The notes: generated by a model not told the origin, from the letters alone. 64,000 nucleotides of DNA from Patescibacteria group bacterium (GCA_022709865.1 JAKLIA010000001.1:210740-274739); one strand, 5' to 3'; shown: positions 1-64,000, counted from the stretch's first letter. Made by a program: numbers and translations.

Positions 1-570
1 TCTTGTTTTACCCGGGTTGACCATATTAACGAAGAACTATTGCGGCTGATGAAAAAATCCGGGTGCCATTTGATCCTTTTTGGCGTGGAGTCGGCTGATG
101 AGCAAATATTAAAAAATATAAATAAGCGTATATCGCTGGACCAGGTTGTGGCAGCGGTAAAAATTGCCAGAAAAATAGGCATAGAGACTCGGGCATCTTT
201 TATGATAGGAAATCAAGGAGAGACAGAAGCTACGATCAAAAAAACCATTGATTTTGCCATTAAGCTTGATCCGGATGAAGTGCAATTTAATATTGCTACG
301 GCATATCCTGGCACAGAACTTTTTAATTGGGCTAAAGAGAAGGGTTATATAAAAAGTTTTAATTGGGATGATTATAGCATGTCTAATGTTGTTTTAGAGC
401 TGCCGGGCTTGAGCCAAGAGAGGTTGCGGTATTATTATGAAATAGCGCATCGCCGCTTTTATTTTCGGCCAAAAATCATTTTGCGCCGGCTGCTGCACAT
501 TAGAAGCTGGGCGCAATTAGTACAGGAAATAAAAGGGGGATTGGCGTTGCTAGGCTTTATTTTTAAATAA
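1..570 (+). CDS. Radical SAM domain protein, C-terminal part (5' end lies outside the window)
   Basis: The ORF is open to position 1 in frame 1. The C-terminal radical-SAM core/TIM-barrel region (GVESADEQIL...GNQGET...) has the same architecture as the C-terminal halves of the B12-binding radical SAM ORFs at 23607 and 40772, but is clearly not a recent copy of them. Confidence 0.55.
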   Translation, partial: SCFTRVDHINEELLRLMKKSGCHLILFGVESADEQILKNINKRISLDQVVAAVKIARKIGIETRASFMIGNQGETEATIKKTIDFAIKLDPDEVQFNIATAYPGTELFNWAKEKGYIKSFNWDDYSMSNVVLELPGLSQERLRYYYEIAHRRFYFRPKIILRRLLHIRSWAQLVQEIKGGLALLGFIFK

Positions 571-586
571 AAATTAAATTGAATAT

Positions 587-1348
587 ATGGAAGCAAAAAA
601 TCCGAATAAAAAAGTCATAGCAGTTTTACCGGCTTATAATGCTGCTAAAACCGTAGAAAAAACCGTTAACGATATTTCTCGAGAATGGGTGGATGAAATT
701 ATTTTGGTTGACGATGCTAGTCGCGATAATACAGTTGAAATAGCCAAAAAACTCGGATTAAAAACTTTTGTGCATCCTAAAAACCGGGGCTATGGCGGCA
801 ACCAAAAAACTTGCTATAAAGAAGCTTTGGCGGCCGGAGCGGATATCGCGGTTATGGTGCATCCGGACCATCAGTACGATCCTAAACTTGTGCCTGAGCT
901 TTTAAAGCCAATATTGGCGGGGGAAGCGGATGCGGTTTTTGGCTCACGGATGATGTTTCCTAAAAATGCTTTGGCTGGCGGAATGCCTTATTGGAAGTTT
1001 TTAGCTAATATATTTTTGACTTTTATTGAAAATCTTTTTTTAGGTCTGAGCTTGACCGAATACCATTCTGGTTTTCGGGCTTACGGCCGGCAGGTTTTAG
1101 AGGCGGTGCCGCTGGAAAAAAACTCCGATGATTTTGTTTTTGATACCGAAATTATTGCGCAAATAAAAGTGGCCGGGCTTAAGATCAAAGAGGTGCCGAT
1201 CGCCACACGTTATTTTTCCGAGGCTTCGCAGATCGGCCTGTTAAAAAGCATTAAATATGGCTTATCGGTTTTAAGCGTGATGAAAAAATATATTTTTTTC
1301 AGGCTAGGAATAAAAAAATACGAACAGTTTAAGATCAACCAAAATTAA
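587..1348 (+). CDS. Family 2 glycosyltransferase, Dpm1/GtrB-like polyprenyl-phosphate sugar synthase type
   Basis: N-terminal GT-A fold with VLPAYNAAKTVEKTV...VDDASRDNT and the D-x-D region, about 250 aa, typical of dolichyl/undecaprenyl-phosphate hexosyltransferases. Confidence 0.8.
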   Translation: MEAKNPNKKVIAVLPAYNAAKTVEKTVNDISREWVDEIILVDDASRDNTVEIAKKLGLKTFVHPKNRGYGGNQKTCYKEALAAGADIAVMVHPDHQYDPKLVPELLKPILAGEADAVFGSRMMFPKNALAGGMPYWKFLANIFLTFIENLFLGLSLTEYHSGFRAYGRQVLEAVPLEKNSDDFVFDTEIIAQIKVAGLKIKEVPIATRYFSEASQIGLLKSIKYGLSVLSVMKKYIFFRLGIKKYEQFKINQN

Positions 1349-1355
1349 TTTAGGC

Positions 1356-2441
1356 ATGATAAAAGATTTTTTTATAAAAAACAAAGAATTAGCCTTGATT
1401 TTTTCTTTGGCGATTTTAGGCTTAGTGGTTTCTTATTTTTATATTGGCTATGACCATAGATTAGAAAAAGATGCGATCACTTATTTTGAGGCAGTAAAGT
1501 TTTTGCAGGGGCAGGCGCTTGATGGGCCGGTGCCGATGAATAGGGTCTTGACCACGTCATTATTTTTGGGCTTAGCCACTTTTTTTAATTTTTTTCTTAA
1601 AGATTTTAGCTTAAGCGTGTCCGCCCTAAATATTATTTTTTACCTTCTTTTTATCGGTGTCTTTTATCTTTTAGCAAAAGAGATATACCAAAAAAGTAGG
1701 GTGGCCTTTTGGGGCTCTTTATTGGTTGTGTCTAATTATTATTTAATAGACCCGGGCAACGCCCACTTAGCGGATATGGGCGGCTGGTTTTTTCTATTTC
1801 TAGCCACATATTTTGCGGTTAAATATACCAATGCGGCCGATAGGAGGTTCTATTATTTAGCTATTTTGGCATCGGCAATAGGCGTTTTATACAAGGAATA
1901 CGGAGGCTTGGGCTTAGTTAACCTATTCTTGCTTCTATTAGTTTCAAATTTTTCCAATAAGCAGAAAATAAAAGACATTATTTTAGCTGGCTGTTTATTT
2001 TTGGTTCCGTTTTTGTCTTACCATGTTTTTGTTTATTTTAAATACCACTATTCTTATTTTGATTGGTATTTAGCGGTCAAATCAGTCTCTTTTGAGGCTG
2101 GGCGGCAATCCCGAGGGATAATTATAATTGCTAAGATATTGGGCTGGGTTTTTTCTCTTGGTTGGCTGGCTTGGCTGTTGGGAATCAAGGAAGAAATAAA
2201 AGCGCAAGATAAAGGCCGCTGGAAGATTCTAATCGCTATTTTGCCTACTTCTTTGTTCTTTATTATTTGGCCGGAGGTGGCTCAGCGCTTGGCATTTATC
2301 TTAGTGCCGTGGCTGGCTTTGGTCGCTGGTTTTGGGCTGTCCCGGATAAAGCCATATTGGGCTGGAGTTTTTGTTGCGGCTTATGTTTTATTTAATTACA
2401 ATATAAGGTCTTTAATAGATATAATTAATTTGCCTTTCTAG
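1356..2441 (+). CDS. Polytopic membrane protein, possible GT-C-fold glycosyltransferase
   Basis: At least 9 predicted transmembrane helices and no soluble domain. It sits between a Dpm1-like GT2 and an ArnT/PMT-like gene. Confidence 0.35.
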   Translation: MIKDFFIKNKELALIFSLAILGLVVSYFYIGYDHRLEKDAITYFEAVKFLQGQALDGPVPMNRVLTTSLFLGLATFFNFFLKDFSLSVSALNIIFYLLFIGVFYLLAKEIYQKSRVAFWGSLLVVSNYYLIDPGNAHLADMGGWFFLFLATYFAVKYTNAADRRFYYLAILASAIGVLYKEYGGLGLVNLFLLLLVSNFSNKQKIKDIILAGCLFLVPFLSYHVFVYFKYHYSYFDWYLAVKSVSFEAGRQSRGIIIIAKILGWVFSLGWLAWLLGIKEEIKAQDKGRWKILIAILPTSLFFIIWPEVAQRLAFILVPWLALVAGFGLSRIKPYWAGVFVAAYVLFNYNIRSLIDIINLPF

Positions 2442-2443
2442 CC

Positions 2444-3796
2444 ATGGATATTTTAAAAAAAACCAAAGATTGTTTTTTAAGCCATAAGGTTTTAATTATA
2501 ATCTTATTGTTGTCTTTTTTGGCTAGCCTGGCTTATTCTTTCTATTTTAAAATTGTGCCGGCGGTTGATGCCCGGGCCTACGATAATATTGCCCAGAATA
2601 TTGCCAGTGGCAATGGCTACCGGGAATATTTAGCAGGGGATTTGGCAAGTGATTATGCTATTGCCCGGGTGGGACCGCTTTATGAATACTTTTTAGCCGG
2701 GATCTATAAAGTTTTTGGCCATAGCTACAGCGTAGTTTGGCTTTTCCAAGCATTATTGCACGCAGCCAGCGCTTGGCTGATTTATTTGGCCGCGTTGCTG
2801 ATTTTTTCTGCCAACGATAAAAGAAAAAAAATCGCTATTGTGGCAGCAGCAATTTTTGGTTTTTATCCCGATCTAATAGAAATATCGGCGATGCTAATGA
2901 CCGAAACTCTCTATTTGTTCTTTGTCTGTTTAATGGTCTATTTTTTCTTTTTGTTTTTTTTAAAAGGCGGTTATCGGCTAGTTGCATTATTGGGGCTGTT
3001 CTCTGGGTTGGCTGTTCTAGCCCGGCCGCCGGTGCTTTTTTTAGTGCCGGTGATATTATTTTATTTTTGGCAGAAAAGAAATTGGCGCCAAGCATTGCTA
3101 TTTCTGGCCATTTTAATTTTAGTTTTTGTGCCCTGGACCGCCAGAAACTATCAGGTGTATGGGGAAATAATGCCATTTGGCTCAGCTGGGAACTTTAATT
3201 TTTGGATAGGCAATTACCATGGCGGGAACGGGGAGCAGGAGCCGACGATCGAGCAACAACAGTTCTTGCAAACCCATAAAGCGGTGGAAATAAACTCGGA
3301 ATCAATGAAGCATTTTAAAGAGTTCTTGTTTGCTTATCCGGCGGAGTTTTTAAAATTAACAGCGCTGCGCGTCAATAAATACTTCAGCATTATTCGCCCT
3401 ATGGGTTTTTGGTTCTATCAGGCTGGAATCGGGCAGATGATATTTGTTTTCTGTTCAGCTATTGCTTCGGTTTTTTTATTAGTTTTTGGGTTAGCTGGGG
3501 CAATAAAAGCTTGGTCAGCAAAAGAGAAAAAACTTAATTATTTGCTGGCTTTTTTAGCCTTTACTCCCTTAATAATTTTTGCTACAGTGGTGGAGACGCG
3601 ATACAGGTTTCAGATATATCCTTTATTGACAATTTGTGCTAGTTATTTTGCTATTGAGGCGTTAAATGTGCAGGGATGGCGGAGGCAAAAATTATTTATA
3701 GCCTCAGCCATAATTATTTTTTTTAATGGGTTTATAGATATGCTTTTGAGTTGGGAAAAGATAAAAGATAGATTTGGGTCATTTTTTAATTTTTAA
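2444..3796 (+). CDS. GT-C-fold membrane glycosyltransferase (ArnT/PMT-like, GT39/GT83 family)
   Basis: 450 aa with multiple transmembrane helices. The first loop region (VDARAYDNIAQN...GNGYRE) and the ARPPVLFLVPV motif resemble ArnT/PMT_2 proteins. Confidence 0.6.
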   Translation: MDILKKTKDCFLSHKVLIIILLLSFLASLAYSFYFKIVPAVDARAYDNIAQNIASGNGYREYLAGDLASDYAIARVGPLYEYFLAGIYKVFGHSYSVVWLFQALLHAASAWLIYLAALLIFSANDKRKKIAIVAAAIFGFYPDLIEISAMLMTETLYLFFVCLMVYFFFLFFLKGGYRLVALLGLFSGLAVLARPPVLFLVPVILFYFWQKRNWRQALLFLAILILVFVPWTARNYQVYGEIMPFGSAGNFNFWIGNYHGGNGEQEPTIEQQQFLQTHKAVEINSESMKHFKEFLFAYPAEFLKLTALRVNKYFSIIRPMGFWFYQAGIGQMIFVFCSAIASVFLLVFGLAGAIKAWSAKEKKLNYLLAFLAFTPLIIFATVVETRYRFQIYPLLTICASYFAIEALNVQGWRRQKLFIASAIIIFFNGFIDMLLSWEKIKDRFGSFFNF

Positions 3797-3829
3797 GCCG
3801 CAAAGATCCGATTTAAACAAAAATAAAAT

Positions 3830-4822
3830 ATGAAAAAAGCGTTAATTACCGGCATCACCGGTCAAGACGGTTCTTATTTGGCGGAACTTTTATTAAAAAA
3901 AGGCTATATTGTGCATGGAGTTGTTAGGCGTTCGTCTAGCTTTAATCGGTCTAGAATAGAACATCTTTATGGGAGCCCAGATAAAGATCCTGCTGGTTTG
4001 GGAACTGCCGGTAATTTTCATTTGCATTATGGTGATATGACAGACTTTATTTCCCTGACAAATATTTTGTCTAAAGTAATGCCGGATGAAGTTTATAATT
4101 TAGCAGCGCAATCACATGTCCAAATATCTTTTGAGACTCCGCTTTACACAACTAGCGCAACCGGCGTTGGGGTTCTTAATTTGCTGGAAGCGATCAGGGT
4201 CCTGGGCTTGAAGTGCAAAGTTTATCAAGCTTCAACTTCAGAGCTTTTTTCTGGGGAAGAGGGCGAGGCGCCGCAAAACGAAAAGACACCATTTAAACCT
4301 AAAAGCCCCTATGGTGTTGCTAAATTGTATGGTTTTGAGATGGCCAGAATTTATCGCGAATCATATGGCATGTTTATTGCCAATGGCATTCTTTTTAATC
4401 ACGAATCTCCCAGGCGCGGAGAAAACTTTGTAACCAGAAAAATTACCAAAGGTATCGCCGCAATTTTAAAGGGAGAGAAGGATTCGATCTATTTGGGTAA
4501 TTTGAATGCTTCTCGGGATTGGGGCTATGCTCCCGAATATATGGAGGCAGCTTGGCGGATGCTGCAGCAAAAGAAGCCGGATGATTTTGTTGTTGCCACC
4601 GGCGAAACGCATACTGTTAAGGAGTTCGCTCAAAAAGCTTGCCAGCTGGCAGGGCTGGATTTTAAAAAAGTTATCAAGACCAATAAGGCTTATTTAAGGC
4701 CGAACGAAGTGAATTATTTATGCGGCGATGCTTCCAAGGCTAAAAAAGTTTTAGGTTGGTCGCCAAAAGTTAGGTTCAATGAATTGGTAAAAATAATGGT
4801 AGATTATGACACAAAAAAATAA
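3830..4822 (+). CDS. gmd: GDP-mannose 4,6-dehydratase
   Basis: MKKALITGITGQDGSYLAELLLKKGY...FHLHYGDMTD...YNLAAQSHV...ILFNHESPRRGENFVTRKIT is near-diagnostic for Gmd. Confidence 0.9.
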   Translation: MKKALITGITGQDGSYLAELLLKKGYIVHGVVRRSSSFNRSRIEHLYGSPDKDPAGLGTAGNFHLHYGDMTDFISLTNILSKVMPDEVYNLAAQSHVQISFETPLYTTSATGVGVLNLLEAIRVLGLKCKVYQASTSELFSGEEGEAPQNEKTPFKPKSPYGVAKLYGFEMARIYRESYGMFIANGILFNHESPRRGENFVTRKITKGIAAILKGEKDSIYLGNLNASRDWGYAPEYMEAAWRMLQQKKPDDFVVATGETHTVKEFAQKACQLAGLDFKKVIKTNKAYLRPNEVNYLCGDASKAKKVLGWSPKVRFNELVKIMVDYDTKK

Positions 4823-5915
4823 TCAAAAATATATTCGGGTTTGTGAGCCGTATATAACCCAAAAAGAAATAGATGCTGTTTCTCGGGCCATTAAAGAAGG
4901 CAATATTTCCAGCACCGCTAAATATGTTGGGCTTTTTGAAAAGGCTTTTGCCAAAAAGTTTGGCGTTAAATATGCTGTGGCAGTTAATTCGGGCGGATCG
5001 GCTTTATTTTTGGCCTTATGGGCCTTAGGCATCAAAAAAGGAGATGAAATAATCGTGCCAACTTTTACTATGGTGGCTACGGCTAATGCGGTTGTCCAAT
5101 GCGGCGCCAAGCCCGTGTTTGTGGACTGTGAAGAAAATGGCAATATAGATGTTAAAAAAATAGAAGAAAAAATTACCAAAAAAACTAAAGCAATAATTCC
5201 GGTGCATATTTATGGCCACCCTTGCGATATGGACGAAATTATGGCAATCGCTAAAAAACATAAATTGTTTGTTATTGAAGATACGGCTGAGGCCCATGGG
5301 GCTTTGTATAAAAATAAATTAGCCGGAACTTTTGGCGATATGGGCTGTTTTAGTTTTTATGCAAATAAAGTGATGACTACAGGTGAGGGTGGAATGATAA
5401 TTACCAATAACGCAGCTTTATATAAAAAATTAATTAAATTAAAGGCTTATTATTTTCATGACAAGCGCCATTTTTGGCACGAGCAGCAAGCTTGGAACTT
5501 AAGAATGAGCGCTTTGGAAGCATCTTTGGGTTTGGCGCAGCTGGAGCGCTTAAACGAGTTAGTCTCTTTGAGGCGAGAAAATGCCCGGTACTATACTGAT
5601 AAACTGCAAGGCCTGAAAGATTATTTAGTTTTTCCTTCAGAAAAGAAGGGGGCAAAATCGGTCTTTTGGATGTATGGATTGGTGCTTAAAAAGGGCAATC
5701 GAGACAAATTAATGAAGTTTTTGGAAAAAAATGGCGTGGAAACGAGAACCTATTTTTTCCCGATGAATTGGCAGCCTATTTATAAAGAAACAGAACCGTA
5801 TCCGGTAGCTGATCGGTTAGGCAGAAATGGATTATATTTGCCTTCTTCTTCTCATTTAACAAAAGCGGAAAAAGATAGAATAATCGGTCTTGTAAAAAAA
5901 TTCTTTAAAGCTTAA
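4806..5915 (+). CDS. DegT/DnrJ/EryC1/StrS-family PLP aminotransferase, probably GDP-perosamine synthase
   Basis: Fold-type I sugar aminotransferase. A Lys in the NK..TTGEGG region fits the PLP site. It overlaps the gmd stop by 17 nt, which favours a GDP-4-keto-6-deoxymannose substrate. Confidence 0.75.
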   Translation: MTQKNNQKYIRVCEPYITQKEIDAVSRAIKEGNISSTAKYVGLFEKAFAKKFGVKYAVAVNSGGSALFLALWALGIKKGDEIIVPTFTMVATANAVVQCGAKPVFVDCEENGNIDVKKIEEKITKKTKAIIPVHIYGHPCDMDEIMAIAKKHKLFVIEDTAEAHGALYKNKLAGTFGDMGCFSFYANKVMTTGEGGMIITNNAALYKKLIKLKAYYFHDKRHFWHEQQAWNLRMSALEASLGLAQLERLNELVSLRRENARYYTDKLQGLKDYLVFPSEKKGAKSVFWMYGLVLKKGNRDKLMKFLEKNGVETRTYFFPMNWQPIYKETEPYPVADRLGRNGLYLPSSSHLTKAEKDRIIGLVKKFFKA

Positions 5916-5917
5916 AA

Positions 5918-7006
5918 ATGGATAATTCGGTTTTTGTCATTCCCACTTATAATGAAAGGGAAAATATCGGCAGGCTTATTGAGAAAATATTTGAACTTTC
6001 GCCTGAGGCGAAAGTTTTGATCGTGGATGACAGTTCTCCTGATGGAACCGCTCAAACAGTAAAAGAGCTTCAGGGAAAATATCCGGGATTATTTTTATTT
6101 GTTCGTCCGGTAAAAGAGGGCTTAGGCAAGGCGTATGTGGCGGGATTCCAGAAAGTTTTTAACGATTTCCCGGAAGCGAAGACGATTTTTATGATGGACG
6201 CTGATTTTAGCCATGACCCCAATGATTTGCCGGCCATAATTGAAAATTCAAAAAAATATGATGTGGTTATCGGTTCTTGCCATATAAATCCCAAAGAGGG
6301 AATGAGCGAGTACCCTTTCAAGCGCGCGCTTTTGAGCCGTTGGGCTAATTTTTATTGCCGTTGTATTCTAGGCAGAAAATTACGGGATTGGACGAATGCT
6401 TACATGGCAATTTCTGTGCCGGTTCTTAAAAAGATAAGCTTTGATAAATTACAGGCCAAAGAGTTTGCTTTTCTTTTTGGTTTAAGATACCTGCTTTTAA
6501 AAAACAAGGCGACTTTTAAAGAGATTCCGACGATTATTCGATTAAGGAATGCCGGAGAGTCAAAAATGGCTCTCTCAACCATTATGGAAGCGGTAATTAT
6601 GCCTTGGGAAATAAGGTTTGGCCTTCCGGCTCAAGTAGTTAAGTTTTTGATCTCTGGCGGAACGGCTACCTTGGTCGGTTTTATCGCGCTCTACGCCTTT
6701 ACCGAGTTTGCGGGCATTTGGTACCTATTTTCAGTCGTTCTGGCTTTCATTTTTTCTTTTATCGTTAGCTTTACTTTGCAGAAGTTTTGGACTTTTGATG
6801 ACCGGCGAACGGAAAAAATGCACCACCAAGCCTTTTTTTATTTGTTGACCACTTTAACTAATTTGCTCTTAAACCTTTTGATAGTTTTTTTGCTGGTGGA
6901 AAAAGCCGGCCTTTGGTATATGCTAGCGCAATTTATAGCCGAGGCGGTGATAGCTGTGGAAAGCTTTTTGGTCTATAAGTTTGCTATTTTTAAGGTTAAA
7001 AAATAA
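5918..7006 (+). CDS. GT2 polyprenyl-phosphate sugar synthase fused to a C-terminal GtrA-like membrane domain
   Basis: N-terminal Dpm1-like GT-A domain (VIPTYNERENI...VDDSSPDGT...MDADFSHDP) followed by four transmembrane helices with GtrA-like features (LISGGTATLVGF...QKFWTF). Confidence 0.75.
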   Translation: MDNSVFVIPTYNERENIGRLIEKIFELSPEAKVLIVDDSSPDGTAQTVKELQGKYPGLFLFVRPVKEGLGKAYVAGFQKVFNDFPEAKTIFMMDADFSHDPNDLPAIIENSKKYDVVIGSCHINPKEGMSEYPFKRALLSRWANFYCRCILGRKLRDWTNAYMAISVPVLKKISFDKLQAKEFAFLFGLRYLLLKNKATFKEIPTIIRLRNAGESKMALSTIMEAVIMPWEIRFGLPAQVVKFLISGGTATLVGFIALYAFTEFAGIWYLFSVVLAFIFSFIVSFTLQKFWTFDDRRTEKMHHQAFFYLLTTLTNLLLNLLIVFLLVEKAGLWYMLAQFIAEAVIAVESFLVYKFAIFKVKK

Positions 7007-7027
7007 TACATAGCATTTTTATTTAGC

Positions 7028-8476
7028 GTGAAAAATATTTACGAAAAAGTTTTTATTGTTTTTTTAGTGGCCATTACTCTTTTTTTTGCGGCCTATAAAC
7101 TGACCGAAAGCCCGCCGACTTGGTTTGATGAGGGTTTTGTTATCCAGTCGGCTGAAAATTTGGTAAACGATGGAATTATGGGTATAAAGATAGAACCGGA
7201 TCTAATTGTCCATAATGCCACGTTTTTTTCAACCGGTTTTCCGCTGGCCTATCCCGTAGGCTGGGCGATGGAGCTTTTTGGCCGGGGGCTTTTGCCGGCA
7301 AGGTCGGTAATGGTTCTCTTCACTATTTTGTTGGTTTTGCTGTGCTATTTTTTGGCTAAAAAAATATGGGGGTTCAAAATAGCGGCTTTTTCTTCTCTTT
7401 TGCTTGTCGGTTTTGCTCCGTTATACGGTAACGGCCGGAACGTTTTGGGCGAAGTTCCCGGCGTTTTTTTTCTGGTTCTTTTTTTATATTATCTTTATAA
7501 GATCGAGAAAAAAAAGTTTGTTGGCAGCTATTCAGACTATATAATGGCTGGTTTATCTGTAGCGCTTTGTTTATCAACTAAGTCTATTTTTTTAGTTCTG
7601 CCTTTAGCTGTTATTTTGGCTTTAATTATTTTTTATAAAAACATAGCCTGGGATTGGCGGCGGATTTTGGCTGGCTTGGCGGCCGGAAGTGTAGTAATAG
7701 CAGTTTTATTAAAAACTCAATTTTTAGGCGGCGGGCCGCTAGTGGATGTTTTGCGAGATTATGCTAATCCTTATGCCGTAGGGGATATGTCAGTTCTTGT
7801 TTGGCAAAATATAAAAAGATTTTTTACGGAAGGCACGCCGATCTATTTGCTGGGAACAATGCTTATTTGGCTTCTGTCCTTGGCGATAAGAAAAATTAGA
7901 TCGGAAACAACTTCTTTAACAGAAATAGTTTCTTTCTTTTTTTCCTTGTTCATTTGCTTATCTTATTTGCGGATGGTCGGGTGGTATAGATATCTTTTTG
8001 CCGCCCAAATATTATCTTTACTTTTTTTGCCGGCTTCCTCGTTAATAATGTTTGAGTGGTTGAAAAGTAAGTTTGCCTGGAGCCGGAATATTAATATAAA
8101 AATAGTATTTATTCTATTCGGGGTTTTAATTGGGGCGCAATTCCTCTATTTGCATTATTTTTCCTGGACGGCCAGCTATTATTATAGCCGGGCAACGTCA
8201 AGCCTGGAAAATTATTTTAATCGAATTGATTTTTCCGAGAAGATATTCTTGTATAATTCTCCGGAAATTGCCACTTTTTTGCCGTCAAAAAATTATTACC
8301 AATATTTAAAAATTAATGATGAACTGATCTTAGGGCAAGACCAGCTGAAACAAATAACGGTTGGTGTGCCCAATAAAGTAATAGTCAATAATAAAGAAGC
8401 GTCGGTGATGGCTGATTTTCCTTTATATCAGGAGGCAGGGGCAGTTAGCCGGTATTTGATTTTTGAGAAGAAATAA
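7028..8476 (+). CDS. GT-C-fold membrane glycosyltransferase (ArnT/PMT-like)
   Basis: 482 aa. The first periplasmic loop carries a WFDEGF acidic motif like the catalytic D-E of ArnT/PMT. It is polytopic. The start is probably GTG at 7028, since there is no in-frame ATG upstream. Confidence 0.6.
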   Translation: MKNIYEKVFIVFLVAITLFFAAYKLTESPPTWFDEGFVIQSAENLVNDGIMGIKIEPDLIVHNATFFSTGFPLAYPVGWAMELFGRGLLPARSVMVLFTILLVLLCYFLAKKIWGFKIAAFSSLLLVGFAPLYGNGRNVLGEVPGVFFLVLFLYYLYKIEKKKFVGSYSDYIMAGLSVALCLSTKSIFLVLPLAVILALIIFYKNIAWDWRRILAGLAAGSVVIAVLLKTQFLGGGPLVDVLRDYANPYAVGDMSVLVWQNIKRFFTEGTPIYLLGTMLIWLLSLAIRKIRSETTSLTEIVSFFFSLFICLSYLRMVGWYRYLFAAQILSLLFLPASSLIMFEWLKSKFAWSRNINIKIVFILFGVLIGAQFLYLHYFSWTASYYYSRATSSLENYFNRIDFSEKIFLYNSPEIATFLPSKNYYQYLKINDELILGQDQLKQITVGVPNKVIVNNKEASVMADFPLYQEAGAVSRYLIFEKK

Positions 8477-8493
8477 TTCAAGAAGAAGCTATA

Positions 8494-9669
8494 ATGAACA
8501 CTAATTTTCTGAGACGTTTTAGGGAGATTTTTATTTTGGGGGCAGTTTTTTTAACAGCCCCATTTTTTTATTTTAGATTGTATTTAAAAAAAGCCTTTTT
8601 AAAAAATAAACCTTCCAAGCGGATTTTAATTATCGATAACGCAAAAATCGGGGATTTAATATGTGCTACACCGGTTTTTCGCGCTATAAAGGAAAAATAC
8701 GCGGATTCTTATCTAGCGGTATTGGCTGTGCCTAGGGTTGAAGAGATCTTGCAGAATAACCAAAACATAAATGAACTTATCATTTTTCCTTTAAACTCGA
8801 GTTTAAGCTTCAAAAAAACCTGGGAATTATTTAAAAAAATAAAAAGCGAAGATTTTAATGTTTGTATTAATTTAGTCCCCGGCACTCTTAATTTTATCTT
8901 GCCGTTTTTGGCCGGCATTCCAATCCGCATAACTTCAGCAAATAGCGAAATGGGATTTTTCTATAAAAAATTATCTTTTTTGTCCAATCGGAAGCTGGTT
9001 TATCAAAAAAACTCTTTATCCGTTAAACATTATTTAGGTTTGTTGGAGTTTATAGGGGTAAAAAATAGCAATTTAACGAAAGAAGTTTTTACGGATGATT
9101 TATCCCAAAATAAAGTTGCCGATTTTTTAGCTCAGCAAAAAATTAAATCCTCGGATATTATAGTTGGCTTAAGCCTAAGCGCGGGCAATAAAATCAAAGA
9201 ATGGGGAGCAAATAATTTTGCAAAATTAGCCGACGAAATTATTAAAAAATATAGTTTTAAAATTGTGGCTATCGGCAGCCCGGCCGATGAGTTAGTATTA
9301 AAGGATTTTCAGCGATTAGTCAAAGAAAATGTTATAATTACTTATAAGGACTTTTCTTTGAAAGAACTGCCATCTTTGATCAAGCGTTTTAATTATTTTA
9401 TTAGCGTTGATACCGGGCCTCTTTTTATCGCTAATGCTTTGGGTGTGCCGGTAGTTGACATTGTCGGCCCATTTAACTATGTTGAACAGGCGCCGTATTA
9501 TGAAAAATGCGAGATAGTAAAGCCGGAAAATATTGATTGTTGGCCCTGTCTCCATATTTGGAGCTCGAGTGTATTGGATTGCCAATTCGGCCATTATCAA
9601 TGCTTAAAGAAGACAACGCCGGAGATGGTTTTGAGGGCGCTGGAAGCTTTAATCAGGCGTTGTCATTAA
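8494..9669 (+). CDS. Family 9 glycosyltransferase (heptosyltransferase family)
   Basis: ILIIDNAKIGDLICATPVFRAIKEKY matches the N-terminal signature of GT9 ADP-heptose transferases. The GT-B C-terminal region reads VDTGPLFIANALGVPVV. Confidence 0.6.
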   Translation: MNTNFLRRFREIFILGAVFLTAPFFYFRLYLKKAFLKNKPSKRILIIDNAKIGDLICATPVFRAIKEKYADSYLAVLAVPRVEEILQNNQNINELIIFPLNSSLSFKKTWELFKKIKSEDFNVCINLVPGTLNFILPFLAGIPIRITSANSEMGFFYKKLSFLSNRKLVYQKNSLSVKHYLGLLEFIGVKNSNLTKEVFTDDLSQNKVADFLAQQKIKSSDIIVGLSLSAGNKIKEWGANNFAKLADEIIKKYSFKIVAIGSPADELVLKDFQRLVKENVIITYKDFSLKELPSLIKRFNYFISVDTGPLFIANALGVPVVDIVGPFNYVEQAPYYEKCEIVKPENIDCWPCLHIWSSSVLDCQFGHYQCLKKTTPEMVLRALEALIRRCH

Positions 9670-9677
9670 ATAAACTT

Positions 9678-10583
9678 ATGGAAAGACTGAGGCTTTTATT
9701 ATATAGGATATATAAAAAAATAATAAAAATATTTTCAGGCTACGGTTTGACTAATATTTTTTTGATAAGGTCAATCCATAATTTTATTAGCTTGCGCTTA
9801 AAATCTAGATTTGCCGTGATAAATGGCCATAAAATGTTTTTAGACAATAAAGATTCTTTATCTCTTTCGGTTGAAAAAGAATACGAGCCATTAGCCACGA
9901 GAATTGTTTCAAAAATAATAAAGCCCGGAGATGCAGTTTTGGATTTAGGGGCTAATATCGGCTACTATACGCTGCTTTTTGCTAAAATAGCTGGGATTAA
10001 CGGCAAGGTCTATGCTTTTGAGCCGGAGCCGGAGATATTCGGTATTTTAAAAAAGAATGTTGATGAGAACGGCTATAAAAATGTTATTTTGGAGCAAAAG
10101 GCTGTCTCCGATAAAAATACCATAGGGAAGCTTTATCTGCGTGCCGATAATCATGGCGATAATCGGATTTATGATTCGCGAGACGGAAGAGAGTTTGTTG
10201 ATATAGATTTAATTAAATTAGATGATTATTTTAGCGATAATAAAATAAAGATAGACTTTATTAAAATGGATATTCAAGGAGCGGAAATATTAGCTTTGTC
10301 TGGAATGATGAGGCTGTTAACGGAAAATGACCCCGTAATTATGATGGAGTTTTGGCCAATTGGCATAAAAAGAGCAGGCGGCGAGCCGAAAGAGTGCCTG
10401 AGCCTTCTGCGATCTTATGGATACGATTATTATTCTTTAAGCGAAGACGAGGCTGGCTTGAAAAAAATTACTGATGAGAAATTATTAAAGAATTATACCC
10501 CAGAAAATAAGAGGTATGCTAATTTGCTTTGCGTAAAAAATATTAATAAAAATAATATAATAGATGAGCTATTACTCAGATAA
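9678..10583 (+). CDS. FkbM-family SAM-dependent methyltransferase
   Basis: VLDLGANIGYYTLLFAK...KVYAFEPEPE...IDLIKMDIQGAE is the FkbM domain. I moved the start from the track's 9537 to the ATG at 9678, just after the upstream stop. Confidence 0.7.
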   Translation: MERLRLLLYRIYKKIIKIFSGYGLTNIFLIRSIHNFISLRLKSRFAVINGHKMFLDNKDSLSLSVEKEYEPLATRIVSKIIKPGDAVLDLGANIGYYTLLFAKIAGINGKVYAFEPEPEIFGILKKNVDENGYKNVILEQKAVSDKNTIGKLYLRADNHGDNRIYDSRDGREFVDIDLIKLDDYFSDNKIKIDFIKMDIQGAEILALSGMMRLLTENDPVIMMEFWPIGIKRAGGEPKECLSLLRSYGYDYYSLSEDEAGLKKITDEKLLKNYTPENKRYANLLCVKNINKNNIIDELLLR

Positions 10584-11205
10584 AAAATACAAAGAGAAAT
10601 CAAAGCAAAAAGACCTGTGGTTTGAAAGGCTTTATTTTGATCGATGGTTTAAGGATAATCAGGGGCCTATTTTGGATATAGGAAGCGCCACTGGCAATTT
10701 TATGGCTGTTAAGCCGGAAATCTTTGAGGGTATAGAAAAAGACAAGGACAGCGTTGAGATCGCCCGGAGAAGAGGTTTAAAAGTTTTTGAGATGGATATT
10801 GAAAAAGATATAAATACTTTACCGGCGGAAAAATACCAAGGGGTATATGCAAAACAGGTAATTGAGCATTTAAATGACCCGCTTAATTTTTTAAAAGAGA
10901 TAAAACGGATTTTAAAGCCGGGTGGCCGAGCAGTTATATATACTCCTAATTGCCCCTATATGCTTAATAAAAGCTTTTGGGACGATTATACGCATAAGCG
11001 GCCTTTTACCCGCCCTGCCTTAAAAAGGATTGCTTATGATGCTGGCTTTGAGAAGTTTTTTGTTTATGAAGATTTTCGTTGTTTCCCAAGGCTAGGGGGC
11101 TTAATGAGGCTATTGCATTTATCGCCAGCGGCAGTGGCGCGCTTTCAAAGGATATTTTTTATTAGAGGATTAAGCCTAATTTTGGTTTTGGAAAAAGAAC
11201 AATGA
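10564..11205 (+). CDS. Class I SAM-dependent methyltransferase
   Basis: ILDIGSATGNF (motif I) and ILKPGGRAVIYTPN (post-II) are consistent with the Methyltransf_11/23 fold. Confidence 0.65.
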   Translation: MSYYSDKKYKEKSKQKDLWFERLYFDRWFKDNQGPILDIGSATGNFMAVKPEIFEGIEKDKDSVEIARRRGLKVFEMDIEKDINTLPAEKYQGVYAKQVIEHLNDPLNFLKEIKRILKPGGRAVIYTPNCPYMLNKSFWDDYTHKRPFTRPALKRIAYDAGFEKFFVYEDFRCFPRLGGLMRLLHLSPAAVARFQRIFFIRGLSLILVLEKEQ

Positions 11206-12329
11206 AATTAATTTATTTGGCTAACATCAGGATCCCTACTCAGCGGGCGCATGGCTACGCTATTTTGAAAATGTGCGAACAGTTTGCTTCCCAAGGACAA
11301 CAAATAGAGCTGGTAGTGCCAAATAAAAAAAATAATATTGAAGCTGACCCTTTTGATTATTATAGCCTCGAGCATAATTTTAAAATTACACGTTTGCCAG
11401 CCGAGGATTTTTTAGGGAGGATATCTTTTGGTAAAAGGTTCTTTTTTTGGCTGGACCTGATGCTTTTTCATTTGGTCTTTAGGGCTAAAAGGTATTCGGA
11501 CTCTGGCGATAAAAATATTTATACCCGAGATTATTTTTTAGCTTGGCTCTTGCCAGCTAAAAAGTATTCTGTTTTTTTAGAATTGCATGATTTGCCCTCG
11601 TCTTCTTTTATTTTAAGGAGGGCGGCGAAAAAGGCAAAAAAAATCATTGTTATTTCGCGGGGTCTGCAAGATGACTTGATAAAAATAGGCGTGGAAAAAG
11701 AGAAGATCTTTATTGCTCCTGATGCGGTTGATTTGGAAAAGTTTGACATAAACATTAGCCAGGAGGAGGCGCGGCGCAGAATAGCCGCGCCAGCGGATAA
11801 AAAAATAATTGTTTATACCGGGCATTTATACGGCTGGAAGGGGGCGGATGTTTTAGCGGACGCAGCCAGCCATTTGAAAGAAGCTTTTATTATTTTTGTT
11901 GGCGGAGTAGGAAAAGAAGTTGAAGATTTTAAAGATAAATATAAAGGATGCTCTAATATAAGGCTGGATTCTTTTCAAAAAAGAGAGATGATGCCTTTTT
12001 ATTTAAAATCAGCCGACGTTCTTGTTTTGCCAAATAAAAAAGGAGAAAAAATTTCTGAAAAATATACCTCTCCTCTAAAGCTGTTTGAATATATGGCCTC
12101 CGGTGTGCCGATAGTCGCTTCTAGTTTGCCTTCGATTTGCGAAGTTTTAGACGAAAGCAATTCGATGCTGGTTGAGCCTAATGACCCGGAAAAATTAGCG
12201 GCAGGCATCAAGGCTATTTTGGAAAACCACGCCTTAGGCGAAAAATTAGCCCAAAAAGCCTTTCAGATAGTAGGAGAGTGCACTTGGTCAAAAAGAGCTT
12301 CTGGCATAATGGGTTTTATAAATAAATAA
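11202..12329 (+). CDS. Family 4 glycosyltransferase (GT-B, retaining)
   Basis: C-terminal Glycos_transf_1 signature (PSKLFEYMASGVPIVAS...E) plus the N-terminal GT4 domain. Confidence 0.8.
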   Translation: MKLIYLANIRIPTQRAHGYAILKMCEQFASQGQQIELVVPNKKNNIEADPFDYYSLEHNFKITRLPAEDFLGRISFGKRFFFWLDLMLFHLVFRAKRYSDSGDKNIYTRDYFLAWLLPAKKYSVFLELHDLPSSSFILRRAAKKAKKIIVISRGLQDDLIKIGVEKEKIFIAPDAVDLEKFDINISQEEARRRIAAPADKKIIVYTGHLYGWKGADVLADAASHLKEAFIIFVGGVGKEVEDFKDKYKGCSNIRLDSFQKREMMPFYLKSADVLVLPNKKGEKISEKYTSPLKLFEYMASGVPIVASSLPSICEVLDESNSMLVEPNDPEKLAAGIKAILENHALGEKLAQKAFQIVGECTWSKRASGIMGFINK

Positions 12330-12345
12330 TATTAGGAGCAGAAAA

Positions 12346-13143
12346 ATGAATAAGTTTTTAAAAAAAATAAACACTTTGCGCCACTTAGATTTTAAATGGG
12401 CGCTCCGCTATTATCGGAAGAAGATGCGGTTATGTTTTAGCTATTATTTTTCTCTTTTGAAAAATGTAAAATTTTTTGAAGCCGATATAGACGGGGTTAA
12501 AGTAAAATTATCGTTTAACCATTATTACCATCACCATAAGGCTTGGGCGATTTTTAAAGGCCGGCATGAAAAAGACGATCTGAAATTATGGAAAAATAAG
12601 TCAAAAGCCAAAAGGGTCGTTTTTGATATTGGGGGGTATAACGGCATTTACGGCTTGATCTCGGCCGTAGTGAATCCCCAGTCGGTAGTTTATATTTTTG
12701 AACCCGAACCGATAAATTGCGATTGCATAAAAAGAAACATAGAATTGAACGGGCTTAAAAATGTTTTTTTGGTTCAAGCGGCGATCTCCGATAAATCAAG
12801 TAAAGTTTTATTCGATGTGCACCAAGGCGGAACGGGCGGAAAAATATCCAGCGGGGGGCTAGAAATTGATTGCTGGAGTTTAGACGATTTTGCGCAGAAA
12901 AATCAGCCGCCCGATCTTATTAAATGCGATATAGAAGGAGCGGAATACTTGGCATTGCTGGGCGGTAAAAACATCCTGGCAGCAAATAAGCCGGAGATTT
13001 TATTGGAGGTCCATAAGAAGTTTTTAAAGCGATTTGGCCATACCGAAAATAATGTTTATGAATTGTTGGAAGAACTTGGTTATAAAAAAGAAAAAATAGA
13101 TGAAACCGAATCATCGGCCCATTATTGGGTGAGCAAGATATAA
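12346..13143 (+). CDS. FkbM-family methyltransferase
   Basis: VFDIGGYNGIYGL...IFEPEPINCD...LIKCDIEGAE matches the FkbM domain and is a paralog-type of the 9678 gene. Confidence 0.7.
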   Translation: MNKFLKKINTLRHLDFKWALRYYRKKMRLCFSYYFSLLKNVKFFEADIDGVKVKLSFNHYYHHHKAWAIFKGRHEKDDLKLWKNKSKAKRVVFDIGGYNGIYGLISAVVNPQSVVYIFEPEPINCDCIKRNIELNGLKNVFLVQAAISDKSSKVLFDVHQGGTGGKISSGGLEIDCWSLDDFAQKNQPPDLIKCDIEGAEYLALLGGKNILAANKPEILLEVHKKFLKRFGHTENNVYELLEELGYKKEKIDETESSAHYWVSKI

Positions 13144-13158
13144 TATAATGGAAACAAT

Positions 13159-13722
13159 ATGTTGGAATTTTTAAGGTTTCAAAAGGGGAGCAGTTATTAC
13201 GACAAGAATTATATAAACAAAGAAAAAGGGCGGCACTACAAAGAAGTGGGGTTTTTGCCGATGTGGGAGTTAATGAAAATACCTGACTGTAAGATTTTAG
13301 ATATTGGCTGTGGGGTAGGGCATTTGGCGCACTATTTAAAGGATAAAGGCTTTAAAAATTACACGGGAATAGATTTCTCCGGCGTGGCGATAGAAAGAGC
13401 CAAGCAAGAAGTTCCGGAGTTTTCTTTCTGCCAAATGGATATTTTTTCAAAAGAGTTCAAGGAGCTGCTAAAAAATGATTTCGACCTATATATTTGTTGC
13501 GAAGTTTTAGAGCATCTCAGGGGCGATAAAAAATTACTTCAACTCTTAAAGCCCAGACCCATCATTTTTACCGTGCCGATATTCCATCACGAAAGCCATG
13601 TTAGGTTTTTCTTGACCAAGGAAGATGTATATAAAAGATACGAAGACATAGTGGATATCAAGGAATACGCGTTTTATAAAAAATGGCATATAATTAAGGG
13701 GCAAATAAGGCAGAAAAATTAA
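13159..13722 (+). CDS. Class I SAM-dependent methyltransferase
   Basis: ILDIGCGVGHLAHYL (motif I) and LYICCEVLEHL. Confidence 0.65.
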   Translation: MLEFLRFQKGSSYYDKNYINKEKGRHYKEVGFLPMWELMKIPDCKILDIGCGVGHLAHYLKDKGFKNYTGIDFSGVAIERAKQEVPEFSFCQMDIFSKEFKELLKNDFDLYICCEVLEHLRGDKKLLQLLKPRPIIFTVPIFHHESHVRFFLTKEDVYKRYEDIVDIKEYAFYKKWHIIKGQIRQKN

Positions 13723-13733
13723 TTTTATAGCCA

Positions 13734-14579
13734 ATGGAAGATTTCATTTCTAAAATTAGATGGCAGTGCCCGAAGTGCGGAAACCCGCTGATAGACCCGC
13801 AAAAAAACGAGCAGTGCTCAAAGTGTGGCCAAAGCTTCAAAGTTCAAGATAATTGCCTTGATTTTTTATCCGAAAAAAGCCAGAGTTTTCCTGCGGATAA
13901 AAATAATCGATTAAAAGATTTTTTTAAGCGCTGGCCCGGTTTTTATTATTTTATGGTTTATGTTTTAGGCCCGGTTTTTATTGGGCTAAGCGCAAAGAGT
14001 TTCATTAAAAAATATTCGGATAAAGAAGTCGTCCTGAACTTAGGGTCAGGGCCAAGAATAATATCTTCTAGCGCTGTTAATTTGGATTTGTGCGGCTACT
14101 CGGGCGTAAAAATTGTGGCGGATATTTTGCACCTTCCGATAGCGGATAATAGCATAGGAGCCATCGTTTGCGATACCGTTGTTGAACATATAAGATCTCC
14201 AAAACAAATGGTTGACGAAATAAGGAGGGTTTTAATAAGCAGGGGAACGGCTTATTTCGCCTTTCCTTTTATGTATCCATTCCACGCTTCCCCGGATGAT
14301 TTTTATCGTTGGACAAAAGCCGGCTTTTTGGAGCTAGTGAAAGATTTTGAGGTTGTGGAGTTTGGCGTGCGCTCAGGGATCTTTTCTTCTTTGGCGATAA
14401 ATTGTTGCTACTTATTCTCGTCATTATTTTCTTTTGGTAGCCGGAGCTTATATTGGCTGTTAGTTAATCTTTTTATGCTCCTATTTTTTCCGATCAAGCT
14501 TTTAGATTTCTTGTTTTTTTGGCTGCCTTTCAACAGCGACGCGGCGGCTATTATGTATTGCGTTGTTAGAAAAAGATAA
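13734..14579 (+). CDS. Methyltransferase with an N-terminal Trm112-like zinc ribbon and a C-terminal transmembrane segment
   Basis: Two CxxC pairs (CPKCGNP...CSKCGQ), then VLNLGSGP...LHLPIADNSIGAIVCDTVVEHI (Methyltransf_11), then a hydrophobic C-terminus. Confidence 0.55.
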   Translation: MEDFISKIRWQCPKCGNPLIDPQKNEQCSKCGQSFKVQDNCLDFLSEKSQSFPADKNNRLKDFFKRWPGFYYFMVYVLGPVFIGLSAKSFIKKYSDKEVVLNLGSGPRIISSSAVNLDLCGYSGVKIVADILHLPIADNSIGAIVCDTVVEHIRSPKQMVDEIRRVLISRGTAYFAFPFMYPFHASPDDFYRWTKAGFLELVKDFEVVEFGVRSGIFSSLAINCCYLFSSLFSFGSRSLYWLLVNLFMLLFFPIKLLDFLFFWLPFNSDAAAIMYCVVRKR

Positions 14580-14588
14580 TTAATTCTG

Positions 14589-15323
14589 TTGATGATAAAT
14601 AATAATATGAAAAATCAGCCGGATTTGTCTGTCGTAATTCTGTGCTATTGCGCCGGTGATTCTGCCCGGTTGTTCGTTGATAACACTGTCAGGTCATTTA
14701 AAGAATCAGGCATAAACGACTATGAGTTAATTTTGGTGGGCAACTTTTTAGATGAATCCGATATTACTCCTAAGGTGGTGGCCGAAATTGCGTCGAAAAA
14801 TAACAATATTAAATATGTCGCCCAAAAAAAACAAGGAATGATGGGCTGGGATATGAAAAGCGGCCTGGCCTTGGCTGAAGGCAACTATATTGCCGTGATC
14901 GACGGTGATGGCCAGATGCCCATAGACGATCTGATCCGGGTCTATCAAAAGATCAAGGCTGAATTGTTGGACCTGGTTAAAACATACCGGGTGGAAAGAG
15001 GGGATTCGGTTTGGCGGAAAGTCATTTCTTTTTTTTATAATTTATTTTTTCATATTTTATTTCCGGGATTGAAAGCCCGGGATATCAATTCGAAGCCGAA
15101 AATATTTTCTAGCCAAGCGCTAAAAAAATTAGACTTAAGATCTGACGATTGGTTCATTGACGCTGAAATTATGATCCAGGCAAGGCGTTATAAATTAAAG
15201 ATCGGTGAATTGCCAACAGTCTTTCTCGGTTTGTCCGGCCGCCGTTCGTTCGTAAAAATTAAAGCGATCTTTGAGTTTGCTAAAAACCTGGTTATTTATC
15301 GGATAAAAGAGCTTGTAAAATAG
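14589..15323 (+). CDS. Family 2 glycosyltransferase (Dpm1-like)
   Basis: LSVVILCY...AVIDGDGQMP (DxD) GT-A fold, about 245 aa. Confidence 0.75.
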   Translation: MMINNNMKNQPDLSVVILCYCAGDSARLFVDNTVRSFKESGINDYELILVGNFLDESDITPKVVAEIASKNNNIKYVAQKKQGMMGWDMKSGLALAEGNYIAVIDGDGQMPIDDLIRVYQKIKAELLDLVKTYRVERGDSVWRKVISFFYNLFFHILFPGLKARDINSKPKIFSSQALKKLDLRSDDWFIDAEIMIQARRYKLKIGELPTVFLGLSGRRSFVKIKAIFEFAKNLVIYRIKELVK

Positions 15324-15324
15324 T

Positions 15325-16200
15325 ATGAAAATATTTATTACCGGTGCTGCTGGCTCAATTGGGCAGATGCTGGTTAAAAAATTAAAGACATCGGGCCACG
15401 AGATCTTTTTATTTGATAATAATATCAAAGAGCAGGAAGGGCTGCCTTGTTTTAAGGGAGATTTAAGCGATGAGTCGGGCCTAACACTTAGGCTGCGAGG
15501 CATGGATGCGATTATCCATTTAGCTGGAGTGACCCATACCAATAAGCAAAGCCTTTATTACCGAGTTAATGTTGACGGGACGAAAAATCTGTTAAAGGCG
15601 GCGCAGATAAATGGGATTGGGCGGTTTATTTACATAAGTTCTCGGGCGGCTGTGGAAAATGGGGGTGCTTATTCTCATTCAAAATATTTGGCAGAAGCGG
15701 CTGTTAGGGAGTCGGGGCTAAATTGGCTGATACTACAGCCTGCCGAAGTATATGGCGCAGGTAAAGGGGCGATAGAGCAATTGGTGGGAATAATTAAGAA
15801 TTGCCGATTTGTGCCGATTATAGGCAACGGCAAATATTTGTTAAGCCCGGTTTGGGTTGATGATATCGTGGCGGCTATTTTGGCTTCTTTGAATAATAAT
15901 AGTTTAAGCCGGCAAACATATGTTTTGGCCGGGCCGGAAGAGCTAAGCTATAATCGCATCGTGGATATAATTACTGATGTTTTGCGGGTAAAAAGAATTA
16001 GGGTGCATATTCCGTTAGTTTTTATAAAGTTTGCGGCTTGGCTATTTTTTTTAATGAATAAAAATTATTTTGTCAGGGACCAGATTCCCCGTCTTTTGTG
16101 TAAAAAATCATCTGATATTAGCTTGGCGCGCCAGGACCTAAGTTTTGACCCGATGCCATTTGCCGTAGGGATAAAAAAGCTGATAGAAAAGCAAGCATAA
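15325..16200 (+). CDS. NAD-dependent epimerase/dehydratase (SDR family)
   Basis: MKIFITGAAGSIGQ Rossmann motif and the YxxxK region (YSHSKYLAE). Confidence 0.75.
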   Translation: MKIFITGAAGSIGQMLVKKLKTSGHEIFLFDNNIKEQEGLPCFKGDLSDESGLTLRLRGMDAIIHLAGVTHTNKQSLYYRVNVDGTKNLLKAAQINGIGRFIYISSRAAVENGGAYSHSKYLAEAAVRESGLNWLILQPAEVYGAGKGAIEQLVGIIKNCRFVPIIGNGKYLLSPVWVDDIVAAILASLNNNSLSRQTYVLAGPEELSYNRIVDIITDVLRVKRIRVHIPLVFIKFAAWLFFLMNKNYFVRDQIPRLLCKKSSDISLARQDLSFDPMPFAVGIKKLIEKQA

Positions 16201-16213
16201 TTTTTTTAATTTT

Positions 16214-16750
16214 ATGGCTAGAAATACGGATACTATTGATTATAAGGAGGACTATTACCGGGGTTTTTCCAAAATCTATTTTAACCGGATATTAGAAAAA
16301 ATTATTGAATTCGGCGATCTAAGGAACGAACCAGGATCGATCTTGGATTTTGGCTGCGGAGTGGGGCATTTAAAGGAAAAATTAGCCAGCAGAAAAGTTG
16401 TTGGCTACGATATTATTCCGGAGTTATCCGATGTATCTGATTGGCGTGACCTAACTCCTAATCAAATAGTCATGTCTGGAGTGCTGGAGCATCTTTATGG
16501 CCAAGAAATTGAAGTATTGATAGATGAATTAAAATCTAAAAATCCTCGGGCGAACCTGTTGGTCTATTTGCCAACGGAAAATTGGATTTCTAAAATAGCG
16601 ATGCGCTTAGCCGGGCAAAAAAATGCCCATGATGACCATGTCTCAAAATACCAAGAAGTTAATCGGATAATCGAAAAAAGCTATAATTTGGATAAAAGAT
16701 GCTATCTTTTTTTGGGTATGGCGCAAATAACTAGATACGTTCCCCGTTAA
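16214..16750 (+). CDS. Class I SAM-dependent methyltransferase
   Basis: ILDFGCGVGHL motif I. The protein is short, 178 aa. Confidence 0.55.
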   Translation: MARNTDTIDYKEDYYRGFSKIYFNRILEKIIEFGDLRNEPGSILDFGCGVGHLKEKLASRKVVGYDIIPELSDVSDWRDLTPNQIVMSGVLEHLYGQEIEVLIDELKSKNPRANLLVYLPTENWISKIAMRLAGQKNAHDDHVSKYQEVNRIIEKSYNLDKRCYLFLGMAQITRYVPR

Positions 16751-16777
16751 GGATAATAATTAATATCAAATAAAAAT

Positions 16778-18616
16778 ATGTTAGTTTGGGAAAAAGCGAA
16801 GCAATATTTTAAGAGCCATTATTTAGCAATTATTTTTGCTATTTTAGTCGGCTTTATTTATATTGCGCCGAACTTATTTTTTATTATTTCATTGGGAGCT
16901 GGATACCAGGGGATTCCAATGATGCAGACGGCTAATGAAGATTTTTATTTGGCTAGGATCCAAGAAATTATAGACGGCCATCCATTGGTCGGCTCGGCTG
17001 CTTTTTGGGAATATAAGGACCAGCCGCCCATGTCGCCTTCCGGCGGAGAATTCTTTTATGCCTTGCCAAGCAAGCTTTTTGGCATTTCTCCTGTTAATAT
17101 TCTAGTTATCAGCCGTTTTTTCTTTCCGGCTGTTTTATTTTTATTGATATATCATTTGATCAGGCGCTTGACCGGCAACCATAATTTTTTAACAAAAATT
17201 AACGCTATCGCCGGCGGATTATTCGCTCTTTTGGGGTATGACTTGATTGACTATAAAACCATTTGGAACTTTTTTGCTGGAGGGGCGGTTTTGCCGGGGA
17301 ACTTTTTGCTTTGGTCCCGGCCGGTGAATCCCATTATAGGTGGTTTATTATTGTTTTCTTTTTTGCTTTGCCTGGTAGCGATAATTCAAAGAAGTAAATA
17401 TATTAAAACATCAATAGCCGGCGCTGCGGTTTGCCTGGCCTTGATGTTCGAGAATTATTTTTTTAGCTGGGGAATTGCTTTATCTGTTTGGTTTGTCCTT
17501 TTGGCAATTTATTTTATTAAAAAAGAGTTTCAATTAACAAAAAGACTAGCCATAGCTGTCTTTGGCGGATTCATTCTATCGGCTCCATATTGGTATATGT
17601 CTTGGCAGGCGAGCCATAACGCAATGTATCAAGAGGTGGTATTGCGTAGCGGGCTTTTTTTAACCCATTATCCGTTATTAAATAAATTAATGCTGGCAGT
17701 TCTGGTAGTCTATGTATTTTTTGTCGGCTTGCCTATTGTTGGGCGGTTGCGGCTTGTCGGCGGCTGGAAAGAATCCCTAGTCTTGGGGCTGAAAAAAATT
17801 GCGGATTGGCAATGGATCTGTTTAGCTTTTATTATTGGTTCCCTGGTAAGCTATAGCCAGCAGATTATAACCGGCAGGACTATTTGGCCGTACCACTTTG
17901 TGCAATACACTATTCCTCTGGCTATTGTTGTTCTGATGGTTCTGTTCTGCAATGTGATCGGAGCAAGCTGGCCCAAGATTTGGCGGTTAGGGATGTTTGT
18001 TTTGGTCGGCGTCTTTTTAATTTGGGGCAGCTTCAATCAAATAAATGTTTACGGCCGCTATTACGATTATTATAAAGGCATGCAATCGTATCAGCCGGCC
18101 TTTGATTGGTTGAACAAACAAGAAAAGGATTGCGTAGTTTTAGTCGGCAACGATTTTAAAAGCGGCTATCCTCTTTTTGGGCTGATTCCTGCGTTTACCC
18201 ATTGCAATGTCTATGATTCGTCTTCCGTCGCCTTGCTTATGCCGCAAGAACGCATTTACCATAATTATTTGACCCATTTGCGGCTTCAGGGGGTTAATGG
18301 AGAATCCATAGAGGAATATTTAAAAAATGATAATGGAGAATATCGCGGCTACTTGTTTTCTAATTGGAAGGGCTTATTTAAAGGAGTAAAAGATTTCCCG
18401 GATTTTACAGACCGTTTATTGGAAGAAAGGCTAAAAAATGTTCCAGAAGATTATCGCCGGTTTTTTTCTAAGGATTTTCGAAGCGAACTAAATAAATATC
18501 GGTTGGATTATATCCTTAGTGTCGCTCCAATTAATGAAAAAGTAGGGGAGCAATTGGCCGGAATAAAAATGGTATATAGCTCAAATAATATTTATATTTA
18601 CGATTTTAATAATTAG
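16778..18616 (+). CDS. Large polytopic membrane protein, possibly a GT-C-like glycosyltransferase or polymerase
   Basis: 612 aa, at least 12 predicted transmembrane helices. An acidic motif in the first loop (EDFYLARIQEI) and a C-terminal soluble domain of about 170 aa. No confident family assignment. Confidence 0.35.
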   Translation: MLVWEKAKQYFKSHYLAIIFAILVGFIYIAPNLFFIISLGAGYQGIPMMQTANEDFYLARIQEIIDGHPLVGSAAFWEYKDQPPMSPSGGEFFYALPSKLFGISPVNILVISRFFFPAVLFLLIYHLIRRLTGNHNFLTKINAIAGGLFALLGYDLIDYKTIWNFFAGGAVLPGNFLLWSRPVNPIIGGLLLFSFLLCLVAIIQRSKYIKTSIAGAAVCLALMFENYFFSWGIALSVWFVLLAIYFIKKEFQLTKRLAIAVFGGFILSAPYWYMSWQASHNAMYQEVVLRSGLFLTHYPLLNKLMLAVLVVYVFFVGLPIVGRLRLVGGWKESLVLGLKKIADWQWICLAFIIGSLVSYSQQIITGRTIWPYHFVQYTIPLAIVVLMVLFCNVIGASWPKIWRLGMFVLVGVFLIWGSFNQINVYGRYYDYYKGMQSYQPAFDWLNKQEKDCVVLVGNDFKSGYPLFGLIPAFTHCNVYDSSSVALLMPQERIYHNYLTHLRLQGVNGESIEEYLKNDNGEYRGYLFSNWKGLFKGVKDFPDFTDRLLEERLKNVPEDYRRFFSKDFRSELNKYRLDYILSVAPINEKVGEQLAGIKMVYSSNNIYIYDFNN

Positions 18617-18663
18617 CTTAAATAAAGCTAAAAAAGAGCTTTTGGGCTTTATTTTGATACCTA

Positions 18664-18692
18664 TTGACACCTTTTGACACTAGGATTATATT
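18664..18692 (+). promoter_or_regulatory. Sigma70-like promoter, TTGACA-17nt-TATATT
   Basis: TTGACA at 18664-18669, a 17-nt spacer, TATATT at 18687-18692. It is in the only sizeable intergenic gap inside the glycan locus and follows an AAAGCT/AGCTTT hairpin at about 18622-18640. Confidence 0.4.
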
Positions 18693-18743
18693 GGAGATAG
18701 TGAGTTTATATAGGGGTTTTTATGGCTAGGCGCATTAAATAAC

Positions 18744-19961
18744 GTGATAGTTAAAACAGCGATTATGAGTGAAATCCCATTAAAAGTCTTATGTTTAGGC
18801 TTTTGGTCTCCGCCGCTTATCCGGCCTCGCGCTATTTTGTTGGGCAAGATTATCCCTGAATGGCTTAATCAAGGAATAAAACCGGTTGTGGTTACTTATG
18901 ATAATGGCGGCCAATGGAATGTTGAAGCGCCTGTTTATAGAATCTCTCAATTTGGGCAAAGAGGAAAATTAAAGCAGAACTTTTTTATCAGAAGCGTAAG
19001 CAAATATTTTTATTATCGCCGGTTAACAAAAGAAATAGCAATCTTGATCGAAAAGCATAAAATAAATCTTATTTTTTCTTTTGCCAATCCCCAGGAAAGC
19101 AACATTTTGGGCGCTATGCTGAAAAGAAAAACCGGGATAAAGTTTATATCGCATTTTAGCGACCCCTGGTACGATAATCCTTATAAAATATTTAAGGGGT
19201 TTAATGCCCGAAAGGTTTTAAAACTAGAAAGATTTATTATAAAAAATAGCAGCCGGGTAATTTTTACCAATCGCCAGGCCAAAGAGCTGGTTATGAAAAA
19301 ATACCCCTTAGGCTGGGGTAGCAAGGCGTTAGTTGTTTCTCATTGTTATGACCCTAAAGATTATCCATTAAAAGAAAACTTGGCCGAAGAGCCGGGGAAA
19401 GAATATCTTTTTAGTTATGTGGGCGCGTTTTATAAGGAGAGAAATCCGGAAATATTATTTAAGATTTTTAGCCGCTTGAAGCAAAATAAAAATATCAGAA
19501 AGTTTAAGTTTAGGCTGATAGGCGGCGTTAATGAATATGCTGGATACAGCGAGAGTGAATTAAAAAAGAAAATAAAGGAATATGGCTTGGAAGAAATAGT
19601 AGAAATTATCCCGACCGTGAGCCATAGGGAAAGCTTGCGCTATATGGTCGAGTCAGATTGCCTGATAACCATTGATGCTAATTTTTCAAATAGCCCATTC
19701 CTTCCTTCAAAAGTTATCGATTATGTCGGCAGCAAGAAACCGATATTGGGAATTACGCCAAAGGGCAGCCCCACGGAAGAGCTTTTAGAGAGTGTCGGCT
19801 ATAAGAACTTTACCTATGGCCAAGAAGAGCAATTAGAAAAATATCTTACAGAGTTGCTTGAGGGAAAAATAAAAAACAACAACAGCGTTTTATTAAATAA
19901 GTTTTCTGTTCAAGCGATAACGGCCAAATTAAAAAATATATTCCTTGAAACAATAAATTAA
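18744..19961 (+). CDS. Putative glycosyltransferase (GT-B, GT4-like C-terminal domain)
   Basis: The C-terminal region (PSKVIDYVGSKKPILGI...EEL) resembles the Glycos_transf_1 donor-binding domain. The N-terminus is weakly conserved, and the true start may be the internal Met (MSEIPLK). Confidence 0.35.
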   Translation: MIVKTAIMSEIPLKVLCLGFWSPPLIRPRAILLGKIIPEWLNQGIKPVVVTYDNGGQWNVEAPVYRISQFGQRGKLKQNFFIRSVSKYFYYRRLTKEIAILIEKHKINLIFSFANPQESNILGAMLKRKTGIKFISHFSDPWYDNPYKIFKGFNARKVLKLERFIIKNSSRVIFTNRQAKELVMKKYPLGWGSKALVVSHCYDPKDYPLKENLAEEPGKEYLFSYVGAFYKERNPEILFKIFSRLKQNKNIRKFKFRLIGGVNEYAGYSESELKKKIKEYGLEEIVEIIPTVSHRESLRYMVESDCLITIDANFSNSPFLPSKVIDYVGSKKPILGITPKGSPTEELLESVGYKNFTYGQEEQLEKYLTELLEGKIKNNNSVLLNKFSVQAITAKLKNIFLETIN

Positions 19962-19997
19962 CGGCAAATTATTATTTAAGATTTAATTGTATAAAAA

Positions 19998-20252
19998 ATG
20001 GCTAATAACGAAGAAATAAAGTCTAACGCGGTTTATACCACCGGCGAGACCCAGGAGCTATTAAAGATCAGCAGCAGCACTATAAAGCGCATGCTGAAGA
20101 AAGGCTTGATCAGGGCTAATAAAGTGGGCGGTCAATATAGGATTTTAGGCAAGGAGATACTGCATTTAGTTTCGCCGAAAGTTGAGCAAGAAGCGGTAAA
20201 ATCTTATCTGGGATTAAAACAAAAAGTCGTTAACAAGATTAATAAATGGTAA
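19998..20252 (+). CDS. Small helix-turn-helix DNA-binding protein (excisionase/MerR-like HTH_17 family)
   Basis: YTTGETQELLKISSSTIKRMLKKGLIRANKVGGQYRI is the excisionase-family HTH signature. 84 aa. Confidence 0.55.
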   Translation: MANNEEIKSNAVYTTGETQELLKISSSTIKRMLKKGLIRANKVGGQYRILGKEILHLVSPKVEQEAVKSYLGLKQKVVNKINKW

Positions 20253-20279
20253 GGCAAGAAGCCTAGCCAATTTTCAAAG

Positions 20280-22073
20280 ATGTTTTTACAAAAAAGTAGA
20301 CTCTATCTGTTGTATAAGCTATTTCGCCGGGGATTCCGAGGCCTTCGTTGGCAGATCTTAGCGTTAACAGCTTTTGGCATTCTGGGGGGCCTGCTTGAAG
20401 GTGTGGGCATTAATGCCGCAATCCCAATGTTCTCGTTCTTAGTTGGCGGCGTTAACTTAGGGAACGATTTTATCTCGTTGGCAATTCAACAGTTTTTTGA
20501 TTTTTTTAATATCAGATTTAGCTTTCGCTATCTGCTGATTTTTATTTGTTCGTTGTTTATTCTGCGCGCGGTAATCTTATTTGCTTGCAACTATTTTCGC
20601 ATCAAGATCGCGGCTGGCTATGAGGAAGAAACAAGGAATCGTTTATTCAACAAAACCTTGAAGGCTAACTGGCCGTTTTTGCTTCAGCAAAGGCTAGGGT
20701 ATCTTGATACTATTTTGGCAGTCAACATCCAGAACAACAGCTTATTGCTCCGTTATCTAAGCGGGGCGGTTATGACTCTGGGCGGCTTATCCATGTATAT
20801 TTTAGTTGCCTTAAATATTTCTTTTAATATAACTGTGGCAACATTATTGCTTGGCGCTTTGATGATATTTGTTTTTTATCCGTTAGTGCGTAAAACTAAA
20901 TTGATTTCCCAGGAAAAAGAGGCGATGAATAAAGTCGTTGCCCACCATATTAATGAAAACATTTTAGGAATGAAAACTATTAAAGCTATGCGGCTTGGCG
21001 GGGCGGTGGCGGCGGTGGGCAAGGAATACTTTAAAAAATTAAAGAACTTTACAGTAAAAGTCGCCTTTTTCCAGATCTTAACAGATTCATTGATTCAGCC
21101 AATAGGCCTTATTTTTATTTGTTTGGTTTTTGCAATTTCTTATAAATTGCCCGGATTTAATTTTATCGCCTTGGCGGCTGTTCTTTATTTGATCCAGCGG
21201 ATATTCACTTATATCCAACAGTTGCAATCGCATTTGCATACGGTCAGCGAATCTATTCCTTATTTGCAGGGCACGATCGCCTATGAAAATATGATCTCAA
21301 AAAACGAAGAAGCAGACGAAGGGCAGGACGCTTTTGTCTTTAAAAAACAGCTGGAGTTCAAAAATGTTGATTTTAATTATGAAGGCGGTCGAGAAATCCT
21401 GAAAGGATTAAGCTTCTGCCTGAAAAAAGGAGAGCTGCTTGGCTTGATCGGCCCGTCTGGCGCCGGAAAAACCACGGTTGTGGATTTGATTTTGCGCTTG
21501 CTTAACCAAACCGGAGGAGAGATAGAATTAGATGGAAAGAGCATAAATAAAATTAATTTAGCTTCTTGGCGGGAAAGCATTAGCTATATTGCCCAAGATA
21601 TCTATTTAAAAAACGATACAATCGCTGAAAATATTAGGTTCTACGACGAATCAATTACCGACGAACAGGTAGCGGAAGCCGCAAAAATGGCTAATATACA
21701 CCAGTTTGTTAATAGTTGCCCTAAGAAATTCGATACTATCGTTGGTGAACGGGGAGTGCAATTATCGGCCGGACAGCGCCAACGAATTATTATCGCTAGG
21801 GCCTTGGCTCGACAGCCGCAGATTTTAGTTCTAGATGAGGCGACCAGCGCCTTGGACAATGAATCCGAGACTCAAGTCCAGCAAGTTATTGATAATTTAA
21901 AGAATAAAATTACGGTTTTGGTTATCGCTCACCGCCTTTCTACAATAATTAATGCTGATAAACTATTGGTTTTGGATGATGGCAAGATCGTTGAAGAGGG
22001 CAGGCCGCAAGAACTACTTAAGGATGCCAATTCTTATTTTTATAAAGTTTATAATATAAAAAATAATCAGTAG
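20280..22073 (+). CDS. ABC transporter, fused permease-ATPase exporter (MsbA-like)
   Basis: Six N-terminal transmembrane helices, Walker A GPSGAGKTT, signature LSAGQRQRIIIARAL, Walker B ILVLDEATSALD. Confidence 0.85.
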   Translation: MFLQKSRLYLLYKLFRRGFRGLRWQILALTAFGILGGLLEGVGINAAIPMFSFLVGGVNLGNDFISLAIQQFFDFFNIRFSFRYLLIFICSLFILRAVILFACNYFRIKIAAGYEEETRNRLFNKTLKANWPFLLQQRLGYLDTILAVNIQNNSLLLRYLSGAVMTLGGLSMYILVALNISFNITVATLLLGALMIFVFYPLVRKTKLISQEKEAMNKVVAHHINENILGMKTIKAMRLGGAVAAVGKEYFKKLKNFTVKVAFFQILTDSLIQPIGLIFICLVFAISYKLPGFNFIALAAVLYLIQRIFTYIQQLQSHLHTVSESIPYLQGTIAYENMISKNEEADEGQDAFVFKKQLEFKNVDFNYEGGREILKGLSFCLKKGELLGLIGPSGAGKTTVVDLILRLLNQTGGEIELDGKSINKINLASWRESISYIAQDIYLKNDTIAENIRFYDESITDEQVAEAAKMANIHQFVNSCPKKFDTIVGERGVQLSAGQRQRIIIARALARQPQILVLDEATSALDNESETQVQQVIDNLKNKITVLVIAHRLSTIINADKLLVLDDGKIVEEGRPQELLKDANSYFYKVYNIKNNQ

Positions 22074-22077
22074 ATAT

Positions 22078-23592
22078 ATGGATAATTTAAAAGGCAAAAG
22101 AATATTTATTTTTCAGCAAAGGCTTTGGGGGACTAATTTTGGCTATTTTTTAGCTAAAAAACTGCAGGCTGAAGGCTGTCTTTTGGGCGCTTTGACATCA
22201 ACGAAAAGGACGCATGATTTTTTTGTCTCGCAAGCGGAAGTTAGGCATGAGATAATAGTTAGCTTTGACGAGATTCTCGGCAACCCGGAAAAATACTTGG
22301 CCGGAGATGATTTTCCTCTCCAAGAGATTTGCCAGGCCTTGCAAATAGATTCGGTCTGGCCGATAGCGCGAACGGTGCGTGAATATATTCGGTCGTATAA
22401 AGATAAATACGGTTATGGCTTTAAGCAGAATGTTCCTGATGAGACCATAGTTCTTTATATCAAAGCAGTTTATAAATGTTTGAAAAAAGTTTTTTCTGAG
22501 TTTAAGCCCGATATTATTATTGCGCCTAATTTTGTCTCTTTGCACCATATTATGTTCAATCTTTATGCCAAAGCCCAGGGCATTAAGATGATCTCATTTT
22601 TTGGTTGTAAAATAAAAGGAGTTTCCCTTTTCTATTATGATTATTTAAATAGCGAGGGGCCATTTTTTGACAGGGTAGAAGAGCTTTATCGGGGAGAGGC
22701 TGAATCGCAAAATATCGAAAAAGCCAAACAATATATTTCGGGATTTAGAAAAGAGTTTAAGCGCTTAACTTATGCTCCGAAAATTGATAATAAAAAGAAA
22801 TCTTTGCGGCAAATAATTAAGAGTCATTTAGCTCCTTGGGCCAATATTGCTCGCTGGTATTGGCGCCGGCCAGAAAAAGCATGGGAGGTTGTTGGGGTGT
22901 CGCCTGATTTTCGCCCTCCATATTTTATTTTAAGAGACTATATTGCTAGCAAAAGGTATAAGCATTTTGCTGACAACTTTGAGTATTATCCTCTAGATAA
23001 AATTAAAAAATTTATTTATATGCCGTTGCAAGTTCAGCCAGAAATTGCCATTGACGTGGCTGCGCCATTTTTTTCTAATCAATTGGAAGTGGCACGATTA
23101 GTGGCTATGTCTCTGCCCGAAGACTATGTGCTGGTCGTTAGAGATGCTCCTGCCATGGTTGGCCGCCGGACGCCTTCCTATATGGAAAAGCTAGCCAGAA
23201 CGCCTAATGTTAAGCTGGTTGATTATCGGGTTTCAACTCAGGAAGTTCTAGGACGAGCTGATTTAGTTGTAAGCTTTGGCGGCACGACTTTGGCGGAAGC
23301 GGCTTTTTATTCTAAACCTGGGATTCAAGTTGGCGATTTTGGTATAACCTTAAAACTTCCTAATGTCGTTAAACATACCGATATGACGACCTTAGCTTCT
23401 AAAATTAAAGAAGTTTTGAAAGTTAATTTGAATAACCAAGAATATGAGCGGAAGCTAGAAAAGTATGTGGCGGCTAATTACGATGCCGGATATGAAGTTG
23501 ATTTTTTTGATGTTTGGTATGGGCAAGATAAAGAATTAGCCGAATCAGCCTGGCAGATCTATAAAGCCGAGATAGAGAAGCTAACCAGATAA
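22078..23592 (+). CDS. Polysaccharide biosynthesis protein, KpsS/Capsule_synth-like or TagF-like
   Basis: 504 aa soluble protein. The C-terminal GT-B-like region (LVVSFGGTTLAEAAFYSKPGIQVGD) resembles capsule-synthesis and glycerophosphotransferase families. Its start is 4 nt after the ABC exporter stop. Confidence 0.3.
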   Translation: MDNLKGKRIFIFQQRLWGTNFGYFLAKKLQAEGCLLGALTSTKRTHDFFVSQAEVRHEIIVSFDEILGNPEKYLAGDDFPLQEICQALQIDSVWPIARTVREYIRSYKDKYGYGFKQNVPDETIVLYIKAVYKCLKKVFSEFKPDIIIAPNFVSLHHIMFNLYAKAQGIKMISFFGCKIKGVSLFYYDYLNSEGPFFDRVEELYRGEAESQNIEKAKQYISGFRKEFKRLTYAPKIDNKKKSLRQIIKSHLAPWANIARWYWRRPEKAWEVVGVSPDFRPPYFILRDYIASKRYKHFADNFEYYPLDKIKKFIYMPLQVQPEIAIDVAAPFFSNQLEVARLVAMSLPEDYVLVVRDAPAMVGRRTPSYMEKLARTPNVKLVDYRVSTQEVLGRADLVVSFGGTTLAEAAFYSKPGIQVGDFGITLKLPNVVKHTDMTTLASKIKEVLKVNLNNQEYERKLEKYVAANYDAGYEVDFFDVWYGQDKELAESAWQIYKAEIEKLTR

Positions 23593-23606
23593 TCAAAGCC
23601 TCAGAC

Positions 23607-25211
23607 ATGAAGAAGAAAAAAAGAATATTATTAATAATGCCTTCTTTCTGGGATCCGATCTGCCCGCCACAGGGCATCGTTTCTTTGAGGTCATATATAG
23701 AGAAGCTGGGATACGAGGTTTTTATCAGAGACTTTAACACAGACCCTCGGCTGTTTGATCTGCAAAGAAAATATTTTGAGCTTGGCTTAAAATTATTTCC
23801 TCATTGGAAGTTCTTAAATATTTTTAGGAACGGTCCCAGGTATTTTGCCCGGCATCAATTAGCCTGGTTTTTTGGGCGGCAATTGGGCACAAAATATGAA
23901 AAACTAGTGGGGCTAATTTTGAATTTTGACGGCAAAAGCAAATGCACCAAAGGGATGATCAAGCGCTTTGATTCTATCGTTGCCGAAGCCTTTAAGCTAA
24001 CCGAAGCAAAAACAGCGGAATTAGTAGGCCAGATAAAACCCGACATAATCGGCTGCACCATGCTGGAGAGCACTTTCCCCACGGCGTTGGCTATTTTAAA
24101 AACAGCGAAAAAAAATAAACCAAAAATTAAAACTTTACTTGGCGGGCCGGGGCCATTAATGGGTGATAAGATAGAGCATGGAAATCTGCAAAGAATTTTG
24201 GATAAGTGCCCTTGGATTGATACGATTATTTGCGGAGAAGGGGAAATCTTGTTCGAATATTATCTGAAAAAATCTTTCGGCAATAAAAAGATTATAGGGA
24301 TAGAGGATTTGAAAAATATAAAAAAAGCGGCTAGCGTTATGGATCTGCTAGTTGATATTAACAAATTACCAGAATCGAATTTTGAAGGCTTAACGATAAA
24401 AAGATATCTTTGGCTTTCTAGCTTTACTTCTAGGGGTTGTCCGTTCAGATGCGCTTTTTGCTTTGAAAACTCTTTTTGGAAAAGATTTAGGATGAAGAAC
24501 ATTAAAAAAGTGTTGAAAGAATTCAATCATTTATCCGATTCGTACCAAAATAATAAGTTTTATTTGTCGGATTCTTTAGCTAATCCCATAATGAATGACC
24601 TAGCTTTTGGCTTAAAGAATGGCGGCACAAGGTATGAATACGATACATATATCCGAATAACCGATGATTGTTTGGATAATAAAATAGTGAAACGGTGGGC
24701 GGATAGCGGTTTGGCTAGAGCGAGAATCGGCGTTGAATCAACCTCTCCGCGCGTTTTAAAGTTAATGAATAAGAAGATAACTACAGAACAAATAGGAAAA
24801 AGTTTGAATAATTTTTCCCGGAATGGTATTTATACTTCAACTTTATGGATTGCCGGTTTTCCCGGGGAGACAAAGAAAAATTTTTTAGAGTCGGTCGCTT
24901 TTTTGAAAAAAAATTGCCAGAATATTTATCAAGCTGATATCTGGGAGTTTGTTTGTTCTCCAGAGGGATTTTCTATTGCGGAGGAAGGTATCAACCATCA
25001 GGCAAAACTAGCTTATCCTGAAGAATTAGGTAGTATTCTCCCTTTGCGATATTTTGAGCTAGAAGGCTACATTTCTCCGGCGGAACGTTTTGAAAGGATT
25101 AGTCTTTTTGAAAAAGCAAGAATAAGGGCTGGCATCCCAAATCCGTATTCGATCAGCGATTTGTTGCGGGCAAAAGACCGCTGGATTAAGCTTGGCCATA
25201 AACATAATTAA
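23607..25211 (+). CDS. B12-binding radical SAM protein (class B radical SAM), paralog 1
   Basis: N-terminal cobalamin-binding domain (IIGCTMLESTFPTALAIL...LLGGPGP) and a radical SAM CxxxCxxC motif (SRGCPFRCAFC). Nearly identical over about 900 nt to 40772-42385. Confidence 0.75.
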   Translation: MKKKKRILLIMPSFWDPICPPQGIVSLRSYIEKLGYEVFIRDFNTDPRLFDLQRKYFELGLKLFPHWKFLNIFRNGPRYFARHQLAWFFGRQLGTKYEKLVGLILNFDGKSKCTKGMIKRFDSIVAEAFKLTEAKTAELVGQIKPDIIGCTMLESTFPTALAILKTAKKNKPKIKTLLGGPGPLMGDKIEHGNLQRILDKCPWIDTIICGEGEILFEYYLKKSFGNKKIIGIEDLKNIKKAASVMDLLVDINKLPESNFEGLTIKRYLWLSSFTSRGCPFRCAFCFENSFWKRFRMKNIKKVLKEFNHLSDSYQNNKFYLSDSLANPIMNDLAFGLKNGGTRYEYDTYIRITDDCLDNKIVKRWADSGLARARIGVESTSPRVLKLMNKKITTEQIGKSLNNFSRNGIYTSTLWIAGFPGETKKNFLESVAFLKKNCQNIYQADIWEFVCSPEGFSIAEEGINHQAKLAYPEELGSILPLRYFELEGYISPAERFERISLFEKARIRAGIPNPYSISDLLRAKDRWIKLGHKHN

Positions 25212-25216
25212 ATATT

Positions 25217-25654
25217 ATGAAAATAGAAAAGATAAAAAAAGCGAGAAAAATTGAATTTGATAAAGTGGCTGTTGGTGACGAAGTCTTTTTTGAAAAGAAG
25301 ATTGGCAGAAAAGAAATGAAAAAATTCGAAGAACTAACGGGCAATTCAACCCCTTTGCATACCGACCTGAAATTTGCCAAGCAAAAAGGTTTTCGCGGGA
25401 TAGTGGTTTATGGGCTTTTGGCCGCAGCTTATTTTTCGACTCTTTTTGGCATGTTATTGCCCGGAGAAAAGTGTTTGTGTCTAAGCCATAATTTAATTTA
25501 TAAAAAGCCCCTAATTGAAGGAGAAACAATAAAAGTGATGGGGAGGGTTACCCATAAGATCAGCAGCGCCCAGATATTGATCATGAAAACAAGGATTTTT
25601 AATAAAAAAGGGATATTGATCATAGACGGAGAAGCAAAAGTAAGGTTTATTTAA
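25217..25654 (+). CDS. MaoC-like (R)-specific hydratase/dehydratase (hotdog fold)
   Basis: GNSTPLHTDLKFAKQKGFRGIVVYGLL matches the MaoC dehydratase signature. 145 aa. Confidence 0.7.
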   Translation: MKIEKIKKARKIEFDKVAVGDEVFFEKKIGRKEMKKFEELTGNSTPLHTDLKFAKQKGFRGIVVYGLLAAAYFSTLFGMLLPGEKCLCLSHNLIYKKPLIEGETIKVMGRVTHKISSAQILIMKTRIFNKKGILIIDGEAKVRFI

Positions 25655-25667
25655 TGATTTTATTTTT

Positions 25668-26729
25668 ATGAAAATAATCTGCGTAGTTGGCGCCAGGCCA
25701 AACTTTATAAAAATTGCATCGCTTGTAAAAGAAATAAAAAGGCACAAAGAAATAGATTGTGTCTTGGTCCATACGGGCCAGCATTACGACAATTTAATGT
25801 CGGATGTATTTTTTAGGGACCTGCAGATACCTAAGCCGGATATTTTTTTAGGAGTAAGATCTTGCGGCCAGATTGAGCAAATCGCTGAGATAATGACAGC
25901 TTTTGAAGGGGTTTGCCTGGAAGAAAAGCCGGATATGGTTTTGGTTGTTGGTGATGTTAATTCGACTTTAGCGGCGGCCTTGGCAGCCAATAGAAATGGC
26001 ATAAAGGTGGTGCATGTTGAAGCCGGTTTGAGATCTTTTGACCGGCAAATGCCGGAGGAAATAAACAGGATCATTGTTGATCAAATTGCCGATTATTTAT
26101 TCATAACCGAAGAGAGCGCCTATAGGAACTTGATAAAGGAAGGCATAAATAAAAATAAAATATTTTTTGTTGGCAATGTTATGATAGACGCTTTGAAGCA
26201 GTTTTTTAAAAAAGAAACCGGCATTGTTAAAAAAATGGGCTTAAAACCTAAGGATTATTGTTTGATCACAATGCATCGGCCATCAAACGTGGATAGCAAG
26301 GAGCGGCTAATTGAGATTTTTGATATTCTGGATTCTCTTAATGAAAAGATCGTTTGGCCGATTCATCCGCGAACCAAAAAGAATATAGAAAAGTTTAATT
26401 TAAGCGATCGCCTGAAAAAATATACCACTTTAGAGCCGCTGGGCTATTTGGATTTTATGTCTCTTTTAAAAAGATGCAAATTAACTTTAACTGATTCAGG
26501 CGGCATTCAAGAGGAGGCAACTTTTTTGGGAGTTCCTTGTTTAACCATGAGGGAAAATACAGAGAGGCCGATAACAATAACAAAAGGGACGAATTATTTG
26601 GTTGGTTCAAAAAAAGAAATAATAAAGGCTATTTATGCTATTGGCAAAAGGAAAAAATCGATTCCAAAATATTGGGACGGTAAAGCGTCAAAAAGGATTA
26701 TCGATATTTTGAAAAAAAATGAAAATTAG
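25668..26729 (+). CDS. wecB: UDP-N-acetylglucosamine 2-epimerase, non-hydrolysing (WecB/MnaA type)
   Basis: MKIICVVGARPNFIKIASL...HTGQHYD...HVEAGLRSFD is characteristic of the non-hydrolysing 2-epimerase. Confidence 0.85.
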   Translation: MKIICVVGARPNFIKIASLVKEIKRHKEIDCVLVHTGQHYDNLMSDVFFRDLQIPKPDIFLGVRSCGQIEQIAEIMTAFEGVCLEEKPDMVLVVGDVNSTLAAALAANRNGIKVVHVEAGLRSFDRQMPEEINRIIVDQIADYLFITEESAYRNLIKEGINKNKIFFVGNVMIDALKQFFKKETGIVKKMGLKPKDYCLITMHRPSNVDSKERLIEIFDILDSLNEKIVWPIHPRTKKNIEKFNLSDRLKKYTTLEPLGYLDFMSLLKRCKLTLTDSGGIQEEATFLGVPCLTMRENTERPITITKGTNYLVGSKKEIIKAIYAIGKRKKSIPKYWDGKASKRIIDILKKNEN

Positions 26730-27972
26730 AAATATTATTATAGGAACATACGATAAAATAGTCAGGCCGATATTTGATAAAGATCTGGCGGTTATTTTAA
26801 AATTAAAAAACAAGCAATATCCTTTTGAGGCAGAAACTGACGAGGCTCATTTGGTTCGTAGCTTAAAATGGCTAACCCTGGCTAATGAAAAAGTTGGCGG
26901 GCAAGGATTTCCTTCAAAGTTCTCAATTGTGGCAAAATATGGCTTGGGCCAGCCGTATCCGGAAGTGACCGGCTATACACTTTGCACCCTGCTGGCTATA
27001 TTAAGAAATAAGCCCTTGGCAGGATTTGATTATTCTATGATTGAAAAACTAATTAAAAACTCCTGTGATTTTTTAATGAAGATCCAATTTCCTGGCGGCG
27101 CTTTTACGGGCGGCAGCAAGGGAATGGCAAATTTTGGCCAGCCGAGCATCTTTAATACAGGCCAAATTGTTCTCGGTTTAGCCGATGTTTATGAAACGAT
27201 AACGGATTCACAGCAGGAAATCTTGAAAGAAATCAATCCGGAACTTATAAAAAAATCGCTTCTTAGGGCCAGCGAGTTTCTGATGGGAGAAATTGATAGC
27301 GACGGCTCATTTAAAATAGAGCATACTTTTTTAAAATCAAAAAGAGCTTATTATGCCAGAGCCGCTTACGGTCTTTTAAGGGCGGGAATAGTTTTAAAAC
27401 GAGAAGATTTTATTTTAGGATCAAAAAAGTTTTTTGATTATGTCTTAACTCTGCAAGAGGAAAGCGGTTGGATACGCAATTGGGGATTTGAAGACAAGTT
27501 CGCTGTCCTGCATACGATAGCTTATACTTTAAGAGGGTTATCAGAGGCTTATATCTATTTTAAAGATGAAAAATACGGCCAGGCAGTTAAAAAGGGCTTA
27601 GAGTTTTTATTAAGTTGTGGTAAAGATAATTTTTCTTATCCCGATCTTTTGCCGTCTCATTATGATAAAGATAAAAATATCGTTAATGATTTATGCTTGA
27701 CCGGTTTATCCCAGATGGCGATAGTCCTGAAAAAATATGATTCAGTGGTTAAAACAAAAGAATACGAACCTTTATTTGGCGCGATAATTGCGGCAACCAA
27801 AAGGTTTCAAAACAGGGGATTTAAAAATGAATTATTGAACGGGTTGATGCCGGCTTCTTGGCCGATAAATGGCCGTTATAAACCGTATAGTTTTATTGAG
27901 TGGGGAACAAAGTTTTTTATGGATTCAATTCTGTTATCAATGGGGCTAGACTCGCAACAAATCAAAGGATGA
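26719..27972 (+). CDS. Hypothetical protein with possible alpha/alpha-toroid (terpenoid cyclase / prenyltransferase / LanC-like) repeats
   Basis: Repeated Gly/aromatic-rich motifs (GGQGFPSKF, PGGAFTGG, SGWIRNWGFEDKF) spaced about 50-60 aa apart, as in QW/toroid repeats. This is fold-level inference only. Confidence 0.3.
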   Translation: MKIRNIIIGTYDKIVRPIFDKDLAVILKLKNKQYPFEAETDEAHLVRSLKWLTLANEKVGGQGFPSKFSIVAKYGLGQPYPEVTGYTLCTLLAILRNKPLAGFDYSMIEKLIKNSCDFLMKIQFPGGAFTGGSKGMANFGQPSIFNTGQIVLGLADVYETITDSQQEILKEINPELIKKSLLRASEFLMGEIDSDGSFKIEHTFLKSKRAYYARAAYGLLRAGIVLKREDFILGSKKFFDYVLTLQEESGWIRNWGFEDKFAVLHTIAYTLRGLSEAYIYFKDEKYGQAVKKGLEFLLSCGKDNFSYPDLLPSHYDKDKNIVNDLCLTGLSQMAIVLKKYDSVVKTKEYEPLFGAIIAATKRFQNRGFKNELLNGLMPASWPINGRYKPYSFIEWGTKFFMDSILLSMGLDSQQIKG

Positions 27973-27975
27973 TTT

Positions 27976-28356
27976 ATGAAAACAATAACTTTTAAAGATT
28001 TTAGTGTTGGTGCAGACATAGAGAATATTAAACGATTTAGGCGATTAAATAAAAAAACCGATAAGATTTTTTTTAAAAAAATACTGACCGATAAGGAATT
28101 GGCATATTGTTTCATTAGCCATGACCCAGCGCCTCATTTAGCGGGAAGGTTTTCTGCTAAGGAGGCAATTATTAAAGCCCTTGGTGGACTAGGAGAAAAC
28201 GGTTTAGCTTTTAATAAAATGGAGATTTTAAACAATAAAATCGGTGCACCGGAAGTTTTCTTTAAGGAAAAAAAGTTTAAAAAATATAGAATTAAAATAA
28301 CAATTTCCCATACCAAAGACCTGGCACTAGCCATGGCTATTGCCTTAAAGAAGTAA
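27976..28356 (+). CDS. acpS: Holo-[acyl-carrier-protein] synthase (4'-phosphopantetheinyl transferase, AcpS type)
   Basis: VGADIENIKRF...HLAGRFSAKEAIIKALG and the 126-aa size match AcpS. Confidence 0.75.
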   Translation: MKTITFKDFSVGADIENIKRFRRLNKKTDKIFFKKILTDKELAYCFISHDPAPHLAGRFSAKEAIIKALGGLGENGLAFNKMEILNNKIGAPEVFFKEKKFKKYRIKITISHTKDLALAMAIALKK

Positions 28357-28361
28357 TTTAT

Positions 28362-30176
28362 ATGAAAACAGCAAAAAAACAAGAAGAAAAGAAGCCGGCT
28401 TCTTTTATCGAATATCTTGATTTTTATAAAAAAAATCTTAGGGTTTTTGAAGGCGAAAAGAATGAGGGCGTTGAAAAAGAAGTCAGAATTGCTTTTTTAT
28501 CCAGCTTTACAACCAATGGCTTTAAAGAGGTTTTATCGGCTAAATGCCATCAACTTGGCTTGTCTCCAAAAGTTTTTATTGGCGGATATAACCAATATTC
28601 GCAAGAGATATATGGCCAGTCAGGCGAGTTGTACGCGTTTAACCCGCAACTAATTATTTTGTTTATTGATATTAGGGCGATTGCTGGCGAATATTATTTA
28701 TTGCCGTATAGCCGGACAGAAAAGGAAAGGCAGGTTTGGGTTGAGGAAAAGAAAGAGGAAATAATCGCTTTAATTAAAAAAATAAAAGAAAAAAGTTCGG
28801 CCAAGATAGTGTTCCATAATTTTGAAGTTCCTTTTGAAAGCCCTCTTAAGATATTGGAGGTGAAAGAAAAATTCGGCTGGCGTGAAGCAGTAGAAAAACT
28901 TAACGAGAAAATTAGGGAGAGCTTTAAGAAGGATCATCAAGTTTTTGTTTTTGATTATAATAATTTTATTTCAAAAATAGGCAAATCAAATATTTTTAAT
29001 TCAAAACTTTATTATTTGGGCGATATAAAGTTCAATTTGGAATATTTGCCGGAGCTTTGCGAGGAATATATGGGATACGTTAAGCCCTTAAAATCTTTGA
29101 CAAAAAAATGCTTGGTTCTGGACCTGGACAACACTCTTTGGGGAGGAATTATCGGCGAAGACGGGCTTAATGGGATAAAATTAGGGCCGACTCCAGAAGG
29201 CCGGCCGTTTTGGGAGTTTCAAAAATATATATTGTCGCTTCATAATCAAGGAGTTATTTTAGCGATAAATAGCAAAAACAACCCAGCCGACGCCTTGGAG
29301 GTGTTAAGAAAACATCCTTATTCTATTTTGAAAGAAGAACATTTTGCCTCTATCCAAATAGATTGGGATGATAAAGTCGCTAAGATGAAAAAGATTTGCC
29401 AAGAGATAAATATCGGCTTGGATAGCCTGGTTTTTATTGATGATGATAAAGCTAACAGAGAAATGGTCAAAGCTGCTTTGCCCGAAGTTTCGGTTGTGGA
29501 AATGCCAGAAGACCCAGCCGCCTATCTTAAAAAGCTGGAATCGATAACTGATTTTAACCGGCTTGAAATAACAGAAGAGGATAAAAAAAAGGGGAAAATG
29601 TATGGAGAAGAGAGAAAGCGGCTGGAGCTTCAAAAGGCGGCGTCTAATTTAGGCGAATATTTAAAAAGCTTGGAAATCAAAATAACGATAAAAAAAGCAG
29701 ATAAGTTTAATTTGCCGCGGATTGCCCAATTAATTAATAAAACCAATCAATTCAACACAACAACTATCCGTTATTCGGAAGAGGAAGTGGAAAAAATATC
29801 TAAAGATAAAAAATATTGGATTTTGTCGGTGGCGGCTGAAGACCGGTTTGGCGATAACGGAATAGTCGGAGTGGCTATAATTAAAAAGGAAGAGACGAAG
29901 ATATGGGAAATAACTTCTTTTTTATTGAGCTGTCGCGTTATTGGGAAGGAAATTGAAAGGGCAATCCTAGCTTTTATTATGAAAAATGCAAATAAAGCTC
30001 GGGCAAGTTTAGTTGCAGGCAATTTTGTTAAAACAGCTAAAAATGCGCCAGCGGCAGATTTTTTCAAAAAAAACGGGTTTAAACTCGTGGGAAGCGATAA
30101 GGGGCAGGAAAGATGGGAGCGCAAGGCAGATAGCGTTTTATTGCCGCCAAATTTTATTAAAATAAAAGAAAAATAA
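28362..30176 (+). CDS. FkbH-like / HAD-IIIC phosphatase-family protein with a C-terminal GNAT-like domain
   Basis: The central CLVLDLDNTLWGGIIGEDG is the hallmark HAD motif I of FkbH-like domains (glyceryl-ACP forming enzymes). The C-terminal about 150 aa look GNAT-like. About 240 aa at the N-terminus are unassigned. Confidence 0.6.
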   Translation: MKTAKKQEEKKPASFIEYLDFYKKNLRVFEGEKNEGVEKEVRIAFLSSFTTNGFKEVLSAKCHQLGLSPKVFIGGYNQYSQEIYGQSGELYAFNPQLIILFIDIRAIAGEYYLLPYSRTEKERQVWVEEKKEEIIALIKKIKEKSSAKIVFHNFEVPFESPLKILEVKEKFGWREAVEKLNEKIRESFKKDHQVFVFDYNNFISKIGKSNIFNSKLYYLGDIKFNLEYLPELCEEYMGYVKPLKSLTKKCLVLDLDNTLWGGIIGEDGLNGIKLGPTPEGRPFWEFQKYILSLHNQGVILAINSKNNPADALEVLRKHPYSILKEEHFASIQIDWDDKVAKMKKICQEINIGLDSLVFIDDDKANREMVKAALPEVSVVEMPEDPAAYLKKLESITDFNRLEITEEDKKKGKMYGEERKRLELQKAASNLGEYLKSLEIKITIKKADKFNLPRIAQLINKTNQFNTTTIRYSEEEVEKISKDKKYWILSVAAEDRFGDNGIVGVAIIKKEETKIWEITSFLLSCRVIGKEIERAILAFIMKNANKARASLVAGNFVKTAKNAPAADFFKKNGFKLVGSDKGQERWERKADSVLLPPNFIKIKEK

Positions 30177-30177
30177 T

Positions 30178-30411
30178 ATGGAATTAAAAAAAATATTCGC
30201 CAAAGTTATAGGCATTAATGAATCAGGTGTCTCTGGCAGTTTATCTAGAAAGAATACTGTGGAATGGGATTCTATTAACCACCTGCTTTTAGTGAGCGAG
30301 ATAGAAAAAGAATTGAAGATAACTATGACCATGAAAGAGGTGGAGGAAGTAAAAAATTATAAAGAGCTCGATTTGATAGTTAAGAGCCGCAGCCAAAAAA
30401 ATAAAAAATAA
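30178..30411 (+). CDS. Acyl carrier protein
   Basis: 77 aa, with an EWDSINHLLLVSEIE phosphopantetheine-attachment serine context (DS). The start is 2 nt after the FkbH-like stop. Confidence 0.7.
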   Translation: MELKKIFAKVIGINESGVSGSLSRKNTVEWDSINHLLLVSEIEKELKITMTMKEVEEVKNYKELDLIVKSRSQKNKK

Positions 30412-30414
30412 AAG

Positions 30415-31284
30415 ATGATCCTTTATTTGAACGAAAATAAAGCTATTTCTGGTGAAGATTTTTTAGGGGCTTTGCAGCAATTGGGCGTGCAGCAGGGAGA
30501 TGTTTTGTTCGTCCATTCGGATGTTTCGGTTTTTGGCAAATTGGCCACAGAGGGGAAAAACGAGTTGCTAGAAGCATTAGCAGGCGTTTTTAAAAAGGCT
30601 GTCGGGGAAAACGGCACGATAATTATGCCAACTTTTTCATATAGTTTTTATCATGGCAAAGTTTTTGATGTTGAAAAAACGCGGTCGGAAGTAGGTATTT
30701 TAACGGAATATTTCAGAAAACAAGAGGGAGTTATTCGGACGGCTCAACCCAATCACTCTGTGGCTATATTTGGAAAAAAGAAAAACGAGCTGGCAAAAGT
30801 GGGAATAGACTGCTTTGACGGCAACTCTATTTTTGGAAAAATGAGAGAGGCGGGCGGTAAAATAGTTATTTTTGGCGCCCCGTTCCTTTCCTGCACTTTT
30901 ATTCACTCCATAGAGCAGGCCCACGGAGTGCCTTATCGGTATCTAAAAACTTTTTATGGCACAATTATAAATAAAGGAGCTGCTAAAAAAGAGAGAAGCA
31001 CTTTTTATGTGCGCCGTTCTGAAAATAAGATAAAGACAGATCTTTCAAGGCTAGAAAGTTATTTGCTTGAAAATGGCTTTATGAAAGAAACAAAATTAGG
31101 TAATGGGAAAATTATGGTTGTGGATGCAAATACTTTGTTTAGGGAAGGCATGAAGATGCTGGATAAAGATATTAATTTTTTTGTTAGAATTATTCCCGTG
31201 AGCAAGGCAGCTGATATTATTTTTTATTTTAGGCGCTTCTTAGGAAATATAAAAATACAAGTAAAAAACTTTTTAATTAAATAA
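30415..31284 (+). CDS. AAC(3)-family (Antibiotic_NAT fold) N-acyltransferase
   Basis: GDVLFVHSDVSVFGKL...IIMPTFSYSF...HSIEQAHGVPYRY is the aminoglycoside 3-N-acetyltransferase family signature. Here it is embedded in a nonulosonic acid pathway. Confidence 0.6.
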   Translation: MILYLNENKAISGEDFLGALQQLGVQQGDVLFVHSDVSVFGKLATEGKNELLEALAGVFKKAVGENGTIIMPTFSYSFYHGKVFDVEKTRSEVGILTEYFRKQEGVIRTAQPNHSVAIFGKKKNELAKVGIDCFDGNSIFGKMREAGGKIVIFGAPFLSCTFIHSIEQAHGVPYRYLKTFYGTIINKGAAKKERSTFYVRRSENKIKTDLSRLESYLLENGFMKETKLGNGKIMVVDANTLFREGMKMLDKDINFFVRIIPVSKAADIIFYFRRFLGNIKIQVKNFLIK

Positions 31285-31288
31285 AAAT

Positions 31289-32329
31289 ATGAAAAACTTT
31301 ATAAAAATTGGCAAAAGAAAAATTGGGGCGGATTTTGCGCCGTTTGTTATTGCGGAAATTGGCATCAATCATAATGGCAGCATGGCTAAAGCAAAAAAAA
31401 TGATAGACGATGCTTATAAGGCTGGAGCTGAATGCATTAAGTTCCAATGCCATGTGGTTGAAGACGAAATGGTGCCAATAGCCAAAAAAATAATTCCCGG
31501 CCACGCCAAAGAATCTATCTGGGATATTATGAAAAAAGCAGCTTTCAACGAGGCTCAAGAAAGGGAATTAAAAAAATACACGGAAAAATTAGGAATGCTG
31601 TATTTGAGCACGCCTTTTTCCCGGGCTGGCGCTGATCGGTTGCAGTCTATGGGGGTTGAGGCTTTTAAAATTGGCTCGGGAGAGTGCAATAATTATCCTC
31701 TTATTAAGCATATTGCTAGATTCGGAAAGCCAATTATTTTGAGCACCGGCATGAATGATATTAAAGCAATCAGCCGAAGCGTTGGTATTCTGCGCCAGCA
31801 CAAGGTTCCTTTTGCGTTGCTTCACTGCACCTCAATGTATCCGGTGCCTTATAATAAAGTTCGCTTAGGGGCTATTTCTCAGTTGCAGAAAGAGTTTTCT
31901 GATGCGGTAGTTGGGTTAAGTGACCATTCTTTGGGCAATTACACCTGCTATGCAGCAGTGGCGCTGGGAGCTTCGATTCTAGAAAAACATTTTACCTCGT
32001 CTCATAAATGGGAAGGGCCGGATATTGCTTTGTCCATTGATCCTGCTCAGCTTAAAGATTTAGTTTCTGGCTCCAAAGCCGTCTACGAAGCCTTAGGCGG
32101 GCAGAAGGATATTCTAAAAGAAGAAAAGGGGATTATAGATTTTGCTTATGCTTGTGTGATCACAACAAAAGACATAAAAAAAGGAGAATCTTTTACTAAC
32201 AAAAATATTTGGGTTAAGCGGCCGGGGACAGGAGAAATAAAAGCTGTTGAATATGATAGTGTCTTAGGCCGCAAGGCTAGCCAAGATATAAAAAAAGATG
32301 AACAATTAAAATATAAAGAAATAATTTAG
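31289..32329 (+). CDS. neuB: Nonulosonic acid synthase (NeuB/PseI/LegI family: N-acetylneuraminate / pseudaminate / legionaminate synthase)
   Basis: IIAEIGINHNGSMAKAKKMIDDAYKAGAECIKFQ plus a C-terminal SAF domain. Confidence 0.85.
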   Translation: MKNFIKIGKRKIGADFAPFVIAEIGINHNGSMAKAKKMIDDAYKAGAECIKFQCHVVEDEMVPIAKKIIPGHAKESIWDIMKKAAFNEAQERELKKYTEKLGMLYLSTPFSRAGADRLQSMGVEAFKIGSGECNNYPLIKHIARFGKPIILSTGMNDIKAISRSVGILRQHKVPFALLHCTSMYPVPYNKVRLGAISQLQKEFSDAVVGLSDHSLGNYTCYAAVALGASILEKHFTSSHKWEGPDIALSIDPAQLKDLVSGSKAVYEALGGQKDILKEEKGIIDFAYACVITTKDIKKGESFTNKNIWVKRPGTGEIKAVEYDSVLGRKASQDIKKDEQLKYKEII

Positions 32330-32332
32330 AGC

Positions 32333-33493
32333 ATGAAAAACAACAAAAAACGTAAAATCTTATTTATTACCGAGCGGCGGACCGATTACAGCCGCTTGAA
32401 ACCAATAATGGAAGCGGTGCAGAAAAGCGAAAAATTAGAATTGCAGCTTTTGCTTACCGGCATGCATCTTTTGAAAAGCTTTGGCGAAACAAAAAAAACC
32501 GTTGAGGCGGACGGTTTTAAAATTGATGCAGTTTTGCCAATTTTTAAAGAAAACGACAAAGATGACGCTTCATCGATGGTTAAGGGTTTGGGCAGGGCCT
32601 TGTTGGGTATGCCGGATATTTTTAAAAAAATGGAGCCGGATATTCTATTTGCCGGTTTTGACATCGGGGCTAATTTTGCGGCAGCGATCACGGCGATGCA
32701 TTTAAATATCCATGTTGCGCATTTGGAAGGCGGAGAGCGTTCAGGAACGATTGATGAAGTTATTCGCCACGCCATAACAAAGTTTTCCCATATACACTTT
32801 GCTTGTTCAGCCCAAAGCGCTAAGCGTATTATCAAATTAGGCGAGGATAAGCAACATGTTTTTAATGTTGGCGTGCCAAGCATCGAAACGATCAGGAATA
32901 TTAAATACGAAGATAAAATTGATATTTGCCGGAAATATAGATTAGACCCAAGCAAAAAAATAATAATTTTTTTGCAGCATCCCGTTACGACTGAAATTAA
33001 TGAGGTTCAATCCCAAATTAAAAAAAGCGTAGAGGCAATCAAGGCAGTGAATAAAAAACACGAGACGCAATCAATAGCGATCTATTCAAATAATGATGCC
33101 GGCGGCAGAAAAATAGTTTCTTTTTTGAACCAATCAGGGTTAAAAGTTTTTTCCCATATTCTTCACGAAGATTTTTTGCGCTTAATGAAAGTTGCCGATG
33201 TTTTGGTCGGCAATTCTAGCTCGGCTATTCATGAGGCGCCGTCTTTCGGTTTGCCGGCGGTTAATATCGGCAGTCGCCAGCAATTCCGCGAGCGGGGCTG
33301 CAATATAATCGATGCAGGCAATAATCAGCCTCAAATTGTGGTGGCGATAGAAAAGGCGTTATTTGATGAACTGTTCCTTAAAAAGGTAAGGCGCTGCCAG
33401 AATCCCTACTATCAGCCGGATTCAGTTAAAAAAATAATTAAGATCTTAGAAACAATTAAATTGCCGTCAATTCAAAAAGTGATAAAATATTAA
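32333..33493 (+). CDS. neuC: UDP-N-acetylglucosamine 2-epimerase, hydrolysing (NeuC/LegG type)
   Basis: HLEGGERSGTIDEVIRHAITK is the hydrolysing-epimerase signature. Confidence 0.75.
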   Translation: MKNNKKRKILFITERRTDYSRLKPIMEAVQKSEKLELQLLLTGMHLLKSFGETKKTVEADGFKIDAVLPIFKENDKDDASSMVKGLGRALLGMPDIFKKMEPDILFAGFDIGANFAAAITAMHLNIHVAHLEGGERSGTIDEVIRHAITKFSHIHFACSAQSAKRIIKLGEDKQHVFNVGVPSIETIRNIKYEDKIDICRKYRLDPSKKIIIFLQHPVTTEINEVQSQIKKSVEAIKAVNKKHETQSIAIYSNNDAGGRKIVSFLNQSGLKVFSHILHEDFLRLMKVADVLVGNSSSAIHEAPSFGLPAVNIGSRQQFRERGCNIIDAGNNQPQIVVAIEKALFDELFLKKVRRCQNPYYQPDSVKKIIKILETIKLPSIQKVIKY

Positions 33494-33497
33494 AATT

Positions 33498-34364
33498 ATG
33501 CGTATTTTATTAATTGGGGGCAGAGGTTTTATTGGTGAATATCTATTGGAAAGTTTAAAAAGCCAGCCTAATTGCGAGGTGGTGGTAGCTTGTCTTAAGG
33601 CGCCAAGAATTAAAAAAGACAAGAATATAACTTTTCAAGAAATCAATTTAGAGAAAAATAAAGAAGGATTAACCCAATTAATGAAGAGTGCAGAAACAGC
33701 AGTTGTCTTAACTAGGCCAAACAAGCAGATAATAAATAATTTGATCCTTGCCGGGCGGGCTTCAAAATCTTTAAAGAAAATAGTTTATCTTTCTAGCCTT
33801 TTGGTTTATCCTAGCGTTAATAGGCCGCAAAATGAAAATAGCCGTTTGGCACCCCTAACTGATTACGAAAAAGACAAATACGAAGAAGAAAAAATACTCG
33901 CTTTTTTTGCTAAAAAGAAAAATATAAAGTTTTGCATCGCGAGAATTGCTAATGTTTACGGTGATATTAAAAACAGCGGGATGATAAACTTGATCTCCTT
34001 GGCTTTATTAAAAAAACAGCCTTTAAATATAAATGGCGACGGTAGCCAGACAAGAGATTACATTTTTGTTGAAGATGTAGCCAATCTTTTGTCATTTTTA
34101 GTTTTATTTAAACAAAAAAAACAGCAAGAAGTTTTTAATATTTGCACCGGCTTGGGTTCAACTATTAAAGAAATAGTAAGAGCAGCAGAAAAAATAGCGA
34201 AGCGAAAAGCCAATTTAATTTTTAGTCAGCCGATTTTGGAAAAACAAACAATTGTTGGCAATAATAAAAAGATTTTAAGTCTTTCTGGATATAAGTTAAA
34301 ATACGATATAGGGAAGGGGCTTAGAAAAACTTTAAATAATTATAAGAAACATTTAATTAAATAA
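33498..34364 (+). CDS. NAD-dependent epimerase/dehydratase (SDR)
   Basis: MRILLIGGRGFIGEYL Rossmann motif. 288 aa. Confidence 0.65.
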   Translation: MRILLIGGRGFIGEYLLESLKSQPNCEVVVACLKAPRIKKDKNITFQEINLEKNKEGLTQLMKSAETAVVLTRPNKQIINNLILAGRASKSLKKIVYLSSLLVYPSVNRPQNENSRLAPLTDYEKDKYEEEKILAFFAKKKNIKFCIARIANVYGDIKNSGMINLISLALLKKQPLNINGDGSQTRDYIFVEDVANLLSFLVLFKQKKQQEVFNICTGLGSTIKEIVRAAEKIAKRKANLIFSQPILEKQTIVGNNKKILSLSGYKLKYDIGKGLRKTLNNYKKHLIK

Positions 34365-34373
34365 ATAAAAAAT

Positions 34374-35423
34374 ATGTCAAACAAAGAACTGTTAAAAGAG
34401 TTTAAGGATAAAAAAATATTAGTTACCGGAGGAACCGGCTCGATCGGATCGGTTATAATAGAAGAGCTTTTAAAATATCAGCCGCGGCAGATACGCGTTT
34501 TTAGCCGGGACGAGACCAAGCAATTCGAACTTTCACACAGGCTTGGCCAAGGCGCTCCTGTTACTTATCTTATCGGGGATATTAGGGATAAAGACAGGCT
34601 CAATTTAGCTATGGAAGGCATAGATATAGTTTTCCATGCGGCTGCTTTAAAGCATGTTTTAGCCTGCGAGCAAAATCCTTTTGAAGCAGTTAAAACTAAT
34701 GTTAATGGCACACAGAATGTTATTGATTGCGCTTTTGCCAATCAGGTTGATAAAGTTGTTTCTATATCAACAGATAAAGCCACGAACCCGACCAATATTA
34801 TGGGTTGCACGAAGCTGTTGGCTGAAAAATTGCTATTAACCACGTTTTTTTACAAAGGCAAGAAAAAAACAAAGTTTTGCTGTGTGCGCTTCGGCAATGT
34901 TCTTGGAGCAAGGGGTTCGGTGATACCATTATTTGCCAGCCAAATTAAAAAGGGAAAGCAGGTGACTGTTACTGATCCAGATATGACCAGGTTTGTGATG
35001 TCTATTCCTCAGGCTGTTAATTTGGTGTTATGCGCCGCTTCTTTAGTGCAAGACAGGGAAATATTTATTTTAAAAATGCCGGTGGCAACTACCGGTGATA
35101 TTGCCCAAGCAATGATCGAGCTTGGCCAAGAAAAGTTAAAAAATAAAGATAAAATTGATATAAAAATTGTTGGCAAGAAAGACGGAGAGCGATTGCACGA
35201 AAAGCTTTTGACCATAGAAGAATCTGTTCTGGCCATGGAAACAAAGGATATGTTTATTGTGCTGCCCGATATAAAATTAGCGCCACATCTTCCAAACTAT
35301 ACTCCCGTAAAATATCCGGGCGCCAGCAAGGCTAAGGTTATGGAATATAATACGCAGATGCAAGAAAAATTAAGTGTCAAGGAAATAAAGCATTTGCTAG
35401 AAGAAGTTAAGCCGTTTAAATAA
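34374..35423 (+). CDS. UDP-GlcNAc 4,6-dehydratase (PseB/LegB/CapD-like, Polysacc_synt_2)
   Basis: ILVTGGTGSIGS...FHAAALKHV...STDKATNPTNIMGCTKLLAEK is the canonical CapD/PseB signature. Confidence 0.8.
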   Translation: MSNKELLKEFKDKKILVTGGTGSIGSVIIEELLKYQPRQIRVFSRDETKQFELSHRLGQGAPVTYLIGDIRDKDRLNLAMEGIDIVFHAAALKHVLACEQNPFEAVKTNVNGTQNVIDCAFANQVDKVVSISTDKATNPTNIMGCTKLLAEKLLLTTFFYKGKKKTKFCCVRFGNVLGARGSVIPLFASQIKKGKQVTVTDPDMTRFVMSIPQAVNLVLCAASLVQDREIFILKMPVATTGDIAQAMIELGQEKLKNKDKIDIKIVGKKDGERLHEKLLTIEESVLAMETKDMFIVLPDIKLAPHLPNYTPVKYPGASKAKVMEYNTQMQEKLSVKEIKHLLEEVKPFK

Positions 35424-35433
35424 AATAATTTTT

Positions 35434-36114
35434 ATGAAGATTTTAGCAATAATTCCAGCCAGAGGCGGCTCAAAAGGCATTCCGCATAAGAATGTATATC
35501 CTTTAGCGGGCAAGCCCCTTTTGGCATGGACTATAGAGGCGGCAAAATCGGTAAGGCTTATAGATAAAATTGTGGTATCATCGGACGACGATAAGATTTT
35601 AAGCGTGGCAAAAGAATACGGCGCCGAAGCGATTAAAAGGCCGGATGAGATTTCTGGTGATGATTCCCCATTCAGCTCTTTAATTTTTCATGCGCTAGAT
35701 TTTTTAAAAGCAGAGGGAGAATATATGCCGGACATTCTAATTTATCTTCAACCAACTTCTCCTCTTAGGAAAGCAGGGGATATTGATCAGGCGTTAGCCT
35801 TAATGGACGAAGAAGCAGACGGCGTTATAAGCGCCTACGAAGTTGATAATAAATCATTAAAATCATTTATTGTTAATGATGATGGTTTTATGGAGGGGGC
35901 CGTTAATAGTAGCTTCCCCTTTATGAATCGCCAGGATTTGCCAAAGATCTATATGCCTAACGGAGCGATCTATATAATCAAAACAAAATCTTTTTTGAAA
36001 ACCGGAAAATTATTTTCTAAAAAAACAAAGCTTTTTTTAATGGATGAAAGTAAAAGCTTAGATATAGATTCTGTAGAAGACATAAAGAAGGCGGAAGATA
36101 TATTAAGAAAATAA
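35434..36114 (+). CDS. neuA: Acylneuraminate (nonulosonate) cytidylyltransferase
   Basis: ILAIIPARGGSKGIPHKNV...GKPLLAWTIE is the CMP-NeuAc synthetase family signature. Confidence 0.85.
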   Translation: MKILAIIPARGGSKGIPHKNVYPLAGKPLLAWTIEAAKSVRLIDKIVVSSDDDKILSVAKEYGAEAIKRPDEISGDDSPFSSLIFHALDFLKAEGEYMPDILIYLQPTSPLRKAGDIDQALALMDEEADGVISAYEVDNKSLKSFIVNDDGFMEGAVNSSFPFMNRQDLPKIYMPNGAIYIIKTKSFLKTGKLFSKKTKLFLMDESKSLDIDSVEDIKKAEDILRK

Positions 36115-36135
36115 AGTAAAAATATATACAAAAAT

Positions 36136-36402
36136 ATGGAAATTGCTAAGGCAGAGAAAATTTTAAAAGCTTTAGCTAACCGTCGCCGGCTTAAAATATT
36201 AAAGTATATTAAAGATGGCAAAAGGGCATCGGTAACCGAGTTAGCGGGATATCTTAAAATTTCTTTTAAGGCAACTTCTAAGCATTTAGCAATTTTGAAA
36301 AATAACGATTTAGTTGAGTCAGAACAAATAGGTTTATCAATTTTTTACGGCTTATCTTCATCGTTACCCAAAATAGTAGAGGAAACGCTTTCTTTTATTT
36401 AA
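36136..36402 (+). CDS. ArsR/SmtB-family transcriptional regulator
   Basis: 88-aa winged HTH (LANRRRLKILKYI...VTELAGYLKISFKATSKHLAILKNNDLV). Confidence 0.7.
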   Translation: MEIAKAEKILKALANRRRLKILKYIKDGKRASVTELAGYLKISFKATSKHLAILKNNDLVESEQIGLSIFYGLSSSLPKIVEETLSFI

Positions 36403-36403
36403 T

Positions 36404-36445
36404 CTATTGTATTGAACAATTCGAGCGAATGATTCAATACAATAG
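36404..36445. promoter_or_regulatory. Perfect 13-bp inverted repeat (ctattgtattgaa / ttcaatacaatag) with a 16-nt spacer, immediately after the arsR-like stop
   Basis: Exact reverse complements read directly at 36404-36416 and 36433-36445. No T-tract follows, so it looks more like an operator or structured element than a simple terminator. Confidence 0.3.
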
Positions 36446-36581
36446 ACAGTCTTATCCACAGGGAAAGGTTTGCTTAGTTCTAATTAGGTTTATAATATAA
36501 GTAAGGTTTTGATATAACTCCAGCCCTAGAAGTAGGGGCGGGGTTATTTTTTTAAAAATAGTAAAAAATAAAACTAAAAAT

Positions 36582-37106
36582 ATGAAGAAAAAAATATTGG
36601 GATTATTTGTGCTGTTCGTTGTCATCGCCGCTTTTTTTGGCGGCTTCTATTTCTATAAAATCTGGTGGCCGGAAAAGCAGCTTAAAATTGATAATGGCTT
36701 GGCAGAGTCTAAGTTTCCCTGGCGGAATTATACCGATGCGGAGCTGGAGGCAATGTATCCGCAAATCAAAAACGCTGCTATCCCAACGCGCACTACCCCG
36801 GAACAAACTTATGCTAGTTTCCGCGAGGCATTAAGGACTAATAATTTAGAATTGGCGGTAGCACAGCTATATGAAGAGGGAAAAAGATATGAAGAAAATT
36901 CACAATTTTTAGAAGATGAATATGCAGCTAGTAGATTTAAAGAGCTTTATGGTCATTATTCAGAAAAGATAATGAGGGCAAACATGTATGAAGCAATAGC
37001 TCAGTATGAATATAGCTATTTTTCAAAAAAATATAGCCAAGATTTAATAGGCACTATTGATTTTACAAAAAATACATCCGGTGATTGGAAGATGGATAGT
37101 CTATAG
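36582..37106 (+). CDS. Membrane-anchored hypothetical protein
   Basis: N-terminal transmembrane helix (ILGLFVLFVVIAAFFGGFYFY), then a 150-aa soluble domain. It sits directly upstream of the giant secreted protein. Confidence 0.4.
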   Translation: MKKKILGLFVLFVVIAAFFGGFYFYKIWWPEKQLKIDNGLAESKFPWRNYTDAELEAMYPQIKNAAIPTRTTPEQTYASFREALRTNNLELAVAQLYEEGKRYEENSQFLEDEYAASRFKELYGHYSEKIMRANMYEAIAQYEYSYFSKKYSQDLIGTIDFTKNTSGDWKMDSL

Positions 37107-37177
37107 AATAAGAACCATAAAATAATAAGGGTCTAAAAATCTTTGTCTTGCTATAGTAGGGCTTAGAACAATAAGTA

Positions 37178-45497: not shown

Positions 45498-46817
45498 TTA
45501 TTTTCCTCCACCCGAAAATATTGTTTTAATGGTTTTCAAAATGATCGCTAAGTCTAGGACGAATGAGCGGTTTTTTATGTAGAAGAGGTCATATTGCAAT
45601 TTTTGCAGAGTGTCTTTAGCTGAAGTGCCAAAAGGATGTTTCATTTGCGCCCAACCGGTCAGGCCGGGCTTAACAGAATGACGGACTTGATAAAAGGGGA
45701 CTTGAGATATTAGGTCTTCCGAAAAAGCAAACTCAGGTTTTTCCGGCCGCGGCCCCACAAAACTCATATCGCCTTTTAAAACATTCCAAACTTGCGGCAG
45801 CTCGTCCAGCCTAGTTTCTCTGAGCCAGCGGCCAATCCTTGATGTTTGGCTATTTTTTTCATGGGGCCGCCCGGAAGTGCAAAACTTGATTGTTTCAAAT
45901 ATCCGGTTATCTTGCCCCACTTTTTTTTGCCGGCAGAAGATTGGCCCGTGGAGGCTGATCTTTATAAGCAACGACACGAAAGGCGTTAAAAGCAGGGTGG
46001 GCAATCCGATTAGCAAGGAAAAGAAAATATCTGACACTCTTTTTATTCCTTCAAAAACGGTTCTGTGGTCGTTCATCAGATTTTGTAAGAACCACATTTC
46101 GCCGATGGAGGAAACCGGGATCTTCCCGGTTATTTTTTCATAGAAGGTTGGCAGGTCGGTGGCCATGATTTTTAGCGGCAAGCATTGATAAAGGTTGCGG
46201 ATAAGATTTTTATCTTCCTGCGGGTCTATGGAATTAATCACCACTTGGATTTTTTCTTGGATAATAGTTTCTATCAAGTCGTAAAGTATTTTTACGTCTT
46301 CCGGGCTAAGGATCTTTTTAATGCGATAGCCAAGTTGCGGATTATCTTTAATATATTGGACTAGTTCTTTGGTCTCTTCATTCTGTCCTAAGATCAAGAC
46401 ATTGTTTAAAAGCCCCGGGCTTTTTATGAAGAGGTTGAAAAATTGCCGCCACAGAAAGAAAAGGGCGGCAAAAATGCTAAAGCTGATAAAAAGATTAGTC
46501 TTTGGCGCGATGCCAAAATCAGGGATAAAGTAGAATAAAAGAATTGCGGAAATAGCGCTGATGACAACTGCTTTGCCTAAAGTGGCAAAAAAATAAAGAT
46601 TATTGCGGGCCAAAGACAAGTCGTAGAGGCCGAGAGTATAAAAAACGGCTAGAGAAAAAAGAAAGATCAAAGAAAAGGGGAGAAAATGGAAATCCCATTG
46701 GTTAAACCATTCGCAACCATAACGGATCAGCAAAGTAAAAAATAGCGCCAAATAAAGCATGGCGATATCACCAATCAAACAAAGCAATTCTTTTATTCTT
46801 CTGGTCAGAAATCTCAT
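45498..46817 (-). CDS. Polyprenyl-phosphate sugar-1-phosphate transferase (WbaP/WcaJ-type initiating phosphoglycosyltransferase)
   Basis: N-terminal transmembrane helices and the C-terminal bacterial sugar transferase domain (IGRWLRETRLDELPQVWNVLKGDMSFVGPRPE). It is the only convincing minus-strand gene in the window. Confidence 0.85.
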   Translation of the reverse strand: MRFLTRRIKELLCLIGDIAMLYLALFFTLLIRYGCEWFNQWDFHFLPFSLIFLFSLAVFYTLGLYDLSLARNNLYFFATLGKAVVISAISAILLFYFIPDFGIAPKTNLFISFSIFAALFFLWRQFFNLFIKSPGLLNNVLILGQNEETKELVQYIKDNPQLGYRIKKILSPEDVKILYDLIETIIQEKIQVVINSIDPQEDKNLIRNLYQCLPLKIMATDLPTFYEKITGKIPVSSIGEMWFLQNLMNDHRTVFEGIKRVSDIFFSLLIGLPTLLLTPFVSLLIKISLHGPIFCRQKKVGQDNRIFETIKFCTSGRPHEKNSQTSRIGRWLRETRLDELPQVWNVLKGDMSFVGPRPEKPEFAFSEDLISQVPFYQVRHSVKPGLTGWAQMKHPFGTSAKDTLQKLQYDLFYIKNRSFVLDLAIILKTIKTIFSGGGK

Positions 46818-46937
46818 AGGAGGGAAGCTATTTCTGATATTATAATTATACGATTTTTTAGTGATTTGGGCAATTTTTTATTGAATTAAAAGAGAAAATT
46901 AAGTAGAATAGTAATAAGAGAAAAGTGAAGCTGAGGG

Positions 46938-48761
46938 TTGTTTATGGACGCAAAAAAGACAAAAAAAATTTACGGATTAGTTTTTGGCGTTTTTCTAGGC
47001 AGCTTTTTATGGGCCGGAAATGCGCTAGCCTTTAAACTGGGAGAAAACCAGACTTTTTTTATTGATTCAAACTTTGACCTTGGCGGCCGCTCAGAAGTTA
47101 GCGCGACGCTTCGGCAAGTCGGCGACCACGCGCTATTTTATGTGGCCGACGATTGGTGGGCCGGTTTAAACACGGCGGAAGTAGAAGCGGCTAACGCGGC
47201 AATCGTAAGTCTGTCTAATGAGTTTGACCAGACGATCTATCATCGCTTAACCCAGGTTTATGGTTCTGAGTGGTCGCCGGGAATCGATAATGACCTGCGC
47301 ATCACGATCTTCATTACTAAAATAAAATTAGGGACCGGCGGTTATTTTAATTCTACGGACGAATATTACCGTTCCCAGCTCCCAAGTTCCAACGAGCGGG
47401 AGATGCTTTATCTAAACTCCGCTTATTTAGATTCTTCTTCGGCTAAGATTTTTTTGGCGCACGAGTTTCAGCACATGATAAACTTTTATCAAAAGGAAAA
47501 ATTGCGCAATAGTGTGGAAGAGATTTGGCTGAATGAAGCGCGCTCGGAATATGCAGCTACTCTCTGCGGTTATGACAACACTTATGAAGGCAGCAATTTA
47601 GAGCGGCGGGTAAAAGATTTTTTAAGATATTCGACCGATTCTCTGACTGAATGGCAAAACGAGTCGGCTGATTACGCCGCGGTGAATCTTTTTATGCAAT
47701 ATTTGGCTAGCCGTTATGGCGAGCAGCTTTTGACCAATTCGATGAAAACCGAAGCAATCGGTATTGCCAGCATAGACCAAGCTTTGGCTGCTGCCGGATT
47801 TTCCGAGAGATTTGATGATATTTTTTATAATTGGCTGATCGCTAATTTTGTTAATGATTGCCAGCTGGGTGCCGGGCAAAAATATTGTTATCTAAACTCT
47901 CTCTTGGGTTATAGCAGATTTCATGTTTCTCCTCAGATGAGTAATTTGATGGCGGTGCGCGAGGGAGTGAAGTTCTCTTTTGCTGATTCGGTTAAGGATT
48001 GGTCTGGCCGGTGGTATGAGATTTTGCCGGTGGGCTCGGGGCTCAACTTGATGGTTAATTTTCATGGCGCCAGCGCAACTAATTTTCAGGCTGCTTTATT
48101 AGTATTTAATCTTGATGGCACGAAGAGTCTTCGTTTTTTGAGCCTTGATTCTGCTCAAGCAGCCAGCACTATTCTTTCCGGTTTTGGAAATCAAATAAGC
48201 AGCGCGGTTTTGATTTTATTCAACCAAACAAAACAGACCGGCTTTTCTGCTAATGAGCCAACCTACGAGTTTTCTTACGATGCCCAAATTACCTCGTCTA
48301 ACGCATTGCCTTCTCCAACTGTTTCGCCTCTGCCCGCTACGCCCACTATCACTCCTCAGCCTGTTCCGGTGGCTAACCCCGGTTTTGCCGACGGCCTTTT
48401 AATTCGCGCTAAGGGCGATAGCAAAGTTTATATTGTAAAAGGCCAATATCGCCGCTGGATCCAAACGCCGCAAATTTTAGCGGCTTATCCGCATCTGGGT
48501 TGGCAAAGCATTGTGGAAGTTTCTAGCGAGCAATTAAATTGGTACCAAGAATCTTGGCTGATCCGGGCTGATGGAGATGCCCGAGTTTATGAAATAAATG
48601 GTGATGGCACGAAGCACTGGCTAAATATGAGCGCGGAGGCTTTTGGGCAATCCGGTCGTTATTGGGATATGGTATATATTGTTAATAGAACAGAGAGAGA
48701 CCTATACCGGACAGGGGCGGAGGTTTTTTTTAAGATAATTTTTTATGAGCAAGTCGCTTAA
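46938..48761 (+). CDS. Secreted hypothetical protein with an HExxH zinc-metallopeptidase-like motif and C-terminal tandem repeats
   Basis: Signal/transmembrane (IYGLVFGVFLGSFLWAGNALA). AHEFQHMINF is an HExxH motif. Two C-terminal repeats share LIRA(K/D)GD(S/A)(K/R)VY(I/E). Confidence 0.45.
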   Translation: MFMDAKKTKKIYGLVFGVFLGSFLWAGNALAFKLGENQTFFIDSNFDLGGRSEVSATLRQVGDHALFYVADDWWAGLNTAEVEAANAAIVSLSNEFDQTIYHRLTQVYGSEWSPGIDNDLRITIFITKIKLGTGGYFNSTDEYYRSQLPSSNEREMLYLNSAYLDSSSAKIFLAHEFQHMINFYQKEKLRNSVEEIWLNEARSEYAATLCGYDNTYEGSNLERRVKDFLRYSTDSLTEWQNESADYAAVNLFMQYLASRYGEQLLTNSMKTEAIGIASIDQALAAAGFSERFDDIFYNWLIANFVNDCQLGAGQKYCYLNSLLGYSRFHVSPQMSNLMAVREGVKFSFADSVKDWSGRWYEILPVGSGLNLMVNFHGASATNFQAALLVFNLDGTKSLRFLSLDSAQAASTILSGFGNQISSAVLILFNQTKQTGFSANEPTYEFSYDAQITSSNALPSPTVSPLPATPTITPQPVPVANPGFADGLLIRAKGDSKVYIVKGQYRRWIQTPQILAAYPHLGWQSIVEVSSEQLNWYQESWLIRADGDARVYEINGDGTKHWLNMSAEAFGQSGRYWDMVYIVNRTERDLYRTGAEVFFKIIFYEQVA

Positions 48762-49680
48762 TTTTCAAGAAAATATTAATTTAGCCGATTACACTACTTT
48801 TCGCATCGGAGGAACGGCGCGGTATTTTGTGGCTGTAAAAAATAAAGAGGAATTAATGGAGGCTTTAAGGTTTGCCAAGAATAATTCGCTGCCATTTTTT
48901 ATTTTGGGCGGTGGCAGCAATTTATTGGTTTCAGACAGCGGCTTTAACGGCTTGGCCATAAAAATGCAAAATGAGAGCATAAAAATGCAAGATGACGGAA
49001 AGAAGTGCAAAATTATTTGCGATGCCGGCGTGCTTCTGGGCAAAATTATTATAGAAACTAGCAGGTTGGGCTATTCTGGCGCGGAATGGGGTTTTGGGAT
49101 TCCGGGAACTATTGGCGGGGCGATCTGTGGCAATGCGGGGCGGCTGGGGCAAGATATTTCTCAGGTAGTAGAAAGCGTTACGGTTTTAGATGAAGGTCTT
49201 AATATAAAAACTTTATCAAAAGAAGAATGCGGTTTTGGCTATCGCTCTAGCCGCTTTAAAGAAAGCAAGGAGATTATTTTATCAGCTTCCTTGCTTTTTA
49301 TTAAAAAAGAACCGGCAGAAATAGAAGCGGTTTTGAACGAAGCTAAGGCGGCGGTTAAACAGGCTTTGCCTTTTCCTTCGGCGGGCTGCGTTTTTAAAAA
49401 TTATAAAGTAAAAGGGGAATCAGATGAGCTATTAAAAAACCATCCGGAGCTCATTGAGCGGATCCGGGGCGGCAAAATCGGCGTGGGCTACTTGATCGAC
49501 CAATGCGGCTTAAAAGGCAAGCAAGTCGGTGGCGCAAAGATCTGGGAAAATCATGCTAATTACATAATTAATCTTGGGGGAGCCAAGGCGCAAGATGTTA
49601 TGGCTTTGATAAAAATGGCCAAAGAGGCGATAAAAAACAAATATGGCATTGAAATGGAAGAAGAAATAAGGTATATATAA
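48745..49680 (+). CDS. murB: UDP-N-acetylenolpyruvoylglucosamine reductase
   Basis: ADYTTFRIGGTARYFV...FFILGGGSNLL FAD-binding signature and the MurB C-terminal domain. Confidence 0.9.
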   Translation: MSKSLNFQENINLADYTTFRIGGTARYFVAVKNKEELMEALRFAKNNSLPFFILGGGSNLLVSDSGFNGLAIKMQNESIKMQDDGKKCKIICDAGVLLGKIIIETSRLGYSGAEWGFGIPGTIGGAICGNAGRLGQDISQVVESVTVLDEGLNIKTLSKEECGFGYRSSRFKESKEIILSASLLFIKKEPAEIEAVLNEAKAAVKQALPFPSAGCVFKNYKVKGESDELLKNHPELIERIRGGKIGVGYLIDQCGLKGKQVGGAKIWENHANYIINLGGAKAQDVMALIKMAKEAIKNKYGIEMEEEIRYI

Positions 49681-49770
49681 ATTAGTCGCTAAAAATAAAA
49701 ATTAAAATTATAAAAAATGAAAAGGAGATTGCTAAAAATCGAAAATTCGTTCAGAAGAGATTATTTTCTA

Positions 49771-49799
49771 TTGCATTTATTTTTTGCCAGGTTTATTAT
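49771..49799 (+). promoter_or_regulatory. Sigma70-like promoter, TTGCAT-17nt-TATTAT, upstream of hpf
   Basis: Read directly: -35 at 49771-49776, -10 at 49794-49799. Confidence 0.35.
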
Positions 49800-49816
49800 G
49801 AAGATAAGAAAAAGAC

Positions 49817-50200
49817 ATGAAAATAATTTTCAAAAGTAAAAACTTTTCTTTAACGCCTAGCATCGAAGAATATATCCAGAAAAAAATAAAGACATTAGAA
49901 AAGTTTCTAAAAAACTTTAACCAGGAAGCAATTAAGTTTGAAGTTGAAGTTGGGCGCACCACCTATCACCATCAAAGTGGCGATATTTTTCGGGCGGAAA
50001 TTAATTTGGATCTGGGTGGCAAATTAGTCCGCGCCGAATCCGAAAAAAGCGACTTATTTTCGGCAATCGATGAAACGCGGGATGATCTTGAGCAGGAAAT
50101 AAAAAAGATCAAAACAAAAGGGGATACGATTTTTATCCGTGGCGCCCGCAGCATTAAAAAGAAGTTTAGTCTCTCAAACTTGGCGCGATTTAAGCAATAA
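49817..50200 (+). CDS. hpf: Ribosome hibernation-promoting factor / RaiA family (short form)
   Basis: MKIIFKSKNFSLTPSIEEYIQKKIKTLEKF...EINLDLGGKLVRAE is a classic YfiA/HPF. Confidence 0.85.
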   Translation: MKIIFKSKNFSLTPSIEEYIQKKIKTLEKFLKNFNQEAIKFEVEVGRTTYHHQSGDIFRAEINLDLGGKLVRAESEKSDLFSAIDETRDDLEQEIKKIKTKGDTIFIRGARSIKKKFSLSNLARFKQ

Positions 50201-50272
50201 TTATTTAATACAATATAAAAAATCAATTGACTGATTAATATAATCGGTCAGTGGATAAATAAAAAATAAAAT

Positions 50273-50860
50273 ATGGTTCCTAGCAGGGTTTTTTTTACGA
50301 AAGGCGTTGGCGTGCATAAGGAGTATTTAACTTCATTTGAGCTGGCATTACGAGATGCGGGAATCGCTCCTTTTAATATTGTGACAGTTTCCAGTATTTA
50401 TCCGCCGGGCTGCAAAAAGATATCTAAAGAAGACGGATTAAAAATCCTAAGGCCCGGACAAATCTTATATTGCGTGATGAGCCGCAACGCTACTAACGAA
50501 CCAAACCGCCTAATCGCTGCTTCGGTTGGTTGCGCTGTGCCGGCAGATGAGGCGCAATACGGTTATCTTTCCGAACATCATTCTTTTGGTGAAACCGACC
50601 AGAAAGCCGGGGATTATGCCGAAGACCTGGCAGCTTCGATGTTGGCCTCGACCTTGGGCATTGAGTTTGATCCGGCTAGCGCTTGGGATGAGCGGGAAAA
50701 TCTTTATAAAATGAGCGGCAAAATAGTTAAGACAACTAATATTACCCAATCGGCGATTGGCAATAAAGATGGCCTGTGGACGACAGTGCTAGCGTCAGCG
50801 GTTTTCATTTTGCCAAGTTATTTGGAGCAAAAAGAAACTAATGGTTCAAGCCAAAGTTAA
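50273..50860 (+). CDS. pdaD: Pyruvoyl-dependent arginine decarboxylase
   Basis: [15 protein letters not shown]...[14 protein letters not shown], with the Ser-Ser self-cleavage site. Confidence 0.85.
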
Positions 50861-50897
50861 AAAATAAAGACAGCTGGAGGGGCTTTGATTTTGTTCT

Positions 50898-52067
50898 ATG
50901 AAACATCTAACTAAGCGCTTGGTGGGCAAAAGAGTACTTTCTGAGCCGATTACCGGCAATGAATCCACCGCGCAGCTTTTTGAGAAGGCGTTTGGCGCCT
51001 ATGTGGGGCGCGAAGTAAAAACCGCTTATCAAATCATTAGGCGGATGATCGAAAAAGATCATACGATCGTTTTGGCAATTTCCGGTGCGATGACTCCGGC
51101 GGATTTAGGCGTTTCCTGCATTATTCCGCTGATCAAATCCGGCATTGTGGATATTATCACAACTACCGGCGCCAATCTTTATCATGACTTGCAACGGCAA
51201 GAAAGCGATAATTGGTACGAGGTTGACCCTAACCAAGGGGATATAAAATTGCGCAAAGCCGGCTGGACTCGCATTTATGATACCGGTTTTCCGGAAGACG
51301 ATCTTTGGGAAACAGATAATTTGGTGGTGGATTTGGTACGGCGGCCGGATTTTGCCAAACAAATGACGACCACAGAGTTTCATTATTTATTGGGCCGCCA
51401 CATGGCCAGATACGGCAAGCGCCGTTTTAAGCGGGCGGATCTGAATCGCAGCATTTTAGTGCAAGCTTATCGCAATGGCGTGCCGATTTTTTGCGGTGCG
51501 CCGCAAGACGGCTCGATCTTTTTAAACTTGGCATTTTTGAAAAAAAAGCTGGGGCATAAATATCATTTTGGTATTAATTTGGAAGACGATATCCATGAGT
51601 TTGGTTCGTATCATTATTTTGCCAAGAATAAGTTTAGCAAGAAGCTTTCGGTTATAATTTTGGGCGGCGGCGTGCCCAAGAACTATTCGCTGCAGCCCGA
51701 GCCGTATCTGGCGCAGATTTGTGATTTGGATGTGGGCGGCTATGATATGGATGTGCAAATCTGTGATGCCCATGTGCAAAACGGCGGCTTATCTTCTTGC
51801 ACGGCGAGCGAGGCTCATACTTGGGGCAAAACCTCGGAAGATTGTCTTAAAAACTCCCAATATGTTCTATCCGACGTCACAGCGGTTTTTCCTTTTATTG
51901 TGCACGCTTTGATGCAGGAAGGATTAGACAAAGAACCTCGGCGCTTATTTGAACATCGAGAAGAGGCAGTTGCTTTATTGGATAAGGCTTTGCGCAAACA
52001 TACCTTGAAAGCTTATTTTGAAAAAGGGAGAAAAAAGAACGGCTTATTAAACGGAAGTCATCTTTAA
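50898..52067 (+). CDS. Deoxyhypusine synthase-like protein (DHS family; possibly homospermidine synthase)
   Basis: AISGAMTPADLGVSCIIPLIKSGIVDIITTTGANLYHD is the DHS-family NAD-binding signature. Confidence 0.8.
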   Translation: MKHLTKRLVGKRVLSEPITGNESTAQLFEKAFGAYVGREVKTAYQIIRRMIEKDHTIVLAISGAMTPADLGVSCIIPLIKSGIVDIITTTGANLYHDLQRQESDNWYEVDPNQGDIKLRKAGWTRIYDTGFPEDDLWETDNLVVDLVRRPDFAKQMTTTEFHYLLGRHMARYGKRRFKRADLNRSILVQAYRNGVPIFCGAPQDGSIFLNLAFLKKKLGHKYHFGINLEDDIHEFGSYHYFAKNKFSKKLSVIILGGGVPKNYSLQPEPYLAQICDLDVGGYDMDVQICDAHVQNGGLSSCTASEAHTWGKTSEDCLKNSQYVLSDVTAVFPFIVHALMQEGLDKEPRRLFEHREEAVALLDKALRKHTLKAYFEKGRKKNGLLNGSHL

Positions 52068-52076
52068 AAATATTTT

Positions 52077-52931
52077 GTGGCCAAGAACTTTTTAGATATC
52101 AAAGAAAAAATCCAAAATGAGGCACAAGTTGTAATTGTGCCTTTTGGTTTTGAGGCCACAACTACTTATGGCGGTGGCACGGATAAGGGTCCGGAAGCCA
52201 TTATTAAGGCTAGTGCTCAAGTTGAGCTTTTTGACGAAGAACTTTGGCAAGAGACTTATAAAAAAGTGGGCATTAATACGCTTAAGGAGCCTAAAAATCT
52301 TAAGGTCTTAGAAAAGGCGGTTGGCGAGACGATAAAAAATAAAAAGTTGCCAATCGTGCTAGGCGGCGAACACAGTATTACGCCTTTTATTATTAGTGCT
52401 TATAAAAAATCAGGATTTGATAATTTTAGTATTTTGCAGTTTGATGCGCACGCGGATCTGCGCGACGGGTATTTAGGCAAAAAATATTCCCATGCCGCGG
52501 CTATGCGGCGGTGCTTAGATTTTGACGGAATTAACTTAGTGCAAGTTGGCATCCGTAATATTAGTAACGAAAACGACGAATTAGTTTTTTGGGAGAAAAA
52601 CCAGAACAGAATAAAAACTTTTTGGGCTAAAGATGAAGCCACCTGGAAAATTAATGAAATTGTCGGCGCCTTAAAAGAAAATGTTTATATTTCTTTTGAT
52701 GTTGATGCGTTTGATTGCAGCTTAATGCCTTCAACCGGCACGCCGGAACCCGGCGGGCTAGGTTGGTATGAGGCGATAGATATTTTACGTGCGGTTTGCC
52801 AGAATAAAAAAATTATTGGCGCGGATTTTGTGGAGCTAGCGCCAATCAAGGGGCTGCACGCGCCGGATTTTTTGGTAGCTAAGCTAATTTATAAAACTAT
52901 CGGTTATATATTTAACAGGGTAAACAAATAA
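52077..52931 (+). CDS. speB: Agmatinase (arginase/ureohydrolase family)
   Basis: GGEHSITP, QFDAHADLRD and SFDVDAFD are manganese-ligand motifs. Confidence 0.85.
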   Translation: MAKNFLDIKEKIQNEAQVVIVPFGFEATTTYGGGTDKGPEAIIKASAQVELFDEELWQETYKKVGINTLKEPKNLKVLEKAVGETIKNKKLPIVLGGEHSITPFIISAYKKSGFDNFSILQFDAHADLRDGYLGKKYSHAAAMRRCLDFDGINLVQVGIRNISNENDELVFWEKNQNRIKTFWAKDEATWKINEIVGALKENVYISFDVDAFDCSLMPSTGTPEPGGLGWYEAIDILRAVCQNKKIIGADFVELAPIKGLHAPDFLVAKLIYKTIGYIFNRVNK

Positions 52932-52935
52932 AATT

Positions 52936-53466
52936 ATGACTAATCTTCAAGTTTTACAGTTAACAAAAACAAAAACTTTGTTTTTTGCGGCAGTTTTTAC
53001 CGCTTTATCGGTAGCAACACCTATGGCCGCGCATTATTTTGGCGGGCCGCTGGCCGGTAGATTATTTTTACCGATGCACTTTTTTGTTTTGAGTGCTGGT
53101 TTGTTGCTGGGCTGGCGCGCGGGCTTGGCGGTTGGAGTTTTAACGCCCTTGATTGCTTATAGCGTTTCGGTTATGCCGTTAGCTGCAGTTTTGCCGTTTA
53201 TTATAATCGAGGTGGCTGCTTATGGGTTTTTTGCCGGCTTGTTGCAAGAGCGATTTAAAAATATTTGGGTTTCTCTGGTTGGCGCGATGGTTTTAGGGCG
53301 CTTATTTTTATGGTTGGGCATTGCGATACTGCCGACGAAATTAATTGCTAGCCAATATTTAGTTGGAACGTTGCAGGCTGGTTGGCGGGGAATAGCGCTG
53401 CAAATATTGCTGGTGCCAATCGCCGTTATCTTTATTCAAAAGTTTTTGCGCGATGAAAGAATATAG
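52936..53466 (+). CDS. Small polytopic membrane protein, possibly an ECF-transporter S-component-like
   Basis: 176 aa with about 6 transmembrane helices and a glycine-rich helix 1. Confidence 0.35.
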   Translation: MTNLQVLQLTKTKTLFFAAVFTALSVATPMAAHYFGGPLAGRLFLPMHFFVLSAGLLLGWRAGLAVGVLTPLIAYSVSVMPLAAVLPFIIIEVAAYGFFAGLLQERFKNIWVSLVGAMVLGRLFLWLGIAILPTKLIASQYLVGTLQAGWRGIALQILLVPIAVIFIQKFLRDERI

Positions 53467-53848
53467 TTTGGATTTTTTTCTGGCCAAAGGCTGGGCGTTT
53501 GCGCTGGTTAAAGAAAATAAAATTATATATAGATCTAAAAAGCAAAGGCTGCTTCCTTTGCTTTTTTGCTTAAAGAATTATAAGGCACAAATGCGGGGGG
53601 CGATGGTTTTTGATAAAGTTGTCGGTCGCGCCGCCGCGCTGCTTTTGGTTTGCGGCGGCGTAAAAAAAGTTATAACACCGCTGATATCGCGCAACGCTCT
53701 GCAAGTCTTGGCGCGCGGCGGCGCGGAAGTTAAATACCAAAAAATCGTCAAAAATATTTTAAATATGAAAGGGGATGATTTATGCCCGATGGAAAAATTA
53801 AGCCAAGGGAAAAAAGCGGAGGAGTTTGCTAAGATTATGAAAGTTTAG
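53453..53848 (+). CDS. Hypothetical protein (DUF1893/TM1506-like)
   Basis: 131 aa. A weak resemblance to the TM1506 family (VFDKVVGRAAALLLVCGGVKKV). Overlaps the preceding gene by 14 nt. Confidence 0.3.
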   Translation: MKEYSLDFFLAKGWAFALVKENKIIYRSKKQRLLPLLFCLKNYKAQMRGAMVFDKVVGRAAALLLVCGGVKKVITPLISRNALQVLARGGAEVKYQKIVKNILNMKGDDLCPMEKLSQGKKAEEFAKIMKV

Positions 53849-53874
53849 AAAAAAGAACCTCTTTTATTTTTTTC

Positions 53875-53897
53875 AGCCGCCTAGCGCGGCTTTTTTA
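53875..53897 (+). terminator. Rho-independent terminator
   Basis: AGCCGC-ctagc-GCGGCT perfect 6-bp stem followed by TTTTTT. Confidence 0.55.
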
Positions 53898-53913
53898 AAC
53901 CTAGATACATTTA

Positions 53914-53942
53914 TTGACATATTTTTATAAAAAGCGTATAAT
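53914..53942 (+). promoter_or_regulatory. Consensus sigma70 promoter, TTGACA-17nt-TATAAT
   Basis: Perfect -35 (53914-53919) and -10 (53937-53942) hexamers with a 17-nt spacer, 57 nt upstream of the flavoprotein ATG, which has an AAGGAGG RBS. Confidence 0.55.
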
Positions 53943-53998
53943 ATTATATTCAACTAAAGATTGTTCTTAAAATAAAAATATAGATAAAGGAGGAAAAA

Positions 53999-54787
53999 AT
54001 GAACGCTCTGGTAAGAAAAATAAAAATAATTTTATTTAATTTATTGCGCCGGTTAATCGGGACCGAAACTATAGAGGTTCGATTGAAACCAAAGGAAAAG
54101 TTTCAGGGGCCAATAAAAGTTTTGGGCATCAGTGGCAGTCCGCGAGGTAAAAAAAGCCGAAGTTATAAAATGCTAGAAACGGTTTTGGCGCATGCCAGAA
54201 GTTTTGGCGCTGAAACTAAAGTCATTGTTCTTAGTGAGCAATGGATGCGGCCTTGCGAAGGATGCTTATCAGGTAATGAAGAATGTGTTTTTCCTTGTAT
54301 CCATGACGAAGACGATACTAATGATATTTTGCAGGCGATAATCGACGCGGACGCTTTTGTTTTTGCCACGCCGGTGCATTGGGCTGCCCCATCAGTATTG
54401 TTAAAAATGTTGGTAGATAAAATGGTGGCTTTGGAAGAAAACCACTACGAACTAGCCTTTCGTGATGGCCGCGAGCCATTACTTGGCAAGCCGTGCGTTT
54501 TGTTGGCGTCGCAGGAGGGCGATGGCGCCACGATGGCGCTTTCCTGGCTAGCCGGCGAATTACGGGAAATGGGCGTTTGGACTTTGCCCTGGGGACAGAC
54601 TTTTAAACCGGCTTTGCTTGAGCGAAAATTAATTCGCGTTGGATTGAGAATTATTAATGAGCGCAAGTTTGAATGGATTGATAACACTTTGCGCGCGGCT
54701 GGCCGGAATATTGTTCTGGCAACAAAGCTTTTTAAAGAAAATGGCTATCAATGGGACGACTATGATTTAATCGAACCAAATTGTTAG
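53999..54787 (+). CDS. NADPH-dependent FMN reductase-like flavoprotein with a cysteine cluster (iron-sulfur flavoprotein type)
   Basis: IKVLGISGSPRGKKSRS flavodoxin-like motif and a CEGC...C..C cluster. Confidence 0.65.
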   Translation: MNALVRKIKIILFNLLRRLIGTETIEVRLKPKEKFQGPIKVLGISGSPRGKKSRSYKMLETVLAHARSFGAETKVIVLSEQWMRPCEGCLSGNEECVFPCIHDEDDTNDILQAIIDADAFVFATPVHWAAPSVLLKMLVDKMVALEENHYELAFRDGREPLLGKPCVLLASQEGDGATMALSWLAGELREMGVWTLPWGQTFKPALLERKLIRVGLRIINERKFEWIDNTLRAAGRNIVLATKLFKENGYQWDDYDLIEPNC

Positions 54788-54793
54788 CTCAAT

Positions 54794-54821
54794 GGGGTTG
54801 GCCGAAGCCAGCCCCTTTTTT
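54794..54821 (+). terminator. Rho-independent terminator
   Basis: GGGGTTGGC-cgaa-GCCAGCCCC, a 9-bp stem with one G-U pair, then TTTTTT. Confidence 0.55.
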
Positions 54822-54939
54822 ATTTTAGCTAGCGAGGAGCGCCACACAAACGAAGTCTGTATAGTGTCCGAATGAAGTCAAAATATAGTCTGCTATAGTT
54901 GCAATTTTAGCCATTTTTCTATATAATTTAGGCATATTT

Positions 54940-57534
54940 ATGTCATTTTTTACCAAACTTTTTGGCAACGCCGGCGGCGCCAGCATCGCCAAATATGAAG
55001 CGATCGTAAAAGAAATCAATGAGCTTGAACCGAAGTTCGAGCTTTTTTCGGTTGAGCAATTAAAATCTAAAACTCAGGAGTTTCGGGAGCGTTTGCAAAA
55101 AGGGGAAACGATGGACGAATTGTTGCCTGAAGCTTTTGCGGTGGCGCGCGAGGGAGCTAAGCGCGCTCTAGGCCAGCGGCCGTTTGATGTGCAGCTGATT
55201 GGCGCTATGGCCTTGAATGACGGCAAGATCGCGGAAATGAAAACCGGCGAAGGTAAAACCTTAACTGCTACCTTGGCAATATATTTGAATGCGCTAAACG
55301 GAGAGGGTGTGCACGTGGTCACGGTGAATGATTATCTATCCAAGCGCGACGCCAATTGGATGGGCGCAATTTTTAATTTGCTTGGTCTGAGCGTGGGTTG
55401 CTTACAACACGAAAAATCTTATTTTTATGTGCCGGTAAAACTAGACAAAAACGAAGTGACGGTAGAGATGGCAAACCTAAAAGAAGTGAAACGGCGCGAA
55501 GCTTATGCTGCGGATATTACTTATGGCACGAACAACGAGTTTGGTTTTGATTATTTGCGCGATAATATGGTGGCAGACTTGAACGATATGTCCCAGCGGG
55601 GCCATGCTTTTGCCATCGTGGATGAAGTGGACAGCATCTTGATCGACGAAGCGCGCACGCCTTTAATAATTTCTGCGCCGGATGAAGATTCGGGCAAACT
55701 GTATCAAACTTTTTCCCAAATCGCGCCGCGCTTGGCAGAGAATGAAGATTATAACATTGATGAAAAAATGCGCACGGCCACACTGACCGAAGCAGGAATT
55801 GATAAAGTGGAAAAAATCTTGGGGATGGGGAATATCTATACCGAAGGCGGCATAAAATATGCGCATCACTTAGAGCAAGCTTTGCGCGCCGAGGTTCTTT
55901 TTAAGAGGGATAGAGATTATGTGGTTAAAGATGGCGAAATTATTATCGTTGATGAGTTTACGGGCCGCTTAATGCAGGGTCGGCGCTATAGCGAGGGATT
56001 ACACCAAGCCTTGGAAGCCAAGGAAGGCGTTCCGGTGCAAAAAGAATCGCGGACATTAGCCACTATTACTTTCCAAAATTATTTTCGGTTGTATAAAAAA
56101 TTAGCCGGCATGACCGGCACGGCTTTAAGCTCGGCTGAAGAGTTTGGTAAGGTGTATAAATTAGAGGTAACAGTGGTGCCGACCAATCAGCCACTAGTTC
56201 GCATTGATGAAACCGATAGCGTTTATCGCACCGAAGCCGGAAAGTTCATAGCGGTGGCGCGAGAAATCAAACAACGCCACGAAGCGGGGCAGCCGGTGCT
56301 GGTGGGCACGGTTTCGATCGAAAAAAATGAGCTCTTAAGCCGATTTTTGCAAAAAGAGGGGATTCCGCATGAATTGTTGAACGCCAAGAACCACGAACGC
56401 GAAGCGCAAATTATTGCCAAGGCGGGGCGCCGAGGCGGAGTGACCGTGGCCACTAATATGGCCGGCCGAGGCGTCGACATAATTTTAGGCGGGCGGCCAG
56501 ATGAATATGAAAATAAGGAAGCGTGGCAGGCGGCGCATGATGAAGTAATAAAATTAGGTGGTTTGCATATTTTAGGCACTGAACGCCACGAAGCGCGCCG
56601 GATAGATGACCAGCTGCGGGGGCGAGCAGGGCGGCAAGGAGATGCCGGTTCTTCCCAATTTTTCGTTTCTTTGGAAGACGACCTAATGCGGATTTTTGCG
56701 CCGGATAGAATTAAGAGGTTAATGGAAGCAATGAATCTGCCGGAAGACCAGCCGATAGAAAATAAAATAATTACCCGGGCTATTGAAAGCGCGCAGAGTA
56801 AAATTGAAGGCTTTAATTTTGATACCAGAAAGCATGTTTTGGAATACGATGACGTGATGAATAAACAGCGCGAAACTATTTATCGCAAGCGTAAGGAAGT
56901 TTTGGAAGCGGAAAACCTAAAGGAACAAACGCTGGATATTATTTCGCAGGAAATAGGAAAAATAGTCAGTTTCCATGCGGCGGGTGAATATCGCGAAGAT
57001 TGGAACTTGGAAGAAATGCATGAAGTCGTAAAAAATATTTTTCTTGTGCCAAGCGAGGCACGCCAAAATATGGGCGATGCCAAAACTAAAGAAGATTTAA
57101 TTGATTACCTGGTGAAGTTGGCCAAGGAGGCTTACGCGGCTAAGGAATTAAAAACCGGTGAGCAAAGAATGCGGGAAATCGAAAAAATATTCTATTTGCG
57201 CACGATGGATATGCTTTGGATGGAGCATTTGGACGAGATGAATTATCTGCGAGATTCCGTGCGGCTGCGCGCTTACGGGCAAAAAGACCCGTTGGTGGAA
57301 TATAAAAATGAAAGCATGAGGCTTTTCCAGAGGTTGCTTGGCACCATTCAAACCAGCTTTGTTAACTCTATTTATAAAGTGGAAATAATGAGCGAACGCG
57401 CAGCAGAACAAAAAGAAATTAAAAATATTATCGCTGGCCAAGTGGTTAGCGAAAATAAAAAATCTGAAGTTGGGCGTAACGAGCCGTGCCCTTGCGGGAG
57501 CGGGAAGAAATACAAAAAGTGTTGTGGAAAATAA
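54940..57534 (+). CDS. secA: Preprotein translocase ATPase SecA
   Basis: Canonical SecA N-terminus (FDVQLIGAMALNDGKIAEMKTGEGKTL), DEAD-like motor, and C-terminal zinc finger CPCGSGKKYKKCCG. Confidence 0.95.
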   Translation: MSFFTKLFGNAGGASIAKYEAIVKEINELEPKFELFSVEQLKSKTQEFRERLQKGETMDELLPEAFAVAREGAKRALGQRPFDVQLIGAMALNDGKIAEMKTGEGKTLTATLAIYLNALNGEGVHVVTVNDYLSKRDANWMGAIFNLLGLSVGCLQHEKSYFYVPVKLDKNEVTVEMANLKEVKRREAYAADITYGTNNEFGFDYLRDNMVADLNDMSQRGHAFAIVDEVDSILIDEARTPLIISAPDEDSGKLYQTFSQIAPRLAENEDYNIDEKMRTATLTEAGIDKVEKILGMGNIYTEGGIKYAHHLEQALRAEVLFKRDRDYVVKDGEIIIVDEFTGRLMQGRRYSEGLHQALEAKEGVPVQKESRTLATITFQNYFRLYKKLAGMTGTALSSAEEFGKVYKLEVTVVPTNQPLVRIDETDSVYRTEAGKFIAVAREIKQRHEAGQPVLVGTVSIEKNELLSRFLQKEGIPHELLNAKNHEREAQIIAKAGRRGGVTVATNMAGRGVDIILGGRPDEYENKEAWQAAHDEVIKLGGLHILGTERHEARRIDDQLRGRAGRQGDAGSSQFFVSLEDDLMRIFAPDRIKRLMEAMNLPEDQPIENKIITRAIESAQSKIEGFNFDTRKHVLEYDDVMNKQRETIYRKRKEVLEAENLKEQTLDIISQEIGKIVSFHAAGEYREDWNLEEMHEVVKNIFLVPSEARQNMGDAKTKEDLIDYLVKLAKEAYAAKELKTGEQRMREIEKIFYLRTMDMLWMEHLDEMNYLRDSVRLRAYGQKDPLVEYKNESMRLFQRLLGTIQTSFVNSIYKVEIMSERAAEQKEIKNIIAGQVVSENKKSEVGRNEPCPCGSGKKYKKCCGK

Positions 57535-57541
57535 ATCGAGC

Positions 57542-58153
57542 ATGAAAAATAAAAACTTTGTTTTATTTGATTTTGACGGGGTGATAGTCGATTCTTTTAA
57601 AACAGCTTATGAGGTTAATAAGGCTCTTCATGAAGGAGGAGATTTTCTGGAAGAAGACTATCGCCGGCTTTTTGAAAAGAACATTTTTGACGGTAAGCAC
57701 GCAGAAAAAGCAAAACAATTTTTTGAGCTCTATATTCCCGGCTTTTTAGCTCTTGAGCCAATAAAGGGAGTAAAGGAAGCATTAGGGGAATTAGCTAAAG
57801 AATATAGTCTGATTATTATCTCTTCCACAATTTCAAGCCCGATCAATAGCTGGGTTGAAAAGCATGAAATTGGCAAGTATTTTATTGAAATTATGGGCGC
57901 TGATGTCCATACTAGCAAAGTGGAAAAAATGAAAATGGTGTTTGCTAAATATAATGTTCAGCCGGATGATTGTGTTTTTATTACCGATACCCTGGGCGAT
58001 TTACGGGAAGCAGATACTTTGGGCGTAAAATCTTTGGCAGCAACCTATGGCTTTCATAGCGAAGCGACTCTGGCGAAAGGGAATCCAGCCGGCTTTATAA
58101 AAAACCCGGAGGAGATAATTAGCGAAGTAAAAAAATATTGGAATAAAAAATAA
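57542..58153 (+). CDS. HAD-superfamily hydrolase (phosphatase / beta-phosphoglucomutase-like)
   Basis: FVLFDFDGVIVDS motif I and TDTLGDLREAD motif IV. I moved the start from the track's 57470 to the ATG at 57542, just after the secA stop. Confidence 0.75.
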   Translation: MKNKNFVLFDFDGVIVDSFKTAYEVNKALHEGGDFLEEDYRRLFEKNIFDGKHAEKAKQFFELYIPGFLALEPIKGVKEALGELAKEYSLIIISSTISSPINSWVEKHEIGKYFIEIMGADVHTSKVEKMKMVFAKYNVQPDDCVFITDTLGDLREADTLGVKSLAATYGFHSEATLAKGNPAGFIKNPEEIISEVKKYWNKK

Positions 58154-58157
58154 TTTT

Positions 58158-58658
58158 ATGCCAAACCAAGAACTTCATCGCATTGTTTCCACCGCCATTA
58201 TATATAAGAAAGAGGGTGGGCAGAATAAGTATCTAATCACTAAGCGCAGTCCGCATAAAAAAGTTTTTCCCAATAAGTGGACGGTGCCCGGTGGGGGCTT
58301 GGAAACCGATGATTACACGACTACCTCGCCGACAACCAAGGAAAATCATTGGTATTATGCGCTGGAAACGTCTTTACGGCGGGAAGTTAGGGAAGAAGTT
58401 AATTTAGAGATGGGTTTTGTGAGCTATTTGTTGGATTTGGCTTTTATTAGGCCCGATGGTATTCCGGTCATTACTTTAAGTTTTTATGCGCCATATAAAA
58501 GTGGCGAAGTAAAGCTAGATGAGGATGCCACTGAGTTCATTTGGGCAAGTTATGAGGAATGCCAAAAATATGATTTAATAGATGGAATTATAGAAGAAAT
58601 TAGAATGGTGGAGGAGATTTTAGGAGGAAAAAGGGTTGAGGAGGTAAAGTTTAAATAA
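58158..58658 (+). CDS. NUDIX hydrolase
   Basis: NUDIX box GGGLETDD...ALETSLRREVREEVNL. Confidence 0.7.
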   Translation: MPNQELHRIVSTAIIYKKEGGQNKYLITKRSPHKKVFPNKWTVPGGGLETDDYTTTSPTTKENHWYYALETSLRREVREEVNLEMGFVSYLLDLAFIRPDGIPVITLSFYAPYKSGEVKLDEDATEFIWASYEECQKYDLIDGIIEEIRMVEEILGGKRVEEVKFK

Positions 58659-58679
58659 GCTCTTTTTAAGGAGGCAAAT

Positions 58680-59174
58680 ATGTTTGAGAAAAAACTTTTA
58701 CAGACTTTAGGATTTTTTATCAAAGATGGCAATATTTGGCTGGGGGTTAAAATCGGAGGAAAAGAATTTGGCCGAGGCCGCTTGAATGGCTTTGGCGGCG
58801 ACGTGAATCCAGGCGAGTCAATTGATGCGGGGATGATAAGGGAGCTCAGAGAAGAATCTGGGTTTGAAATTGTTTCTATGGAAAAACGGGCAATAATCCG
58901 ATTCTTCTTTGAAAGTGAGCCGGATAAAGTCCGCGAAGTCCATGTTTTCTGGATTTTTGATTGCCAAGGCGAACCGACAGGCAGCGAAGAAATGACAACA
59001 CAACAATTTTCGTTGGCAGGAATAGGAGGGCTTTTTGACCGGATGTGGCCGAGTGACCGGCTTTGGCTGCCGATGTTCCTTAGCGGAAAGAAGTTTCAGG
59101 GAAGAGTCCTTTATGACAATCCGGAAAATAAAAAGGTTATTGATAAGAAGTTTTGGGAGGTAGAAAGTTTTTAA
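58680..59174 (+). CDS. NUDIX hydrolase
   Basis: NUDIX box GGDVNPGESIDAGMIRELREESG. AGGAGG RBS. Confidence 0.7.
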   Translation: MFEKKLLQTLGFFIKDGNIWLGVKIGGKEFGRGRLNGFGGDVNPGESIDAGMIRELREESGFEIVSMEKRAIIRFFFESEPDKVREVHVFWIFDCQGEPTGSEEMTTQQFSLAGIGGLFDRMWPSDRLWLPMFLSGKKFQGRVLYDNPENKKVIDKKFWEVESF

Positions 59175-59211
59175 TAGGCGGCTGGACTAAGGTTCGGCCG
59201 TTTTTTATTTG

Positions 59212-59240
59212 TTGACAATTTAATATTTTTTGCCTAAGAT
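59212..59240 (+). promoter_or_regulatory. Sigma70-like promoter, TTGACA-17nt-TAAGAT, upstream of secD
   Basis: Read directly: -35 at 59212-59217, -10 at 59235-59240. Confidence 0.3.
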
Positions 59241-59265
59241 GGATTAAAGATAAATTATATCTGTT

Positions 59266-60717
59266 ATGTCGTTTCTTACGGCTTTATTCACTAAACAGAA
59301 AGCATCGCAAACTGCGTGGACCGTGGTGGCGATTTTTTTATTGGCAATTTTTGCCGGTTTTTTGATCTATCCAACAGCCTGGAACAAGCCGGTAGATTGG
59401 CTGAATGCCAAAAAGAACGAATCGGCGGTTCTGAAAAGCTTGCCCAATATTCCGCAATATTTTAATTTGCCGTTCCGGTTAGGATTGGATTTGCAGGGCG
59501 GCACGCATTTGGTCTATGAAGCCGATTTAAGCAGCGTTGAAAAAAGCCAATATACCGAAGCTATGGACGGCGTTCGTGACGTCATCGAGAGGCGCGTGAA
59601 CCTATTTGGCGTGGCCGAACCTTTGGTGCAAGTGGACACGGTGGGCAGTCATTATCGCTTGATAGTTGAATTAGCTGGCATAAAAGACGTTAGCCAGGCA
59701 ATCGCTATGATAGGCGAAACTCCTTCTTTGGATTTTCGTGAAGAGCGGCCAACCGCAGAAACTCAAGCGATAATCGACCGCTACAAGGCTTTGTCGCCGG
59801 AAGAACAAAAAACTTTTTCTGAAGACCCCTATTTTACCCCGACTGCTTTAACCGGAAAATATTTAACAAAATCTCTTTTGGAGTTTGATCCTAATACAAA
59901 TGAGCCGCAAGTGGGTTTGGAGTTCAATGATGAAGGCGCGGCATTGTTTGAAGAGATTACGAGCCGGAACGTGGGCAAGCGGGTGGCAATCTATCTAGAT
60001 GGCGCTCCTATTTCAACACCAACAGTAAACAGCGCGATATCGGGCGGCAAAGCCCAAATTACCGGGAACTTTACTTATGATGAAGCCAAACAATTGGTCC
60101 AGCGTTTAAATGCCGGCGCTTTGCCGGTGCCGATTTCTTTGGTTAGCCAGCAAACTGTTGGCGCTTCTCTTGGCCAGCAATCTTTGCAAAAAAGTTTATT
60201 TGCCGGCTTGATAGGGGTTTTGGCAGTTATGCTATTTATGATCCTTTGGTATCGCTTGCCGGGCTTAATGGCGGTGATAGCTTTGACTATTTATTCGGCG
60301 ATAGTATTAATGATATTTAAGCTGATTCCGGTGACCTTAACTTTGGCGGGCATAGCCGGTTTTATCTTGTCTGTTGGTATGGCGGTGGACGCCAATATTT
60401 TAATATTTGAACGCATGAAGGAAGAGCTGCGCTGGGGCAAATCTTTGGGCGGGGCAATCGATGAAGGGTTTAAGCGCGCCTGGACATCAATTCGAGATTC
60501 CAACGCTTCTTCGTTGATCACTTGTTTAGTCCTCTTTTGGCTAGGGACCAGCATAATCAAGGGGTTCGCTTTGACTTTGGCCATTGGCATTTTGGTGAGC
60601 ATGTTCTCGGCCATATTTATTACCCGCAATTTCTTGAAATTATTTGTGAGCGAAAAAATGGAAAAGCATCTTTGGTGGTTTGGGGTAAGAAAAGCTAAAA
60701 AAGAAACAGATAAATAA
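59266..60717 (+). CDS. secD: Protein translocase subunit SecD
   Basis: N-terminal transmembrane helix, a large periplasmic domain (LGLDLQGGTHLVYE), and the C-terminal 6-TM SecD/SecF domain. Confidence 0.9.
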   Translation: MSFLTALFTKQKASQTAWTVVAIFLLAIFAGFLIYPTAWNKPVDWLNAKKNESAVLKSLPNIPQYFNLPFRLGLDLQGGTHLVYEADLSSVEKSQYTEAMDGVRDVIERRVNLFGVAEPLVQVDTVGSHYRLIVELAGIKDVSQAIAMIGETPSLDFREERPTAETQAIIDRYKALSPEEQKTFSEDPYFTPTALTGKYLTKSLLEFDPNTNEPQVGLEFNDEGAALFEEITSRNVGKRVAIYLDGAPISTPTVNSAISGGKAQITGNFTYDEAKQLVQRLNAGALPVPISLVSQQTVGASLGQQSLQKSLFAGLIGVLAVMLFMILWYRLPGLMAVIALTIYSAIVLMIFKLIPVTLTLAGIAGFILSVGMAVDANILIFERMKEELRWGKSLGGAIDEGFKRAWTSIRDSNASSLITCLVLFWLGTSIIKGFALTLAIGILVSMFSAIFITRNFLKLFVSEKMEKHLWWFGVRKAKKETDK

Positions 60718-60722
60718 GTTAT

Positions 60723-61637
60723 ATGATAAATATCGTTGGTAAAAGAAAAATATACTACACCTTTTCTGTCTTGCTGATCGGCGCGGGGATCTTTAGCATT
60801 GTTTTTTGGGGCTTGCATTTTGGCATTGATTTTAAAGGTGGCTCACTAGTTGAAATCGAGTTCTCTCAAAACAGGCCGGAAATAAACGCAGTTAAAGATA
60901 GCTTAGCCGGGCTTAATTTGGGAGATATAGCGGTCCAGCCGGCGGGGGAAAAAGGCTTTTTGTTGCGCTCCAAGGATTTGGATGAAGGTTCTCACCAGCA
61001 AGTTTTGCGGACCTTAAAGTCTCTGGGTGATTTGGAAGAAAAAAAGTTTGATTCTGTCGGGCCGGTGGTGGGCGAAGAGCTAAAAAGCCGGGCTTATTTG
61101 GCAATTTTGACAGTGCTAATTTTAATTATTATTTATATCGCTTTTGCTTTCCGCAAAGTTTCCCGGCCGGTAGCTTCTTGGAAGTATGGCTTGGCGGCTA
61201 TTATCGCTTTGTTCCATGATATTTTTATTCCAACCGGCATTTTTTCCATTCTTGGGCATTATCTTGGCGTGGAAATAGACTTACTGTTCGTGACGGGCCT
61301 TTTAACGATCTTGGGTTTTTCGGTGCATGATACGATCGTGGTTTTCGACCGGATTCGCGAAAACCTGCGCAAAGGCGTGGGCGACAATTTTGAATCAACG
61401 GTTAATATTAGCATTAACCAAACAATGACCCGTTCTATTAATACTTCTTTAACGGTCTTTTTGGCGCTGCTGGCAATTTTTATTTTTGGCGGCGAAAGCG
61501 TAAAATATTTTTCATTGCTTTTAATGATCGGTGTCTTCTTTGGCACTTATTCTTCTATTTTTGTGGCCAGCTCCCTGTTGGTGTCTTGGGAAGCTTGGCG
61601 CCAGAAGAGAATAGAGAGAAAACTCAACACTCGTTGA
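60723..61637 (+). CDS. secF: Protein translocase subunit SecF
   Basis: GIDFKGGSLVE periplasmic P1 motif and the 6-TM SecD/F domain (VHDTIVVFDRIRENL). Confidence 0.9.
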   Translation: MINIVGKRKIYYTFSVLLIGAGIFSIVFWGLHFGIDFKGGSLVEIEFSQNRPEINAVKDSLAGLNLGDIAVQPAGEKGFLLRSKDLDEGSHQQVLRTLKSLGDLEEKKFDSVGPVVGEELKSRAYLAILTVLILIIIYIAFAFRKVSRPVASWKYGLAAIIALFHDIFIPTGIFSILGHYLGVEIDLLFVTGLLTILGFSVHDTIVVFDRIRENLRKGVGDNFESTVNISINQTMTRSINTSLTVFLALLAIFIFGGESVKYFSLLLMIGVFFGTYSSIFVASSLLVSWEAWRQKRIERKLNTR

Positions 61638-61709
61638 CAGATTATCTAGGGTGTGCTATATTAGGAATATAGTAATTTTTAAGTTTAGCTGTGGAGAGGC
61701 TGGATTTTA

Positions 61710-62783
61710 ATGAAAAACATCCTAGAATTAGTACAAGAAGCTATAGAAATCATCCCAAATGACCGCACAAAAGAGGTAATTGAGCGGCGTTTTGGCTTGC
61801 AAAATGGCCAGCGCCATACCCTGGAAGCCATTGGCCGGGACCATAAAATCACCCGTGAGCGGGTGCGCCAGATCGAAGAAGGCGGATTATCCATTTTAAA
61901 ACAGGCTAAGATCATGGAAAAGTTCCAGCCGGTTTTTAAGGTGGTTGACGAGCATCTAAAAGAGCATGGCGAGCTTAAAAAAGAGCATAAGCTTTATGAC
62001 GATTTGACCTATGTTTGCTTTCCGGTTAAGGATATCGAACGGATAAAGAAAGAGGGCAATTTGTCGGAGCTTGATAAATGCCGTTCAGCTTTTTATTTTA
62101 TTATGTCTTTGGGCGACCAATTTGAACGGTTGCCGGAAAGCGATGATTTTTATTCCGCTTGGACTAATAATAAAAGCGCCATAAAAATTGCCAAAAAGAC
62201 CGTGGATTCATTGGCTAAGCATCTGGAAGGCAAGAAGCAAACTTTGAAAAGAGAAGATCTTTTGTCAGCGGCCAAGATACTGTTCCCGGAGCTTTCAGAA
62301 AATGCTGTCCATTCTTACGTGGATGCTTCCAAGGCTATTGAACAAAATCATTTGGGCCATTTTGGCTTGGTTCATTGGCCAGAAATTAGCCCGCGAGGAG
62401 TTAAGGATAAGGCTTATATTATTTTAAAGAATGCGGCTCGGCCTTTGCATTTTTCTGAGGTGACCGCGGAAATAAACAAATCTCTGCCTTCAAATAAAAA
62501 TGCTTTCGTTCAAACCGTGCATAACGAACTTATCAAGGACCCCAGATTCGTTTTGGTGGGCCGAGGCCTATATGCGCTAGCCGAGTGGGGTTATGAGCCG
62601 GGCACGGTTTCTGAAACCATAATCCAAATACTTAAGAGCGAGAATAAGCCGTTAAGCAAAGAAGAGATAGTTAAAAAGGTGTTGGCTAAGCGGTTGGTTA
62701 AAGAGAACACTATTTTGATCAATTTGCAGAACCGCAAGCTTTTTGAGAAGAATAACGACGGCGCTTATAGCCTGAAGAAATAA
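61710..62783 (+). CDS. Protein with an N-terminal sigma-70 region-4-like HTH and a C-terminal domain of unknown function
   Basis: TKEVIERRFGLQNGQRHTLEAIGRDHKITRERVRQIEEGGL reproduces the sigma70 region 4.2 signature, but at the N-terminus, with no recognisable region 2 downstream. Confidence 0.5.
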   Translation: MKNILELVQEAIEIIPNDRTKEVIERRFGLQNGQRHTLEAIGRDHKITRERVRQIEEGGLSILKQAKIMEKFQPVFKVVDEHLKEHGELKKEHKLYDDLTYVCFPVKDIERIKKEGNLSELDKCRSAFYFIMSLGDQFERLPESDDFYSAWTNNKSAIKIAKKTVDSLAKHLEGKKQTLKREDLLSAAKILFPELSENAVHSYVDASKAIEQNHLGHFGLVHWPEISPRGVKDKAYIILKNAARPLHFSEVTAEINKSLPSNKNAFVQTVHNELIKDPRFVLVGRGLYALAEWGYEPGTVSETIIQILKSENKPLSKEEIVKKVLAKRLVKENTILINLQNRKLFEKNNDGAYSLKK

Positions 62784-62790
62784 TCCTATC

Positions 62791-62825
62791 CTGCCCCGCA
62801 TTTATTGCGGGGCAGTTTGTTTTTG
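62791..62825 (+). terminator. Strong rho-independent terminator
   Basis: Perfect 10-bp stem CTGCCCCGCA-tttat-TGCGGGGCAG followed by TTTGTTTTTG. Confidence 0.7.
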
Positions 62826-62915
62826 AGGTATAATAGGGGTAGAGAATAAAAAACAACCTATCAAAGCGCGCTTTGATAAAAAGCGGGCGAGATAAAGTTT
62901 TTTAATAATACAAAA

Positions 62916-64000
62916 ATGCCGGAGGCTTTTGAGATCTATTTTAATTTTTTGAATTTTTTATTTGGAACCGCTTGGCTATGGCTGCCGATTATTTTGGCGG
63001 TTGTTTTTTTTCAAAGCTGGATGTATTATATCCAGCGTTTCCATTGGGCTGGCCTGGATTGGATATTATTGGAAGTTAAGCCTCCGAAAGAAATTGAGAG
63101 CTCACCAAAGAATATGGAGCAGATCTTTGCGGGACTTTGGGGCGCTTACGGCACAGTAGGTTATAAATATGAAAAATATATTAAAGGTATTTCGCAGGAC
63201 TATTTTAGCTTTGAATTGGTTGGTATCAACGGAGAAGCCCATTTTTATTTGAGGCTTCAAAAAAAGTTTCGCAATCTGGTTGAGGCGCAGATCTATTCCC
63301 AATATCCCCAGGCGGAAATCCGCGAGGTGGAGGATTACGTTTGGAAAGTACCGGCCGATTTGCCAAATAAAAATTGGAATCTTTGGGGCTGCCGTTTGGC
63401 AATGACGGCTCCGGGCCCTTATCGCAGCGCCTATCCCATTAGGACTTATGTTGACTTAATGGATGTTAACAAAACCGATGAGCCGTTTTTTGATCCCTTG
63501 GCCGGGCTAATGGAAGTCTTTGGCAAGTTAAGGCAAGGCGAACAGGTCTGGCTGCAAATCCTCTTCCGGCCGACTGGCGATGGTTGGCAAAAAAAATCCA
63601 GGGCAGTGGCGGATAAATTATTAGGCAAAAAAGAGAAGCCGAAGCCGGAAACCCTTTTTGCTTTAGACAGGCGAACTTGGGCCGAATCCGTTTATGATGT
63701 TGGCTATGAAATGGTCACTGGAAAATTGGCGCCGGAGCGCAATAAAAAGGACAAAAAGGATGAGCCGCCAAGCTTAGCAATGCACCTTTCGCCGGGAGAA
63801 AAGTCTATTATCGAAGCGATTGAAATGAAGGCGAACAAAAAGGGCTTTGAGTCTAAAATTAACTTTGTTTATATCGGCCGTTCAAACGTTTTTACCATGG
63901 CTAATGTTTCCGCGACCATGGGCATAATAGCGCAATTTGCCAATTTAAATATGAACTCTCTTAAGCCTGACGGAAAAATGACCACTAAGGCTTATTATTT
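62916..64000 (+). CDS. Hypothetical membrane-anchored protein, 3'-truncated at the window edge (not in the supplied ORF track)
   Basis: Hand translation of frame 3 from the ATG at 62916 gives an uninterrupted reading frame to position 64000 (MPEAFEIYFNFLNFLFGTAWLWLPIILAVVFFQSW..., with an N-terminal transmembrane helix). The listed 62962-63159 ORF is in a different frame and is short. Confidence 0.45.
   Translation, partial: MPEAFEIYFNFLNFLFGTAWLWLPIILAVVFFQSWMYYIQRFHWAGLDWILLEVKPPKEIESSPKNMEQIFAGLWGAYGTVGYKYEKYIKGISQDYFSFELVGINGEAHFYLRLQKKFRNLVEAQIYSQYPQAEIREVEDYVWKVPADLPNKNWNLWGCRLAMTAPGPYRSAYPIRTYVDLMDVNKTDEPFFDPLAGLMEVFGKLRQGEQVWLQILFRPTGDGWQKKSRAVADKLLGKKEKPKPETLFALDRRTWAESVYDVGYEMVTGKLAPERNKKDKKDEPPSLAMHLSPGEKSIIEAIEMKANKKGFESKINFVYIGRSNVFTMANVSATMGIIAQFANLNMNSLKPDGKMTTKAYY

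Follow-up and report, generated by a model that had tools for sequence, protein, structure and literature searches.

The 64-kb window (the whole stretch of DNA analysed) contains a tight operon for the synthesis of an activated, sialic-acid-like sugar with nine carbons. Sequence and gene neighbourhood suggest that this sugar is a 9-deoxy variant rather than an ordinary sialic acid or a di-amino sugar. Five co-directional open reading frames were found contiguously at 31289-36114 in the order NeuB, hydrolysing NeuC, a 288-aa SDR (SDR288), a PF02719 dehydratase and NeuA, with 3-10 nt between them; they and the other window genes given here with coordinates lie on the plus strand. The five-gene set occurs near the 3' end of a 16-gene operon (20280-36402) whose last gene (36136-36402) encodes a small ArsR/SmtB-type HTH protein (PF01022; NF033788, 65 against a cutoff of 55), and terminator-like hairpins were found 3' of the operon at 36523-36539 and 36625-36644. 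The contig that carries the window is at least 157 kb and up to 377 kb long and comes from the MAG of an ultra-small Candidatus Portnoybacteria bacterium, under which name the window proteins are deposited (e.g., SecA, HRY52579.1), and the named relatives of both NeuB and SDR288 are all Patescibacteria. A preliminary description had read the region as a contiguous CMP-nonulosonic acid gene set in a likely CPR-type genome, and the gene families, their positions and the source organism agree with that reading.

The synthase (31289-32329; Pfam NeuB and SAF) belongs to the genuine NeuB clade and not with the spore-coat paralogs that the preliminary description had considered, since it scores 407 bits against N. 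meningitidis NeuB (nmNeuB; 54% identity) and 162 bits against SpsE (36% identity), with PseI at 154 bits. Its score on TIGR03569 (388.4) is just under the cutoff of 399.65, and the PseI model gives 252.7. The metal-, PEP- and N-acetyl-binding residues listed for nmNeuB are kept, and the listed active-site residues as a whole differ only by N74H, Y80W and N184S. The last two are non-discriminating because they also occur in plain NeuB-NeuC-NeuA loci. The first places His72 of the window protein on Asn74 of nmNeuB, a residue that touches the C6-OH of ManNAc and is fully conserved among Neu5Ac synthases (PMC11339185). The substitution indicates a 6-deoxy substrate; it is silent on whether C4 carries OH or NHAc, because His is still able to hydrogen-bond and the Leg and Pse synthases are also without the Asn. 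Region 70-85, which reads out C4-C6 of the substrate (PMC7371886), retains the Neu-type loop in the window protein and is shortened in the second NeuB paralogues of two related loci (L005 and L010).

Position 74 (nmNeuB numbering) was found to be the top specificity-determining position among the relatives, with 17 His versus 69 Asn. For the loci with sufficient flank (14 His-type and 36 Asn-type), SDR288 or the dehydratase occurs within 5 kb in 14/14 His-type versus 4/36 Asn-type loci (Fisher p = 3e-9, the counts being treated without regard to kinship of the loci), and both genes occur within this distance in nine His-type loci and in none of the Asn-type. SDR288 is positioned directly 3' of NeuC in 11 of the 14 His-type loci and is missing from L090, L091 and L092, which belong to the same CPR clade but are Asn-type. 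The predicted association held within the close CPR clade, where Asn-type L091 and L092 carry NeuB-NeuC-NeuA only and His-type L093 and L095 carry NeuB-NeuC-SDR-dehydratase. On an NJ tree at least seven Asn/His changes are required, SDR288 is lost in a nested Asn subclade, and the dehydratase is present in an independent His lineage. The dehydratase is non-adjacent in some loci such as L006 and L012.

The soluble UDP-GlcNAc 4,6-dehydratase (34374-35423; PF02719, 351 bits) carries the STDKA...NIMGCTK, or TDK/Mx3K, signature as opposed to Yx3K (signatures taken from PMC8987622), and the (M/L)x3K form of PglF/WbpM type was observed in all SDR/NeuC-linked dehydratases compared across loci. Its solved relatives score 291 (Pen, 6bwc), 249 (FnlA), 245 (CapE), 235 (PseB) and 181 (PglF) bits, and the PseB equivalog gives 325, under the cutoff of 407.75. 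Pseudaminic acid was excluded as the product, given the Gly of the KIGSGE motif, the missed PseI and PseB cutoffs and the Mx3K signature.

SDR288 (33498-34364; a generic extended SDR match) is a compact extended SDR in which GxxGxxG, Ser99 and Y123xxxK127 are invariant, leaving the S...YxxxK set intact, while neither a dehydratase acid/base pair nor an acidic residue after beta2 was found in it. We infer that it is an NAD(P)H-dependent 4-ketoreductase. The fold cannot establish this activity because the closest solved relatives, by sequence and by fold, are 4-epimerases and Pal, and the Rmd reductase comes only 10th-11th among the mixed matches of the AF2 model (pLDDT 95). The preliminary description had treated this gene as an extra SDR epimerase; the gene is indeed present, but its role is hardly incidental, as the CPR loci show it to be the gene most tightly linked to the His-type NeuB.

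The remaining two core enzymes are a hydrolysing NDP-HexNAc 2-epimerase of NeuC/LegG type (32333-33493; TIGR03568, 374.4 against 235.9), whose best solved relatives are the human GNE epimerase domain (214 bits) and A. baumannii LegG (196 bits), and a NeuA-type CMP-nonulosonate synthetase without an esterase domain (35434-36114; PF02348). The latter is closest to the CMP-Neu5Ac synthetases of V. cholerae (170 bits) and N. meningitidis (129), with KdsB at 32 bits and the PseF equivalog at 151, below its cutoff of 205.7.

The product that we tentatively favour is a CMP-5-acylamido-3,5,9-trideoxy-nonulosonate, although we infer the stereochemistry and what NeuC and NeuB act upon. The dehydratase and SDR288 would together give a UDP-6-deoxy-HexNAc of the QuiNAc type, with SDR288 reducing C4 at the expense of NAD(P)H; NeuC would remove UDP and epimerise C2 to yield 6-deoxy-ManNAc, which NeuB, with His instead of the C6-OH-binding Asn, would condense with PEP to 5-acetamido-3,5,9-trideoxy-nonulosonate, and NeuA would form the CMP sugar. 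The first two steps would mirror the adjacent Pdeg and Preq genes of B. cereus, which produce UDP-QuiNAc with NADPH and in which Preq was formerly annotated as an epimerase (PMC4514872). That pair, judged by its description, is set out alike, as a soluble PF02719-type dehydratase beside an extended SDR of about 300 aa, whereas the window pair sits between neuC and neuA and its product is proposed as the substrate of NeuC and NeuB rather than as a donor. A comparable natural compound, as cited in PMC7371886, is the 5-acetimidoylamino-3,5,9-trideoxy-non-2-ulosonic acid (trideoxy fusaminic acid) of Fusobacterium nucleatum, found with 6-deoxy-L-AltNAc and, on the same citation, the sole reported natural 3,5,9-trideoxy (7-hydroxy, 9-deoxy) nonulosonate. 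It is L-gluco and presumably of Pse-like (inverting) origin, unlike the Neu/Leg-type CPR enzymes. Acetamidino modules (WbuX/HisH/HisF) are carried by sister CPR loci.

Placement and export of the sugar would be carried out by products of the 5' part of the operon. The ABC exporter (20280-22073; PF00664 and PF00005) is a probable lipid-linked glycan flippase, with orthologues (46-57%) that adjoin NeuA or radical SAM genes in L005, L006, L010, L093 and L095. The candidate nonulosonate transferase (504 aa; 22078-23592) has a weak C-terminal match (39 bits, cutoff 200) to the BFO_1060 family of T. forsythia transferases of Pse/Leg derivatives (PMC5420450); Ala replaces its HP-motif His, and its orthologues (44-45%) come after the dehydratase in L005 and L010. 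A methyltransferase-like B12-binding radical SAM enzyme follows (23607-25211; PF04055 and PF02310); in L006, L093 and L095 its gene again neighbours the ABC exporter or else NeuB. A WecB non-hydrolysing UDP-GlcNAc 2-epimerase is encoded at 25668-26729 (TIGR00236, 335.5 against 210.15).

Upstream of neuB lies a cassette that is probably the source of a glycerate-derived acyl group for an amino sugar. It consists of a MaoC-type dehydratase (25217-25654; PF01575), an AcpS-type 4'-phosphopantetheinyl transferase (27976-28356; PF01648; TIGR00556, 86 against 45), an FkbH-family glyceryl-loading enzyme with HAD-IIIC and FkbH domains and the HAD motif DLDNTLW (28362-30176; TIGR01686, 312.4 against 146.65; PF21211), a 77-aa acyl carrier protein candidate and a predicted AAC(3)-fold N-acyltransferase (30415-31284; PF02522, 141 bits). 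The carrier candidate (30178-30411) was found as an open reading frame in the FkbH-AAC(3) gap; it has a 'WDSI' Ser motif, scores 20.3 bits on PF00550 (cutoff 20.8) and is gene-called in L001-L004. A resistance function for the AAC(3)-like protein was rejected, every AAC(3) equivalog scoring far under its cutoff. Its relatives include fusions to MaoC, PP-binding or HAD domains, and because many are MaoC fusions, such as that in L097, MaoC can be tied functionally to this enzyme. Candidate acceptors of the acyl group are the GDP-perosamine of the same island and a 4-amino precursor of the nonulosonate.

The second acceptor belongs to the main alternative, possible but doubtful and close to the preliminary description, in which the product is a legionaminic-type di-N-acyl sugar. 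An unlinked aminotransferase, or the DegT protein at 4806-5915 acting in a second capacity, would aminate C4, the AAC(3)-like enzyme would add the glycerate-derived acyl group provided by FkbH, ACP and MaoC, and NeuC, the His-type NeuB and NeuA would lead to CMP-Leg5Ac7(acyl), with SDR288 in some other role. Any 6-deoxy substrate suits N74H. The cassette is packed translationally against neuB, and its AAC(3)-like relatives near neuB occur in di-amino (Pse-type) nonulosonate loci, which implies a free amine that the 9-deoxy 7-OH model does not supply. Such relatives were found in L096 (C. hepaticus), where PseB/PseC and a Cj1295-like DUF4910 gene are neighbours, in L097, which has the FkbH-ACP-AAC(3) order of the window together with NeuA, NeuB and a PseG-like gene, and in L064, where the neighbours are a PseI-like synthase and a sugar N-formyltransferase. 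Glyceroyl-type N-acyl groups are known on nonulosonates, namely Pse5Am7Gra of T. forsythia (PMC5420450) and the Cj1295-dependent di-O-methylglyceroyl modification (PMC3068675). The Campylobacter Cj1295-Cj1299 loci likewise place an AAC(3)-fold acyltransferase and a dedicated ACP within a nonulosonate locus, whereas the window has FkbH, MaoC and PPTase without a DUF4910 partner or adjacent PseB/PseC, and its core sugar is not Pse.

The aminotransferase is a weak point of this alternative. None was found in the 16-gene operon by domain and family profiles, PDB search or the AF2 fold of its 417-aa protein (26719-27972), although an unlinked one may be encoded beyond the 64 kb covered. This protein has a weak partial Pec_lyase match and no PDB relative was found for it; its all-helical model (pLDDT 53) is of another fold and probably represents an alpha/alpha toroid. 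The DegT gene lies 26 kb upstream near a GT2-GtrA gene and PMT_2 glycosyltransferases, and overlaps Gmd (TIGR01472, 456 against 415) by 17 nt, forming with it a GDP-perosamine module (3830-5915) outside the core pathway. Its product peaks among family models on the LegC family (328 bits, cutoff 420), but its best solved matches are GDP-perosamine synthases (293 bits, versus 176 for PglE and 137 for PseC), while the dehydratase is of the UDP-GlcNAc type. The earlier expectation that DegT and the AAC(3)-like protein would complete a di-N-acyl nonulosonate thus holds for the existence of both genes and not for the part assigned to DegT. DegT was seen in 4/14 His-type and 10/36 Asn-type loci, so that the His-type brings no enrichment for it, and the other ten His-type loci show none within view. 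L093 and L095 pair it with a second dehydratase bearing PseB-type Yx3K; in L006 an Mx3K dehydratase has DegT and a hexapeptide acetyltransferase as immediate neighbours, 9 kb from a His-type NeuB, an arrangement compatible with a legionaminic route. The UDP-linked legionaminic pathway (PglF/PglE/PglD type with LegG/LegI/LegF; L. pneumophila, A. baumannii) has in common with the window the TDK/Mx3K dehydratase, the NeuC-like 2-epimerase, a NeuB-like synthase without the C6-OH Asn and a NeuA-like synthetase. However, the window operon and most related loci have the SDR in place of the aminotransferase and left-handed-beta-helix N-acetyltransferase, the window NeuB keeps its Neu-type loop, and the most tightly linked gene would be left without a role.

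It is unlikely that two separate pathways are interleaved here, with NeuC, NeuB and NeuA making CMP-Neu5Ac and the dehydratase and SDR288 making a UDP-6-deoxy-HexNAc donor of QuiNAc or FucNAc type through which a different residue would enter the same glycan. CMP-Neu5Ac needs just these three enzymes, whose families (hydrolysing 2-epimerase, PEP-dependent SAF-domain synthase, cytidylyltransferase) are shared with N. meningitidis and E. coli K1; the closeness of NeuB to a proven Neu5Ac synthase and of NeuA to CMP-Neu5Ac synthetases, the dehydratases standing apart in L006 and L012, and UDP-QuiNAc being the end product of Pdeg/Preq-like pairs in Bacillus (PMC4514872) would all fit. Against this, the otherwise fully conserved Asn is replaced specifically in the loci with dehydratase or SDR, and SDR288 is right after NeuC in most His-type loci and absent from the Asn-type loci of the clade. 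The window set also differs from the CMP-Neu5Ac pathway in falling just short on TIGR03569 (388 versus 400) and in the two extra genes, which are inserted ahead of neuA and vary together with the His. A Pen/Pal-like pair, in which the dehydratase frees UDP-6-deoxy-GlcNAc-5,6-ene for SDR288 to turn, as Pal of B. thuringiensis does, into the isomeric 4-keto-6-deoxy sugar of a pseudaminic-like or other amino-sugar route, is very improbable, for although Pen is the top solved relative of the dehydratase it has Yx3K instead of Mx3K, SDR288 shares only 24% identity with Pal and scores higher with two 4-epimerases, the 4-keto product would still require the aminotransferase that is absent here, and the synthase, 2-epimerase and KIGSGE Gly are of Neu/Leg type, unlike PseI and PseG.

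We therefore return to the 9-deoxy reading and propose a sugar of the sialic/legionaminic (NeuC/NeuB) lineage that carries a C7 hydroxyl instead of an acylamino group. The SDR288 family on which it depends comprises about 66 clusters, every named one from Patescibacteria, and from its sequences it appears to be restricted to the CPR.

The five genes read in the preliminary description as a CMP-nonulosonate set are contiguous and co-directional on the plus strand, exactly at the coordinates claimed there, with gaps of 3-10 nt. They encode NeuB (31289-32329), NeuC (32333-33493), a 288-residue generic extended SDR (SDR288; 33498-34364), a UDP-GlcNAc 4,6-dehydratase (DH; 34374-35423; PF02719, 351 bits) and NeuA (35434-36114; PF02348 cytidylyltransferase, 81 bits). 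The operon exceeds this extent and comprises sixteen genes (20280-36402) separated by -11 to +21 nt, in the order ABC exporter, 504-aa candidate transferase, B12-radical SAM enzyme, MaoC dehydratase, WecB, a 417-aa protein (P417), AcpS-type PPTase, FkbH, 77-aa carrier protein, AAC(3)-like acyltransferase, NeuB, NeuC, SDR288, DH, NeuA and a small ArsR-type regulator. Terminator-like hairpins were observed 3' of the ArsR-type gene (36523-36644); they are the only part used from a promoter and terminator scan whose counts were near the shuffled expectation. The whole region from 1 to 36 kb is a glycan island with many glycosyltransferases and methyltransferases, and no tRNA genes were found by the tRNA scan. 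The proposed CPR origin was confirmed by exact-sequence matches to Candidatus Portnoybacteria proteins (SecA, MurB, SecD, DegT and the 504-aa protein).

NeuB consists of a PF03102 TIM barrel and a C-terminal PF08666 SAF/antifreeze-like domain, and scores 388.4 bits against TIGR03569 (NeuB_NnaB), slightly under the cutoff of 399.65. Compared with reference enzymes, it reaches 407 bits and 54% identity with N. meningitidis NeuB (nmNeuB), 162 bits and 36% with SpsE, and 154 bits with C. jejuni PseI; a placement with SpsE-type or KDO8P/DAHP-like synthases, on which the nonulosonate assignment would have failed, was thus not found. The PseI model TIGR03586 gives 252.7 bits (cutoff 340.25), and the motif KIGSGE carries Gly at the position of the KIxSFE motif that is Phe in Pse enzymes and Gly in Neu and Leg enzymes (PMC7371886). 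Identity with nmNeuB was found at E25, K53, Q55, T110, K129, Y186, S213, H215, H236, D247, F288 and R314, and all metal-, PEP- and N-acetyl-binding residues listed for nmNeuB match in the alignment. NeuC scores 374.4 bits against the hydrolysing model TIGR03568 (cutoff 235.9) and 95.3 against the WecB model, and by these scores it is a hydrolysing UDP-GlcNAc 2-epimerase (NeuC_NnaA) with a predicted substrate. The best solved relatives of NeuA are CMP-Neu5Ac synthetases (V. cholerae 6ifd, 170 bits; N. meningitidis 1eyr, 129 bits), with KdsB at 32 bits, and its score of 151 against the PseF equivalog is under the cutoff of 205.7.

Three active-site residues differ from nmNeuB, namely N74H (His72 in the window protein), Y80W and N184S. 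W80 and S184 occur in plain NeuB-NeuC-NeuA loci too, so both were dropped as diagnostic residues and only position 74 is informative. Asn74 contacts the C6-hydroxyl of ManNAc, with full conservation among Neu5Ac synthases and absence from other sialic acid synthases (PMC11339185), and region 70-85 of the synthase has been assigned to C4-C6 specificity (PMC7371886).

A set of 97 comparison loci (L001-L097), 80 of them from an alignment-based metagenome scan, was fetched and searched with the window proteins. Position 74 was found to be the top specificity-determining position, with His in 17 and Asn in 69 synthases; the alignment tally for the closest 120 NeuB homologues is 98 His and 22 Asn. 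Among loci whose sequence extends 4.5 kb or more past the downstream end of NeuB, SDR288 or DH occurs within 5 kb in all 14 His-type loci and in 4 of 36 Asn-type loci (Fisher p = 3e-9, a statistic that ignores kinship). Both genes are present within this distance in nine His-type loci and in none of the Asn-type, whereas a DegT gene anywhere in the locus is distributed as 4/14 and 10/36, respectively. When the pattern was tested as a prediction on His- and Asn-type homologues, two Asn-type loci (L091 and L092) were plain NeuB-NeuC-NeuA, and a third (L090) has a dehydratase that adjoins its own Pse-like set and no SDR288. Two His-type loci (L093 and L095) have the order NeuB-NeuC-SDR-DH and another (L094) has DH only. 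In a neighbor-joining tree built with column 74 left out, at least seven state changes are needed, with a nested Asn subclade lacking SDR288 and a separate His lineage (L021) with DH. These repeated changes argue that the association of His with SDR288 and DH is not a single inherited accident. NeuC identity (at least 55% in SDR-bearing loci) was rejected as a functional marker, since the Asn-type L090 has a 62%-identical NeuC and the value reflects lineage. Taken by sequence, there is good support for a nonulosonate pathway that belongs to the Neu/Leg lineage and acts on a 6-deoxy substrate.

Three loci (L005 16605-20566, L010 16594-18789 and L094 14728-17704) contain an additional, divergent pair of NeuB and NeuC. 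These pairs reach neither the NeuB nor the PseI cutoff, and their 70-85 loop is shortened; the pair of L005 is accompanied by a CBS-domain protein and another weakly BFO_1060-like transferase. CPR genomes of this kind may make two different nonulosonates.

The dehydratase carries the signature STDKA...NIMGCTK, with Met rather than Tyr, and thus the TDKxnMx3K motif of the PglF/WbpM type; its 325 bits against the PseB equivalog are under the cutoff of 407.75, and the TDK...Yx3K signature of PseB is missing as well. All dehydratases linked to SDR288 or NeuC, including that of the window with STDKATNPTNIMGCTK, have (M/L)x3K. Yx3K was found in all second dehydratases adjacent to DegT (L093, L095 and L062), in the bona fide PseB of C. 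hepaticus (L096) and also in the first dehydratase of L097, where no DegT is in view. The DegT modules of L093 and L095 are by this motif separate Pse-type pathways, and L006 is the only locus in which DegT and a hexapeptide acetyltransferase accompany an Mx3K dehydratase. CapE and FnlA, which are 5-inverting enzymes, carry Met too, so that from the motif we infer only that DH likely retains the C5 configuration. The Mx3K form of TDK enzymes belongs to the C5-retaining PglF and WbpM and the Yx3K form to the inverting PseB and Pen (PMC8987622, Table 1). Pdeg of B. cereus shows that retention is compatible with 46% identity to PseB (PMC4514872).

The orthologues of SDR288 fall into about 66 clusters, a small family in which every named member is from Patescibacteria; scores then drop sharply from 134 to 100 bits, where generic GalE-like proteins follow. 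The family invariants are GxxGxxG, Ser99 and Tyr123-x3-Lys127, the dehydratase acid/base pair being absent, and most members lack the acidic residue that in GalE-type epimerases follows beta2 and anchors NAD+. Fold searches with the SDR288 model did not separate reductase from epimerase. A 4-keto product needs reduction or amination and the SDR alone is conserved, which points to SDR288 as the reductase; from this pathway logic, together with synteny, motifs and the precedent of Pdeg/Preq, in which an SDR annotated as epimerase and adjoining the dehydratase makes UDP-D-QuiNAc with NADPH (PMC4514872), we infer that SDR288 is a 4-ketoreductase. One orthologue (L015 12206-13084) has Phe for the catalytic Tyr of all others (SFAKEK against DYEKDK).

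The preliminary description had counted a DegT aminotransferase (4806-5915) as part of the nonulosonate pathway. This role is not upheld, as the gene overlaps by 17 nt with Gmd, which passes its equivalog cutoff (456 over 415). The top solved relatives of DegT are the GDP-perosamine synthases 3bn1 and 3dr4 (291-294 bits), with PglE at 176 and PseC at 137 bits, and given this closeness to the Per enzymes and the coupling to Gmd it is a predicted GDP-perosamine synthase. After Gmd and DegT comes a gene for a GT2-GtrA polyprenyl-phosphate glycosyltransferase, and three PMT_2 (ArnT-like GT-C) genes flank them. This module (1356-8476), which has no adjoining N-acyltransferase, looks like an ArnC/ArnT-like system that places perosamine on a surface acceptor. 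DegT at 4806 is the only DegT in the window, and a Pfam scan of the window ORFs with 100 aa or more found no other aminotransferase. With DegT coupled to Gmd and no further aminotransferase seen, the view that the window, with its AAC(3)-like gene, is sufficient for a di-N-acyl nonulosonate is unsupported. P417 (26719-27972), encoded between the WecB and PPTase genes, shows repeated GGxF/W motifs and only a partial, weak match to Pec_lyase; it was considered as a hidden aminotransferase and rejected, as no PDB relative was found and the low-confidence, all-helical model does not suggest a PLP fold.

Four readings of the product were weighed. Our leading, tentative reading is that C7 carries a hydroxyl and that DH and the SDR288 reductase would lead to a 3,5,9-trideoxy sugar. 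A somewhat doubtful alternative is a legionaminic-type product with an acylamino group at C7, made with an unlinked aminotransferase; the 4-aminotransferase (PglE/LegC) and N-acetyltransferase (PglD/LegH) that serve the legionaminic pathway between dehydratase and 2-epimerase, and that usually belong to the cluster, were not found in the operon (20280-36402). Ordinary Neu5Ac beside a separate UDP-6-deoxy-HexNAc pathway is improbable; it would fit the closeness of NeuB to nmNeuB but is disfavored by the residue-74 pattern. A pair like the Bacillus dehydratase and isomerase Pen/Pal feeding an amino-sugar route is very improbable and was rejected as the main model, since DH has Mx3K and Pen has Yx3K. 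The remaining weight falls to anything else.

Beyond this window, and with a little less confidence than for the hydroxyl at C7, we propose that many Parcubacteria-type CPR, this genome included, might make an undescribed D-glycero-D-galacto-type 5-acylamido-3,5,9-trideoxy-nonulosonic acid (9-deoxy-Neu5Ac). The route would combine a CPR-restricted 4-ketoreductase with a descendant of Neu5Ac synthase whose specificity would have shifted when His replaced Asn at the C6-OH site. Cassettes particular to each lineage would then diversify the sugar, in the present genome with an acyl group derived from glycerate and in sister loci with acetamidino and methyl groups. In sister CPR loci (L006 5616-8279, L095 2346-5063 and L090 1-2555), NeuA and NeuB adjoin HisF/WbuZ, HisH and an N-acetyl-sugar amidotransferase that is a true WbuX (388 bits, cutoff 203), and these WbuX modules predict, by sequence, an acetamidino (5Am) form of the sugar. 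The Fusobacterium trideoxy nonulosonate is likewise a 5Am form.

The acyl cassette lies directly before NeuB. FkbH scores 312.4 bits against TIGR01686 (cutoff 146.65) and has the HAD motif DLDNTLW; an AcpS-type PPTase sits before it, and the adjoining 77-aa ORF has a DS motif and a marginal PP-binding match (20.3 against 20.8 bits). By score, motif and these carrier-protein and PPTase partners, the protein is assigned to the FkbH family predicted to load glyceryl-ACP. The AAC(3)-like protein shares only the PF02522 fold family with the resistance enzymes: its best resistance equivalog gives 77.5 bits, far under a cutoff of 270 (cutoffs 270-675), and a role as aminoglycoside 3-N-acetyltransferase was rejected. 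Its relatives at 45-55% identity include many MaoC fusions, one PP-binding fusion and one HAD fusion, which argues that MaoC (25217), FkbH, ACP and the acyltransferase act as one unit.

Relatives of the AAC(3)-like gene were found in three unrelated nonulosonate loci, where they adjoin or are fused with the aminopeptidase-like DUF4910/DUF2172 (Cj1295-like; L096 8697-10777, L097 4465-7050 and L064 696-3329). The gene order is PseB-PseC-DUF4910 (Cj1295-like)-AAC(3)-AMP ligase-formyltransferase-ACP in C. hepaticus (L096) and FkbH-ACP-MaoC::AAC(3)-DUF4910...NeuA-PseG-like...DH-NeuB in L097, and L064 has an N-formyltransferase, AAC(3)+DUF4910 and a PseI-like synthase. The window differs from all three in that the DUF4910 partner is absent. 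As precedents, the di-O-methylglyceroyl form of Pse requires Cj1295 (PMC3068675), a need that a pair of DUF4910 deacylase and AAC(3)-like acyltransferase would explain by analogy, and T. forsythia carries Pse5Am7Gra (PMC5420450). In view of these loci and precedents, the most likely role of the cassette is to acylate a sugar amine with a group derived from glycerate. The only amine source visible in the window is GDP-perosamine, which like the PseC product is an NDP-4-amino-4,6-dideoxyhexose, and the candidate acceptor is GDP-perosamine or, alternatively, a 4-amino nonulosonate precursor from an unlinked aminotransferase. Polysaccharide deacetylase genes adjoin NeuB/NeuC/DH or NeuA in two loci (L090 13217-17398; L094 610-1557 and 7309-8253), accompanied in L090 by a PPTase, an AMP-ligase and a small carrier protein, and they hint at N-acyl exchange, i.e. 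deacetylation and re-acylation, as another way to an amine acceptor.

The 504-aa protein (22078-23592) matches the BFO_1060 family with 39.4 bits over profile positions 219-328 and does not reach the cutoff of 200. It has 'DAP' where its closest orthologues (L005, L010, L012 and L093) have (D/E)HP, so the His of the HP motif is missing; distant relatives in L077 and L079 likewise have AP, and remoter ones in L093, L095 and L006 are PF05159 Capsule_synth (KpsC/KpsS-like) proteins. Weakly BFO_1060-like and syntenic, it is a candidate nonulosonate transferase that falls below family membership.

The gene immediately downstream of the operon (37178-40696) encodes a 1172-aa protein that combines a hydrophobic segment near its N terminus with LTD and PQQ-like beta-propeller domains and a long linker rich in Ser, Thr and Pro that contains PSPSPTATPSSSGSSSSSSTSSSSDTS; it is a plausible O-glycosylation target of the island's glycan. 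Three B12-binding radical SAM paralogues were observed in the window (40-570, cut by the window edge; 23607-25211; 40772-42385), and genes of similar type adjoin the ABC exporter or NeuB in L006, L093 and L095; their recurrence suggests C-methylation of the glycan or of its acyl group. Just past the island lie three genes for a 2-oxoacid:ferredoxin oxidoreductase (42489-45047; POR_N, TPP_enzyme_C and POR gamma with 4Fe-4S), followed on the opposite strand by a Bac_transf priming phosphoglycosyltransferase (45498-46817). A polyamine trio (50273-52931) encodes a pyruvoyl-dependent arginine decarboxylase, an agmatinase/arginase-family enzyme and a homospermidine-synthase-like protein of the deoxyhypusine-synthase family.

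The named relatives of NeuB (67-82% identity) and of SDR288 are from Patescibacteria lineages only, and no paper on nonulosonate biosynthesis in Patescibacteria was found in the literature searched. SecA, MurB, SecD, DegT and the 504-aa protein have NCBI nr accessions (HRY…). For NeuB, NeuC, NeuA, DH, FkbH, P417 and the AAC(3)-like protein, the NCBI entries give neither a name nor an nr accession; protein records for the nonulosonate genes may be missing from the annotation deposited with the MAG. Since public MAG annotations already name these genes, their presence alone is not new; the new part is that the module is a recognisable variant with a sequence marker.

CPR bacteria are episymbionts of ultra-small size, most of them uncultured, and to our knowledge almost nothing is known of their surface chemistry and its part in host contact. 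We know of no settled genetic basis for the glyceroyl-type N-acyl decorations of Campylobacter and Tannerella; the recurring FkbH/ACP/MaoC/AAC(3)-like cassette may account for them. Our comparison points to a nonulosonate module common across Parcubacteria-type lineages. Marked by the His state of its NeuB, a lineage-restricted SDR and a dehydratase with the PglF signature, the module would be a variant distinct from ordinary sialic, legionaminic and pseudaminic synthesis. If the product is the 7-hydroxy-9-deoxy sugar, it would be a new member of the nonulosonate family, and Asn or His at nmNeuB position 74 would be a single-residue marker predicting a 6-deoxy substrate from sequence. The predicted mass of this sugar (DMB derivative, [M+H]+ ~410) is searchable in environmental glycomics data.
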